From Bdellovibrionota bacterium (GTDB taxonomy: Bacteria > Bdellovibrionota_C > UBA2361 > JBGSMV01): DNA of 55,395 bases. Below are positions 1-55,395 of the stretch, piece by piece. The DNA is taken from the NCBI GenBank assembly GCA_041739995.1, contig JBGSMV010000025.1, positions 1-55,395 on the forward strand, in the 5' to 3' direction. Numbering within the stretch: the stretch's first letter is position 1; each line of letters begins with the position of its first letter. The position numbers and the translations under genes were made by a program. Under the pieces are notes generated by a model. That model ran no database searches. It had not been told where the DNA came from and was given only the letters and a program-made list of their open reading frames with translations.

Positions 1-16
1 CTCATCAAAGAGGCTT

Positions 17-748
17 TCAAACGACATGCCCCCACAACATAATCAACGCCATACTCCAATCATCCAAGAGAAACTGTAGGCGCTCAACCAACAACGCCAT
101 ACGCGCCATCACCGTAGATCCAAAGTAGGCACCAAAGCACAACATCATTAACCAGCGCCCCGATGAAGACACCCCTTTAAGAAACCGAGACTCGGAACGA
201 ATCGAGAAGAAGAAATAATACATCACCGACAACAACGTCAGCACGAACAGCACATTATTGAAGCTCGCCATCCAGTCTACTGCGAATACGCCAGCGGTAC
301 CCTCTTCAAATACTACCAGCGGTTTAAAACTACCTTCTAACTGCGGAAGCATGTAGTTGAAGAACCCTTCGAATGCCAATCCACCACTGGCTCCAAGCAA
401 CAAGCCAATCACGAGCTTGGCCATCCAGGAGCGACGCCTTGAGTAAATTGTATAGAATAAGAGCCCGAAACATGCCGGGAGTAGGTACAACAAGTACATC
501 GGCTCGTAAGGGACCGAAGCGGTGCCATCTGGGAACCAGCGAACTTCCGCCCCTACCATCGGGTCAATTATCTTTGGCCACACAAAGTTCTTGAGCGGCA
601 ACACAACTCCAAAGCCCGCTGCAATACCGATGTAGAGATGCTCAAAAAGTCGATAGAAAGCATTCTCGCCGAATAGGAACGAGAATATGGCAAGCGTGGC
701 GACGCCACCTATCAGCACAATCGCAAGGTTCCAGCCGTCCATCATCAT
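17..748 (-). CDS. Uncharacterised polytopic membrane protein (about 7 TM), last visible gene of the DUF6754-type operon
   Basis: ORF 17..775 trimmed to ATG at 748, which has GGAGG upstream and an ATGA overlap with the stop of 745..1632. Multiple hydrophobic helices; motifs ENAFYRLFEHLYIG and GRWLMMLCFGAYFG. Confidence 0.8.
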   Translation of the reverse strand: MMMDGWNLAIVLIGGVATLAIFSFLFGENAFYRLFEHLYIGIAAGFGVVLPLKNFVWPKIIDPMVGAEVRWFPDGTASVPYEPMYLLYLLPACFGLLFYTIYSRRRSWMAKLVIGLLLGASGGLAFEGFFNYMLPQLEGSFKPLVVFEEGTAGVFAVDWMASFNNVLFVLTLLSVMYYFFFSIRSESRFLKGVSSSGRWLMMLCFGAYFGSTVMARMALLVERLQFLLDDWSMALIMLWGHVV

Positions 749-1632
749 GCGCTGGCACCTCCGCGCGACCACCAAGCGGCGATATTTCCAAGCAGCACTA
801 AGGCGATCACCACCAAGTGCGCCACGCCGATACCAGTCATCATTAGGCTTGAACGATCCGGGGGGCGCCCGATGTAGGCCTCGTCAAGCATGGCAGAATA
901 TGACGCCGCGCCAGCGACTCCTTCCAGTAGTCCCAACATCTGCCCTGAGTCTAAAAAGATGTAGGCTTGAGGAATGGTGATGGAAGTACAGCCGTGAACC
1001 AGAGGCGGGCGATATTTATCAGATTTGAAAAATTGTAGCAGAGTATCCAAAGTGCCAGTGAGGCTAGAGAACTGCGCTACAAGCGAAACGCTCTGAAGGT
1101 CACCTACTCCCTTAAGCATCGAAAAGCCTTTCAAATCATTACCGCGCGCATCCTTACGCAGATAGGTCAGTAAGTTGTCGGCCTTAACGAAGCCTTGAAT
1201 AAACAGACTTGATCCCACCCGGTAGCCAAGATTGACCCAGTCTTTCCCGTATTCCCAAGTCTCTCCCGGGTTCTTTTCCATCAGACGGGCCGCAACAGAA
1301 ATGGGAATAGACTCAAGCAAGGGCTCAGCCTGAAGAAATTGTGAGAGCACTACAAACGGAATTCGTCGGCGCATTAAATGCTCAAGCACTACTTCCGTCT
1401 GGGGGAAGTTCTCGGCTTTCGAGTTCGGTCCGAAGTCAAAGAACACCACCACTATTTTCCCTGCCTCTGGTTGGAGTGCGTTGATGACGTTATAGAAACG
1501 TTTTGCAGAGTGCATAGGAGTAGGCGCTAGCTCCATCTTAAGAATGAGCGGAAGCATCAAGGCCAGCAGCACCAGCAGATAGATCACTCGCCGGTCAAGG
1601 TTGGCGAGCGCTTTGGAAATCGATCGGCTCAT
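745..1632 (-). CDS. Uncharacterised membrane-anchored protein (TM - alpha/beta domain - TM), probable distant paralog of the DUF6754 protein
   Basis: 295 aa. Basic N-terminus (LDRR) then a TM, a soluble domain (YGKDWVNLGY, GQMLGLLEGVAGAASY) and a C-terminal TM. ATGA overlaps on both sides. Confidence 0.8.
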   Translation of the reverse strand: MSRSISKALANLDRRVIYLLVLLALMLPLILKMELAPTPMHSAKRFYNVINALQPEAGKIVVVFFDFGPNSKAENFPQTEVVLEHLMRRRIPFVVLSQFLQAEPLLESIPISVAARLMEKNPGETWEYGKDWVNLGYRVGSSLFIQGFVKADNLLTYLRKDARGNDLKGFSMLKGVGDLQSVSLVAQFSSLTGTLDTLLQFFKSDKYRPPLVHGCTSITIPQAYIFLDSGQMLGLLEGVAGAASYSAMLDEAYIGRPPDRSSLMMTGIGVAHLVVIALVLLGNIAAWWSRGGASA

Positions 1633-2780
1633 TTGAAAGACTCCGATTCAATAGAAAGCCACATACGAAAGGCCATCACGAGACCCGCAACGGAAGCGCC
1701 GATCTCAATTGCACGAGCTGCCCCGGTACTTGGCACTTGCAACAACCATAACCTTACCTCAGGCAATGAATCAGAAATCCACAAGCCAAACGGAATCTGC
1801 CCGAGCATAACGAGCAACGCCGCCATCATCATGAGTAGCGATTCCATAGAACGCACTCGAAAGGCGCGGTATGCAGCGGCACATATATAAAACCCGAGCA
1901 AAGAAAACATCGCCGCTCCGAGCGAGATGAAAAACCCGTCGAACAACACTGAATAGATCCGGCGCAGCAATGACGTGCGATAACTGGCCTCCTGCAAGCC
2001 TTGATATGCGCTCGCCACTTTACCAAGCGCCCGCCCCAACGCCAAAACCGGTTCTCCAGAAAACACCACCGGCGCGCTCTCCTGGCCCACTCCCTCAACT
2101 ACTCCACCGACTACTCCACCGACTACCGGCAACTCTGACGGAATCTGCACCCTGGCACTCTGAAGCACCTGCAAGGCCTCGACATATTCCTTCTCAGCAC
2201 GATCAAGTAACGCGAGCTCAGCGGTTCCACCGTGAGCCCTCACCCGTGCGACTGCTTCGTCACGCTCATGCTCAATAGTAGGTAATAAATCGTCCAGTGC
2301 GTGGCGCAAAAACTGAACTCGCACTTCAGGGGTACGAGGAGCGATAGCCAAAGCACCAAGCGCCGCAGCGTTCTCCGACACATGCGCAGCCTCATACTTC
2401 GGAACGATACCTTCGGCTGCATCGCTCACAATTCCTTCCGAGAACTGTTTAAGCACCAAAAGTCGCTCTGTATTACGATAAATGCCAGAAGTCGCCTGCC
2501 AATCGAGAAACGTCACCGTCAGCATTAAGAACAAGCCGAACAGCAACGCAGTGCTCGCACTCCAGCCGCGTCTCAAATAGAGCAAGCGCGATCCATGCAC
2601 CATCAACAGGTTAATAAGGCCAAGGGCCAGAGCCATGGCGCCTACTAAAACAAAACCATCTGAAATTTGCTCATGGTATTGGGAAAATCCACTGGCTTCG
2701 GGAAGAACGAACTTCAGAAAGAAGTACAGGCCTCCGAGGAAGGTGACTAGTCGTATGAGGACAACGCGAACCCCCATCAC
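1629..2780 (-). CDS. Uncharacterised polytopic membrane protein with a large helical loop
   Basis: 383 aa: about 3 N-terminal TMs, a ~170 aa Ala/Glu/Leu-rich loop, then C-terminal TMs (AAAYRAFRVRS, GAARAIEIGASVAG). Abuts the stop of the upstream gene. Confidence 0.8.
   Translation of the reverse strand: MMGVRVVLIRLVTFLGGLYFFLKFVLPEASGFSQYHEQISDGFVLVGAMALALGLINLLMVHGSRLLYLRRGWSASTALLFGLFLMLTVTFLDWQATSGIYRNTERLLVLKQFSEGIVSDAAEGIVPKYEAAHVSENAAALGALAIAPRTPEVRVQFLRHALDDLLPTIEHERDEAVARVRAHGGTAELALLDRAEKEYVEALQVLQSARVQIPSELPVVGGVVGGVVEGVGQESAPVVFSGEPVLALGRALGKVASAYQGLQEASYRTSLLRRIYSVLFDGFFISLGAAMFSLLGFYICAAAYRAFRVRSMESLLMMMAALLVMLGQIPFGLWISDSLPEVRLWLLQVPSTGAARAIEIGASVAGLVMAFRMWLSIESESFK
2098..2126. 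repeat. In-frame 12-bp tandem repeat (ACTACTCCACCG x2 plus partial) encoding VVGG-VVGG-VV
   Basis: Seen directly at 2098-2109, 2110-2121 and partially after. Confidence 0.8.
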
Positions 2781-3587
2781 CTACCAAGCCTCCAGACGCA
2801 AAACCTCTACGACGTTAATAATCGAACTCCATCCATAGATTGCGGCAAACGAATTATAGGTCGCAATTACTACGCCTAAGATTATCAAACAGAAGAACAC
2901 CAGCTTTGCTCGGTCTTGTCCGTACAAACTACCGAGTTGCACCGGCTCTTTGGTGAGATACGCGGCCGCGCCGTAGAGCTCTTCGCCTATCAAGGTATAG
3001 TCACAAGTACAGATAAAATAAGGAACTTGCTCAGGTGAAAGACTCGCTGCTACCTGCATGGCACCCACCTGCTGCCCCGCTTCCGCCAGCATCAATGACT
3101 CAGCGGCAAAGGCACCAAACAGAAACGCGGCTCCAACGTTTTCACGTTGAATCAGCCCCATATATCCAGCAGCAAAGGCGAACTGTTCTTCGGAAAGAAA
3201 CACTACATTCTTAGAGTCGAAAAAAGCAGCTTTGCCTTCAACGCGATACGCGTCACGTAAAGTGTCTTCGACCACCGCCACCACTTGGGGGTCATTCTGT
3301 GGGATAAGTAAGCGAGAGCCGTAACGAGCAGCTTTCCTCGCCACATGAAAAAGCACACCGAGACATGCGTATAGGGCCGGGGTTATAGAGAGCAGTCCAG
3401 TAGAGAACGACATCGGGCGGCCGATTTCAGCCGCACGCCCAGTCGCCTCGTCGATGGCATCAATACCGGCGATTCGTCTCACGTAAAGCGGGGCGCCAGT
3501 CCGTGCGTAGCGGATGTACCATATCACTGGCCCGATCAATGCGACCATCAAAAGAAGAATTCCTAAAGTGGCGTGGTCAACTCCCAT
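2781..3587 (-). CDS. DUF6754-like domain membrane protein
   Basis: ORF 2781..3704 trimmed to ATG at 3587 (GGGAG upstream, overlap with the upstream gene). Motifs VRRIAGIDAIDEATGRAAEIGRP, FLSEEQFAFAAG, AESLMLAEAG and CDYTLIGEELYGAAAYL match my recollection of DUF6754 proteins. Confidence 0.75.
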   Translation of the reverse strand: MGVDHATLGILLLMVALIGPVIWYIRYARTGAPLYVRRIAGIDAIDEATGRAAEIGRPMSFSTGLLSITPALYACLGVLFHVARKAARYGSRLLIPQNDPQVVAVVEDTLRDAYRVEGKAAFFDSKNVVFLSEEQFAFAAGYMGLIQRENVGAAFLFGAFAAESLMLAEAGQQVGAMQVAASLSPEQVPYFICTCDYTLIGEELYGAAAYLTKEPVQLGSLYGQDRAKLVFFCLIILGVVIATYNSFAAIYGWSSIINVVEVLRLEAW

Positions 3588-3978
3588 GCGTAGGTCTCCC
3601 CATTTCACTTTGCGCGCGTTCTCTTTTTCGAAGGAGCGCCATGAAGGAGTTGAGTCGTTGGGGGTCCGACAGCACTTGCATGAAAGGGTTGATGTTGCGA
3701 CCACCTACCAAGGCTCTCAAGGTGGGCTCAAGAATCAGAGCGCTGGCATGCGCAAGCCCACGGAGCGGACGATGCATCTCAAGCAGCATGAGTGCCGGCA
3801 TGAGAAGTCTACGTGACTCAATCCAATCCACCATTTTAAGAAGCAAAGGGTCGCAATCACCACTAAGGATCGCAGAAGAATCAGGCGGGTCTCCTAACCC
3901 AGGCGAGCGGATCGACGCCTCGTTCTCTTGAGACGAATCAAAAGCAGCATCAATGGGTTGAAATTCTAGTGGGCGCAT
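3577..3978 (-). CDS. Small uncharacterised amphipathic protein, first gene of the DUF6754-type operon
   Basis: 133 aa with core RRLLMPALMLLEMHRPL...LEP. Its stop overlaps the next start by 11 nt. Confidence 0.65.
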   Translation of the reverse strand: MRPLEFQPIDAAFDSSQENEASIRSPGLGDPPDSSAILSGDCDPLLLKMVDWIESRRLLMPALMLLEMHRPLRGLAHASALILEPTLRALVGGRNINPFMQVLSDPQRLNSFMALLRKRERAQSEMGRPTHGS

Positions 3979-4301
3979 ATCGTTTGCACCAAAGAGGATA
4001 GCGGAACCTTTTCAATCCAGAAACCCACCGAACGGAGCCATTCACGGCTTAGAGTATGCCGACGAGGCTAGTATATCGGCTTAAAAACACTGAATGGCGG
4101 TGGCCCCTGAACACTCGCCGCGACCTAAGGCGCCGTGCTCAATTCGCTCGTCAACACAGAGAATAAGGGCGGGAAATACAAACAAACCCTCTTTGATACC
4201 CGACTTATTGCAGTGAATAAGGGGGGTGAAAAAGAGGGCCTGATATTGAGCTTCCCCCGTGACCTCCTATGGAAAAAGTATCACCCAGGGTGCGCAGTAC
4301 T

Positions 4302-4859
4302 TTAGAAGAATCCCTTAATGTATCCTCCAACCTTTCCGAGGATTTTCGCAATTTTTCCTGGCCCAACGGCTTCAAAAATGTCACCTAGAACTCCGCTAAT
4401 GGAGAGGCCTTCTTCGTCACCCTCCCCTTTGCTAAACATCCCGGTCACAAAGTCATAGGCATCAGATAGAAAACCACCGATGCCGGAGGACTCTTTCTCT
4501 GCTGAGGGTGCTCCCGATACTCCGCCGGCTCCTCCACCCACTTGGCTAGACTGGCTACCAGGCAACAAGCCAGGCCCTGATGAAGCTGCCCCTGCCTGTC
4601 CACCATTGAAAAGCGACATTACCAGGCTTGAGAGTACGTTGACGACCTGCGTCAGAGTTTGAACCAGCGCAGCCACAATGCCCTCGAGCCCACCGCCCAA
4701 ACCTGGCGTCACTACCCCTCCCATCTGAGGCGGGGCGAAGCCAATCGAGGGCTGAGTGGACCTCGTCGGCCAATTACCCATAGTCGGGTCGCACCCCCCT
4801 GGCATGATCGAATTTGCTTGGGTCGACGGCATCGAAAAATTCGGATTAACATTATTCAT
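4302..4859 (-). CDS. Orphan Gly/Ser-rich low-complexity protein with amphipathic helices (harpin-like composition)
   Basis: Strong SD GGAGGA just before ATG at 4859. Helices LEGIVAALVQTLTQVVNVLSSLVMSLF and ISGVLGDIFEAVG...ILGKVGGYIKGFF; no Sec signal. Confidence 0.75.
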   Translation of the reverse strand: MNNVNPNFSMPSTQANSIMPGGCDPTMGNWPTRSTQPSIGFAPPQMGGVVTPGLGGGLEGIVAALVQTLTQVVNVLSSLVMSLFNGGQAGAASSGPGLLPGSQSSQVGGGAGGVSGAPSAEKESSGIGGFLSDAYDFVTGMFSKGEGDEEGLSISGVLGDIFEAVGPGKIAKILGKVGGYIKGFF

Positions 4860-5010
4860 AATTCCTCCAATGTCTTTTGTTGCCTCAAGTCGCATTACCG
4901 AAACCCTCTCAACAGGAGTAGGGTCGCGACTTAGGGATTAAAAATGTAACGGCGCCCTCCTTTGTTCGGCGAAAGAGAAGAAAAGTTTCCTCTCGCAGTT
5001 TCTTTTGCCT

Positions 5011-5048
5011 TAGCATGGTCGTGAGAAGCTCTTTTCACGACCATGCTA
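5011..5048. repeat. Perfect 14-bp inverted repeat (TAGCATGGTCGTGA / TCACGACCATGCTA)
   Basis: Arms at 5011-5024 and 5035-5048 are exact reverse complements; no U-tail on either strand. Confidence 0.85.
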
Positions 5049-5257
5049 GGGAGGACAGCATGTCCGACCGCGGACTGAAGCAAAGCGTAAGTACGCGAAG
5101 CGACGCGGATTTCGCGCCGCTCGTCGCGCGAAAAGAGCTTGGAGCGAGGGAAAGGTGCCAATGAGGGCACTTTTCACCAGCCTGTTAGAGGCTATATGTC
5201 GAAGGTTGTGGATCCTGCGGGGACGTCGTCGTCTGTACCTGTTGTGGGCATAGACTC

Positions 5258-6313
5258 TTAGCGTAGATAGTCGTCAGGGGTTTCAGCGCTCGCCCCCGGC
5301 TTCTTCAGGGGGGCGGAACCTAAAGGAGCCTCAGCGCCTTGATTGCCGCGCCTCAGTTGCTCAATTTCACTATATAATTGTTGCAGGTTGAGGCCACGCG
5401 CCCGGTCAATCACTTCCAACTTATATCTAAGCTCCTGCTCTGACTCTGCTCGCCGCAGCCCCTCAGAGCCTTCCGTCTCCTTGGCGAGCGCCACGAGTTC
5501 AGCAATCTGAGTGGTGAGCTGTCGCTCTCGGGAGGCAAAGTTTCGCGGATCGGGAAGTGCCTTCGCCCCCTTCACGAATCCTTGCAGGTTCTCCTGATCG
5601 ACTTGCAAATCATCAATCAACTGCCGCGTACGCTTAAAGTCTTCTCGCACTTCAACGATTCTGGCCAAATCAGCAATAATGTCAGCGTCGGCTCGCAAGC
5701 GCCTCAATTCAGCTTCAAGCGCGTCGACCTGCAGCTGTTGTTCTCTAACCTGAGACTTCTGGAGACTCAAAGCCTCGTAAAGAGCATCAGTGCGTCCCCC
5801 AAAGAGTCTCGCATCACTTACCGAAAGTTCGCGCGGCGAGAGACTCGCGAAGCGATTTCCCTCGGCAGCAATGATAACCGCATAACTCACAGACTCGGCC
5901 CCGCGTGGGACGCGCACCTGCACCCCAGCTCTCCACACAAGCATCCCCTGAGCACCGTCAACTTTAGCGGCAACCTTAGAAACACCCTTAGAAACCTCCG
6001 ATTCCTTAGCTTCGAACGGTGGCAAAAGTTGCGCTTGGTATCGCTCAAAGCGGGGAGCAGCATCGTCCCCTGACGAAACTAGCTCTGCACTAGAAACTGC
6101 AGGTGAAAAGGCTACCAGGAAAAACACTTGCTGCGGCGTAAAAGGAGTTCGGATAACTTCGTCCAGAAGCAATGTCTCGGTACGGTATTCACTCAGCGGC
6201 GTCTGAGCGACCGCAGCACCCACGTTGAAAACAAAGACGAGCAAGAAAAAGCACACTACAAGGTGGCTTGGCACCAAGACACGCAGCACTAAGAAACAAC
6301 TTCGACTTGTCAT
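5258..6313 (-). CDS. Hypothetical exported protein with a C-terminal coiled coil
   Basis: 351 aa; N-terminal hydrophobic signal ending AVA-Q; heptad-like E/Q/L/R-rich C-terminal half; ATGA overlap with the upstream gene. Confidence 0.7.
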   Translation of the reverse strand: MTSRSCFLVLRVLVPSHLVVCFFLLVFVFNVGAAVAQTPLSEYRTETLLLDEVIRTPFTPQQVFFLVAFSPAVSSAELVSSGDDAAPRFERYQAQLLPPFEAKESEVSKGVSKVAAKVDGAQGMLVWRAGVQVRVPRGAESVSYAVIIAAEGNRFASLSPRELSVSDARLFGGRTDALYEALSLQKSQVREQQLQVDALEAELRRLRADADIIADLARIVEVREDFKRTRQLIDDLQVDQENLQGFVKGAKALPDPRNFASRERQLTTQIAELVALAKETEGSEGLRRAESEQELRYKLEVIDRARGLNLQQLYSEIEQLRRGNQGAEAPLGSAPLKKPGASAETPDDYLR

Positions 6314-7494
6314 TGCACGCCTCCCCTTACAGGAGACGCTCTACCGTCGGCCTTAGTCCGAGCAGCTTTACCGCCGAGAGAACCAGGCCTTAAACTACCG
6401 CGTGTTTCTGCGGACGGCTCCACCGCTTGACTGATGCCTCTTTGAGCGCGCAACTGACTTATTTCAGCTTGAAGGCTTAGCGCTTCTTGAGCGCGAATAA
6501 ATTCCTGCTCAAGATCTGCGGTGGAGGTTCCGGCCTGTGCGCGCCGCATGGATTCGACAATTCGCCCTTCCCGCTCCAGCGACTCACGCGCCAAGCCCAC
6601 TAGTCGGCCTTGCGGAGTCACCTTTTGTGAAACTTCAAGGGCCTCTTCAAGCGCTCGCACCTCTTTGCGCTCCTGCTCAAGTTCTCTCTGCGCCTCTTCC
6701 AACTCGCCTCGAAGTGTCGCAAATCTGCTATTGGCACGAGTTCTTAGCTCTTGGCCTTCAGACAACATGGCGCTGAGCTTTTCTATCTCTGCTCGTTGCG
6801 CAGGAAGTCGCTGCGTTAGTTGATCAAGCCTCTCGACCCCTGTTTCCAACTCAGCGCGAAGCATGAGCCATCGCCGCACCTCAGCCGCATTCGATTCAAT
6901 ATCAATGGGAGGAGAGCGGAGTGGCTCAAGCCGCCAGCTGCCTTCGCGGTTCGAACTAATATTTCTAGCCTGCCCCACGAATCCCTTGGCGTCACGCTCT
7001 CCGCCTATCAGCTCAAGCTGCATTTCCCCGTCAGAAAGCAAAAGCGGCAAATACGAGCGAGACGCTTGGTCTCCTGATTCATCTGCACTGAAAAGGACAG
7101 TCGATCGAATTTGCGGTTCCCATCCCGGACGGAGCACCACCACAAACATCTCATCACTCTCAGGGGCACGCTCCACATAGACAGGAACTGAGCCTTGCTT
7201 AGCGAAAACGCCCTTAATGCTTCCAATATAGCTTCCCGGCGGAAGCCATACGAAGCGCTTCCCCGTATCAAGATAAAGCCAGGCGCCAAGCCCGAAACAA
7301 GCGAATAGAAAGAGGCTCGCTAGGATGCGCAGTCCCCAGCGCTTTCCTGAATGTCCGAAAGGCGAATTTCGCCCACGCCGCGCGGCGCCCTCTCTGCTCT
7401 GATCGCCGGCAGCATCAGACCAATCCGAAGTTCGCCCTCGCGCTTCACCGCCAGAAGAAGAGGATGAACCGCCTATATCAGAATGAGATGTCAC
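6310..7494 (-). CDS. Hypothetical single-pass membrane protein with a long coiled coil
   Basis: 394 aa: disordered N-terminus, one TM (ILASLFLFACFGLGAWLYL), a beta-rich domain, then a long coiled coil. Confidence 0.7.
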   Translation of the reverse strand: MTSHSDIGGSSSSSGGEARGRTSDWSDAAGDQSREGAARRGRNSPFGHSGKRWGLRILASLFLFACFGLGAWLYLDTGKRFVWLPPGSYIGSIKGVFAKQGSVPVYVERAPESDEMFVVVLRPGWEPQIRSTVLFSADESGDQASRSYLPLLLSDGEMQLELIGGERDAKGFVGQARNISSNREGSWRLEPLRSPPIDIESNAAEVRRWLMLRAELETGVERLDQLTQRLPAQRAEIEKLSAMLSEGQELRTRANSRFATLRGELEEAQRELEQERKEVRALEEALEVSQKVTPQGRLVGLARESLEREGRIVESMRRAQAGTSTADLEQEFIRAQEALSLQAEISQLRAQRGISQAVEPSAETRGSLRPGSLGGKAARTKADGRASPVRGGVQ

Positions 7495-7501
7495 TAGAAG
7501 C

Positions 7502-8281
7502 TTATTCCCGTATTACTTTTGCTGGCGATCCTGCTACCACCGCTCCGGCCGGCACATCAGAACGCACCAGACTGTGAGCACCAACAATGGCCCCTTCTCC
7601 TATCGAGACCCCGTCAAGAATGGTAGTGCGCGCCCCAATCCAGGCATTCTTGCCAATAGTAACTCCACCCTTAATCTCCATCGGTCGCTCGATGAGCGGA
7701 GTTGTGTGGTCGCCTTCTTGATGATTGCCAGGCCCAATATAACAGTAGGCTGCTATCAGCACACTCTCATGAATCTCAATGCGAGACTGAGTCGCAATGC
7801 GACAATATGAGCCAATATTAACGCCTCGATGCGCCACAATCGCGCCGCCCTTGGCAGCAAGCGTAGTAAAACGCCCCACACTTACGAAATCTTCAAGGGT
7901 CAGAGATGCTCCGTTTCCACGCGCATCCAACACAGCAGAATCGTCAACCAGGACCTTTTTCCCAAAAGTAATAGAGCGAGGATTACGCAGTACCACCCCA
8001 CGACCGATGGCAGGGCGCCCTCCGCATTGCCGGAACATGGTGGGATAGAGCGTCGAACGCAATGCAAATCCGAGCAATCCGGGTAAGTTCGTTCCGAGAA
8101 AAGTACAAAGCTCAAACCAGATAAGAAATGGAATTGATTGATTGCCTACTGTTATCTCCCGATAGAGCGACAGCGGGGATTCAAGTCCAGCGATTACATG
8201 TCTCTGTTGCGGAGTAATAGACGGAGCTGCATTAGGGCTGCCGACCCCCGGGCTCAACTCTTTCTCTCGGGTCTGCGTCAT
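7502..8281 (-). CDS. Left-handed beta-helix (hexapeptide repeat) O-acyltransferase
   Basis: Hexapeptide repeats and C-terminal GVTIGKNAWIGARTTILDGVSIGEGAIVGAHSLV...AGSPAKVIR. Start taken at ATG 8281 (ATGA overlap, GGAGAGG upstream). Confidence 0.9.
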   Translation of the reverse strand: MTQTREKELSPGVGSPNAAPSITPQQRHVIAGLESPLSLYREITVGNQSIPFLIWFELCTFLGTNLPGLLGFALRSTLYPTMFRQCGGRPAIGRGVVLRNPRSITFGKKVLVDDSAVLDARGNGASLTLEDFVSVGRFTTLAAKGGAIVAHRGVNIGSYCRIATQSRIEIHESVLIAAYCYIGPGNHQEGDHTTPLIERPMEIKGGVTIGKNAWIGARTTILDGVSIGEGAIVGAHSLVRSDVPAGAVVAGSPAKVIRE

Positions 8282-8883
8282 ACCTCTCCTGCTTCCATGC
8301 GATACGGACGCACACACTGCAAGAACCGCTGCGCTCGCTCGAGAGCAATAACACTCATCGCATCTGTAATGTCGCCTCTACGAACCATCGCAACCGCATC
8401 ATCTAGCGTTTCATGACGGATAGAAAGCACTTCCGTTACGTCTGGGCATGCGTCCGTTTTGGTAAGTTCCCACGCCAAAAACAGCACCGCACGCTCATTG
8501 GTAAAGGAGTTGCTCAAGTGCACCTCGGGACCAAGCTGCATGACTTGCTGAGCGACTAATCCGGCTTCCTCTCGAAGCTCTCGACGAACTGCATCAATTG
8601 CAGCCTCGTCCTTGTGGGCTGCCCCTTCGACAATCTCCCAAGAATATCCTTGGGTAGGGTAGCGATATTGCCCCACCAATACCACCTGACCCCGCTTGCC
8701 AAGCGCCACCACTCCGGTTGCAACTGCTGTTTCAACAACTCCGTATATTCCAGGCTCGCCGTTCGGACAGCGCACCTGGTCTTCACGCACCCGAATCCAG
8801 GCATTCTCGTATACACACTTAGACGAAAGAGTAGTCCAGGGATTCTCCGTGGAGGCTGGTTTCTCTGATGGAAGCTGATTCAT
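8278..8883 (-). CDS. Nudix hydrolase (ADP-ribose pyrophosphatase-like)
   Basis: Nudix box G-AAHKD-E-AAIDAVR-RELREEAG, preceded by QYRYP...WEI. Confidence 0.9.
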   Translation of the reverse strand: MNQLPSEKPASTENPWTTLSSKCVYENAWIRVREDQVRCPNGEPGIYGVVETAVATGVVALGKRGQVVLVGQYRYPTQGYSWEIVEGAAHKDEAAIDAVRRELREEAGLVAQQVMQLGPEVHLSNSFTNERAVLFLAWELTKTDACPDVTEVLSIRHETLDDAVAMVRRGDITDAMSVIALERAQRFLQCVRPYRMEAGEV

Positions 8884-8933
8884 GAACTAAACTTTTACTG
8901 GCGTGAAGCTTTTACCGGTGTGAAGTTGGCCCA

Positions 8934-9407
8934 TTATTCTGAGCGAACTTGGTAGGCACTATACAGTGGAATATTATCCAGCAAAGGCTCACCTTGGGAG
9001 CGATCAACCACGCACACGACTCCCACCACAATAGCACCAAGGGCACGCAGCTTCGTGACCGCCTCAAGCGCACGGGACTGCGTGAACACCACATCATCGG
9101 CTATAAGCACACGTTTTCCTGAGATAGACGCACCCCACAACACGCCGTCGGTCTGTAGAATATGTACCTGCTTTCCTCCGGCGACTGCCGAGGCGAACAG
9201 AATGCCGTCATATGCAAGACCAACGACTGCATCAAAGGTGTGCTCGTCGAGATCTCCTGCCGCCTGAGCAGCAAGACGAGAAAGATCATTAGGCGACAGT
9301 CGAGAACAGTCAAAGAAGACCGGACTAGTTCTGCCATCCGGGAGCATGCGCGGCGGATCGCAGCGCACCGTGATTAGATCAATCAAAGCCCGAGTTGTTT
9401 CGTCCAT
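8934..9407 (-). CDS. Type I phosphoribosyltransferase-fold protein, degenerate orotate PRTase (PyrE)-like
   Basis: LPDGRTSPVFFD hood, VLIADDVVFTQS PRPP-loop variant, VVCVVDR; GAGG upstream. Confidence 0.7.
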   Translation of the reverse strand: MDETTRALIDLITVRCDPPRMLPDGRTSPVFFDCSRLSPNDLSRLAAQAAGDLDEHTFDAVVGLAYDGILFASAVAGGKQVHILQTDGVLWGASISGKRVLIADDVVFTQSRALEAVTKLRALGAIVVGVVCVVDRSQGEPLLDNIPLYSAYQVRSE

Positions 9408-9569
9408 GCTACAAACACCTCACCCACTAAATCGAGTGTTAGCTCGCCCGCGTACGACGGAAAAGCTCTATGCGAGCGCATATCATTTTTAGGAGGCTCC
9501 CGAAGGGAATAATAACATGCGATGAGAAGAATGGCAGGCCTAAGTCTCTGATTGGGCTTGCAAACGCTA

Positions 9570-10721
9570 CTAATTAGCGTCGACCTGCATCTTGGGGCTT
9601 ACCGCGGCCGGTTCCGCCTTGGAGCTCTTTGATTTGGAGCCTTTGCCCTCAAATCCGCCCTCTTCAACCAGCTTTACTCGAAGCCGGAGATTATTGGCAC
9701 TATCCGCATTTGCGAGAGCTTCTTCAAGTGAGATTTGCCCAGAACGATAGAGGTCAAACAGCGCTTGGTCGAAGGTTTGCATACCAAGATTCGTGCTCTT
9801 CTCCATCGCCTCTTTGATCTCTGAAATCTGCGCTTTATGAATAAGATCCTTCACGCGCGGGCTATCAAGCAGCACTTCAATCGCCGCTACTCGACCGCCA
9901 TCCACTCTTCGTATCAGTCGCTGACTGATAATAGCCCGGAGATTGAGGCTAAGCTGCAAGTAAATCTGGGCGTGCCGTTCAGGTGGGAAGAAGTTCATTA
10001 TTCTTTCCATGGCCTGGTTGGCATTATTGCTGTGCAGTGTCGCAAGACATAAGTGTCCTGTCTCAGCAAAAGTAATGGCGGCTTCCATAGTTTCAGTGGT
10101 ACGAATTTCACCGATCAGCACCACGTCGGGCGCTTGGCGCAAAGCATTCTTCAGTGCAGACTCGTAGCTTTCGGTATCAAGCCCAATTTCTCGCTGAGTC
10201 ACCAGTGACTTTTTGTGCGCATGAATGAATTCGATAGGATCTTCGATAGTAATAATGTGCCCAGCGCTATGCTGATTACGATAGTCAATCATGGCGGCAA
10301 GTGAGGTGGATTTTCCGGAACCGGTAGCACCAACCAGCATCACCAAACCACGCTTGGTCATTGAAACATCTTTGACCACTTGAGGAAGTGCCAAATCGTC
10401 GATAGTGGCAATGTGGCTCTTGATCTGACGAATCACAATGCCGAGGGAACCACGCTGGCGAAATACGTTAACTCGAAAGCGCCCAAGCGCAGGATAAAAG
10501 AGTGCAAGGTTTTGTTCGTTGAACTGGTAGAACTCCTTCTGCTGCCGGTCGTTCATGATACCGTTTGCCACTGCCTCAGTATCCGTCGCCAGCAAACAGT
10601 GCGTTCCCGCGGGCCGCACCACTCCGTTGATTCGATACATAGGAGGGCTGTCCACCGTCAGATACAGATCTGAGGCATCATGCTCAACCATAACTGAGAG
10701 AAGTTTTGCGACATCAAGCAT
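9570..10721 (-). CDS. pilU: Type IV pilus retraction ATPase PilU
   Basis: Walker A GATGSGKS, TIEDPIE, LIGEIR, TLHSNNANQAMERI; directly downstream of pilT. Confidence 0.92.
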   Translation of the reverse strand: MLDVAKLLSVMVEHDASDLYLTVDSPPMYRINGVVRPAGTHCLLATDTEAVANGIMNDRQQKEFYQFNEQNLALFYPALGRFRVNVFRQRGSLGIVIRQIKSHIATIDDLALPQVVKDVSMTKRGLVMLVGATGSGKSTSLAAMIDYRNQHSAGHIITIEDPIEFIHAHKKSLVTQREIGLDTESYESALKNALRQAPDVVLIGEIRTTETMEAAITFAETGHLCLATLHSNNANQAMERIMNFFPPERHAQIYLQLSLNLRAIISQRLIRRVDGGRVAAIEVLLDSPRVKDLIHKAQISEIKEAMEKSTNLGMQTFDQALFDLYRSGQISLEEALANADSANNLRLRVKLVEEGGFEGKGSKSKSSKAEPAAVSPKMQVDAN

Positions 10722-10747
10722 AGCGTTTTCCCCTGGGCGTCAATCCT

Positions 10748-11845
10748 TTAGCGCCGAGCTCCCAGTGCTCCAGATTTCGACCCGTTTTTTGACTGCGCCT
10801 GATCGAATTCCTTAAACATATCTGGATTCCCAGTTTTCTCGATGGCGGTGTCGCGAGATATCAAATTGCGATCAACCAGCTCACGAAGATGCATTTCAAG
10901 CGTTTGCATTCCGACGTTCTGAGAAGTCTGCATTACACTAGGAATCTGGTGGATCTTGCCTTCGCGGATAAGGTTACGAACGGCCGTCGTACCAATCAGA
11001 ATTTCAAGGGCCGCGACGCGCCCTCCACCAATTTTCTTACACAATGTTTGGGTAATAATGGCCTGGATTGATTCAGACAACATCGCTCGCACTTGAGCTT
11101 GTTGATTGGGCGGAAACACATCAATGATACGATCCACAGTCTTTGGCGCGCTGGAAGTATGCAGGGTTCCAAACACCAAGTGGCCTGTCTCTGCCGCAGT
11201 CAACGCAAGCTGAATGGTCTCAAGATCTCTCATTTCACCGACTAGTACGATGTCGGGATCTTCGCGCAACGCAGCTCGAAGTGCGTTATTAAAGGAGTTC
11301 GTGTGCGGTCCCACTTCACGCTGATTGACTAAGCAGCGCTTTGAGCGATGTACGAATTCTATCGGATCCTCAATGGTGAGAATATGCCCCTCGAGCTCCT
11401 CATTGATAAGGTCAATCATTCCCGCCAATGTGGTAGACTTTCCTGAACCGGTCGGACCGGTCACAAGCACGAGGCCTTTTTCTTTACGCGACACGTCAGC
11501 GAGCATCGCGGGCATATGGAGTTCTTGTAGCGAAAGGATCTTCGTTGGAATTTTTCTAAAAACTCCGCCTAGGCCTCGATTCTGCCTAAATACGTTGACA
11601 CGAAATCGGGCGATCTCACCAAGCTGCATGGAGAAATCGATGTCGTTGAATTCTTCGAATACTTTTCGCTGAGAATCCCCCATGATGTCATAGAGCATCG
11701 AGTGCGTTTGCTCTGGAGTGAGAGCGGGAGCCTTGATCTTCTTGACGTCCCCGTGCACACGAATCATCGGGGGCTCCCCCGCGCTGATGTGCAAATCAGA
11801 TGCGTCTTGTTGATATGCGAATTGAAGTAACTGCGCGATGTCCAT
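10748..11845 (-). CDS. pilT: Type IV pilus retraction ATPase PilT
   Basis: MDIAQLL start (ATG 11845), ASDLH, Walker A GPTGSGKS, ALREDPD, His boxes and the AVRNLIRE PilT signature. Confidence 0.95.
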   Translation of the reverse strand: MDIAQLLQFAYQQDASDLHISAGEPPMIRVHGDVKKIKAPALTPEQTHSMLYDIMGDSQRKVFEEFNDIDFSMQLGEIARFRVNVFRQNRGLGGVFRKIPTKILSLQELHMPAMLADVSRKEKGLVLVTGPTGSGKSTTLAGMIDLINEELEGHILTIEDPIEFVHRSKRCLVNQREVGPHTNSFNNALRAALREDPDIVLVGEMRDLETIQLALTAAETGHLVFGTLHTSSAPKTVDRIIDVFPPNQQAQVRAMLSESIQAIITQTLCKKIGGGRVAALEILIGTTAVRNLIREGKIHQIPSVMQTSQNVGMQTLEMHLRELVDRNLISRDTAIEKTGNPDMFKEFDQAQSKNGSKSGALGARR

Positions 11846-12175
11846 GCAAAGATGCGCCCTCAAGAGAACTGTTGATGACCGATACGATCTCCTGAGAGTC
11901 CTATCGGCAGGCACTCTCTAGAAATGAATGGGTAAGCGGTGGAAAACTGAGTTTGAAAGCGCGGTTATATGCTCGAGAGCCCTCAAGACTGGCTATTGGT
12001 CAATCTACCATGCTGAGCCCACACTTTTCCCCCGCAAACACCGGGTTGAATCACCAATTTAGGAGAACTTCCTAGCTTTTGGGGAGCGCTGGGACGATTC
12101 AGGCGACGCCCACGGCCCCTCCCCCTCGAGCATGGAATCACGAGACTAGGGGATTCTTCTAGACCATGTTTCTAA

Positions 12176-12285
12176 TGTCTCTACCTTCGTGCGCTTTGTG
12201 GTCTTGGTGGTTTAATCAAATTTTGGCCAATTCTTGGAGTTTGAGCTTGGGTGCACCACCAAGGCCACTAAGAGTTAGTTTTTCA
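12176..12285 (+). repeat. Dispersed ~110-bp repeat, copy A (upstream of mfd), with internal inverted repeat
   Basis: Aligns with 16079-16182 (about 86 of 102 aligned positions by hand). GTGGTCTTGGTGG can pair with CCACCAAGGCCAC. Confidence 0.85.
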
Positions 12286-12367
12286 GCTGTTCGGAAGCAG
12301 GTTTGCAAAACTCTTTCTTCGTCACTTATTCCCTCAGTCGAGCATTTTCCCTACATTCACTAACTGT

Positions 12368-15300
12368 ATGGAAGAGCCCCCAACATTTAATCAAGCCGAC
12401 TCCGCTGAACCAGCGACTCGTCTCCCTGCCGTCACGCTCTACCGCGGTGCGTACGGTGCGGCGCGTAGCTGGGTAGTCGCTCAGGTTGCACGAGAAGGGC
12501 GACCCGTGCTTGTGGTATGCAAGAACCGCACTTCTGCAGAACAGATTTTGTCTGACCTGGCGTTCTTTGCCCCGGAACGTGCCGTGCGCTGGTTTCCAGG
12601 ATGGGAAACTCTACCCTTTGAGCTTGTCTCTCCTACTTCCGATATCTGCGGCCAGCGCTTAAGAGTTATTCACGAACTTCAGCAAGGCGAGCCGCTCGTA
12701 GTCGTTGCTTCCGCAGATGCGCTCCTGCAAGCACTTCCACCTCGGAAGTTTTTAGACCGCCTTTCAGTTCAAGTCGCAACCGGGGCACAGGTAAGCCGTG
12801 CTGACTTCTGCGAACAACTTAAAATTGGCGGCTACCTGCCTGTCTCCTTGGTCGAGTCACCCGGTGAAATGGCGGCGCACGGCCTGGTAGTTGATGTCTT
12901 CCCGGCTGGACTTACTCACCCACTACGAGTCGAGTTCGACCAAAGCACTGTCACTTCACTGAGATCCTTCGATTCAGACACTCAGAGAACCATTGCGGAT
13001 TTCCCAGAAACTACAATCCCACCCTCTCGAGAACGCATTCCACTGCATGCATTTCCTGATTGGCAAACCAACCTCTCAGACGCGCTCGATCGAACAAAGG
13101 CACGAGCCGCCGCACTGGAAACTCCCGCGCGCGAAGTGACTCGCATTCTTGATGCACTCGCAAAAGGGACTGAGTATCCAGGAATTGAAATAATTTCCGC
13201 TCTCGCACTGGGAAGCCGCGAATCTATTTTCGACGCGTTACCAGCGAACACCGCAGTAGTAACTATCGATGGTCTGGGAGTGCAGCAGGCCCTCGACACT
13301 CACTCGGACGCCATTGATGAACGGCTCGAACGCCTCTCGGCAGAACACTTTCTCGTTCCCGAAAGAAAGGACCTCTTCTTAAACGTAGAAGAAGTGTTGT
13401 CGGCACTGCAGCGTTATGACCGATCCACGGTAGATGATTTGGACGTGTTGGGGAGTCGCTCTGAGAACCGCATCATCACGGTGCCGATTCGGTCTGAGGC
13501 AAATACCGAACTCACCGCACGGTTGCGTGGAAATATCGGCTCAGGCGATGCGCTTGAACCTCTAAAGAAATATCTGACCCGCTACCGGCGAAAGGGCTAT
13601 GACGTCGCTTTTGTGGTCGGGTCGTCACAGCGTGCAGAGAGATTGCAGCGCATCTTGCTTGGCATTGACATAGACGCAAAAACGCCCGCTTTTTCCGCTC
13701 CACAGTGGATTCATGCGCCGCACCGCTATCCCGTAGTCATACTCGAAGGGCATCTCTCAGACGGATTCCTTCTTCATGAACAGCAGCTACTCCTGATAGC
13801 TGAGCACGAAGTTTTCGCTGAAAAATCCTATAGGTCCTCGAGGAAAGCTCGCACAAGCCTCAAGCGCCTGCTTGGCACTTTGGCTCTTCTTAAAAATGGG
13901 GACTTCATCGTGCACACCGACTTTGGGGTCGGTCGCTACTGCGGGCTCACTCACCGCGAAGTTGAGCAAAATACTGGTGACTTTCTTCACATCGAATATG
14001 CCGACAGCGTATTGTATCTGCCGGTACAGAACATTGCGAAAATCCAAAAATTTGTGGCAAGCGAAGGTGCCACCCCTCAGCTGGACAAACTAAGCTCAAC
14101 TCGCTGGACCAAGACAAAGCAGAAGGTAAAAGAACAAGTAGCCTCTCTTGCAGGTGACCTCATTCGACTTTACGCCGCAAGAAGCGTGGCAAAGGGTTGG
14201 CGCTTTGATAGTCCAGGGGCCGAGGATGACCGCTTTGCGGAGCACTTCCCCTACGACGAGACCCCTGACCAAAATAAGGCGATACAAGACACCTTGGAAG
14301 ATCTTGCTTCTGAGCGACCAATGGATCGCTTGGTCTGTGGTGACGTGGGTTTCGGAAAGACAGAAGTCGCCATTCGTGCCGCGTTTAAATGCATTCAACA
14401 CGCCAGGCAAGTAGCGGTGCTTGTTCCGACCACAATTTTAGCTGAACAGCATTTCTTGAGTTTTACCAGGCGCTTTGACGGTTACCCGGTTTCAATCGGC
14501 GTCATTAGTCGATTTCATTCGGCCGAAGAAAACAAACAAGTACTCGCCAAGCTTACTTCAGGCGAACTTGATATCGTGATAGGTACCCACCGACTACTTT
14601 CACGCGACGTGGCCTTTAAAGACTTAGGCTTGCTTATCATCGATGAGGAGCATCGCTTCGGCGTGCAACAAAAAGAGCGAATGAAGGCGCTAAAGAAGAG
14701 CGTCGACGTGCTCACCCTCACTGCGACACCTATCCCGCGGACTCTGCACATGTCCCTGCTTGGCATACGAGATATAAGCCTGATTAGCACACCGCCAGTT
14801 GATCGACGTGTCATTCGAACCTACGTTGCCTCACACGAAGACGCCCTGATAAGAGACGTTTTATTGAGAGAGTTGCAGCGTGGCGGACAGGCATTTTATG
14901 TGCACAACCGAGTGCAAAATATCGAGGCGGTAGTTGCATCTCTTAAGCAGTTAGTCCCCGAAGCGCGCTACGGATTCGCACACGGGCAGATGAGCGAGAA
15001 ACAACTCGAGCCTGTAATGAAACGCTTCATCGATAGAGAAATTGACGTACTCATAGCCACCAGCATCATAGAATCGGGCATTGATATCCCCAACGCCAAC
15101 ACCATTATTATAGACCGCGCCGACACCTTTGGCCTCGCTCAGCTCTACCAGCTGCGGGGACGCGTAGGGCGATCGAGTCGCCAAGCTTTTTGCTATTTTC
15201 TAATCCCAAAGATGCGATCATTAGGCGGAGAGGCACAGCAGCGACTGAAGGCGCTACAAGCCTTAGATGATTTAGGTCTCGGATTTAATCTTGCTATGCG

Positions 15301-15910
15301 TGATCTCGAAATTCGTGGCGCGGGCAATCTTCTAGGGCGCGAGCAATCCGGGTCCGTTCTAGCGGTTGGTTTCGAGCTTTACTCTCGCATTCTTAAAGAA
15401 GCTATTTTGAACCTCAAAGGCGAAGAGACCGACTTTAGGGAGTCAATTGAGCCTGAGGTGAAACTGGGCATTCCCGCCTTTATTCCTGAGCACTATCTGC
15501 CCGACGTTTCAGAGCGGCTTGTTCTCTATCAGCGCTTTGCCGCAATCGCTTCCTCCGATGAAGGAGCACTACTGCTGGAGGAAGTGATAGACCGCTTCGG
15601 CCCTGCGCCTAAAGAAGCTATCAACTTGGCAGAGCTAATGAGCTTCCGTTCTCTGCTTCGTGAGTTTGGAGTGCTTAAAGCCGAATTCAAGGCGGGGAAA
15701 CTTACTTTGTCGTTTAGCCCGAACGCGCCGGTTGATATAGAAAAACTCTTGTCCCTTGAAAAGGAAGATTCCAAAACATTCAAATTTGGGAAAAACCTGG
15801 CCCTGTCAGTGCGAACGTCTATTGCTGAGTTAAGAAGTCCGCAAGACCTCGCACCTCTGGTGTCTAACATTCTCCAGCGCGTCTGCACCCGCCAGCTTGC
15901 CTTACAATAA
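12368..15910 (+). CDS. mfd: Transcription-repair coupling factor
   Basis: 1180 aa with UvrB-like N-terminus, CarD/RID region ([14 protein letters not shown]), [41 protein letters not shown] and TRCF C-terminus. Confidence 0.97.
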
Positions 15911-16078
15911 GTTTATCTAGCGCGCTGAGGCAGAAGTTCATTTAAGTATTTTTCTCACTATTCTCGCTAAGCTCATTGTGTAATTCATTAAATATATTCA
16001 CCAAGAGAGCAGCGAGCTCCGCGAGAATCATTCATCGAACTTTTAACTCAGGACATTAGGGAGCCTCTGAACAACTCG

Positions 16079-16182
16079 TGTTTCTATCTTCGTGCGCTGT
16101 GTGGCCTTCGTGGTTTAATCAAATTTAGGCCAATTTCTTGAGTTTGTTTGCACCATTAAGACCACTGACATTTAGTTATTCA
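16079..16182 (+). repeat. Dispersed ~104-bp repeat, copy B (downstream of mfd)
   Basis: Direct-orientation diverged copy of 12176-12285, in the convergent mfd / PMT-like intergenic gap. Confidence 0.85.
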
Positions 16183-16186
16183 AAGT

Positions 16187-18148
16187 TTATCTAGATAGCG
16201 TTGGTTCGAGCCAGTTGGCGTGATGATTATCTATTCCGTCACCAAGCGGTCGCACCGAAAGTGTCAGTGTCTGCACTCCAGCCACTGACAAATCAAAGAT
16301 CTTCGCCCCTGACGAAAGCGTCACTTCATCGCTATCCCAGAGCAGGCGCCCATCGCCCAGAATCTCGAATCGAAGTCTCGGGGCAGCGCCTGTCTTTTCC
16401 TTCAGGTAATCAGGCAGTCCTACTTTACCGGTAAAGCGCGAGAACTGCCCCTTTAACGGGAACTCCAGATTTGAAATAGCGTGTACCCCGATTCCCTGTG
16501 CGAACGTCTGCCCGCCAACGATCAAAGGAAGTTGCTCCACCGTTACGTTTTGCCGAGGTTCGCCCCAATCTTGAAAGCCCTTGGAAGCACGAATGCCAGA
16601 GATTGCCACATCTGGAGCTGGTTTTACCTTTGGATCACACAGCGACTTGGCGATGCCGTTCGCTGGATCGGCACCAGCAGGCCTCAAATCCCACAGCATA
16701 GCCCACGACCTTTGCCGCAGATCTTCGTCCGAGAGAGGTTGAGAGTAGGTCAGCGGGCTCATGAATGAGTAGGCCCCCCAAACCAAGGCAGAGAGACAAG
16801 TCAGGCCAACGGAAACATACCCACTATTTAACCGTCGCCCCGCAACAGACCGAACCTCTCGCAGCAACAATCCACACAGCACATAGGCAATAATCAGTGG
16901 GATAAAATAATGATAGAGATACATGACCCGCGGAAGGTTCATCATCACCACCATGTAGCCCACATACATCGCGGCAAAAGAGAAAATGAGCCCTTGATTG
17001 CGAAGCGCTGAGCGAAGCCCAAGAAACCACTGAGCACACAGAGTTCCGATGCTCGCCAAAACCACCAGCAGCGCTACGGTCCAAGACGCTGGATTCGAAA
17101 CCAAATAAAGGTAGCTAGCCTTTCCGTCCTTTCGCTCCCAGCGGTAATTAATAGTTCGCCCACCAAAGGGCCAGAGGATGGCGGGGCTGCCGTTCTCGTT
17201 CTGAGCGCACAAATTCAACTTCGGCACACCTTTTTGGTAATGCGACACAAAGGCTAAAGAATCTCGTAACATCAACGGAAAAGCCCGCACGGAAAGCAGG
17301 TCACCCTTCTCTACCAATCCTTTGTATTCTGGTGAGGCCTGATACCAACCCGCATTAGGGAGTCTCGCGTCAATGTTTCTCGCCATTGAGAAATGGATTT
17401 GCCAGACAGTGACGTAAACAAGGAGACCAGCGAGTGTGAGGGATGCGAAGACTTGGGCACCAAGCCACCAATTCTTCCGAAAATGCCAAAGCATAACTGG
17501 AAACAGCAGGCACAGAATCAGGGCGTTTACCTTGGTCACCATAGCCGCGGCAAAACTGGCGCCCACCAGCGCGCCCAGCAGCAACGTCAAGGCCTTCGGT
17601 CGACGTCGATGTTTGAGAAGTAACACTACTCCTAGAATCATCAGCGCAACGAAGAACAACTGAGTTCCTTCGAGCATCGCACCCCGACCGTGCACAATCA
17701 GCGCGTTGTCGAACAGATAGAGCGCACTAAGGCACAGCGCCCACCACACCCTTCCGGTGATAAGCACAAAGATCCAATAGAGCACCGGTGCGGTGAACCA
17801 ACTAAGCAGCGCAGGAAAGAAGCGATAGCCTGCGAACGAAAATCCCTTAGGCGAGTTCTTGGCGTGATCAGTACCAATAAACTGATTGCTCTCTTCATTG
17901 GCCTCAAACAGGTACTCACCGGCAGCTATTAAGAGCTTCCCTAGCGGGGGGTGCGGCTCCATGAAGAACACGCCATGCAGATACTTTTGAGCATGCGCTA
18001 CGTGATAGTTTTCATCCCAAAAGAAAAACGGTGGCTCGGCATAGCCCTTAAAATGAGTGAAGTACCCTATCAGGATGCACAGCAAACAAAGTATCCAAGC
18101 AGGAACAGGCGGTCGAAAGTATGTTCTCCAGCTCCGCCCGCGTGTCAT
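16187..18148 (-). CDS. GT39/PMT-like protein O-mannosyltransferase family glycosyltransferase with a C-terminal NPCBM/NEW2 domain
   Basis: FFWDENYH catalytic DE motif, HPPLGKLLI, many TMs, RVMYLYHY; C-terminal GIGVHA...FSRFTGKVGL...FEILGDG...W typical of NPCBM. Confidence 0.85.
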   Translation of the reverse strand: MTRGRSWRTYFRPPVPAWILCLLCILIGYFTHFKGYAEPPFFFWDENYHVAHAQKYLHGVFFMEPHPPLGKLLIAAGEYLFEANEESNQFIGTDHAKNSPKGFSFAGYRFFPALLSWFTAPVLYWIFVLITGRVWWALCLSALYLFDNALIVHGRGAMLEGTQLFFVALMILGVVLLLKHRRRPKALTLLLGALVGASFAAAMVTKVNALILCLLFPVMLWHFRKNWWLGAQVFASLTLAGLLVYVTVWQIHFSMARNIDARLPNAGWYQASPEYKGLVEKGDLLSVRAFPLMLRDSLAFVSHYQKGVPKLNLCAQNENGSPAILWPFGGRTINYRWERKDGKASYLYLVSNPASWTVALLVVLASIGTLCAQWFLGLRSALRNQGLIFSFAAMYVGYMVVMMNLPRVMYLYHYFIPLIIAYVLCGLLLREVRSVAGRRLNSGYVSVGLTCLSALVWGAYSFMSPLTYSQPLSDEDLRQRSWAMLWDLRPAGADPANGIAKSLCDPKVKPAPDVAISGIRASKGFQDWGEPRQNVTVEQLPLIVGGQTFAQGIGVHAISNLEFPLKGQFSRFTGKVGLPDYLKEKTGAAPRLRFEILGDGRLLWDSDEVTLSSGAKIFDLSVAGVQTLTLSVRPLGDGIDNHHANWLEPTLSR

Positions 18149-18594
18149 TTGCTAGTCCTCATCTTCAATTGCTCTCCGTAGGGTCCACACTATACGTCCT
18201 CCAGCGTACGACAGCACTAGGCTCATGCAAGCTCAGGCTAAAGGCAAACAAGCCCATTTCAATAGTGAAACCCTCGCAGTCGATCCGGCGCAAGGGCAGA
18301 AAGGCAAGAAGAACGTTGGCCGTGGGTCCGGCCCCTCTTTCAGTTGCTACCGTCGACCTCCTTGAGCCCACATGGTACTGATCAAGCTAATATTTCTTGA
18401 ATATTGTAGCTTGTTCGTATCCGTTCACGGGGTAAAATTAACTGGTGGCGGTAGGTAGTTATTGGGCTGAAAAATACTTGAGTGGTGGCAATTCTGTGGT
18501 CGTCCCCTAATCGGGAACGACTGCATTTTGTGAACGGATAGTATTTTCACCCCCGATTTGCTTCGCAAATCGACCCCTTCGGGGTAACTCAGAA

Positions 18595-20970
18595 TTGGGC
18601 TTTGGTTGCACTGATCTGTCAGAACCCGTGAACGGTTACGCTTGTTCAAACACTTCAGTGTCGGACCCTACTGTGAGCGATTCTTCGACAAATTCCCCCT
18701 CCATCACCGCTCCAGTCACTGGCTGGGCAACTCACCTGTTTTCAGCAGCCATCTCGCTCGTCCTATTTGGATTACTGACCAGCACAGCCCGCGTGTGGCA
18801 ATCTAACGGGCCGCTTCTGATCCCGTCTGGATCCTACACCTTACTGCCAGCGCTCGTGTTGCTTGGGCTCGCCTTGTTCATTCGTCGGCGCTCTCCGCAA
18901 CGACTCTCCCTTAGCCCTGAGGGTTTCTCACTCGGACTCTTACTCTTGTTCGTGAGTGATTGGTTCGATCGAAGTTATAATTTCTTTCCTAATCCTTCGG
19001 TACGAGGAGAGATTCTACTTGGTGCTCTGATCTTTGCGCTTCTACCCGCACGCTTTCGGTACAAGACGATAATCGCCGCCCTTCCGCTATCGATTCTACT
19101 TCTTGCGGGCGTTTTTCTGTCTGAGAGTCAAGGACGGCTGCTGTTCTCGGACGACCATCCTTCTTTTCTCCTGCGCCTGGCGTTACTTCGCGAACAGTTC
19201 CCAAAAATCCCTTTCTACTATCCATTTTGGAACGCTGGCCTTGATGCCAGAGACTTCTTTGCCACCGGCTCTCTTGGTGTTTTTCTTCTCTTCTCCCCCG
19301 TCATCTATCTCGCCGGACTCTCGAACCTGCTCGCAGGCCCGCTCTATAATATTCTGGTAGCCACGCTTCTGTTTGTGGTCGTGCCCATGTCCACGTTTTG
19401 GGCTGCTCGCTTCGAAGGACTTAAACCTATTGGCCAGGTCACCAGCGGCATTCTCTCATTATGTCTTGGCCTGGTGTGGTACCGCTGGGCACTCAAATAC
19501 GGAACCATGGGCTTTGTACTGGCCGCTGCGCTTACTCCCTTAAACTTCTCGCTGGCCTTGAGCCTGCTTGATTTGGAGCTTAGAAAGCCGTGGCGTAAAG
19601 CTCTCCTGTTTGTAGTCACCAGCTCTCTGATGCTGTTCTGGAGTCCTTCTGGGTTAGTCTTCGTCCCAGTCATTCTGACAGCTCTGGTGGTGGTCGCACG
19701 ACGCGTCCTTGCGGGGCATAGAAAACCTTTGGCAACGCCTACCCTTGTCGCGGGGGCTTTGCTTATCGCCATCAACATTCCTTGGATGAGTCTCTTCTGG
19801 TCAGTTTCAAATGTCGGGCGCTTCCTTGAGAGCTCTTCCGCTACGCCGACCACCGCTTCGTACTCCCAAGCTGCCGCCCCTGCCGACACTGCACCGCTCA
19901 GCAGCGCCTCACTAGACGCCCCTTCGCGCGAAGTCCCAGCCGCAAATGCGCATCGGGGAACACGACACCGCGAGGGCAAGATAGACTTGCAAAAGAGCAT
20001 GTCACTCATTCGCGAAAAGGCTTTCTCGACTAACCCACTTTTGATTTTCCTCGCGATTCCAGGGTTCTTACTCCTCAGAAAGCGTTCCATGTACACCTTG
20101 CTCACTACTAGCGCGTGGTTGATTTTTCTCGGCGCAATACTAGTGCCACTTAAACCTCAACTAGAACTTGACAGAATGCTGGTGGTTTTAAGCATGTTGC
20201 TGTGCCTTCCTGCTGGAGCTGCTGCAAGTGAATTACTTTCAAGTCAACGCCAGGGAGCATGGGTCAAGGCTCTTGTCGCAGGCTTTCTCTTTGCTTCACC
20301 GCTGTGTACTGCCGCCGTACTCTCCAATCGCACGGTGGACCAATATCACTTCGCTGGCCCGCTCGTGCGAAATTTAGCAAATGCCATCAAAGATCTCGGG
20401 GGAGCAGGAAGAACTGTGTTTGCCGGCTGCATCGTCCATGAACTTGAAGAGGGCCACATCGCGCCGCTGACCCTTATGAGTGGCAAAGAGCTCGTCGCTT
20501 CAGCTCCTTTTCATACCCTATGGCGCTATACTCAAGTAATCCCAAAAAGCTTTATGGAACGTGGCGACGCAGGCATTGAGGACTTTTTCATTTTGATGAA
20601 TGCAACCTCGGTCGTCGCGCATGAACGTGAATGGAGAGATTACTTCTCTGCTCGCCCTGAGCAGTACCGTTTGGCATGGCGCGAGGACCGCTTTTCTCTA
20701 TTCGAGCGTGTTTTGGCAGTGGATCAACCCTTCGCTTCAGGCAGTGGAACTCTCGTTGAGCGCAGAACTGCCGGGCTGGAAGTGCGAGTTGCTTCAGAGA
20801 GTGCGGTGCTAAAATACAACTACTTTCCGTTCCTTGAGGCACAAGGTTGTGAAATTTTCCCTGCTCAAGTCGCTCCAGAGTTACAGTTCATTGGCCTAAG
20901 AAACTGCCCAAAAGATACGGACATTCTCATTGAGGCAGGCTCTCCCCTGAAGAGGCTTGGCGCTCCATGA
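18595..20970 (+). CDS. Large polytopic membrane protein, probable GT-C-fold glycosyltransferase (PTPS-related membrane domain-like)
   Basis: 791 aa ORF; true start may be a later GTG such as 18673. SDDHPSF...YYPFWNAG loop after the N-terminal TMs, more than 10 TMs, soluble C-terminus. Confidence 0.65.
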   Translation: MGFGCTDLSEPVNGYACSNTSVSDPTVSDSSTNSPSITAPVTGWATHLFSAAISLVLFGLLTSTARVWQSNGPLLIPSGSYTLLPALVLLGLALFIRRRSPQRLSLSPEGFSLGLLLLFVSDWFDRSYNFFPNPSVRGEILLGALIFALLPARFRYKTIIAALPLSILLLAGVFLSESQGRLLFSDDHPSFLLRLALLREQFPKIPFYYPFWNAGLDARDFFATGSLGVFLLFSPVIYLAGLSNLLAGPLYNILVATLLFVVVPMSTFWAARFEGLKPIGQVTSGILSLCLGLVWYRWALKYGTMGFVLAAALTPLNFSLALSLLDLELRKPWRKALLFVVTSSLMLFWSPSGLVFVPVILTALVVVARRVLAGHRKPLATPTLVAGALLIAINIPWMSLFWSVSNVGRFLESSSATPTTASYSQAAAPADTAPLSSASLDAPSREVPAANAHRGTRHREGKIDLQKSMSLIREKAFSTNPLLIFLAIPGFLLLRKRSMYTLLTTSAWLIFLGAILVPLKPQLELDRMLVVLSMLLCLPAGAAASELLSSQRQGAWVKALVAGFLFASPLCTAAVLSNRTVDQYHFAGPLVRNLANAIKDLGGAGRTVFAGCIVHELEEGHIAPLTLMSGKELVASAPFHTLWRYTQVIPKSFMERGDAGIEDFFILMNATSVVAHEREWRDYFSARPEQYRLAWREDRFSLFERVLAVDQPFASGSGTLVERRTAGLEVRVASESAVLKYNYFPFLEAQGCEIFPAQVAPELQFIGLRNCPKDTDILIEAGSPLKRLGAP

Positions 20971-22862
20971 CGAGACTTTGGCAAACAGTCCTCGCACTAC
21001 TATGCGGCTCCGTAACTACGCTATTCGGCGCTCTCGCTATCGTCCCTACGATCATCTTGCCGAACTTCCGCAGCGATTGTCTCCCCGGCAACGAGGCAAC
21101 CTTGCTGCTTGGCCGCACGCTTGGCGTATGGTGCCCGGCAAGCGATCCCATCACCAACGCTTTCTACCTGTGGCGAACTTCCCCACTCACCGAGCTGCTA
21201 CACCGAACCTTTTTTCAAGACTCCGCGTTTACCTCCTTCGAGTTCATGTTTGGAACCCTAGTCCTTTTCCTCGGCCTTTGGGGACTCACCAGAATATCCT
21301 TGCGCACAACCGATCAAACGGGCGCAACACTTTTTAAGACCGAAGCGACTAGTGTGCTTACTGCACTTTTTGGCGCCCTTTCTTGCGCCGTATTGTACGG
21401 TCACGATCGAACAGCATTCGCGGCCATTAGCTGGTTCCCGCTCCTTCTTACTGCAGTGCTGTCAGCACGCGCCGCGCCTTCACCGATCTTATCGCCAGCC
21501 TCATCGCCGTTCGGGCTAAAGCTCGCACTGATTGTGCTCGCTTCGATGTTCCTATCGTTCAGTGCAAATCAGCTCTCGCTTTTACTATGCGCCTCGGTTC
21601 TGCTGTTTGCCGTATGCCTGTCTCGAAATTGCTCGAAGTCTTCATACGGTTCCTTATTAATCGCCACAGCAACGCTGCTTCCTGCTTTGATTTCCCTGTG
21701 TCTGATTCCTGAAACTCCAACGCCATGGTATCCGCAGGGAAGTCAGGTCGTACCAGATGATGAAATCCCCGGAATGCTGCGCCCTTTCTTTGGTCCACTA
21801 CCCCCAGTTCCATTCATTGATAGATGGGCATTGCGCGCTGACTATCTCTCATCGTTTCACGTCATCTTGATTGCGCTCTTTGCCGCACTAGCGCTTAGTC
21901 GCCGCTTTTCCGTCTCTGCTGCGCGAGTACTTCTGCTGTGTGGGACACCGGTCGCGCTGTTGTTCTTTGACCTTAGAATGCCTGAACCGGTCAGCATTAT
22001 TTCCCCGCTTTTGGTGCTTCCGCGTATCATCCCCAATCTATTTTTTGTTCCTCTTGAACACACGGTGATTGGGCTTGCAGCCTTAGGGCTGCTCATCGCT
22101 ACCGCTTCAGCGCATCGCACACTTGGGCTAGTCGCCGCTCCGCTTCTTGGAGTTATTTCTCTGCTAGTTCTCAGCACTCCCACCACCGAGCCCTCTTCCA
22201 CTCTCGATCAGGCGCACCCAGTATCGGAGCGTCACCAGCTACTGCTGAGATCTCCTTCACAGTTCGCACTCCGTGCCCATCATTGGAACGCGCTTGGGCT
22301 AGACAGGAATTGGATTCTTGAGAGAGAAGATCTCATTCGCAATGCGCACTTTACTAGAGTTTCTAAGGACTCTGCTGAGGTTACCGCCTCTCATCACCCA
22401 GAACTCTCACGCCTCATGATTGACGGGCGCTCAAAGACACGCTGGACCGCTGGCGGTGGCAGTCAGAAGGGCGGCGAGTGGGTTTCGGTGCGCTTCTCTA
22501 CTCCGCTAAAGCTTGATGGCGTTGAGCTGTTTCTCGGAGATTATGTAACCGACTTCCCTCGCGGACTAAGAGTGAGAGGCGCAGAAACCTGTGACGCGCT
22601 CGGTACGCCTGATTCTATAGAAGCTTCTGGTGTAGTGGTTGTTGAATCCCCTGCCTGGTACGGCGGATTGGACTTCACCGCTCAAGGCTATCCGTACTTT
22701 CGAGGAAGACATTCAATGCGGCTGTTCTTCCCGTCTTCAGAAGATTTCCAGTGCCTGGTGTTTGAGCAGATCGGAGAAAGTGATGGCACAGACTGGTCGA
22801 TTGCTGAGTTGCGGATTCTTGAAAGCGGTAAAGCTGATATTGTTTCAGACGCTGATGCCTAG
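20967..22862 (+). CDS. Polytopic membrane protein with a C-terminal F5/8 type C (discoidin/CBM32-like) domain
   Basis: ATGA overlap with the upstream gene; many TMs; C-terminal MIDGRSKTRW...GEWVSVRF...WSIAELRI. Confidence 0.75.
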   Translation: MTRLWQTVLALLCGSVTTLFGALAIVPTIILPNFRSDCLPGNEATLLLGRTLGVWCPASDPITNAFYLWRTSPLTELLHRTFFQDSAFTSFEFMFGTLVLFLGLWGLTRISLRTTDQTGATLFKTEATSVLTALFGALSCAVLYGHDRTAFAAISWFPLLLTAVLSARAAPSPILSPASSPFGLKLALIVLASMFLSFSANQLSLLLCASVLLFAVCLSRNCSKSSYGSLLIATATLLPALISLCLIPETPTPWYPQGSQVVPDDEIPGMLRPFFGPLPPVPFIDRWALRADYLSSFHVILIALFAALALSRRFSVSAARVLLLCGTPVALLFFDLRMPEPVSIISPLLVLPRIIPNLFFVPLEHTVIGLAALGLLIATASAHRTLGLVAAPLLGVISLLVLSTPTTEPSSTLDQAHPVSERHQLLLRSPSQFALRAHHWNALGLDRNWILEREDLIRNAHFTRVSKDSAEVTASHHPELSRLMIDGRSKTRWTAGGGSQKGGEWVSVRFSTPLKLDGVELFLGDYVTDFPRGLRVRGAETCDALGTPDSIEASGVVVVESPAWYGGLDFTAQGYPYFRGRHSMRLFFPSSEDFQCLVFEQIGESDGTDWSIAELRILESGKADIVSDADA

Positions 22863-23021
22863 CGACATACCGTCGACTCCTACCGGGGCGGTCAGCTGAT
22901 CTCAATAGTTCTATGGCCTCCGCTTCCGTGGCTAACGACCCGTGAGCGCACTATTCACCCATCAGCCCATATGCCCCTCGATTCAAAACGAAGGCGACTC
23001 CTCTCTTGGCCTCCTGCCACA

Positions 23022-24944
23022 TTAGGACAACCCAAGAACTGCCCCTGACTTAGTGTCGATATCAACTTCCATAAAAGCTCCGCGTGGCGGAAGTCCTGGC
23101 ATGGTGCGCATCTCTCCAACGAGTGGATAAATGAAGCCTGCTCCCACGGCCGCGCGCATGTCGCGAATCGGTAGTACAAATCCACTCGGCGCATTCTTAA
23201 GTTTTGGATCGGCAGAAAACGAAAGGTGGGTTTTCGCCATACAGATAGGAATTCTATCGTACCCGAGTTTTGTAAACAGTTCGATCTTTCTCTTAGCCTC
23301 TGGGGAGAACTCAACAGATGCCGCGCCGTAAGACTCAGCAATGGCACTGATCTTATCGACGATGCTGTCTTTCAAAGAGTAAAGCGGTTTAAGTTTTGAT
23401 TTAATCTTGCTTGCCGCAACAACCGCATGCGCGAGTTGCTCAGCTCCCGCACCGCCTCTGGCGAAATGAAAAGTAGGGACTGCGGTGATGGCGCCTGCAG
23501 CCAGGGCATGACGTTTGACTATCTCAAACTCATTTTGTGTATCGTTTGCAAAGGCATTAATCGCCACTACTACCGGACAGCCGTAGCCAGCAGCATTCTT
23601 TACGTGTCGAACGAGATTTGGAATTCCAGCCTCCAAAAGCTCTAGATTCTCGTGGATATATGCTGAGTCTAGCGGCTTTCCTGGAGTAACTTTAGGTCCA
23701 CCGCCATGCATCTTAAGTGCTCTAATGGTAGCAACGAGCACGATGCAATCCGGTGCCATACCAGAGGCCCGGCATTTTAAATTAATAAATTTTTCAAGGC
23801 CGATGTCTGCACCGAATCCAGCCTCGGTTACGACAAAATCACCAAGGGCCAGGGCGATTTGATCCGCTACAATCGAAGAGTTTCCGTGAGCGATATTCGC
23901 AAATGGTCCGGTATGTATAAATGCTGGTGTGCCCTCAAGAGTTTGCATCAGGGTGGGCTGCAAAGCGTCCTTGAGAAGCACTGCGACGGAGCCTGCCACC
24001 CCGAGGTCATCAGCGGTCAACGGCTCACCACTCCGATTAGTGGCAAAAACAACGCGGCCAATCCTGGCGCGCATATCCGCAAGCGAATGAGAGAGCCCGA
24101 GGATTGCCATAAACTCGCTGGCCACGCTGATATCGAACCCACTTTTGCGTGCATAACCAAGCTCTTCAGGCCCTAGCCCGATCTCAATTCCCCGCAGCAT
24201 GCGATCATTAACATCAATGATTCGATTCCAACTTATAGACTGCGGATCGATATCAAGCCGAACTAGTCGGCTTCTTTCTTCGGCAGAGAGCTGCTCGGGA
24301 TCGCGCGTCTTAATCCCAAATTTCTTCATGCGCGCAAACAGTCCGCGCGGAAACCTCCGCTTACCATCGCTCCCTCTCGGCAAGATCGCATTAAACAACT
24401 TGTCATCCGTGTCGTTGAGATGCTCGTGAATTATCCGCGCGTCGATAGCTGCAGCCATCAAATTATGCGCAGCGGTTACCGCATGAATATCGCCGGTAAG
24501 ATGGAGGTTCATCTCCTCCATCGGAATAACTTGACTGTATCCCCCACCTGCCGCACCTCCCTTGATACCAAACGTCGGGCCCTGTGACGGCTGGCGGATA
24601 CATGCGAAGGCCTTGTATCCAAGATGAGCTCCAAGGCTCTGAGCTAAACCAACAGTTGTTGTGGTCTTTCCCTCGCCGAGCGGAGTCGGCGTTATCGCGG
24701 TGACAACCACATACTTACCAGGTTTTCGTTTCGCCAACCGCTCTCGAACAGACAAGCTCACTTTGGCTTTGAACCTGCCGTAGTTCTCGACTTCAGTATC
24801 TCTAAGACCGATCTGATCGGCGAGCACAGACACTGGCTTCGGTTTAGCTGCCTGTGAGATCAGTATGTCTGCGGGGACTGGGCTAATCAGTTTGAGTTTT
24901 AAGTAACCAGTACTTCTGGATTTACTAGATTGCTTCTTATTCAT
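23022..24944 (-). CDS. fhs: Formate--tetrahydrofolate ligase, eukaryote/plant-like long form
   Basis: [63 protein letters not shown]. Start taken at ATG 24944. Confidence 0.95.
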
Positions 24945-25324
24945 TGGTGGCACCGTACTGCGACGCAGACGTGCGAGCAAACGACTTTAGGCGATACGAC
25001 TTTTATCACCCAGACCGGACAGTTTGAACCGCTCAGAAGTGAAATCAACTACGCCCCACGAAAGGCGCACCGGTGTTTAAAGGACGGCGAAGTGGTTGTG
25101 ACGGCCCAACTTTTTAACCATGGCTCGTGTGGTAAAAAACGCGCGGAACTCATAGAAATTACTGAGAAAGTTTCTATTGTTTGCGTCACTGCACTCAGAA
25201 TCGCCTTCGGTTATACAGGTGGGCGTGCTTCCACGGCCCTGGCGCCGCCCAACATCGCGCGCCTCTACAAGCTCGGGGGTCTCCGGCTCTCCAATACCCT
25301 GTCTTGCACAGCGGACGGGCCTTA

Positions 25325-25432
25325 ACTGCTCAAGGCTATCAGTATTTTAAAGGAAGGTACTCCATGCGACTGTTCTTCCCAACTGCCGAGAAGTTCCAAT
25401 GCCTCGTGTTTGAGCAGATCGGAGAAGGTGAT
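25325..25432 (+). pseudogene. Diverged 108-bp copy of the 3' coding part (22677-22784) of the discoidin-domain gene
   Basis: TAQGYQYFKGRYSMRLFFPTAEKFQCLVFEQIGEGD versus TAQGYPYFRGRHSMRLFFPSSEDFQCLVFEQIGESD; by hand 88/108 nt and 29/36 aa identical. Confidence 0.85.
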
Positions 25433-25750
25433 TGGGTTGTTACTTCGAAGCTCAAGGAATTGTTTGAGAGAGGAATTTAAGAAGGACCAAAAGATTTCCT
25501 TTTGAGAGACATATGCGTAAGGACGAACTAAGCTTAACAGCAAAAACGTTCTCGGCTTTTTGGCACCTATAGAATTCTTCTCTCCGCCGAGCAGACGCGA
25601 GGCCAAGCAACAAATGGTAAGCAACATGAAATGAAACAGAAAAATGGCCGCCCCGGTCCATCTTTCAAGAAACCAAAAATATGATTCTTCATACCCGCTC
25701 AGCCTCAAACTCGCTAAAGTTATGTTACACACTATACAAGGGTCAGTCGC

Positions 25751-27025
25751 GTGACACGTAACAACGAAGAATTTGACTGTGACGTGTTGGTCGTAGGCGC
25801 CGGCATTGCAGGACTCTATCTTGCATCATTGCTCGTGGAACGTGGTCTTACGCCGGTTGTACTTGAAGCACGCGATCGCATCGGGGGAAGAATTCATTCC
25901 GTACGGATAGGTGACGACCTCTTCGAGTACGGCGCTGAAATGGTGCATGGTCTTTCGTCGTCGGTGTGGCCGCTCGCCCGAAAAGCTGGACTTACCACCG
26001 TACTCGGACCGAATCTTCACTCCTACTGTGCAGAGGGGCGCTTTCATGGGCACGATAGCGACTTCGCAAAGGAGATAGATAATGTCTTCGAAAAACTTGG
26101 GCTACTCTACAAGGAGCCCCTTTCTCTCTACGACGCATTGGAGCGAATTGCTCCTCATCCACATACTGCAGCAATGCGCCTCATCACAAGAATGTTGATT
26201 TCGCTCGAAGGAGTGTCAGGAGAACATCCTGATGAATTATTAAGCGTGCAGGGGCTTGAGTGGAAAGGCAGTGAAGATTCATTCCTGCCCGAGAATCATT
26301 TAATAGTGGAGGGCTATCAGTCTCTCTGCACTAGCCTCCAGCGAGACCTAAACGCGCGTGGCGTGGCAGTACTTCTGAATAATGAAGTGAAACAGATCGC
26401 CTATAGTAACAACGCCTGTCAGGTTTCCACTATAGCGGCGACATATCACTCACGCACAGCAATTCTGACCATGCCGCTTGGAGTGCTTAAGGCAGGAGCG
26501 GTACGCTTCTCGCCTGAACTTCCTAAATCTCACGTTAACGCCATAGCGCATATCGGAATGAGCTCGCACGCCAAGCTCTTCCTGCGCTTCGCAAAAGTCT
26601 GCTGGCCGACAGACGGCTTCCTTGAAACGGATGGACTGATAGGCTCATGGTGGATGCGATCAGATCGCCCCATCATCACAAGTCTTACAGGCGGAAACCG
26701 CGCCGAAAAGCTTACCGCAATGTCTGCGCAGGAGCGTGAGGCGGTTGCCTTGCAAGAACTGAGCGCTGCTTTTGGTTCTGTGGTGAAACAAGAATATGTT
26801 GCGACCAGCTTCGTCGATTGGACCAGTGACCCGTTTAGTCGAGGAGGGTACTCCTATAATACAATGTCGACTGGGCATGCACGGCGTGCATTAGCGATGC
26901 CGTTGCAGAATGCTCTCTTCTTTGCGGGGGAGGCGACTTGTTTTGATGGTGACCATGGGACAGTTCATGGTGCGATTGACAGCGCCATGCGCTGTGCGGA
27001 CCAAGTTCTAGAAGTGTTTGCGTAG
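25751..27025 (+). CDS. Flavin monoamine oxidase family FAD-dependent oxidoreductase
   Basis: GAGIAG, LEARDRIGGRI, YGAEMVHG, WTSDPFSRGGYS, FFAGEAT, GTVHGA. Confidence 0.9.
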   Translation: MTRNNEEFDCDVLVVGAGIAGLYLASLLVERGLTPVVLEARDRIGGRIHSVRIGDDLFEYGAEMVHGLSSSVWPLARKAGLTTVLGPNLHSYCAEGRFHGHDSDFAKEIDNVFEKLGLLYKEPLSLYDALERIAPHPHTAAMRLITRMLISLEGVSGEHPDELLSVQGLEWKGSEDSFLPENHLIVEGYQSLCTSLQRDLNARGVAVLLNNEVKQIAYSNNACQVSTIAATYHSRTAILTMPLGVLKAGAVRFSPELPKSHVNAIAHIGMSSHAKLFLRFAKVCWPTDGFLETDGLIGSWWMRSDRPIITSLTGGNRAEKLTAMSAQEREAVALQELSAAFGSVVKQEYVATSFVDWTSDPFSRGGYSYNTMSTGHARRALAMPLQNALFFAGEATCFDGDHGTVHGAIDSAMRCADQVLEVFA

Positions 27026-27127
27026 TTTTTTTGCAGAAGACACCCGCACAGAATACCTACTGCTGTGGTAGGACTCATGATTCCTAGAAGGCCCTAACTA
27101 CGTTCCTGCATTAATTAACCCTGCTCT

Positions 27128-27568
27128 CTAGACCATCCAGCGAAAGGCCTCAGATGATGGGTCATTAGAAAGTTCATGTCCCGCTCCAGGAAGTTCCGTC
27201 AAATTTCCCAACCCAAAGGGAAACAACTTGAATACATGTTGAATAACTGAGAGCGGCACCGTCTTGTCCTCTTTGCCATGAACCAGGTGAACTGGAGTTC
27301 GAAGCTTTAAAAGCTGCTCTGGTAAGTTCCGCGAGTCGATATCCCCAATAAGCTCAGAACTAAGGCGAACCGGAACTCCTCCTACAGGAAAGTCGAAAGC
27401 TCCTTGCTGACGCCATTGGTCGACTAGTGCGCTCGGCACCATCTTCACTACACTTTGAAAACAGTCGATTACACTAGCTCGTCCAATAATCAGGTCGGCA
27501 TGGGGGCCTTCTCGGCAACTAGCAAGAATGGCTAGCTGCACTCCCGTTGAGGAACCGATGCAAACCAC
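27128..27568 (-). pseudogene. N-terminally truncated alpha/beta hydrolase
   Basis: Nucleophile motif GSSTG falls at residues 4-8; LVHGKEDKTVP and GAGH are present. There is an in-frame TAA just upstream and only ~115 bp before the nusB stop. Confidence 0.6.
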
Positions 27569-27682
27569 AGATACTTAGGATTGAAACAGAACAAATCCTC
27601 AGTTCAACTGCAGCGAGTTCAGGCTCAGGAGCGCTTCTCCCCCGTTAGTGACTCAAGCCCACCGCCGAGCAATCACTCAAGC

Positions 27683-28189
27683 CTATTCATTACTCGCAAG
27701 CTTCGTCTGAGCCCGCGCCGCTGCTACCTTTTTAGCAACTTGGTCAAGTACTCCATTGATGAACATAGGAGACTCATCGCTTCCAAAAGTCTTCGCCAAC
27801 TCAATCGCCTCATTGATAACGACATTCGGAGGCACGTCAGCCAGAAACAGCAGCTCAAATGCGGCGATGCGTAAGATGTTTCGATCCACTCGCGACATGC
27901 GCGCCACGCTCCAATGCGCAGAAGCAGAACCGAGTAGGCGATCGATTTCTTCTAGATGACTGATCACGCCATCCATCAGGACACAGGCAAACTCTCGATT
28001 TTCAAGTTCTCCCGAATGAATTTTTGATTCTGGTGCAACTTCCTCGTCAGCCTCTATCCGAGATTCGGCACCTTCAGGAAAGAAGTCCTGCATAAAATAG
28101 TCGAGTGCTTCGTGCCTGAAGTCGCACTGTGTATCGCACTGATAGAGCGCCTGTACGGCTGCCTCACGCGCTTTGCGTCGGCTCTTCAT
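27683..28189 (-). CDS. nusB: Transcription antitermination factor NusB
   Basis: RRKAREAAVQALYQ, WSVARMSRVDRNILR, INEAIELAK, FINGVLD. Confidence 0.95.
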   Translation of the reverse strand: MKSRRKAREAAVQALYQCDTQCDFRHEALDYFMQDFFPEGAESRIEADEEVAPESKIHSGELENREFACVLMDGVISHLEEIDRLLGSASAHWSVARMSRVDRNILRIAAFELLFLADVPPNVVINEAIELAKTFGSDESPMFINGVLDQVAKKVAAARAQTKLASNE

Positions 28190-28464
28190 TTACGATCCCC
28201 ATTTTCCCAAAGACTTGCGGCAAAAACGCTGCCTCACGGCCCACTTCAGAATCCACCAAGTCTTCGAACCACCAAAGAGCTCCACGAACAGGAGCCCTCC
28301 TCTCCCCTATTCCGTGGGTCGTCAAAAGTTGCTTCTGAAATTATTGCACTAAAAATACGCTGTCAAAACAGGGCATTAGCTGCGCGATCGGCCTCAATTC
28401 AAGGATAACGACGCTAGATGCGTCGATAAGAACCTCAAACAGTCAGTCCTATTGAAGTGACTAG

Positions 28465-29655
28465 TTATAGGAGGTGCCCGAGCTTTTGTCGTTTTGTTTC
28501 GAGATAGGCTTTCGAATACTCATCAGAAGGAACGAGGAGCGGAAGGCGCTCTTTCACCACAAGCCCCCAAGCCTCAATCGCACGCACCTTCTCTGGATTA
28601 TTGGTCAGTAATCTTACCTCCGACACACCAAGATGGCGCAACATCTTTGCCGCCACAGCAAAGTCTCTTAAGTCCGGCTCGAAGCCGAGAGCCAAGTTCG
28701 CTTCAACGGTATCGTGCCCTTGGTCCTGCAGGGCATAGGCCCGTAGCTTGTTGCCAAGCCCTATGCCGCGTCCCTCCTGACGAAGATAAAGAACAACACC
28801 GGCTTTATCTGCTGCAATCTGTGCCATCGCGAGCTCCAGCTGAGCGCCGCAGTCACAGCGCCTGCTGCCAAACACATCACCAGTCAAACACTCTGAGTGG
28901 ATTCTCACCCGCGGGGCAGCTGCGCTCTTAATATTGCCGTATACAAGGGCTAGATGCTCGCTGCCGGTCGCGTCATCAGCAAGCACATAGGAAGAGAATG
29001 GTCCCACCTTGGTCTGTATCTCGGTGCGCGCCACTTCTCGGACAAGAACCTCTTGTTCTGTCCTGTGCCGCACAATCTCGGCGACGCTCGTAATAAGAAG
29101 ATTATGCTTTCGCGCAAAGGCAATGAGCGTCTCGCCACGCGCCATGCTTCCGTCTGGATTCAAGATCTCACAAATCACCCCGGAAGCAGGCAAGCCACAT
29201 AGGCGCGCCAAATCATACGAGCCTTCAGTTTGTCCACGCCGACCGAAAACACCCAGGGGAGATGCAACCAAAGGAAACACATGACCAGGACTCACAAAAT
29301 CATCAGGGCTCGCGTCGGGCGCAATCAGCTTTTTGAAAGTAATGGCGCGTGCTTCGGCGGTTACCCCGCGGTCAACCACCTCACGCGCGTCCACGCTTAT
29401 AGTAAAGGGGGTCTGAAAGGACGAAGTATTTGAAGAGGCCTGCGGCGGAAGCTGAAGGCGATCTGCCAGCTCAGTGCTAATCGAAGCGCAGATAAGCCCA
29501 CGCGCTTCGCGCATCATGAAACTCAAAACATCTTTGGAAACATGCGCGGTGGGGATAACAAGATCCCCTTCGTTCTCTCGATCGGCATCGTCGACCATGA
29601 TGATCATGCGGCCACTGCGCGCGGCCTCGAGTACATCTTTAAATGGATCCAGCAT
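28465..29655 (-). CDS. ribBA: Bifunctional DHBP synthase / GTP cyclohydrolase II
   Basis: DDADRENEGDL, PGHVFPL, RIHSECLTGDVFGSRRCDCG, QEGRGIGL, LLTNNP. Confidence 0.96.
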   Translation of the reverse strand: MLDPFKDVLEAARSGRMIIMVDDADRENEGDLVIPTAHVSKDVLSFMMREARGLICASISTELADRLQLPPQASSNTSSFQTPFTISVDAREVVDRGVTAEARAITFKKLIAPDASPDDFVSPGHVFPLVASPLGVFGRRGQTEGSYDLARLCGLPASGVICEILNPDGSMARGETLIAFARKHNLLITSVAEIVRHRTEQEVLVREVARTEIQTKVGPFSSYVLADDATGSEHLALVYGNIKSAAAPRVRIHSECLTGDVFGSRRCDCGAQLELAMAQIAADKAGVVLYLRQEGRGIGLGNKLRAYALQDQGHDTVEANLALGFEPDLRDFAVAAKMLRHLGVSEVRLLTNNPEKVRAIEAWGLVVKERLPLLVPSDEYSKAYLETKRQKLGHLL

Positions 29656-29678
29656 AGCGTGTCTCTAGGTCAGGCGGC

Positions 29679-30182
29679 TCAGCGAGACGGCGCTTTCGAC
29701 GGCGCCTTCGCACCCTTTGAACGCTTACCCGCTCGCCCCACTTTGTTCAAAGACTGAAGAGTGTCGACAAACTGACTTACATCTCTGAATTCTCGATACA
29801 CCGAGGCAAAGCGCACATAGGCTACCTGGTCCAGCCCTTTTAGAGCCTCCATCACGTACTCCCCCACTTTCCGACTGGGAATCTCTTTCTGGCACAGCTC
29901 ATGGATTTTTCGCTCGATCTGCTCGACCGTACGGTCTATATCTTCAATCTTCACCGGTGTCTTTTCGCAGGCGCGTATCAAGCCTGCACGCGCCTTCATT
30001 CGGTCGAAGATCTCGCTGCGACCGTCCTTCTTGACCACCATCGGAAGTGTCAACTCGACTCTTTCGAAAGTGGTGAAACGGAAGCTGCAACTATCGCACT
30101 CGCGACGTCTTCGGATGGTGCCTTCATCGCTTCGTGAGTCGATTACCGACAGTTTCTCTGAGCTACATCGCGGACACTTCAT
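29679..30182 (-). CDS. nrdR: Transcriptional repressor NrdR
   Basis: MKCPRC...VIDSR...IRRRRECDSC..RFTTFE, ATP cone, VAYVRFASVYR. Confidence 0.97.
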   Translation of the reverse strand: MKCPRCSSEKLSVIDSRSDEGTIRRRRECDSCSFRFTTFERVELTLPMVVKKDGRSEIFDRMKARAGLIRACEKTPVKIEDIDRTVEQIERKIHELCQKEIPSRKVGEYVMEALKGLDQVAYVRFASVYREFRDVSQFVDTLQSLNKVGRAGKRSKGAKAPSKAPSR

Positions 30183-30278
30183 CGTCCACTCACCATTAAT
30201 CTGTTACTGATTGGCAGAGAGCTAGTTCTCAAAAATGAACTGCGCAACTCTTGTACCAAATCGCCCGCTCGACAATTT

Positions 30279-31559
30279 TCAAAGTCTATGTCGATAAAGT
30301 GGGAAACCTCTGCTCAAATTTTCCACTTCTCTGCGAATCACTGCTAACTGGGCTTCATCACCGCCAGACCTCAAAGTACGGGCAATCAGATCTGCAACCT
30401 GTACCATCTCGTCCTCTTTCATACCGCGCGTGGTAAGAGCCGGGGTTCCAAGTCGAATGCCGCTACAGATAGTCGGGGGCTGTGGATCAAAGGGAATCGT
30501 ATTCTTATTGCCGGTAATGCCCACACGGTCGAGGAACGCTTGAGCTTCTTTCCCCGTCACACTCGAGGAACGCAAATCAACCACAAACAAGTGTGAATCC
30601 GTTCCACCAGAAACAATCGAAAACCCTTTTTCTGTAAGCGCCGCACAGGTCGCACGCGCATTTACGATCACTTGCCGTGCATACTCAGCAAACTCAGGCG
30701 TAGCCGCCTCATGAAATGCGACCGCTTTCGCTGCAATAGTGTGTAAGTGTGGCCCTCCCTGCAGCCCTGGGAACACCGCCTTATTAATAGCTTTGGCTAG
30801 CTCCTCTTTGGCCATCACTAAACCAGAGCGTGGGCCGCGCAACGTCTTGTGCGTCGTGGTGGTGACCACATCAGCAAAAGGCGCGGGCGAAGGATACTCA
30901 CCTGCAGCTACCAGCCCCGCATAATGGGCGATGTCGGCCATCAACAGTGCACCTACATCTTTGGCAATTGCCGCAAACCGAGCAAAGTCTAGTTGGCGGG
31001 AATAGGCTGAGGCTCCGGCGATGATGAGCTTCGGGCGATGTTCGCGCGCTAACTCAGCCAACTGATCGTAGTCAATCAGGTGTGTATCCGGCTGCACTCC
31101 ATACGCCACAACTTTATAGTGCTTTCCAGAAAAATTAACGGGGCTTCCGTGCGTAAGATGTCCGCCCTGGTCGAGCCGCATTCCAAGAAACGTGTCCCCC
31201 GGAGACAGTAGTGCTTCGAACACCGCCTGATTGGCCTGAGCACCTGAATGCGGCTGCACATTCGCTGTCTGGACTTTGAAAAGCGAAATCGCGCGCCTGA
31301 TGGCGACTTCTTCAATTTCATCTACCACCTCGCAGCCACCGTAGTAGCGCTTGCCCGGCAGGCCTTCGGCGTACTTGTTTGTAAGAACTGAACCACAAGC
31401 AGCGAGCACCGCTTCCGATACAAAATTCTCGCTCGGGATCATCTCGAGTCCGTACTCCTGTCGTTCCGTCTCTCTCTTAATGAGCCCCGCAATTTCAGGG
31501 TCGACTTCTGACAGGGACCGAACGAATGAACGCATTCCATCAATCGAAGCTTCGCTCAC
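30279..31559 (-). CDS. glyA: Serine hydroxymethyltransferase
   Basis: [50 protein letters not shown]. Confidence 0.97.
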
Positions 31560-31950
31560 TCACCCCTCACCGTTTAATATGCCTATGCCGCCGTTGAGCG
31601 AACCTCAACACAGCCGCCAACATAACCGCGGCAATCCTATCCCGGCGTTCCACTGACCTCAAGGAATGGGCAAATAAGCGCAAGGAGGGGGCTCAGCCAA
31701 AGATTGTGCCGACTTCCGAGAAGCAATTCTCTGCGATCCAAGCACACGCGCCCTTACTCAGAGTGACTCCTCGAGTAAGGGGTTTCGCGTGAAAGCTTTA
31801 CAGGTTGGGGTTCAAGGTAGGGCTACAAGTCGATAATCCACCGAGACGGTGTAGATACTCAACTCGGGGACGCCACAAGCTAAGTAAATCGACTCACCGG
31901 AAGCTAATAGATTCAACGTAGCAGGCCGTGAAGCCAGCTCTGAGAACCAT

Positions 31951-32196
31951 TTAGACTTGCTTGGTGGTGATATAGCTCAACACATCTTGAACGGTCTGAA
32001 TCTTTTCAGCGTCTTCGTCAGGAATCTCCATGTCGTATTCCTCTTCGAGCGCCATGATCAGCTCAACGATATCAAGGGAATCGGCACCTAGATCTTCAAT
32101 AAACGAAGCCTCAGGATTCACTTCCTCTGGGCTTACACCGAGCTGGTCAACAATGATTCCTTTGACTCTCTCAGTTATTTCTTCTGCAGATGCCAT
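31951..32196 (-). CDS. acpP: Acyl carrier protein
   Basis: [19 protein letters not shown] phosphopantetheine motif; GGAGGA before ATG 32196. Confidence 0.97.
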
Positions 32197-32753
32197 TTGG
32201 GTTCCTCCAACATTTCCTTCACTCATACTCATGAACTGCTTCCTCTCTATATCTCAGGTTTGCAGCTTTTTGAATTCACTATGACGCGAACCCTGCGCTG
32301 CACTTCTACTTAAAGGCTCGACTTCTCAGCGGAGCGTGCTTTTGGTGTAGAAAAACCACACACCCCCCACCAACTCCAGAAGCCTACATTTGACGATTTT
32401 CGGAGACGATACTCAAGATCTCCTCTACGTCACCTGCCAACCTCATCGAACTCGCGCCCCATCTTTCACCGAAGAACGCCAAGAGTCATGTAACTCCAGG
32501 CGCTCGTTGGGCAAAATTTCCGCGATGCTTTCGATATAAGCAGAGGCTCGATCGCAACCGAAATAAGCGGAGACGCTAGTTACTGATGTTTAGGGTTCTC
32601 AGTCAAGCCTTGGAGCGATCTCCCTAATGGAAAACTTACAATCAAAAACTCGCTTTTTACAACTAAAAATTCCTGTAAAAACGAGGAGATACGAGGAGGA
32701 CCGGCCGCCCTATCTCTGGCAATGCGTCGTTTTAAGTCCACCAGGCGGTAAAC

Positions 32754-33524
32754 TTACATATAGAGACCGCCATTGACCCCCACAACCTGCCCCGTCACGT
32801 AGCCTGCTGAAGTGCCTGAAAGGAATCCGACGAGAGCCGCGACCTCCTCTGCTGAACCGGTACGACCAAGCGGGATGGACGAGAGCATGGTCTCCATCAC
32901 CTTAGGGTCTAGGCCCTTAGTCATGTCGGTCTCTATGTATCCTGGAGTAACCGCATTAACCGTAACGTTTCGTGATGCTAATTCGCGCGCCATAGACTTG
33001 GTCATACCAATCAGGCCCGCTTTCGCTGAGACATACGCGACTTGTCCCGGGTTGCCCATCTCACCCACTACGGAGCTAATATTAATGATGCGCCCCCAAC
33101 GCGCCTTCATCATCAATTTTGCTGCGGCGCGCGCACAGAAAAAGGCTCCGTCCAGATTTATAGCCAGTGTCCTTTTCCAATCTTCATCTTTAAATCTGAT
33201 GAGCAGTCCGTCATGCGAAATACCCGCATTATTCACGAGAATATCGAGGCGACCATGTCGCTCTTTGATTGAGTCGATCGCTCCGCTCACCGCCTGGCTA
33301 TCGGAAACATCAAAGCCAAGCGCTTCTGCGCACGCTCCAGAGGAATCGCCTCTGGCTTCATTACAAAGACGTAGCGTCTCCTCTGCTGCGCTCGCATTGG
33401 ACGCAAAATTCACTATTACCAGCGCCCCGCATCGCGAGAGTTCAACGCAGATGGCCCTACCAATTCCGCGAGAACCACCAGTAATTAGAGCAACTCGGTC
33501 TTTCAGGTCCAGCGGCTGGTTCAT
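32754..33524 (-). CDS. fabG: 3-oxoacyl-ACP reductase
   Basis: TGGSRGIG, NNAG, YVSAK, PGYIETDM, VNGGLYM; located between rpmF and acpP. Confidence 0.95.
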   Translation of the reverse strand: MNQPLDLKDRVALITGGSRGIGRAICVELSRCGALVIVNFASNASAAEETLRLCNEARGDSSGACAEALGFDVSDSQAVSGAIDSIKERHGRLDILVNNAGISHDGLLIRFKDEDWKRTLAINLDGAFFCARAAAKLMMKARWGRIINISSVVGEMGNPGQVAYVSAKAGLIGMTKSMARELASRNVTVNAVTPGYIETDMTKGLDPKVMETMLSSIPLGRTGSAEEVAALVGFLSGTSAGYVTGQVVGVNGGLYM

Positions 33525-33672
33525 GGCGACTCCTCATTAATGTGACTGAAAATCTGAGTAAAAACCCCTGCGCAGCTCGCGAAGACACTCACGCATAAGT
33601 AAAGCGTGGATTCACTGCGTCACTACGATGCAAATTTCGGCGCGCTAATTGGCCAGATTACTGATGGCCAGA

Positions 33673-33858
33673 TTACTGAGCCGCTGCCTGAGCAACTATG
33701 GCCTTGCCGCGATAATGCCCACAGGACATACAGGCACGATGTCGAAGCACAGGAGACTGGCAGTTCGTGCAGAGCACTGCGTAGGTACGGCTCAATCCAT
33801 CATGTGCACGGCGAGTTCGTGAGCGGGAGTGAGACGTGCGTTTCTTTGGGACAGCCAT
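33673..33858 (-). CDS. rpmF: 50S ribosomal protein L32 (Zn-binding C4 type)
   Basis: MAVPKKRTSHSR...CTNC...HRACMSCGHYRG. Confidence 0.96.
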   Translation of the reverse strand: MAVPKKRTSHSRSRTRRAHDGLSRTYAVLCTNCQSPVLRHRACMSCGHYRGKAIVAQAAAQ

Positions 33859-34135
33859 ATTTCCTCTTCATCAAAAATCAAATGTGTAAACGCTAGCAGT
33901 GATGCGCCGTTACCTCTAAGCAACGACAGTTTTTGAGCAACTGCTCGCCCCACATCCTGAGAAATGGCCCAGACCAAAGATATCGCCAACTTAAAAAGGC
34001 AAACTATCCAGAGGTACCGCTTTCAGGAGCATCCCAGGTACCATAAATAGCCCATTCGCTCAACTTTAGCGCCTTACGCCGAGTCGACATCCGAGATCCC
34101 GGGCAAACCCCCAAGAGGAAGAGTGCCGCTCTATA

Positions 34136-34165
34136 CGCAGCAAAAAAAGCGCGAAAAACGCTGCG
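34136..34165 (-). terminator. Possible intrinsic terminator downstream of actF
   Basis: Minus strand reads CGCAGCG-TTTTTCG-CGCT-TTTTTT: short stem followed by a U tract. Confidence 0.4.
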
Positions 34166-34221
34166 ATTTCAATATGTTAGCAGTAGTACTTGCTCAATAT
34201 GCGCCGGGCGCCGAGGTTCGC

Positions 34222-35499
34222 CTACCACCTATTATTGTCCTGCATCAACGGACTAGAGACCGTAACGCAAGGGTACTTCGCCAAGAAGCTGTGAATACAC
34301 AGAACAAAGAACCCTAGAAAGCCCAGCGTAAACGCCAAATCAAAGAGTGATAGAGGAATATGTTCAGGAGAGATCTGCGGCATGACAATCATATACTTCT
34401 CAAGCCAAATCCCCACCAAGATGAGCGTCGCTACCGTTGTGTACGCAAGCGGCGTCTTCTTAAGATCATCACTAAGAAGCAGGATAAACGGAATAATGAA
34501 GCACATCCCGAACACAATCCACCCAAGTCCCTGCCAAGGCATTTCCCTAGTTCTAAGAATCATCCACTGGGTTTCTTCCGGCAGGTTGCCGTACCACTGT
34601 GGCAAAAACTGACTAAAAAACGTGTAGCCCCACAGCATGCAAAATCCGAAGCTCAGCTTCCCAAGATCCCACATCTGCTGACTAGTAAGAGCTTTTGAAA
34701 ACAACCGATTATTTCTGGCAAGGTAGAGCACAGTGATGGCTACAAAAGCGAGTGCGGTATAGACATTCGCTAGGAAGAAATAACCTCCGAGCATGTTCGA
34801 GAACCAATACTGGTCCATCGCCATGACCATCTCAAAGGCGAATAGAGTGTAAACCACCGCATAGACAAGAATCAGCAGCGGCGCATTCCAAGAGAGCTTG
34901 CGTTGGGTGTGGATTGCCTCACACTCCGTCCCCTTCCACTCTCCCACAAGGGAATCATAGCTTGGGGTAAACCAGCGATCGAGATGCGGGTATTTCTCTC
35001 TAAGCATTCCCACATCACTGCGAACCGAGAGTTTCACAAAACGCCACATCAAGAAGAACAAAACGGCGAACACTACGGCCATACGCCCGTACACGAAGTC
35101 TGGCTGGAACCACATTTCCCTGCCAATAAACGGACCTCGGCCCCAAGGGAACAAGTACTCCTTCCCCGCATAACTGGTGAGAATGAGAATATAGGCGTAC
35201 GGAAGGAAACTAGCTCCCGACTCACAAACTCTACGCAGCGGTACGGCCCATTGCGCCCTTACAATCTGAAAAATCGCGCACAGAATTACCATGCCGCAGG
35301 CGATGCCGGTCCAAAAAATGACATTCACGTGATACGTGGCCCAAAATATCGCTGGCGGTACGTAAATCACGCCATAAACAAGTGCGACAAGCCCGACCAA
35401 TAGAAACGCCCACATCAACTTAACGAGCCCGATCGTTGGGCGAAGCGGCGCCTCTTTACAAAGTTCCTCTGAGTTCATGTGTGCGGTAAATGAGTGCAT
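34222..35499 (-). CDS. actF: Alternative complex III membrane subunit ActF (NrfD-like)
   Basis: About 10 TMs; AQWAVPLRR, YWFSNMLG, DLGKLSFGFCMLWGY..FSQFLPQWYGNLPEET; last gene of the act cluster. Confidence 0.88.
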   Translation of the reverse strand: MHSFTAHMNSEELCKEAPLRPTIGLVKLMWAFLLVGLVALVYGVIYVPPAIFWATYHVNVIFWTGIACGMVILCAIFQIVRAQWAVPLRRVCESGASFLPYAYILILTSYAGKEYLFPWGRGPFIGREMWFQPDFVYGRMAVVFAVLFFLMWRFVKLSVRSDVGMLREKYPHLDRWFTPSYDSLVGEWKGTECEAIHTQRKLSWNAPLLILVYAVVYTLFAFEMVMAMDQYWFSNMLGGYFFLANVYTALAFVAITVLYLARNNRLFSKALTSQQMWDLGKLSFGFCMLWGYTFFSQFLPQWYGNLPEETQWMILRTREMPWQGLGWIVFGMCFIIPFILLLSDDLKKTPLAYTTVATLILVGIWLEKYMIVMPQISPEHIPLSLFDLAFTLGFLGFFVLCIHSFLAKYPCVTVSSPLMQDNNRW

Positions 35500-35516
35500 A
35501 CTTCGCTCTATCTATT

Positions 35517-35553
35517 CAGGGCTGAGCAGAGGCGGTCCTCTAAAGCAGCCCTG
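35517..35553 (-). other. Stem-loop in the actE-actF spacer
   Basis: CAGGGCTG/CAGCCCTG outer stem and AGAGG/CCTCT inner stem, 17 nt upstream of the actF start. Confidence 0.5.
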
Positions 35554-35675
35554 ATAAAAATTCTTTAACAAACTTCCCTAAAAGACCTTCTCTTAAAAAC
35601 AAAGAAAACGTCAGAAAAACCCGATACAAACAAGCGCCGCCGTGCGGGCAACTTGGCTACAAGAGCGCGTTACTA

Positions 35676-36245
35676 CTACATCGGATTATCGGCCTGTAAT
35701 TTTCTGATGTAGGACACTAATTCCCATATCTGCTCGTTCGATAGCTTGTATCCGTAACGCGGCATAATCGCGTCAATCCCTGAAAAGATGTAGGCCCACA
35801 AAAAGCCGTCTGTCCTTTGCGGAATGAATTTCTCCTGGCTAAGCAGAAGATTAATGCTCGGAATTCCCTTCTGCATTAGGTCAGAGGGAACATGCTGCCC
35901 TGCTTGAATCGACCCATGGCAAACTACACATTGAACTTGGAAAGATCTCTTCCCGCGTTCGGCCGCACTTGCAAGCTCTTCTGCATTCTTCGCGAACGGA
36001 TTTGTCCAAGTCTCTACGATAACAGATCTCTCTGGCAGCTGTCGTGGAAGGCTATGTGCAGAAATGGTTCCCGCCTCCTTCTGTCTCATGACAGAACCGG
36101 TAATCATTTGCTTGCCCACCATGTCCTGGTTAAAAGGCAACGCGACAGCGGGTTTGGGGCCGCCCAAAACAGGCCCAAAGAGATGTATAGTCGCAAGAGT
36201 TCCGACGAGGAGAAAATTTCTAACTTTATAAATCGCGTGCTGCAT
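35676..36245 (-). CDS. actE: Alternative complex III monoheme cytochrome c ActE
   Basis: Single CVVCH, MPRYG, WELVSYIRKLQ; positioned after the DUF3341 gene. Confidence 0.85.
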   Translation of the reverse strand: MQHAIYKVRNFLLVGTLATIHLFGPVLGGPKPAVALPFNQDMVGKQMITGSVMRQKEAGTISAHSLPRQLPERSVIVETWTNPFAKNAEELASAAERGKRSFQVQCVVCHGSIQAGQHVPSDLMQKGIPSINLLLSQEKFIPQRTDGFLWAYIFSGIDAIMPRYGYKLSNEQIWELVSYIRKLQADNPM

Positions 36246-36248
36246 AGC

Positions 36249-36770
36249 CTATAATCCGTTTCGTACCTCGACCTCATCCGCTCCGCACTGCTTGAGCTTT
36301 TCTGAAACCTCGTCCGTTTGTGCGGCGCCACACCCTACTACCACTCCAAATTTATCCTGGGAGAAGCGCGGGTCGTAGCCAATCTTCCTAAAAATGTCCG
36401 GCACTTTACAAAAATGAAACATGGCGAGCAGTGTCGCGATCGCACCAAACAGAATCGTACACTCGTAACCGATCACCACAAATCCGGGCACTGAGATAAT
36501 GTCCTTTGCACTTACACGCAGTGGATAGTCGAGGGAGCACAAAATCGCTAAAGCAAATCCAAAGGTGAGGCCCGCAACTGCCCCAGTAGCCGTGAAAAAC
36601 CGCACTGGGCTCTTCTCAGGGTACGTGAGCGCTTCAAGATCATGGTTGGGAACGGGCGAGTAAACTCTATAGTCGAGCCCCTGCGCCTTGGCTGCCTTCA
36701 CCGCATTCATGGCGTCGTCCATAAAGCTGAACACACCCACCACTACCTTGTTTCCACGAATGCTCGTCAT
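36249..36770 (-). CDS. actD: Alternative complex III subunit ActD (DUF3341)
   Basis: YSPVP, DYPLRVSAK, ECTILFG, DPRFSQDKFG, GADEV. Confidence 0.9.
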   Translation of the reverse strand: MTSIRGNKVVVGVFSFMDDAMNAVKAAKAQGLDYRVYSPVPNHDLEALTYPEKSPVRFFTATGAVAGLTFGFALAILCSLDYPLRVSAKDIISVPGFVVIGYECTILFGAIATLLAMFHFCKVPDIFRKIGYDPRFSQDKFGVVVGCGAAQTDEVSEKLKQCGADEVEVRNGL

Positions 36771-36826
36771 ATCTTCACTCTCTTCTTACCAGTCCGCACT
36801 TGCGTGCGCTCCCAAGCTCTCCTGCT

Positions 36827-38191
36827 CTAATGGCCATGCGCGTGTTCATTACGCATCGGAGGCGGCAGAATCTCCTTGATCTCCATAATTGCAACCGCGG
36901 GGAAGAACTTAATGAACAGCGTCATCCACATCCCAAACCAGCCAAACGCTCCAATAGTAATACCGACGTCTACCCAGGAGAAATTGTAGTAGCCCCACAC
37001 GGCGGGGATGAAATCGTGAGAAAGCGACTGCACAATGATGTTGAAGCGCTCAAACCACATACCGATGTTGATGAAAATCGAAAGGACGAACAAGAATGCA
37101 ATGTTGGTGCGAAGCGGCTTATACCAAAGCGCAAGTGGTGCCATGCAGTTACAGAAAGCCATTATCCAAAAAGCGATCCAATAGTCACCGAATGGACGGA
37201 ACCAAAACTGGGCGCGCTCAAACGGGTTGTTGCTGTACCAAGCAGTGTAGAACTCGGTGATGTACGCATAGCTCACCACACCACTGGTAAGCATTATCAA
37301 CTTACTCATGGCATCAAAGTGCTGCAGGGTAATCAATCGCTCTAGCTTGTAAACGGCGCGAATGGGGATGGCGAGTGTCATCACCATCGCGACGCCTGAA
37401 AAAATCGCCCCCGCTACGAAGTACGGCGGGAAAATCGTCGCATGCCAACCAGGCACGATACTCACCGCGAAATCCCAGGAAACCACGCTATGCACCGATA
37501 CGACGAGCGGTGTGGCAAAAGCGGCAAACAAAAGGTAGGCGGAAGTGTAATGCTTCCATTGCGTGTGACTTCCAGACCAGCCCAGCGCGGTTACCGTATA
37601 GAGCACCTTTCGAAAGGTGGTCTTAGCCCGGTCACGCATGATCGCAACGTCAGGAATCAAGCCTACAATAAAGAAAGTGGCCGAGACGGTAAGGTAGGTT
37701 GAAACGGCGAACACGTCCCACAAAAGCGGAGAGCGGAAGTTTGGCCACAACGCCATCTGATTCGGATACGGCATCAACCAGTAGAAAAACCAAGGGCGAC
37801 CAAGATGGATCAGAGGAAAGAGTCCTGCGGTGAGTACCGCAAACACCGTCATCGCCTCAGCCAGTCGGTAGATGGAGTTTCGAAACTTAGCTCGAAACAG
37901 ATACAGCACTGCGGAAATCAAGGTGCCAGAGTGAGCAATACCAACCCAAAAAACGAAATTGGTAATGTAGGCCCCCCAGGAGATCGGATGCGATTTACCA
38001 GACTCCCCGATACCCACTAAAATCTGGCGGGTCCAGCTGGCAGCCCCGACACCGACACATAGCAGACAGGTCGCAAGCAAAATGTACCATCCAAGAGTTG
38101 GAGGCTCCATCATCTTCGCAACCGTCGAATCAACCTCTGCGTAGGTGACCGGCGCTTCTTCTTTATGTTCTTGAGTTCCGTGATGTCCCAT
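36827..38191 (-). CDS. actC: Alternative complex III quinol-binding subunit ActC (NrfD/PsrC family)
   Basis: YITNFVFWVGIAHSGTLISA, IHLGRPW, WPNFRSPLLWD, SVHSVVSWDFA, GWHATIFPPYFVAGAIFSG. Start taken at ATG 38191. Confidence 0.95.
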   Translation of the reverse strand: MGHHGTQEHKEEAPVTYAEVDSTVAKMMEPPTLGWYILLATCLLCVGVGAASWTRQILVGIGESGKSHPISWGAYITNFVFWVGIAHSGTLISAVLYLFRAKFRNSIYRLAEAMTVFAVLTAGLFPLIHLGRPWFFYWLMPYPNQMALWPNFRSPLLWDVFAVSTYLTVSATFFIVGLIPDVAIMRDRAKTTFRKVLYTVTALGWSGSHTQWKHYTSAYLLFAAFATPLVVSVHSVVSWDFAVSIVPGWHATIFPPYFVAGAIFSGVAMVMTLAIPIRAVYKLERLITLQHFDAMSKLIMLTSGVVSYAYITEFYTAWYSNNPFERAQFWFRPFGDYWIAFWIMAFCNCMAPLALWYKPLRTNIAFLFVLSIFINIGMWFERFNIIVQSLSHDFIPAVWGYYNFSWVDVGITIGAFGWFGMWMTLFIKFFPAVAIMEIKEILPPPMRNEHAHGH

Positions 38192-38223
38192 CGTCGATCT
38201 TCTCGAATCCGCGATTCCCAAAT

Positions 38224-41200
38224 TTAGCTTTTCGCGTACCGCAGCCGCTCTAGGTAGCCGACCGCAGGTTGCGTATTAATATAGTAGTCGAGCACCTTGT
38301 AGGCGCGATCGGTATCACGCGCCTTGTTAACCGCACTGTGCGGATCTTTTAGGTTCCCGAAAGTAAGTGCCTGCGTTGGGCAACTCTGCACACAAGCCGG
38401 CTGCACTTCGCCGTCTCGAACTGTGCGCCCCTCGTCCTTGGCAGAGTCTCGCGCCTCCGAAATTCGCTGCACACAGAAAGTGCACTTCTCCATGATACCA
38501 ACGGTACGCTTGGTAACATCAGGATTAAGCTGCCAGTTCAAAGTGTCGGGGAACTCGTAGTCATACCAGTTGTAGCGGCGCACTTTGTACGTACAGTTAT
38601 TCGAGCAATAACGCGTGCCTACACAACGGTTGTAAACCATTGCGTTAAGTCCCTCTTCATTGTGATAGGTCGCATACACTGGGCACACAGGTTCGCATGG
38701 CGCATTGTGACAATGCTGGCACATCATCGGAACGAAGCTAACGCTAAGTTCTTCTGGCGGGGGAATATCTTCTTTGTTGGTGAAGGTGCCGTTGTCGTAA
38801 TAACGCTCAATGCGTAACCACGACATCTCGCGCCCCTCGTAGCATCGCTGCTTACCAACCACTGGAATGTTATTCTCAGCATAGCAAGCCACCACACAGG
38901 CCGAGCAACCTGTACACGCAGCAAGGTCAATAGTCATTCCCCACTCGTAGAGAGGATGCTCTCGCTGCTGATACATCTGCTTCACATCATGAGAGTGCTC
39001 CGCAGCATTGTGCCCCTTGGTCACCAAAGCTCCGTCTGTTCCCTCACTAATTAATCTGGTTCTCGCGAGATCTCGATCGTGCTGAGAATCACTGCCCTGG
39101 GTCTTTACCAACTTCGCTCTACCGGGCGCCTTAAAGGCTTTCGCTCGCGCTGAAACAAGTGCGACCGAGGGTGCAACTGACGCCGCCGCTGCGTCCTTCA
39201 CCGCAGTCTTGGCAATAAGCGTAAGAACATTTCCGGTGTTCACCGACTGGGCGAACCTGCCGTAGCTTCCATGACCCTGTCCAATCGGGATTGCCACCAT
39301 GCCTTCGCTGACATAAGGCGAAACAAGCACCGGAACGTTCACCTCTCCGAAATGATTGCGAACGGTGAGCACATCACCTTGAGCAACGCCAAGTTCCTTT
39401 GCAGTACTTGGATGTAGCTCTCCCCACGAATCCCATACGATTTGGGTAATTGGGTCTGGCAACTCTTGCAGCCAAGGACGATTCGCTGCTCGTCCATCGA
39501 ACGACTTCACCGAAGGATAAGGGAACACCAACACTTCTTTACCAGGAACGGCGTCATGTGCGGCGGGCCCTTTATCGTCATAATGCTCGTCCTTCTTCGC
39601 CTCATGTCCAGTGGCATCAGCAGCCACAAAAGCCACGGACGCAAAAGGAAGCGAGAAGACTGAGCGGTTAACCTGCACTCGCACGCGATCTGCAGGAGCC
39701 ACTTCCGCTTGAGGAAAGAATCCTCCTCTCTCTACGGACTCATTCCAGAACTTCGTAAAATCTCCGGCGACTCCATGTTTACGAGCAATCGCCTTCCAGC
39801 TTTCTTGGAGAAATTCTTTAAAATTCTGCGCGGGCGCATCACTCACCGGCTTACCAGCAGATGCCGCAAGCGAAATGAGCACATCTCCCAATCCGCGAGT
39901 ATTAAACACTGGAGACATCGACGGCTGGGTCAAGCCATACGCGCCCTCGTACATACGAACATCGCCCCACGACTCAAGGCCCGTGTGCGTAGGCAGTACC
40001 AGGTTCGCATTTTGGGTAGTCTCATCGAGATGACTTGAGAAGCTCACCACCAATGGAACATTGCGCAACGCATACTCAAAACCATAGTCAGAAGGCAGGG
40101 TGAAAACGGGATTCGCTCCGTGCACGAAGGCAACGGCGACTGAGCCGTCTTTCATCGCTGAAATCGTGGACTCCATAGATTCCATCGACGTTCCAGGAAT
40201 TCGCATACGGTTCAGATTCACCGTGGTGCCGACGTTCTCAAGAACTGAGTTCAGGAAGTGGCACACCACATGCAAAGAAACCGCGTCTGCGGTTGAGGCA
40301 GCCGCTCCACCGGCAATCACCAGCGATCGCTTCGCCGAGAGAAGATACTGCGCCATCGACAAAATCTTCTCTTCCGAAATACCCGCTTCCGCTGCTGCAG
40401 AACCTGGCGTGACCTTCTCGGTCATTCCAACCAAAGATTGGCGCACATCAGAAGCAAGATTGTTTCCACGACCTGAGGCAAGAACAAGCTTCAAGAGCGC
40501 AAGCGCAACTCTGACTTCAGTCCCCGGCTTATTCATCAACCAGTGATCTGCACTCGCTCCCGTGAGCGAAAGTCGCGGCTCAATATGAAACACACGCACT
40601 GGCTTAGCTGATCGACGACTGTCAGCCCACTGTCGCGCAAATTGAACTGGAGAGATCCAAGTCTCAAGGAAGTCGGCCCCGAAATTGACCACTACTTCAG
40701 CGCGGTCAAATGAGTACTCGGGAATTCCATAGACCCCGAACACAAGCTCACTTGCCTTAGCAAGTGCGGTCGGCTGAAGCACGTCATACATCGAGTGAGA
40801 AGCGCCAAATGATTTTGACCACTGAGAAACGAGATCTCCCAAGGCTCCCGACATTTCGCCGGTCACTACTGCGCGGGTTTTGCCTTCAGCCAGGGATTCT
40901 TTAAGTGCCTCGCTTACCTGTGCAAGTGCTTCATCCCATGAAATTGGCTCAAATCGAGCAGTTTCTCCTACTCCGGAGACTCTCTTGAGCGGCTCGCGAA
41001 TTCGATCTGGATCATACAAGCTCTGCAAGGATGCTTGCCCAAGTGCGCACAAGCCTCCTCGGTTGATGGGATTTCTTGGATCTCCTTCGACCTTAACCGC
41101 TCGACCATCTCTGGTACGCACCTGAATACCGCACCCAGCAGTACACTCAGTGCAGGTAGACGCATACCAGGTAGCGACTCCAGGAATCTGTTCCGGCTCA

Positions 41201-41328
41201 CCTCGAACGTATGAGTAAATATTCTGGGTTTTGTCGCTCGCGCAGGAAGCCGCGGTAACCGCAGAGGTAAGCCCGAGGCCCTTCAAAAAACTTCTTCGGT
41301 TGATAGAAACTAGAGGCTCTTGTGACAT
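38224..41328 (-). CDS. actB: Alternative complex III subunit ActB (molybdopterin-oxidoreductase-like domain fused to Fe-S domain), Tat lipoprotein
   Basis: NRRSFLK twin-arginine motif then AASC lipobox; ANRPWLQELPDP; Fe-S motifs CTGCSACVVAC, CQHCHNAPC, CVGTRYCSNNC, EKCTFC. Confidence 0.93.
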   Translation of the reverse strand: MSQEPLVSINRRSFLKGLGLTSAVTAASCASDKTQNIYSYVRGEPEQIPGVATWYASTCTECTAGCGIQVRTRDGRAVKVEGDPRNPINRGGLCALGQASLQSLYDPDRIREPLKRVSGVGETARFEPISWDEALAQVSEALKESLAEGKTRAVVTGEMSGALGDLVSQWSKSFGASHSMYDVLQPTALAKASELVFGVYGIPEYSFDRAEVVVNFGADFLETWISPVQFARQWADSRRSAKPVRVFHIEPRLSLTGASADHWLMNKPGTEVRVALALLKLVLASGRGNNLASDVRQSLVGMTEKVTPGSAAAEAGISEEKILSMAQYLLSAKRSLVIAGGAAASTADAVSLHVVCHFLNSVLENVGTTVNLNRMRIPGTSMESMESTISAMKDGSVAVAFVHGANPVFTLPSDYGFEYALRNVPLVVSFSSHLDETTQNANLVLPTHTGLESWGDVRMYEGAYGLTQPSMSPVFNTRGLGDVLISLAASAGKPVSDAPAQNFKEFLQESWKAIARKHGVAGDFTKFWNESVERGGFFPQAEVAPADRVRVQVNRSVFSLPFASVAFVAADATGHEAKKDEHYDDKGPAAHDAVPGKEVLVFPYPSVKSFDGRAANRPWLQELPDPITQIVWDSWGELHPSTAKELGVAQGDVLTVRNHFGEVNVPVLVSPYVSEGMVAIPIGQGHGSYGRFAQSVNTGNVLTLIAKTAVKDAAAASVAPSVALVSARAKAFKAPGRAKLVKTQGSDSQHDRDLARTRLISEGTDGALVTKGHNAAEHSHDVKQMYQQREHPLYEWGMTIDLAACTGCSACVVACYAENNIPVVGKQRCYEGREMSWLRIERYYDNGTFTNKEDIPPPEELSVSFVPMMCQHCHNAPCEPVCPVYATYHNEEGLNAMVYNRCVGTRYCSNNCTYKVRRYNWYDYEFPDTLNWQLNPDVTKRTVGIMEKCTFCVQRISEARDSAKDEGRTVRDGEVQPACVQSCPTQALTFGNLKDPHSAVNKARDTDRAYKVLDYYINTQPAVGYLERLRYAKS

Positions 41329-41394
41329 GTCTTTCCCGACTAACTAATCTGCCTGAGTTATTGACCCTAAACTGCGCCCACTAAACTGCACATC

Positions 41395-42156
41395 CTAAAG
41401 ATGGCAAGTAGAACAATCTATGCTGGCCCCTTTCATTCTGTGGCAATCCAAGCACCACCCCATCTTCATTGAGCTTACTCGCTCAACCACTTCCATATTC
41501 GGAACCTGTCCGTGACATTCCTGACAGGTCACGCCTGCTTTCACGTGTCGCTTGTGATTGAAATGCACATAGTCTGGTTGCACGTGCACCTTCACCCAAG
41601 GAACTGGTTCTTTGCGCTCCCAATATCCTTCAAGTTTTTTAACCTCAGCGGCACCCTGCAATAGTCGCGACTTTTCGGTCGCATCCGTTGCTTGCTCGCC
41701 TCGGGACTGCAAGGAACCACTGGTCACCGCCTTGTGACAACCCATACAGGTTTCAAGTTCAGGTATTGCGGCGAATGCTGCCTTGGCAACGGAGTGATGA
41801 CAGTACTGACAGTCCATCTTGTTCTGCTGCACATGGGTAATGTGACTAAATCGAATCGGTTGTTCTGGACGATGCCCGCGAGCACGCTGTGGAGGACCGA
41901 AAATTCGGTAGTAATCTATGATGTGCAGATCCCAGAGCGCCGCTTGACCATTGTTATGTACGCCGTCGCGAATACCTAGGTTTTTGTAGGTGCCCATTGG
42001 AGAAGCACCGTAAGCCTCTTCCCCGCTCTGAGCCATCACCGCGCTAGACCCAGGCGACCCCCACCACTCGGTACTACCAAATGGGAACAGCGCGACCAGC
42101 GATATGGTCAAAATAATTAGGATAAGTGTGATCGGTGATTTGAAAGGACGTGCCAT
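41395..42156 (-). CDS. actA: Alternative complex III pentaheme cytochrome c ActA
   Basis: Five CxxCH motifs (CQYCH, CMGCH, CQECH, CLDCH, CSTCH), PEQPIRFSH, FNHKRH; N-terminal TM. Confidence 0.92.
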   Translation of the reverse strand: MARPFKSPITLILIILTISLVALFPFGSTEWWGSPGSSAVMAQSGEEAYGASPMGTYKNLGIRDGVHNNGQAALWDLHIIDYYRIFGPPQRARGHRPEQPIRFSHITHVQQNKMDCQYCHHSVAKAAFAAIPELETCMGCHKAVTSGSLQSRGEQATDATEKSRLLQGAAEVKKLEGYWERKEPVPWVKVHVQPDYVHFNHKRHVKAGVTCQECHGQVPNMEVVERVSSMKMGWCLDCHRMKGASIDCSTCHL

Positions 42157-42380
42157 GCAGTAAACCTTCAGTGCTGTCGAGATGAACAGCGCACTCGGTC
42201 TATAACGGATCTAGAAAGAAAACTAAATCCACAAACAACAGGAGTTTAAGAAGAAATATATTTTCGCCAAATGTTCCTGCCTCATACAGGCGAATTTCGC
42301 TTGGCACCTAGAGCAAGCGCTCGATGGGCGATACAGCTGTTCGACAATTACTCTCGATCTGGAGTAAGTGGAGGAGCATC

Positions 42381-43841
42381 GTGAATAACAAACCTCTACA
42401 AACGATTCCCCTTCTAAAACAGCTTGCTTTCGTAGGGGACAACTGGATAGCGGCGGCTTCTGGGGCTTCACTCTATGTACAAAATCCTGCTACCGCAGAG
42501 CTTGTAGGCTCTGTTCCTAACCTTTGCGAGAAAGAAACATCCCTTGCGATTTCAGCAGCAAGCGAGGCCTTTGAAGGCTGGGCTAAGACGCCGGCAGCTC
42601 AGCGCGGAAGGAAACTTCGTTCTATTCGAGACTTTCTTTTGAGAAACATTAGTGATCTTGCCAAGCTACTTACCTGTGAGCAAGGCAAACCGCTTCGCGA
42701 AGCCGAGAAGGAGATAGAGTACTCGGCCTCTTTCTTTGATTGGTTCTCCGAGGAGGCACGACGCACCTACGGCGAGGTGATTCCAAGCCCCACTAAAGAC
42801 CACCGCATTCTTGTTACTAAAGAGCCCGTAGGAGTCTGCGCGGCGATTACGCCTTGGAATTTCCCCTCAGCAATGGTCGCAAGAAAAATGGCCGCCGCTC
42901 TAGCGGCGGGGTGCACTTTCATCTGCAAACCAGCTTCGGAAACGCCGTTCTCCGCTCTCGCGATTGCTCTTGCCGCTGAACACGCGGGACTCCCTGCAGG
43001 GGTCGTCAATATTATTACCGGTGACCCGGAGCCCATTGCTCATACGCTGCTGGCTGACTCGCGCGTGAGGAAGATTTCGTTCACCGGCTCCACTGAAGTG
43101 GGGAAGCTTCTCATGCAGCAGTCGGCCGCAACCTTAAAGAGACTGACACTCGAATTAGGCGGAAATGCCCCGTTTATCGTCTTTGAAGATGCCAACATCG
43201 AACAAGCTGTTCGCGGAGCAATGTTTGCAAAATATAGAAACGCTGGACAAACCTGCATCGGGATAAACCGCTTTTTCGTACATCAAGATGTCCTAGAACC
43301 ATTCACTGCCGCACTCGCTGCCGCCTCGCGCAAGCTCCACGTGGGCAACGGACTTGACCATGACACCGATATCGGACCACTTATCTCCCGCGAAGCTACC
43401 AAGAAAGTAGCGGAGCTGGTCTCCGAAGCGGTGCAGCAAGGGGCATCACTTCGACTTGGTGGGCTTCCTGATCCTAAAGGGCCCTATATCTATCCGACAA
43501 TTCTCACGCATGTACGGCCTGAGATGAGGATCTGCAGAGAGGAAATTTTTGGGCCGGTGTGCACCATTCAAAGCTTTGCGGACGAGTCGTCAGTTATTGG
43601 GCTCGCCAACAACACCGAATATGGCCTCGCCAGCTACTTCTATACAAAGGACCTGTCGCGTGCAGTTCGGCTCACCGAGGCGCTTCAATACGGCATGGTA
43701 GGAGTCAACAACACCGTTATTTCGTTCACTGAAGCCCCCTTCGGCGGAATAAAATCATCAGGCTTTGGTCGCGAAGGAAGCCACTTCGGAATCGATGAGT
43801 ACTTGAATCTTAAATACAGCGCAGCACAGATCGAGCACTAA
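42381..43841 (+). CDS. gabD: NAD(P)-dependent succinate-semialdehyde dehydrogenase
   Basis: ITPWNFPSAM, FTGSTEVG, LELGGNAP, YRNAGQTC, EEIFGP, GREGS. Start taken at GTG 42381 after GGAGGAG. Confidence 0.85.
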   Translation: MNNKPLQTIPLLKQLAFVGDNWIAAASGASLYVQNPATAELVGSVPNLCEKETSLAISAASEAFEGWAKTPAAQRGRKLRSIRDFLLRNISDLAKLLTCEQGKPLREAEKEIEYSASFFDWFSEEARRTYGEVIPSPTKDHRILVTKEPVGVCAAITPWNFPSAMVARKMAAALAAGCTFICKPASETPFSALAIALAAEHAGLPAGVVNIITGDPEPIAHTLLADSRVRKISFTGSTEVGKLLMQQSAATLKRLTLELGGNAPFIVFEDANIEQAVRGAMFAKYRNAGQTCIGINRFFVHQDVLEPFTAALAAASRKLHVGNGLDHDTDIGPLISREATKKVAELVSEAVQQGASLRLGGLPDPKGPYIYPTILTHVRPEMRICREEIFGPVCTIQSFADESSVIGLANNTEYGLASYFYTKDLSRAVRLTEALQYGMVGVNNTVISFTEAPFGGIKSSGFGREGSHFGIDEYLNLKYSAAQIEH

Positions 43842-44133
43842 GCGCCCGGTGGTGGAATCTAAAGCTTGTATGGCGCGCCGCTACCCTCCTATAGGCATTC
43901 AAGAATCTAGGAGAAATACGTATCTACTGGGTAATCCATGAATAGATCGATCGACTTAATTCAGTTAATTTTCACTCAGAAGCGCTTCTCTTCCTGGGTA
44001 AGACAAGCTTACATTTCTCTCATCTTTTCTGGCCATTAATACGATATTCATCTTGGAAGCTGAAGTGGTTAGCGTTCCCCCCAATTTTTTTAAAGCGCTT
44101 AACCAAATAATCTTGGTATAGTTGAATTCAATC

Positions 44134-44886
44134 ATGGCTGTTCATCAACCAATAAAATTTAACTCGATTATCGCTGACCCGGATGTGCAGACGCGCATGC
44201 GCTTAAAACAAGCGACCTCATCTGTGGGACAGTTTGGAGAGGTCTACCAGAGCACCACTCTCGGCGAAGCCTCAGCAAAGATCGAACAAGAGAAGCACTG
44301 GGACGTTGTTTTCATTTCCAACAAGTTTACCGAAGGCGAAGTGACGGACTTCATTCTACGCGCCAAGCAGCACAAGGGCGGACAAGATGCCGCCTTCATT
44401 CGAGTGCTCAAGAGCAAGGATCAGCAAAATAGCACCATCGCTGCAGGTATGTTGCAAGGCATCGACGGTTTCTTATTCGAGCCCTACTCTGTGGATCAGT
44501 TAGTCGACATCACCACGCTTTCGGCCAAAATCAAAAGCGAACGTTCAGACACCAGACAAAAACTCGCTATGGAGCTGATTCTCTCAGATGTCATAAAGCA
44601 GCTCGACCTCGTTGCGTTCCTTAAGAGCGCCGGATTTGAAGTTACTCGCAGCGCGACACGCCTAAAGGACATGTGCCTTTCACTCCAAGGCGCTTCCTCT
44701 GGCGAGATGCTTGAAGTCTATCACGAAATCGCCATTAAGAATTTCGGCGAAGCGCCGCTTCCAAAGCCAATGTTTCAAGCCAAACAGTACGCAGGCGTTA
44801 GTTCTCGCGTTAAAAAGAAGATGGAAGAGAAGCTCATCCAAGAAGTCGAGAAAGAGATGCGCAGCAACGTTGACCTGAAGCTTTAG
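44134..44886 (+). CDS. Atypical (pseudo-)receiver domain protein with a helical C-terminal extension
   Basis: CheY-like pattern IIADPD...WDVVFIS...GIDGFLFEPYSVDQL. Ser stands at the expected phosphoacceptor Asp and EP replaces KP. Confidence 0.6.
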   Translation: MAVHQPIKFNSIIADPDVQTRMRLKQATSSVGQFGEVYQSTTLGEASAKIEQEKHWDVVFISNKFTEGEVTDFILRAKQHKGGQDAAFIRVLKSKDQQNSTIAAGMLQGIDGFLFEPYSVDQLVDITTLSAKIKSERSDTRQKLAMELILSDVIKQLDLVAFLKSAGFEVTRSATRLKDMCLSLQGASSGEMLEVYHEIAIKNFGEAPLPKPMFQAKQYAGVSSRVKKKMEEKLIQEVEKEMRSNVDLKL

Positions 44887-45087
44887 GCCGAACGTTTCTC
44901 ACTGATAGAGCCCTCCATTTTTTCGGCACTTCCTTCCCAAATTACATTAATACCGTTTGAACCTCGACGCCGCATCGCGGTATCGTCTATTCCGCAATTT
45001 TGAAGATTTCGCACTTAGTGCTCCGTAGCGCTCAAGACCCTAGGTCGCCACTAATCGTTCATAGTGCAATTTTTACAGGACCGTACG

Positions 45088-48000
45088 ATGTTCGCGCTTC
45101 ATTTCCCCAACCATTATTCCAAAATTTTCCGGATAGTTTCTTCACTTACGGCCTACCTCCTGCTCTTTGTTCTATCATTGTGGTCACTCGGGCACAGTCA
45201 AGCAGGTGCGGAGGAGGAACGTGACGCGAACATTCAACAGTCTTCGAGTCCGACCTCAGCAGTTCGGCAACAAGTGGAGCTTTCTCAATTCACGCCGCTC
45301 GGCGTAGCCACTGAAGTGCGACAAGTGCGCGCAGCATTCTCGACTGACGTGGTACCGTTTGCCGACCCTCGCATGAACACCGATATTTTTTCGGTACACT
45401 GCAGCGGCGACACGAAAGCACCGCAGGGCACAGCCCGCTGGGCAGACTCGCAAAACTGGGTGTATGACTTTTCCTCGGATCTAAAGGCCGGAGTTCAGTG
45501 TGAGTTTCATCTCGATCCCAATTTCATCACACCTAGTGGCAGTCCCATTAAACTCTCTCCCTCACTACCTACGGCACTCGCCTTTTCGACCGGAGGCCCC
45601 ATTGTCACTCGCGTCTTCCCATGGGCTGGCGACACTATCTCTGAAGACCAAGCCTTTATTTTAAAACTCAACGGTGACTTTGATCTGCGTAGTGTGCTCA
45701 AAGAAGTCTTCCTGAGTTCAGAGTCGGTAGAAAATCGCATCTCTATTAAATTGATAGAGGGGGAGGAAAAAGATGCCTTACTCAAATCAGAAGTATTCGA
45801 CCTTGAGGAAATCAAATCAAACACGTTCGCCATAGTTCAGCCCAAGCAAAAACTAGCACCTGGTAGTAAAGTAAATCTTGTATGGGGGAAGAATGTTGCC
45901 ACTCCAGACGGCGTTACCTCGGAAATCGACCAGGTCTTTTCCTTTTACGTCCGAACAGGTTTTGAACTTTCAGTCATCTGCGAGCGCACTCATGCAGGCG
46001 CTGGCTGCAACCCACTTCGACCCGTTCGACTTGGATTTTCAAGCCCGGCTGAGGCGTCCAAGGTGCAACAAATTCGCCTGAAAACGAGCGCTGGGGCCAC
46101 CCTGATTCCCGACACTTCAGACGATAGCAAAGAGCCCTATGTGCACTCGCTCTCCTTTGCGGGGCCATTCGAGCCAAAGACTACGCTCACCGTTGAACTA
46201 CCTTCAGGAATCGAGGACGATTCTGGTCGAGACCTTGAGCCCACCACCGAGGCTCTTCTCACAGTTGATTTTGACGATTATCCGCCGCTCATTAAATTTG
46301 CGGCACCCTTTGCCCTTGTCGAATGGGATGCACAAGGGTCGACGCCAAAAGCTGCTATTCCTGTAACCGTCCGAGATGTCGAACCAGAACTACTCACGAG
46401 ACTGCTGGATCAAAATGGAATCGCACGCTACATGCGTTCCGGAGTTCAGTCTATTCCGCTACGCATGGCGAGAGTTCAAGCAATTCCAGAAATGCAACGC
46501 TTGTTACAGCGAAGCCGCTGGGAGTCCCACTACGAATCTATTTTCCTTGAAGAAGACTCAGAGCAGGAGGCTAAACTTCCTTCACCAGAACTTGATATTA
46601 GCGAGCAGCGCATCCCTCGCCCTCATGCGGGAAAAGCATTCGAGGTAATGGGCATACCAGTCAACAAACCAGGCTTCTACGTAATCGAAGTTGAGAGCCC
46701 TAAGCTTGCTGATGCGTATCGCCCCAAGGGGAATCGCTTCTTTGTGCGAAGCTCCGCTCTCGTTACTAACCTGGCCGTGCACTTTCGTTGGGGCAAAGAG
46801 CGTTCGCTCGCCTGGGTTACTGCTATTAATTCTGGCACTCCAGTCCCTGGAGCCCAGCTCAGCGCCACGGATTGCAACGGAGAAGTTTTGTGGCAAGGAG
46901 TTTCAGACAAACAAGGTCTGGCCTTTCCTACCAACCTTCCTGCGCCAACCGAGTACGACTCGGAGTGCCGAAACACCAGCGGAGTTTATCTCTCCGCAAC
47001 ACTCGGGGAGGACTTCTCTTTCACCTCATCGACTTGGGACGATGGCATAGAGCCATGGCGCTTTGGCGTACCTGTTGATTACAGCACCTCAAGCGAAGTG
47101 GCTCACACAGTATTCTCTGAGAACCTCATTCGACGGGGGAAAACAGTTTACATGAAACATTACCTGCGGCTACGAGGTGGTGCTGGTCTTCAAGCACTGC
47201 CGGCTTCCCGCCGACCTGCCCTTGCGATCATCAAGCATCAAGGAAGCGACGAAACGGTCGAGATGCCGCTTCGATGGAATTCCAATGGCACCTCCGAAAC
47301 TTCTTGGATAGTTCCCACTGGAGCAAAACTTGGCACCTACGCCGTCAGTCTTCGTCTGTCGGAGAAACCAAACATTGAGTGGCGATCAGGGAGTTTCCGC
47401 GTTGACGATTTTAAAGTTCCTCTAATGGTCGCTCGCGTCAAATCTCCGAGCGGAATCCAGGTCACACCCACTGCGCTACCCTTTGAATTCTCGCTGGGGT
47501 ACTTAGCAGGCGGCTCGGCTTCAAACCTCCCGATTCTCGCGCGCTATAGTTACGACCGATTGTTCGTCTCTATGGGTGAAGACTTTCAGGGATACTCATT
47601 TCTCACTGGAGCAGTGAAAGAAGGAATTTTTAGATCAGACCAAGAAGAAGACGAGTTCTCAACCCCGCAATCATACGAGTCCGCGGAACTGCCTAAAGGC
47701 GTCACTCGTAAAGAGCTCACACTCGACTCGAATGGCACAGGAAGCCTGCTTGTCCCGCCGCTTGCTTCGCATGGAACTCCCTATCAGGCAACCACTGAGC
47801 TTGAGTACCGAGATCCGAACGGTGAAATTCAAACCAATCGGGCCTCTGCTAGCGTGTGGCCTTCAGATATTGCCCTTGGCATAAAGTCGCTCGGTTGGAC
47901 CGGCAACCCCGGTCGCATCGCGATAGAAGTCATCGCTCTTTCAAAAGACGGCGCACCTTTGAAGGGCAGTGCCGTCTCTGTTTCTTTGTTTCAGTCCAAG

Positions 48001-51000
48001 ACATTTACACATAGGAAACGTTTGGTCGGCGGTTTCTACGCCTATGAAAGCTCTACAGAAACCAAACGAATCGGCGCGCTATGTTCGGGGAACACTAACG
48101 AGCGCGGAGTGCTGTCATGCGATGAAGCGGCACCAGGCGCCGGAGAATTTCTCATTGAGGCAAGAACCGAGGATTCGCAAGGACGTGGAGCCGTCACCTC
48201 CACCTCTGCCTGGGTCACTAAGAACGAGCCTTTGTGGTTTCAGCAAGAACAAGGCGACCGCGTTGACCTCTTAGCGGAAAAACGCCTGTATGAAATTGGT
48301 GATGAGGCACACATTCAGATTCGCTCTCCCTTCGAGAAGGCTACGGCGCTTATTTCGGTAGAGCGCGAGGGAATAATCGAGTCCTTCGTAAAGGAAATTG
48401 ATAGTCGTGATCCAATTATTCGCCTTCCGATCAAGGCAAACTATGCGCCAAATGTTTTCGTTTCGGCGCTGCTTACTCGTGGACGAATCGGCGACGTGCA
48501 GCCCACCGCACTGCTGGACCTTGGCAAGCCAGCGGTTCGACTAGGCGTGGTTGAGCTAAAAGTTTCTCGAATACCGCATCAGTTACACGTAAAGGTTACC
48601 ACCGACCAAGATACCTACGGCGTGCGAGAAACAGCCAAGGCTAAAATAATTGTGCAGGCGTCTGATCAATCGCGGCTTGAAAGAGATGCCGAGATAGTCA
48701 TAGCGGTTGTAGATGAAGCATTGCTTGAATTAGAGGCAAATAACTCCTGGGATATATTAGAAGGCATGCTAGGTCGTCGCGCGCATGGAGTGCGCACCAG
48801 TACCGCCCTTCTTCAATTGGTAGGAAAACGTCACTTCGGACTTAAAGCGCTACCAGTTGGTGGGGGCGGTGGAAAATCAAATACACGCGAACTGTTTGAC
48901 ACGCTGTTGTTGTGGAAGGGCGCGGTCAAGCTCTCACCTGCTGGCGTCGCCTCCATTTCTATTCCGCTAAACGATTCACTCTCGCGCTTTCGAGTGGTGG
49001 CGATTGCGTCGAGCGGCCAAGGGAAATTCGGCACAGGACATTCAAGCTTTACTACCTCACAAGATCTGATGGTCCTACCTGGCGTCCTACCATTGGCGCG
49101 CGAGGGAGACTTGACGACCGTTGAAGCAACGCTTCGCAACACTACCGAGAACGCTCTGAGCGTTAAGGCGGTCATCAACGCCGAGAGAACCTCGCGCGGC
49201 TCTGGATTAGCCATGCCCCTCGTCCTTGAAAACACATCACGCTTGGTCACATTGCAGAGCGATTCTTCTGAACGAATCACTTGGGATGTTGTTATTCCTG
49301 GGGACACTAGCTCGATAGACTATGGAATTTCGATCACCGGATCCGCGCACGGATTAGATGCTACGCAGGTAAGCGCAGAAGGAATTTCCGATGCGGTAAA
49401 ACTTACACAAAAAATCGCCGGCTCGGTTCGCCCCACTTTGGTGCAAGCCAGCATGCAACAAGTCGATACGCCCATTCGCATTGCGATTGAACCCCCAAAA
49501 GACGCGGTTAAAGGATATGGAGGCATCCGAGTAACGTTTAGTCGCTCTCTCCTCAATGGCTCAACCGGAGTTCAAGAGCACATGCGCTCTTACCCTTACA
49601 CCTGCCTTGAACAAAAGGTATCTCGGGCTGTGGCGCTCGGTAGCCAGGAAGAGTGGAACACCATTGTTTCGAATCTCCCGTCGCTGATAGATTCGCAGGG
49701 ATTTCTCAAATACTTCCCCTCTGCAATCGACGGCAGCGTCGATCTCACTTCCTACCTTGTTTCAATTGCCCATGCCGCAGGTTTTGAACTTCCACCTGTA
49801 GTTCGCGAGCAAGTACTGCTTGCGCTTCAAAAAGTGGCCTCGGGTAAAAAAGAGCTCGAGGTTGCCAGCGGCTCTGGCCATGTCACTCAACAGAGAATTG
49901 CCGCTCTTGAAGCGCTGGCCCGGCACACACGAGCGGATCCAGTCATCGTCAACACGCTGCCCGTTGACCTCCGCACTCTTCCGACTTTCAGTCTCGTCCA
50001 ATGGTGGTCCGTCTTATCCCGCGCTGCTGATGTCACCGATAAAGTTCAGCGTCTTGAAGCGGTCGTCCAAGCCCTGCATGCACGCCTCAACTATCAGGGC
50101 ACCATGTTGATGCTCTCGCAATCATCCGGAGATGACGCCTGGTGGTTTATGAGCTCTGTTGACCGAGCCCTGAACCAACTCATTTTAACCGCGCTTGAGA
50201 GTGACACATGGACAAGCGACATCCCGAAACTGGTGCGGGGCTCTATCGAGCGGCAACGTGAGGGTGCGTGGGACCTCACCACTGCAAACGCTTGGGGGGC
50301 ACTGATGTTGCGGCGCTATAGTGAGAAGTTCGAGAAGTCTCCAGTGAGCGGTGTGACTGAAGCTCGTCTCACTTCAGCAGACGCAACGGCACAGGCACCA
50401 TTCTATAAATTTGACTGGAGCTCGGCGCAAACCGACAAACGGCAGATTGGCGTTCCTGCTCCTTTCGGACTCGCACCTTTTCCCCTAGGCCCTTCAGTAC
50501 TTGAGCTCGCACATCGCAGTAGCTCCACCGCGGCGAATGGCGCGCCTTGGGCGTTCATACAGAGTATTGCAGCAATACCCTTGAAAAAAGCGCTTTCTAG
50601 CGGGTATTCCATCACCAAGACTGTGCGCGCAATCGAGCGAGCCCACCCCGACACTTGGAGCGTCGGCGACATCGTTCAAGTGCGTTTAAGCATTGATGCG
50701 CAAGCAGATCGCACCTGGGTGGTGGTTGATGATCCTATTCCTGCCGGCACAAGAATCATGGGTATGAACAATCGCTCAAATGCGCTCGTCAAACCGAACG
50801 ACGACGATCAGGATAGTGACGAAGATTCCGAAACGACCTCTTGGACTTGGCCCTTGTTTATTGAATCTTCTTTCGAGTCCTACAGGGCGTACTTTGACTA
50901 TGTTCCCAAGGGTACTTTCACTCTCGAGTATTTAGTCAGACTTAACTCTCCCGGGACATTTAACTTACCCGCTACTCGGGTGGAGGCCATGTATTCACCA

Positions 51001-51057
51001 GAGATGTTTGGAGAGCTTCCTAACCCGCCAATGAATATTCTAGCAGCGAGCAAGTGA
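45088..51057 (+). CDS. Bacterial alpha-2-macroglobulin family protein
   Basis: About 1990 aa with MG domains, AVVDEA, LNDSLSRFRVVA, thioester motif YPYTCLEQ (CLEQ at 49603-49614) and C-terminal PATRVEAMYSPE. Start uncertain (GTG 45064 or ATG 45088). Confidence 0.93.
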   Translation: MFALHFPNHYSKIFRIVSSLTAYLLLFVLSLWSLGHSQAGAEEERDANIQQSSSPTSAVRQQVELSQFTPLGVATEVRQVRAAFSTDVVPFADPRMNTDIFSVHCSGDTKAPQGTARWADSQNWVYDFSSDLKAGVQCEFHLDPNFITPSGSPIKLSPSLPTALAFSTGGPIVTRVFPWAGDTISEDQAFILKLNGDFDLRSVLKEVFLSSESVENRISIKLIEGEEKDALLKSEVFDLEEIKSNTFAIVQPKQKLAPGSKVNLVWGKNVATPDGVTSEIDQVFSFYVRTGFELSVICERTHAGAGCNPLRPVRLGFSSPAEASKVQQIRLKTSAGATLIPDTSDDSKEPYVHSLSFAGPFEPKTTLTVELPSGIEDDSGRDLEPTTEALLTVDFDDYPPLIKFAAPFALVEWDAQGSTPKAAIPVTVRDVEPELLTRLLDQNGIARYMRSGVQSIPLRMARVQAIPEMQRLLQRSRWESHYESIFLEEDSEQEAKLPSPELDISEQRIPRPHAGKAFEVMGIPVNKPGFYVIEVESPKLADAYRPKGNRFFVRSSALVTNLAVHFRWGKERSLAWVTAINSGTPVPGAQLSATDCNGEVLWQGVSDKQGLAFPTNLPAPTEYDSECRNTSGVYLSATLGEDFSFTSSTWDDGIEPWRFGVPVDYSTSSEVAHTVFSENLIRRGKTVYMKHYLRLRGGAGLQALPASRRPALAIIKHQGSDETVEMPLRWNSNGTSETSWIVPTGAKLGTYAVSLRLSEKPNIEWRSGSFRVDDFKVPLMVARVKSPSGIQVTPTALPFEFSLGYLAGGSASNLPILARYSYDRLFVSMGEDFQGYSFLTGAVKEGIFRSDQEEDEFSTPQSYESAELPKGVTRKELTLDSNGTGSLLVPPLASHGTPYQATTELEYRDPNGEIQTNRASASVWPSDIALGIKSLGWTGNPGRIAIEVIALSKDGAPLKGSAVSVSLFQSKTFTHRKRLVGGFYAYESSTETKRIGALCSGNTNERGVLSCDEAAPGAGEFLIEARTEDSQGRGAVTSTSAWVTKNEPLWFQQEQGDRVDLLAEKRLYEIGDEAHIQIRSPFEKATALISVEREGIIESFVKEIDSRDPIIRLPIKANYAPNVFVSALLTRGRIGDVQPTALLDLGKPAVRLGVVELKVSRIPHQLHVKVTTDQDTYGVRETAKAKIIVQASDQSRLERDAEIVIAVVDEALLELEANNSWDILEGMLGRRAHGVRTSTALLQLVGKRHFGLKALPVGGGGGKSNTRELFDTLLLWKGAVKLSPAGVASISIPLNDSLSRFRVVAIASSGQGKFGTGHSSFTTSQDLMVLPGVLPLAREGDLTTVEATLRNTTENALSVKAVINAERTSRGSGLAMPLVLENTSRLVTLQSDSSERITWDVVIPGDTSSIDYGISITGSAHGLDATQVSAEGISDAVKLTQKIAGSVRPTLVQASMQQVDTPIRIAIEPPKDAVKGYGGIRVTFSRSLLNGSTGVQEHMRSYPYTCLEQKVSRAVALGSQEEWNTIVSNLPSLIDSQGFLKYFPSAIDGSVDLTSYLVSIAHAAGFELPPVVREQVLLALQKVASGKKELEVASGSGHVTQQRIAALEALARHTRADPVIVNTLPVDLRTLPTFSLVQWWSVLSRAADVTDKVQRLEAVVQALHARLNYQGTMLMLSQSSGDDAWWFMSSVDRALNQLILTALESDTWTSDIPKLVRGSIERQREGAWDLTTANAWGALMLRRYSEKFEKSPVSGVTEARLTSADATAQAPFYKFDWSSAQTDKRQIGVPAPFGLAPFPLGPSVLELAHRSSSTAANGAPWAFIQSIAAIPLKKALSSGYSITKTVRAIERAHPDTWSVGDIVQVRLSIDAQADRTWVVVDDPIPAGTRIMGMNNRSNALVKPNDDDQDSDEDSETTSWTWPLFIESSFESYRAYFDYVPKGTFTLEYLVRLNSPGTFNLPATRVEAMYSPEMFGELPNPPMNILAASK

Positions 51058-51058
51058 A

Positions 51059-53197
51059 ATGCGCCGAGCCTTTAGTGTCGGAATAGTCCTTGCGCTTAGT
51101 AGCGTCGCAGCAACATTTGCCGCAGTAGTTGTGTTCCTGACGCCTGAGATTCCGAACTATTCACAGGTTCGACTTCACTACCGCCCCTCTTATGCGCGAG
51201 TTCGCTCTCGTAATGGCGAGGTACTTCAGCAGGTCAGAATCGAGCGCTATTACCGAGCAGACCCTTGGCTAGAGCTCAAACACATTCCTAAGGACGTGGT
51301 AGAAACAATTGTTTCCAGCGAGGACAGGCGCTTTTATTCGCATGTGGGCGTTGATGCAAAAGCGCTCCTTCGCGCGGCATGGATGAGCCTGTGGCATAAC
51401 AAGCGCAGCGGCGCGAGCACCCTTTCTATGCAGCTCGTGCGTCTTCTTAACGAAGGATCCACGCCGTTTAAATCTCCGTGGCCCCATGCTTCTGCACCTA
51501 GACTTTCTAAGCTGTCTCAGATCTTAGGAGCGTTGCTACTCGACTCTACCTGGAGCAAAGCTGAGATCTTAGAAGCCTATCTCAACCTTGTTCCCTTTCG
51601 AGGTGAACTAAGAGGTATCTCTGCTGCATCTCAGATTCTATTTCACACTGCACCAGAAGCACTAACTCCAGCGCATGGGCTACTGCTCGCCGCCATTCTT
51701 CCTGCTCCAAACGCAGCACATGCTTTGATTGAAACACGCGCCTGCAAGATCTCTCAAAACCTAGCGTTTCAAACCAAATTCCCTACAGGTTGCGATATAT
51801 TACCGAAGCTATGGGGCGAAAGAGCTCTTGCACACCTTACACTCTACGACTCATCAGAGCCGATACTCTCCAAGGCAGCGGCTCTTCGTATACTAAAGGG
51901 TGCGGGGAAACATTCGGGAAGCAGTCCAAAACGAGTTCCACTCGAGCTCACCTCAACCATAGAGAGGGAAATTCAAACCACAGTCGCTGCGCTCACCCGA
52001 AGCCATCTCGAACCATTACGAGCACGCCGCGCACTGGACGCTGCCGTGCTTGTAGTCCACAACCAAAGTGGCGAAGTGCGGGCTTATCTACCTAACTCTG
52101 GCACTTCAGCCTCCGCTCCTCACGTCGATGGCATTCTTGCCTATCGGCAAGCGGGGTCGACTCTAAAGCCATTCATTTACGGGAGCGCCTTCGAATTAAA
52201 TCTTCTCTCACCCGATTCAGTGTTAAGTGACATGCCTTTAGAGCTATCCGTTTTCAGTGGGCTCTATAAGCCAGCCAATTATGACCGACGCTTTCGCGGT
52301 CCGGTAAGTGCCAAAGTGGCACTTGCCAGCTCACTCAACATTCCTGCACTGAGAGTGCTCACTATCGTTGGATTAAAGAATGCCACGTCCACACTTTCAA
52401 AGTTACAACTCTTGAAACCCGGAGCCGACGACCGCTATGGATATTCGATCGCGTTGGGAGCCCCCGTGGTGCGTCTTTGGGATTTGGTAAATGCCTACCG
52501 CACAATTGCAAATGATGGTGAGTATAGCGATCTGACTGTACAGCCATCCCCGAAGAACAGGCCCCAAGAATCGTCGGCTTCGGAACATATCTTTTCCTCC
52601 AAAACGACAGCTGCATTAAAGGAGATTCTCTCAAGTCGAGATGCAAGGCGTGAAACGTTTGGGCTCGAGAGCCCACTCGCAACTTCCTACTGGAGCGCGG
52701 TCAAAACTGGCACCAGCAAAGACATGACCGATAATTGGTGCGTCGGATTCTCGAATGACTACACAGTGGGGGTATGGGTTGGCAATTTCTCTGGGGAACC
52801 TATGCACAATGTTTCCGGAGTTTCCGGCGCTGCACCGCTTTGGTCATCGGTTCTTGAGTGGCTGCATGAGAACCGGAGCTCAACTCTTCATGCAGCAAAC
52901 ATCCTTGCAATCGGAGACCCACTCCCCCTTTCGCCAATGCATACCCGGCCTTCACGCATCACCGCACCGACCTCAGGCACTTCAATCGCCATAGACCCCG
53001 GCATTCCCCTTCAACATCAATCGGTGAATTTCACCGCGCAAACAGGACTCACCAATGCTCGCTGGTCTTTGAATGGAAGCGTTTTGGGTCCAGTAGCTGC
53101 GCCGACCTGGTGGCAGCCCACCAAGGGCGCCCACACTCTTACTCTTGTTGACAACCTAGGCAACGAAGTCGACCGATCGGAATTCAGTGTTCGTTGA
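51059..53197 (+). CDS. pbpC: Penicillin-binding protein 1C
   Basis: GT51 EDRRFYSH and GASTLSMQ; transpeptidase STLK, SLN, KTG; C-terminal PBP1C domain; starts 1 nt after the A2M gene. Confidence 0.93.
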   Translation: MRRAFSVGIVLALSSVAATFAAVVVFLTPEIPNYSQVRLHYRPSYARVRSRNGEVLQQVRIERYYRADPWLELKHIPKDVVETIVSSEDRRFYSHVGVDAKALLRAAWMSLWHNKRSGASTLSMQLVRLLNEGSTPFKSPWPHASAPRLSKLSQILGALLLDSTWSKAEILEAYLNLVPFRGELRGISAASQILFHTAPEALTPAHGLLLAAILPAPNAAHALIETRACKISQNLAFQTKFPTGCDILPKLWGERALAHLTLYDSSEPILSKAAALRILKGAGKHSGSSPKRVPLELTSTIEREIQTTVAALTRSHLEPLRARRALDAAVLVVHNQSGEVRAYLPNSGTSASAPHVDGILAYRQAGSTLKPFIYGSAFELNLLSPDSVLSDMPLELSVFSGLYKPANYDRRFRGPVSAKVALASSLNIPALRVLTIVGLKNATSTLSKLQLLKPGADDRYGYSIALGAPVVRLWDLVNAYRTIANDGEYSDLTVQPSPKNRPQESSASEHIFSSKTTAALKEILSSRDARRETFGLESPLATSYWSAVKTGTSKDMTDNWCVGFSNDYTVGVWVGNFSGEPMHNVSGVSGAAPLWSSVLEWLHENRSSTLHAANILAIGDPLPLSPMHTRPSRITAPTSGTSIAIDPGIPLQHQSVNFTAQTGLTNARWSLNGSVLGPVAAPTWWQPTKGAHTLTLVDNLGNEVDRSEFSVR

Positions 53198-53238
53198 GAT
53201 ACACCTTGCCATCGACCGATGGGGAGAGAGTCTGGTCG

Positions 53239-53676
53239 CTACTGACGGGCTGCTAGAAATTTCTCAAGGCTGTATCGCCCCAACTGGTGATACATGAGGT
53301 GAAAGCAGACACCCAGTAAGCAGAGGTTTTTCACCAAATTACTTCTCTGAAGAATAGTCCACATCCAGGACACATCTTCGGGCAATGTCGGCTCCATGAT
53401 AACACCCGGCACATGAACGACCGCGGTCACTACCACTAGAAAGACGCCGAGTGAAAATGCGGCAAGTCTCAACTGAAAACCAACCAGAATCAGCCCACCC
53501 CAGAACACTAACCACAATCCGCACAGAACAGATACTGCCCTTGGGTAGGGCATCCACAACGGCATCATTCTCTGAACCAGTGCGTCAGAAAACAAATGCT
53601 CCATGCCAAGGCCTAAAAAGATTAGGCAGAACAGTACTCTAAAAATAAACTCGGCTTCGTCTTTCCCGATGCGCAT
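53239..53676 (-). CDS. DoxX family membrane protein
   Basis: FRVLFCLIF..GMEH, 4 TMs, VKNLCLLG, GRYSLE. Confidence 0.8.
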   Translation of the reverse strand: MRIGKDEAEFIFRVLFCLIFLGLGMEHLFSDALVQRMMPLWMPYPRAVSVLCGLWLVFWGGLILVGFQLRLAAFSLGVFLVVVTAVVHVPGVIMEPTLPEDVSWMWTILQRSNLVKNLCLLGVCFHLMYHQLGRYSLEKFLAARQ

Positions 53677-53931
53677 TTACTTCCTGAAAAACAGGGTGAG
53701 GAGAAATTTTTACATTGGAGACAAGAAAGAACTAGAAGTTATTCCTGCCGCTTTCACCAACGCGGTTTCGTCACGCGCTCACTATCGCCTAGCGAGCGTT
53801 CTCCAAAGGGACTTCAACAAATCTCTGGAAAGTGTTTTAGAACCTTGAATTAATAAGACAATTCGAGGAGCCCGACTTCATCTGTTGTTCTGTGGACTCA
53901 AAGTATAGCGGCTAGCCTGCGCTTGCTAGGG

Positions 53932-54891
53932 TCAGTTGGGAAACACCACATGCATAGTAACCCCCGATGGCTCAGCATTCTCCATCCAAATACGCCCGCC
54001 ATGCATGGCCACGACACTCTTACATATAGTGAGTCCAAGCCCGTGGCCAAATTTCTGATCCCGATTGGATGCCTGTGCGAATTTATCAAATAGCGTCGCA
54101 AGACGCTCAAGCGGTAGATGCGGACCATCATTGTGAAAAGTTATTTCGGTGCCCCCCTCCGAGGAGGTCTTGATGTGGCAATTGAACACGCTTCCCTCCG
54201 GTGCATATCGCAGGGCATTGCTCATGATGTTTCGAAAAACCTGTCGGGCCTTAAAAGGGTCACACTGGAGTGGCTTTGGTGCGCTACGCTCGTCCGTGAC
54301 TCGAAGGCTTAAGTCCTTGGGGTTGAGCGCAAACGAAATTTCGTCGGCCGACCTTTCGATGAGAGTCTTCACGTCGCAGGGCTCACGATTGAGGCTATAG
54401 GCCCCAGAGTCCAATTTATAGATATCCAGTAACCCAGTGAGAAGTTCGTTCAGGCTGCGCAATTGTCGTCCGACCAGTGGAATCAGTTTCGCCGTATCTT
54501 CCGCGTTTGAACTCGCTACATTATCTTCTAACAGTTCAATCGCTCGCATAGCGTTGGCTACCGGTCCGCGAATGTCGTGGGCAGCTATGTGAAGGAATTC
54601 TTCCATTTTCCGGGCCTGTGCGGTTAAGCGAGATTGCTGCATGCCGCTGACGTAGCCGAACGTCGCAAAGACCATCATGGTAGGCACCGTGAGGTAAAAC
54701 AACAGGGCCGATTGGTCCGTACAAACGTAAGTCGCCCATTCCCCGAATGACCGGTGCTCAACGTTCGCGAACAGAAATCCAAAAACAAAGTATCCGACCG
54801 GGGCTCCCAAACCCAAGAGTGCTCCGACCAGGCAGGTGCGCAGTGGGTGCGAACCAATAAATTTCCCTAAGAACCCTCTCATGTGCCGCAT
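53932..54891 (-). CDS. Membrane sensor histidine kinase
   Basis: Two TMs, H-box AAHDIRGP, N-box NIMSNALRY, G1 NDGP, G2 GHGLGL, HGGRIW. Confidence 0.92.
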   Translation of the reverse strand: MRHMRGFLGKFIGSHPLRTCLVGALLGLGAPVGYFVFGFLFANVEHRSFGEWATYVCTDQSALLFYLTVPTMMVFATFGYVSGMQQSRLTAQARKMEEFLHIAAHDIRGPVANAMRAIELLEDNVASSNAEDTAKLIPLVGRQLRSLNELLTGLLDIYKLDSGAYSLNREPCDVKTLIERSADEISFALNPKDLSLRVTDERSAPKPLQCDPFKARQVFRNIMSNALRYAPEGSVFNCHIKTSSEGGTEITFHNDGPHLPLERLATLFDKFAQASNRDQKFGHGLGLTICKSVVAMHGGRIWMENAEPSGVTMHVVFPN

Positions 54892-55089
54892 TCCAACCTA
54901 TCTTTGTTCTCTTTAGTCTAAGTAGAGCGAAGAAGGTAAAGAACAAGGAGGGACTCGTAAAGACAATTTCTACTGCCGGGCTCGTCCACCATTTTTAAAA
55001 GTTGAGCAAAGCATTCAAATTATCTTCCACCGAAAGACGATCGCTTCGAATGGCTCGGTCACCGGCGGAGCCGTCCACATAACCTAAAC

Positions 55090-55118
55090 ACAAACCAGCG
55101 AAACAAACCAGCGAAACA
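55090..55118. repeat. 13-bp tandem repeat ACAAACCAGCGAA x2 plus partial
   Basis: Units at 55090-55102 and 55103-55115. Confidence 0.75.
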
Positions 55119-55395
55119 CAAATTCCATGTGCCTACTAAGCCCCTGGTGGGAGGAAAAAAAGACCGCCCCTCCGCTGTACCGGGGCTACACCCCAGACGC
55201 CCCGAAGGGACATCAAGCGAACTAAAGGAAGCGCCAGCCCTCAGAGCATAAAGGTCCCAAGGCGCAGCGTCATCAGCGCAGCTGCACCGAACCGCAGGCA
55301 CACGCCGTGCGTCTCGACCGGGGAATCGAGTGTGGTGTGATGGTGGAGGTTCGCTACCGAGCCAGTAGTGGCTCGACGAGCTTAGGAAACGACGG

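Follow-up and report, generated by a model that had tools for sequence, protein, structure and literature searches.

A conserved four-gene membrane module and a GlmL-like actin-fold protein: candidate parts of an ATP-driven transporter in Bdellovibrionota

Introduction

What do five tightly packed genes of a membrane system at the end of a Bdellovibrionota contig do, and are they the whole of the system to which they belong? The window analysed here is the entire stretch of 55,395 nucleotides, a complete contig (C78) whose end is position 1. Comparison with relatives indicates that the five genes (g1-g5) make up the membrane half of a bacterial system that is widespread yet unstudied, and the g6-g7 half of which is lost at the contig end. 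Most likely, the system would move something across the membrane with ATP.

Results

All five minus-strand open reading frames described in an earlier sequence-only reading were confirmed, as were their junctions (Table 1). The first two genes overlap by 11 nt, the g2 stop is followed directly by a GTG and then an ATG (two candidate g3 starts), and the g3/g4 and g4/g5 junctions are both ATGA. The arrangement is not due to chance, since each gene has same-order homologues in relatives. A scan of 3900-5400 found no promoter or terminator, no riboswitch was found upstream of the system in the window or in 19 loci, and a plasmid search with g2 gave no match. In one locus (L111) a cobalamin riboswitch lies ~6 kb downstream. 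The sequencing runs listed are four DNA runs from one study, with no RNA run among them.

Table 1. Features of the locus and their positions in the window.
Feature	Coordinates	Strand	Description
g1	3978-3577	minus	ORF, 133 aa; small soluble or amphipathic protein (predicted)
g2	3587-2781	minus	ORF, 268 aa from ATG; DUF6754 protein
g3	2780/2777-1629	minus	ORF, 383/382 aa; six-helix membrane protein (predicted)
g4	1632-745	minus	ORF, 295 aa; helix, outside domain, helix (predicted)
g5	748-17	minus	ORF, 243 aa; six-helix membrane protein (predicted)
g6 first codons	1..27	minus	remainder of g6 and whole of g7 placed on G000:C41:1-2977
u3	6310-7494	minus	exported or membrane-anchored coiled-coil protein
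u2	5258-6313	minus	exported or membrane-anchored coiled-coil protein

The suggestion of an operon extending beyond position 1 was also supported. A TTG (at 20) overlaps the g5 stop, an alternative ATG at 27-25 would give an 11-nt overlap, and both candidate frames are open as far as the contig end. Contig C41 starts at residue 14 of a relative's g6, to which it is 75% identical; g7 comes next, and the genes beyond g7 match those beyond g7 in L021. By synteny, the operon would thus continue on C41 with g6 and g7. No contig bridging position 1 to C41 was found, and the g6 start is therefore left as either ATG 27 or TTG 20.

The fixed unit of the system is the four genes g2-g3-g4-g5, which occur in this order in 62/62 testable metagenome modules and in 36/36 close-relative loci. 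Two to three such modules are present in 11 of 25 long distant-lineage loci, where the g6-g7 pair is never duplicated. We found g1 in only nine of these 25 loci and in one of the 11 with at least two modules; it adjoins g2 or g6/g7, is never repeated along with the module, and stays beside g2 where the module is split (G057). It is an optional accessory protein, and the stoichiometric unit of five subunits proposed earlier gives way to a repeated unit of g2-g5. The broader proposal of a co-conserved, uncharacterised multi-subunit membrane system is borne out by same-order homologues in close and distant relatives; no solved structure, family or published description found in the searches run accounts for the module.

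Within the phylum, g2 is present in 77 and g6 in all 78 of 78 genomes, essentially in single copy, and the set is kept in single copy even in genomes of 1.7-1.8 Mb. In 64/77 genomes the two genes share a contig and a strand and are no more than 4 kb apart. Among the long distant loci, 13/25 contain g6 and 15/25 contain g7, g6 being absent from the other 12 within the stretch examined. The g6-g7 pair is adjacent across distant lineages, placed before, after or divergent to the module, and is unlinked from g1-g5 in two genomes (G061 and G028). One 93% complete genome (G010) has an intact g6-g7, its g6 being a single open frame that carries an insertion, and no g2, g4 or g5 was found there. The taxa encountered with the system are bacterial and include monoderm Bacillota as well as diderms, which argues that the system is not tied to an outer membrane.

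The neighbourhood offers few recurrent partners. No regulator, kinase or cyclase recurs among the recurring gene clusters, and the ABC-type ATPase cluster present in 10 loci consists of genes that are unrelated or part of a host operon. In L071 and L087, which may be kin, the system is flanked by genes for oligopeptide ABC transport, permease genes on one side and an ATPase gene on the other. The coiled-coil genes u2 and u3, present in 6/9 and 7/9 of loci L050-L058, immediately precede g1 in many relatives (u2 abuts g1 in L005 and L015) and were not seen in 76 distant metagenome loci; they are possibly lineage-specific accessories. A pilT/pilU-type pair lies upstream in the window (9570-11914) and such pairs also occur in L050, L051, L053, L056 and L058, but pil genes are not recurrent neighbours among the same 76 loci.

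The identification of g2 as a DUF6754 protein was confirmed by a match to PF20539 far above its cut-off (272.3 bits against 27, E 4.1e-81, model positions 11-250 of 257). DUF6754 has no assigned function in Pfam, and the term was not found in the literature searched. Membrane helices at 8-26 and 229-247 flank a predicted cytoplasmic domain; the exported N-terminal domain that is found, along with a signal peptide, in many distant homologues is lacking here. It is the best conserved of the membrane subunits (mean column identity 52%), with E54, Q135, R148, E163, E169, Q178, Q187, D196, E203 and D225 invariant and C195 conserved at 94%. It is the probable coupling site. The g1 protein has no predicted membrane helix and would be soluble or amphipathic; its relatives are mostly about 80-110 aa, against 133 aa here, and E67 and P85 are invariant in the homologue alignment.

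Hydropathy and the positive-inside rule, applied to an alignment referenced to a short homologue (L059), predict six helices for g3 with the N-terminus inside. A long insertion in this lineage, between helices 3 and 4 and predicted to lie outside, accompanies a length of 340-380 aa in close relatives, as opposed to some 205-260 aa in the majority of distant loci. For g5, alignment-averaged hydropathy gives six helices rather than the roughly seven counted previously, and the N-terminus is predicted outside, opposite to g3; N29, E36, G41, F179, M202, F205, G206 and R216 are invariant, with E36 and R216 at helix ends. Between its two membrane helices g4 carries a Rossmann-like alpha/beta domain predicted to lie outside. 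Structures were predicted for g4 and g7. The AlphaFold2 model of g4 (pLDDT 96.4, pTM 0.92) gave a top structural match at Z 9.4 (rmsd 3.5, 139 residues) followed by a Rossmann-fold plateau at Z 7-8.4, including weak RCK-like matches (Z 7.3-8.2). The protein is a candidate outer binding subunit. It has 1751 relatives among 50%-identity representatives. Fusions of g4 to g5 were found in P0271, P0077, P0062, P0284 and P0287, two of which belong to clusters found on several contigs. Variable exported additions (Ig-like Big_9 domains, FG-GAP repeats, 300-aa insertions) occur on g2, g3 and g5.

At E 0.1, neither Pfam nor NCBIfam gave a match for g1, g3, g4 or g5. Across all members of the g4 and g5 alignments Pfam matches were scattered, with no consistent transporter family, and 73 g3 homologues gave no consistent match either (the commonest, TMD0_ABC, in 10/73). 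The ESM Atlas returned only unnamed clusters for g4 and no usable named match for g5, and profiles of g2-g7 found nothing under E 0.007 in a PDB sequence search. No Cys reaches 80% conservation in g3, g4 or g5. No Asp or Glu conserved at 80% or above falls inside the predicted membrane helices, where the MotAB, ExbBD and TolQR ion motors have an invariant acidic residue; g5 E36 and g2 D225 lie a few residues from helix starts whose hydropathy-based boundaries are rough.

The layout is thus predicted to be mirror-like, with the g2 domain inside, the g4 domain outside, and g3 and g5 in opposite orientation. Inverted-repeat transporters have homologous halves in such opposite orientation. Common ancestry of g2 and g4 looked suggestive in one comparison (E 3.6e-4, probability 37%). 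In a second, the score of 24.4 was reached by 0/40 shuffles but the reversed control came close (22.6), and in a third, with domains only, 6/60 shuffles reached the real score, so that it is not supported under controls. Common ancestry of g3 and g5 was likewise unsupported (probability 1%; 5/40 shuffles reached the real score).

The g6 of the closest relative matches PF13941 at E 8.7e-120. Invariant in 22/22 aligned sequences are D3-C-G-S-T-T, D285-x-G-G-A-T-T-D292 and S425-G-G, which we take to be the two phosphate-loop motifs and the adenosine motif of the ASKHA fold. We assign g6, on this match and these motifs, as a GlmL/MutL-like actin-fold (ASKHA) protein and predicted ATPase. The earlier statement that the operon holds no ATPase consequently stands for g1-g5 themselves and fails for the operon as a whole. 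Scored without its first ~13 residues, the g6 of this genome falls below three NCBIfam cut-offs (212.9 against 475 for GlmL, 199.5 against 600 for Or-4, and 178.6 against 204), as do two complete homologues. Glutamate mutase E (PF06368) was above cut-off in 0/78 genomes, the control set having no strong positive, and lysine/ornithine aminomutase (PF09043) was matched in 0/78 genomes and in no control; four B12-binding domains occur elsewhere in the genome.

The predicted structure of g7 combines KOW/SH3, barrel-sandwich and RraA-like swivel folds. Residues 49-123 match NqrA (Z 8.4, rmsd 1.8) and RnfC (Z 8.1) in the barrel-sandwich domain of each, and residues 152-296 match PTS enzyme I in its phosphohistidine swivel domain (Z 9.3; 107 residues, rmsd 2.7), with rifampin phosphotransferase (Z 8.5), RraA (Z 9.0) and aconitase X (Z 7.8) also matching the swivel. 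No His reaches 60% conservation in a 34-sequence alignment. A role as biotin/lipoyl carrier, to which weak Pfam matches below cut-off pointed, was rejected, the domain having no conserved Lys. A split diol-dehydratase reactivase, considered for g6 with g7, is absent among the g7 structural matches listed. Complex prediction of g6 with g1, ATP and the g2 domain gave 0.26, 0.42 and 0.27 against a mark of 0.32, with controls not folded, and is taken as evidence neither for nor against.

Discussion

We tentatively favour a new type of primary active transporter, probably a small-solute importer, though at slightly less than even chances. Its parts are firmer: g2-g5 very probably form one inner-membrane complex, and this is probably coupled to g6 and g7. 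Opposite orientation of membrane subunits is a layout typical of transporters, and g3 and g5 would form the pathway, with the outer g4 domain as capture site and the inner g2 domain as coupling or release site. Cytoplasmic g6 may dock at the inner face together with the small protein g1 and with g7, its jointed partner; there g6 would spend ATP on resetting the complex or on stripping off its cargo, by analogy with a GlmL-family chaperone acting on its client enzyme. A single g6-g7 pair could serve several membrane modules. Peptides or amino-acid derivatives are a weak favourite as substrate; the peptide link comes from two loci (L071 and L087) that may be kin. A bolder version, to which we give somewhat less credence, has the actin/Hsp70-fold ATPase driving a pseudo-symmetric four-subunit core, derived from an ancient two-gene duplication and inversion, that is shared among specificity modules and serves a core function in several uncultured phyla.

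The earlier proposal of ion-gradient drive took the absence of an ATPase as its premise, and it loses that basis because, by synteny, the ASKHA protein g6 continues the operon. It is nonetheless conceivable, if improbable, that g1-g5 work by themselves as an ion-gradient-driven transporter or channel, with the ATPase pair only a neighbour: the oppositely oriented six-helix pair, the invariant helix-end residues of g5, the long loci without a nearby g6 and the two genomes with unlinked g6-g7 would fit, whereas the adjacency of the g6-g7 pair to the module across distant lineages in different arrangements, their linkage in most genomes of the phylum and the absence of a conserved acidic residue inside the roughly bounded predicted helices would not. 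A cell-envelope machine on the model of PilM-PilN-PilO or MreB-MreC-MreD is unlikely though not negligible; in it g6 and the membrane core would arrange, tether or drive a surface structure while outer domains grip the wall or a pilus-related structure. The variable exported additions, the coiled-coil and pilT/pilU-type pairs upstream in the phylum and single-copy retention even in 1.7-1.8 Mb genomes speak for it; against it, neither pair recurs in distant loci, g6 belongs to the GlmL/hydantoinase branch and not with PilM or MreB, and two to three diverged modules per ATPase better suit a variety of substrates.

We consider a transmembrane sensor distinctly improbable. Here g4 and the additions would bind a cue, relayed through g3 and g5 to g2, which switches g6, with the NusG-like KOW protein g7 as output; domains on both membrane faces, the g7 folds and the RCK-like g4 matches are consistent with this, but no regulator, kinase or cyclase recurs nearby, twelve polytopic helices exceed the usual needs of a sensor, and the fold matches are generic. 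There is a similarly slim chance of group translocation or a membrane enzyme, an ATP-fed analogue of the mannose PTS in which a g6 kinase would pass phosphate via the g7 swivel to g2 and cargo would be modified on entry. Hydantoinase/oxoprolinase relatives phosphorylate substrates, g7 resembles enzyme I and rifampin phosphotransferase, and g2 is rich in invariant polar residues as well as C195; yet g7 has no well-conserved His, the RraA and aconitase X swivels score alike without phosphate, and a PTS family match is absent. A vitamin B12 function, whether mutase reactivation or corrinoid import, is very improbable: the PF13941 match and the four B12-binding domains suggest it, but g6 lies far under the GlmL and Or-4 cut-offs, glutamate mutase E was above cut-off nowhere in the phylum set, and no upstream cobalamin riboswitch was found in 20 sources.

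Comparison with known systems places the proposed transporter apart from each. It shares an ASKHA core with GlmL/MutL (PF13941; NF040745) and Or-4 (NF040744), but g6 is ~150 aa longer and sits among membrane genes and g7 in genomes where glutamate mutase E was not found. PMC4682846 presents GlmL as a chaperone for the reactivation of glutamate mutase. In ABC and ECF transporters we see, by analogy, an ATPase unit common to several modules, an outer binding domain and an inner coupling domain; g6, however, is actin-fold rather than a P-loop ABC protein, none of g1-g7 is such a protein, and the membrane subunits match no such family. Rnf and Na+-NQR each have a six-helix subunit pair in opposite orientation, and g7 shares its barrel-sandwich with NqrA and RnfC, but here Fe-S, flavin and heme motifs, conserved cysteines in g3/g5 and a family match are absent and the soluble part would be an ATPase. 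Mannose-family PTS systems combine oppositely oriented membrane subunits with a cytoplasmic alpha/beta domain; the enzyme-I-like g7 swivel lacks the conserved His, and g6 would take the place of the PEP-binding enzyme. In PilM-PilN-PilO and MreB-MreC-MreD an actin-fold ATP-binding protein is bound to inner-membrane partners, but the proposed partners of g6, two proteins with six helices and two that are Rossmann-like, showed no relation to these in the searches run.

An actin/Hsp70-fold ATPase is not known to us as the power source of any transporter or pump, and the literature searched gave no description of one. If the proposal is correct, ABC, P-type and rotary ATPases would be joined by a new class of primary active membrane machine; should the system instead prove to work in the envelope or in signalling, it would still be a multi-subunit system not described before. 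It is near-universal in single copy in the phylum, and many lineages that have received little study also have it, often in two to three copies; it therefore probably performs a basic job that annotation conceals under names such as 'hypothetical protein' and 'glutamate mutase L'. With its seven genes the set is small enough for expression and structure solution. Near-universal single-copy retention and variable outer domains suit a role in the envelope no less than uptake.

Gene order and the extent of the system

Re-reading the sequence located all five minus-strand ORFs (g1-g5) and each of the junctions described for them. The identification of g2 as a DUF6754 protein is borne out by its match to PF20539 (E 4.1e-81); g1, g3, g4 and g5 have no Pfam or NCBIfam match. 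Each of the five is present once in the genome, and the closest named locus (L021, from another Bdellovibrionota bacterium) shares 78% identity in g2. Our g3 is approximately 30 amino acids longer than in close relatives, partly because of copies of a 12-nt repeat within an insertion. The window comprises contig C78 in full, so that position 1 is a contig end. The suggestion that the operon continues past this point is supported, in that relatives carry after g5 a 600-aa MutL/GlmL-family protein (g6; PF13941, E 8.7e-120) and then a 375-aa protein (g7). In this genome the corresponding genes come first on contig C41, whose sequence opens at residue 14 of g6, and the genes beyond g7 match their L021 counterparts. 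From this synteny we infer that C78 and C41 are joined; a search for a contig bridging the two found none.

In distant lineages, 76 loci were retained from 606 metagenome matches to the g4 alignment. Gene order was assessed wherever a g4 gene had 3 kb or more of upstream and 0.9 kb or more of downstream sequence, using profiles built from the same loci, and was g2-g3-g4-g5 in 62/62 testable metagenome cases and in 36/36 close-relative loci. Among the 25 loci of at least 15 kb, 11 contain two or three g2-g5 modules, 13 contain g6, 15 contain g7 and nine contain g1. A duplicated g6-g7 pair was found in none of these 25, the pair lies before, after or divergent from g2-g5, and g1 occurs in one multi-module locus only, although short divergent copies of it could have escaped the search. 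We conclude that g2-g5 is the fixed unit, with g6-g7 a second unit: of the five genes in the sequence-only reading, four keep together as this unit and g1 is an accessory. Named homologues come from Planctomycetota, Fidelibacterota, WOR-3 and Bacillota. There are five natural g4-g5 fusion proteins, two of them in clusters found on several contigs. The g6 gene of locus L123 and the g4 gene of L094 each appear to be split in two, through either a frameshift or an error in sequencing.

PF20539 is present in 39/41 relatives and, at genome completeness of at least 90%, in 77/78 genomes of the phylum as against 0/14 control genomes; g6 is present in all 78. In 64 of the 77, g6 follows g2 within 4 kb, on one contig and in the same orientation, and the remaining 13 have the two genes on separate contigs; the genomes counted are kin rather than independent trials. 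Exceptions are G061 and G028, where g6-g7 is unlinked from g1-g5, and G057, where g1-g2 lies apart from g4-g5. In genome G010, g2, g4 and g5 were not found and g6-g7 is intact: the membrane module may have been lost naturally, or the assembly may have a gap; the pair lies at G010:C3:20401-23595 (L135) in a 1.9-Mb, 93% complete genome. The present analysis contributes a phylum where the set is near-universal and single-copy, along with the g4-g5 fusions and the predicted opposite-orientation layout.

Predicted architecture

Topology was derived from alignment-averaged hydropathy and the positive-inside rule. The g2 domain is predicted to be cytoplasmic and that of g4 to lie outside, while g3 and g5 would each have six helices, with the N-terminus inside in g3 and outside in g5. 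This agrees with the extra linker helix in two g4-g5 fusions and with the finding that many g2 homologues carry a signal peptide and an exported N-terminal domain. We take these domains to be fibronectin-III-like; apart from one Big_9, they drew no Pfam names. Such a layout might have arisen by duplication and inversion of a two-gene unit. Profile similarity between g2 and g4 reached E 3.6e-4 once and did not exceed controls on a rerun, and the comparison of g3 with g5 gave no supporting score. In the g4 model (pLDDT 96), two helices flank a Rossmann-like domain of six strands, for which the structural matches are generic only. No Asp or Glu reaches 80% conservation within the predicted helices. 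Insertions of approximately 300 amino acids between helices 4 and 5 occur in some forms of g5 (P0273-P0312, several from Planctomycetota), and the g3 ORF of locus L103 has FG-GAP repeats.

Across 22/22 aligned sequences, g6 retains the motifs that we take to be those for the phosphate loop and for adenosine in the actin/Hsp70/sugar-kinase superfamily. An ATP-binding subunit is therefore part of the system, and the earlier guess that it is driven by an ion gradient loses its footing. By its score, g6 falls under the GlmL and Or-4 cut-offs. GlmL has been described as a chaperone that reactivates glutamate mutase (PMC4682846), and by homology g6 may have an ATP-driven remodelling role. Glutamate mutase itself scores over cut-off in 0/78 genomes of the phylum and is therefore most unlikely to be the client of g6. 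The g7 model (pLDDT 90) combines barrel-sandwich domains resembling NqrA/RnfC, a KOW/SH3 domain and a swivel domain resembling PTS enzyme I and RraA, and neither a His nor a carrier Lys is conserved in g7; our reading of this model is that g7 may be a jointed adaptor. Mean column identity is 52%, 62% and 53% for g2, g6 and g7 but 28%, 21% and 31% for g3, g4 and g5, in alignments that differ in breadth, and this suggests that the cytoplasmic parts g2, g6 and g7 may work together.

Possible mechanisms

The component folds are known, yet no known system has this gene set, and the tests for membership of known complexes placed it in none of them. In the literature searched (main texts, mostly outside subscription journals) there was no mention of DUF6754 and no description of such a system for GlmL in a membrane, ASKHA or Zixibacteria context. 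We consider the system real and, as far as searched, undescribed; its mechanism we infer. The best-supported reading of g2-g7, to which we give somewhat less than an even chance, is an ATP-driven transporter in which cargo would be captured outside on g4 and passed through g3/g5, with coupling at g2 and reset by g6 together with g7. One ATPase pair serving several modules would be reminiscent, by analogy only, of ECF transporters. Two loci place the system within an oligopeptide ABC operon. In six loci (L060, L067, L098, L105, L120 and L125) the gene immediately after g5 resembles a lipoate-protein ligase gene; beyond it, L105 and L125 have a gene for an unknown 700-aa protein and a MotA/ExbB gene.

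The outer add-on domains, together with the coiled-coil genes u2 and u3 and the pilT/pilU pair that lie upstream in this phylum only, make an envelope machine the main rival, albeit an unlikely one. We give little credence to a sensor. Phosphotransfer is similarly improbable. Ion-driven operation, having lost ground to the ATP-binding g6, is now doubtful in the same degree. A B12 function seems very improbable indeed, and no riboswitch was found upstream of the system.

Other features of the window

Features of the window, with positions in window coordinates
Feature	Position	Strand	Remark
12-nt unit in three imperfect copies, inside the g3 insertion	2091-2126	-	
Gly/Ser/Pro-rich ORF, 186-197 aa, between u2 and g1	4302-4895	-	no Pfam match; 0 matches in 48 related loci
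Exported or anchored proteins u2 and u3, with beta-domain and coiled coil	5258-7494	-	conserved ahead of g1 within this phylum
pilT/pilU-type pair, phosphoribosyltransferase, NUDIX and hexapeptide acetyltransferase genes	7502-11914	-	
Pair of large ORFs (791 and 631 aa) that overlap each other	18595-22862	+	no Pfam match at E 1e-5
Alternative complex III cluster: multiheme cytochrome, molybdopterin-fold/Fe-S subunit, NrfD, ActD, cytochrome c	34222-42156	-	
Bacterial alpha-2-macroglobulin, then PBP1C-type gene	45064-53197	+	

Several relatives have u2 abutting g1, whereas here the Gly/Ser/Pro-rich ORF separates the two. Profile similarity between u2 and u3 (probability 84%) spans the coiled coil only. 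Much of the block at 7502-11914, which includes the pilT/pilU-type pair, also precedes the operon in a number of relatives.
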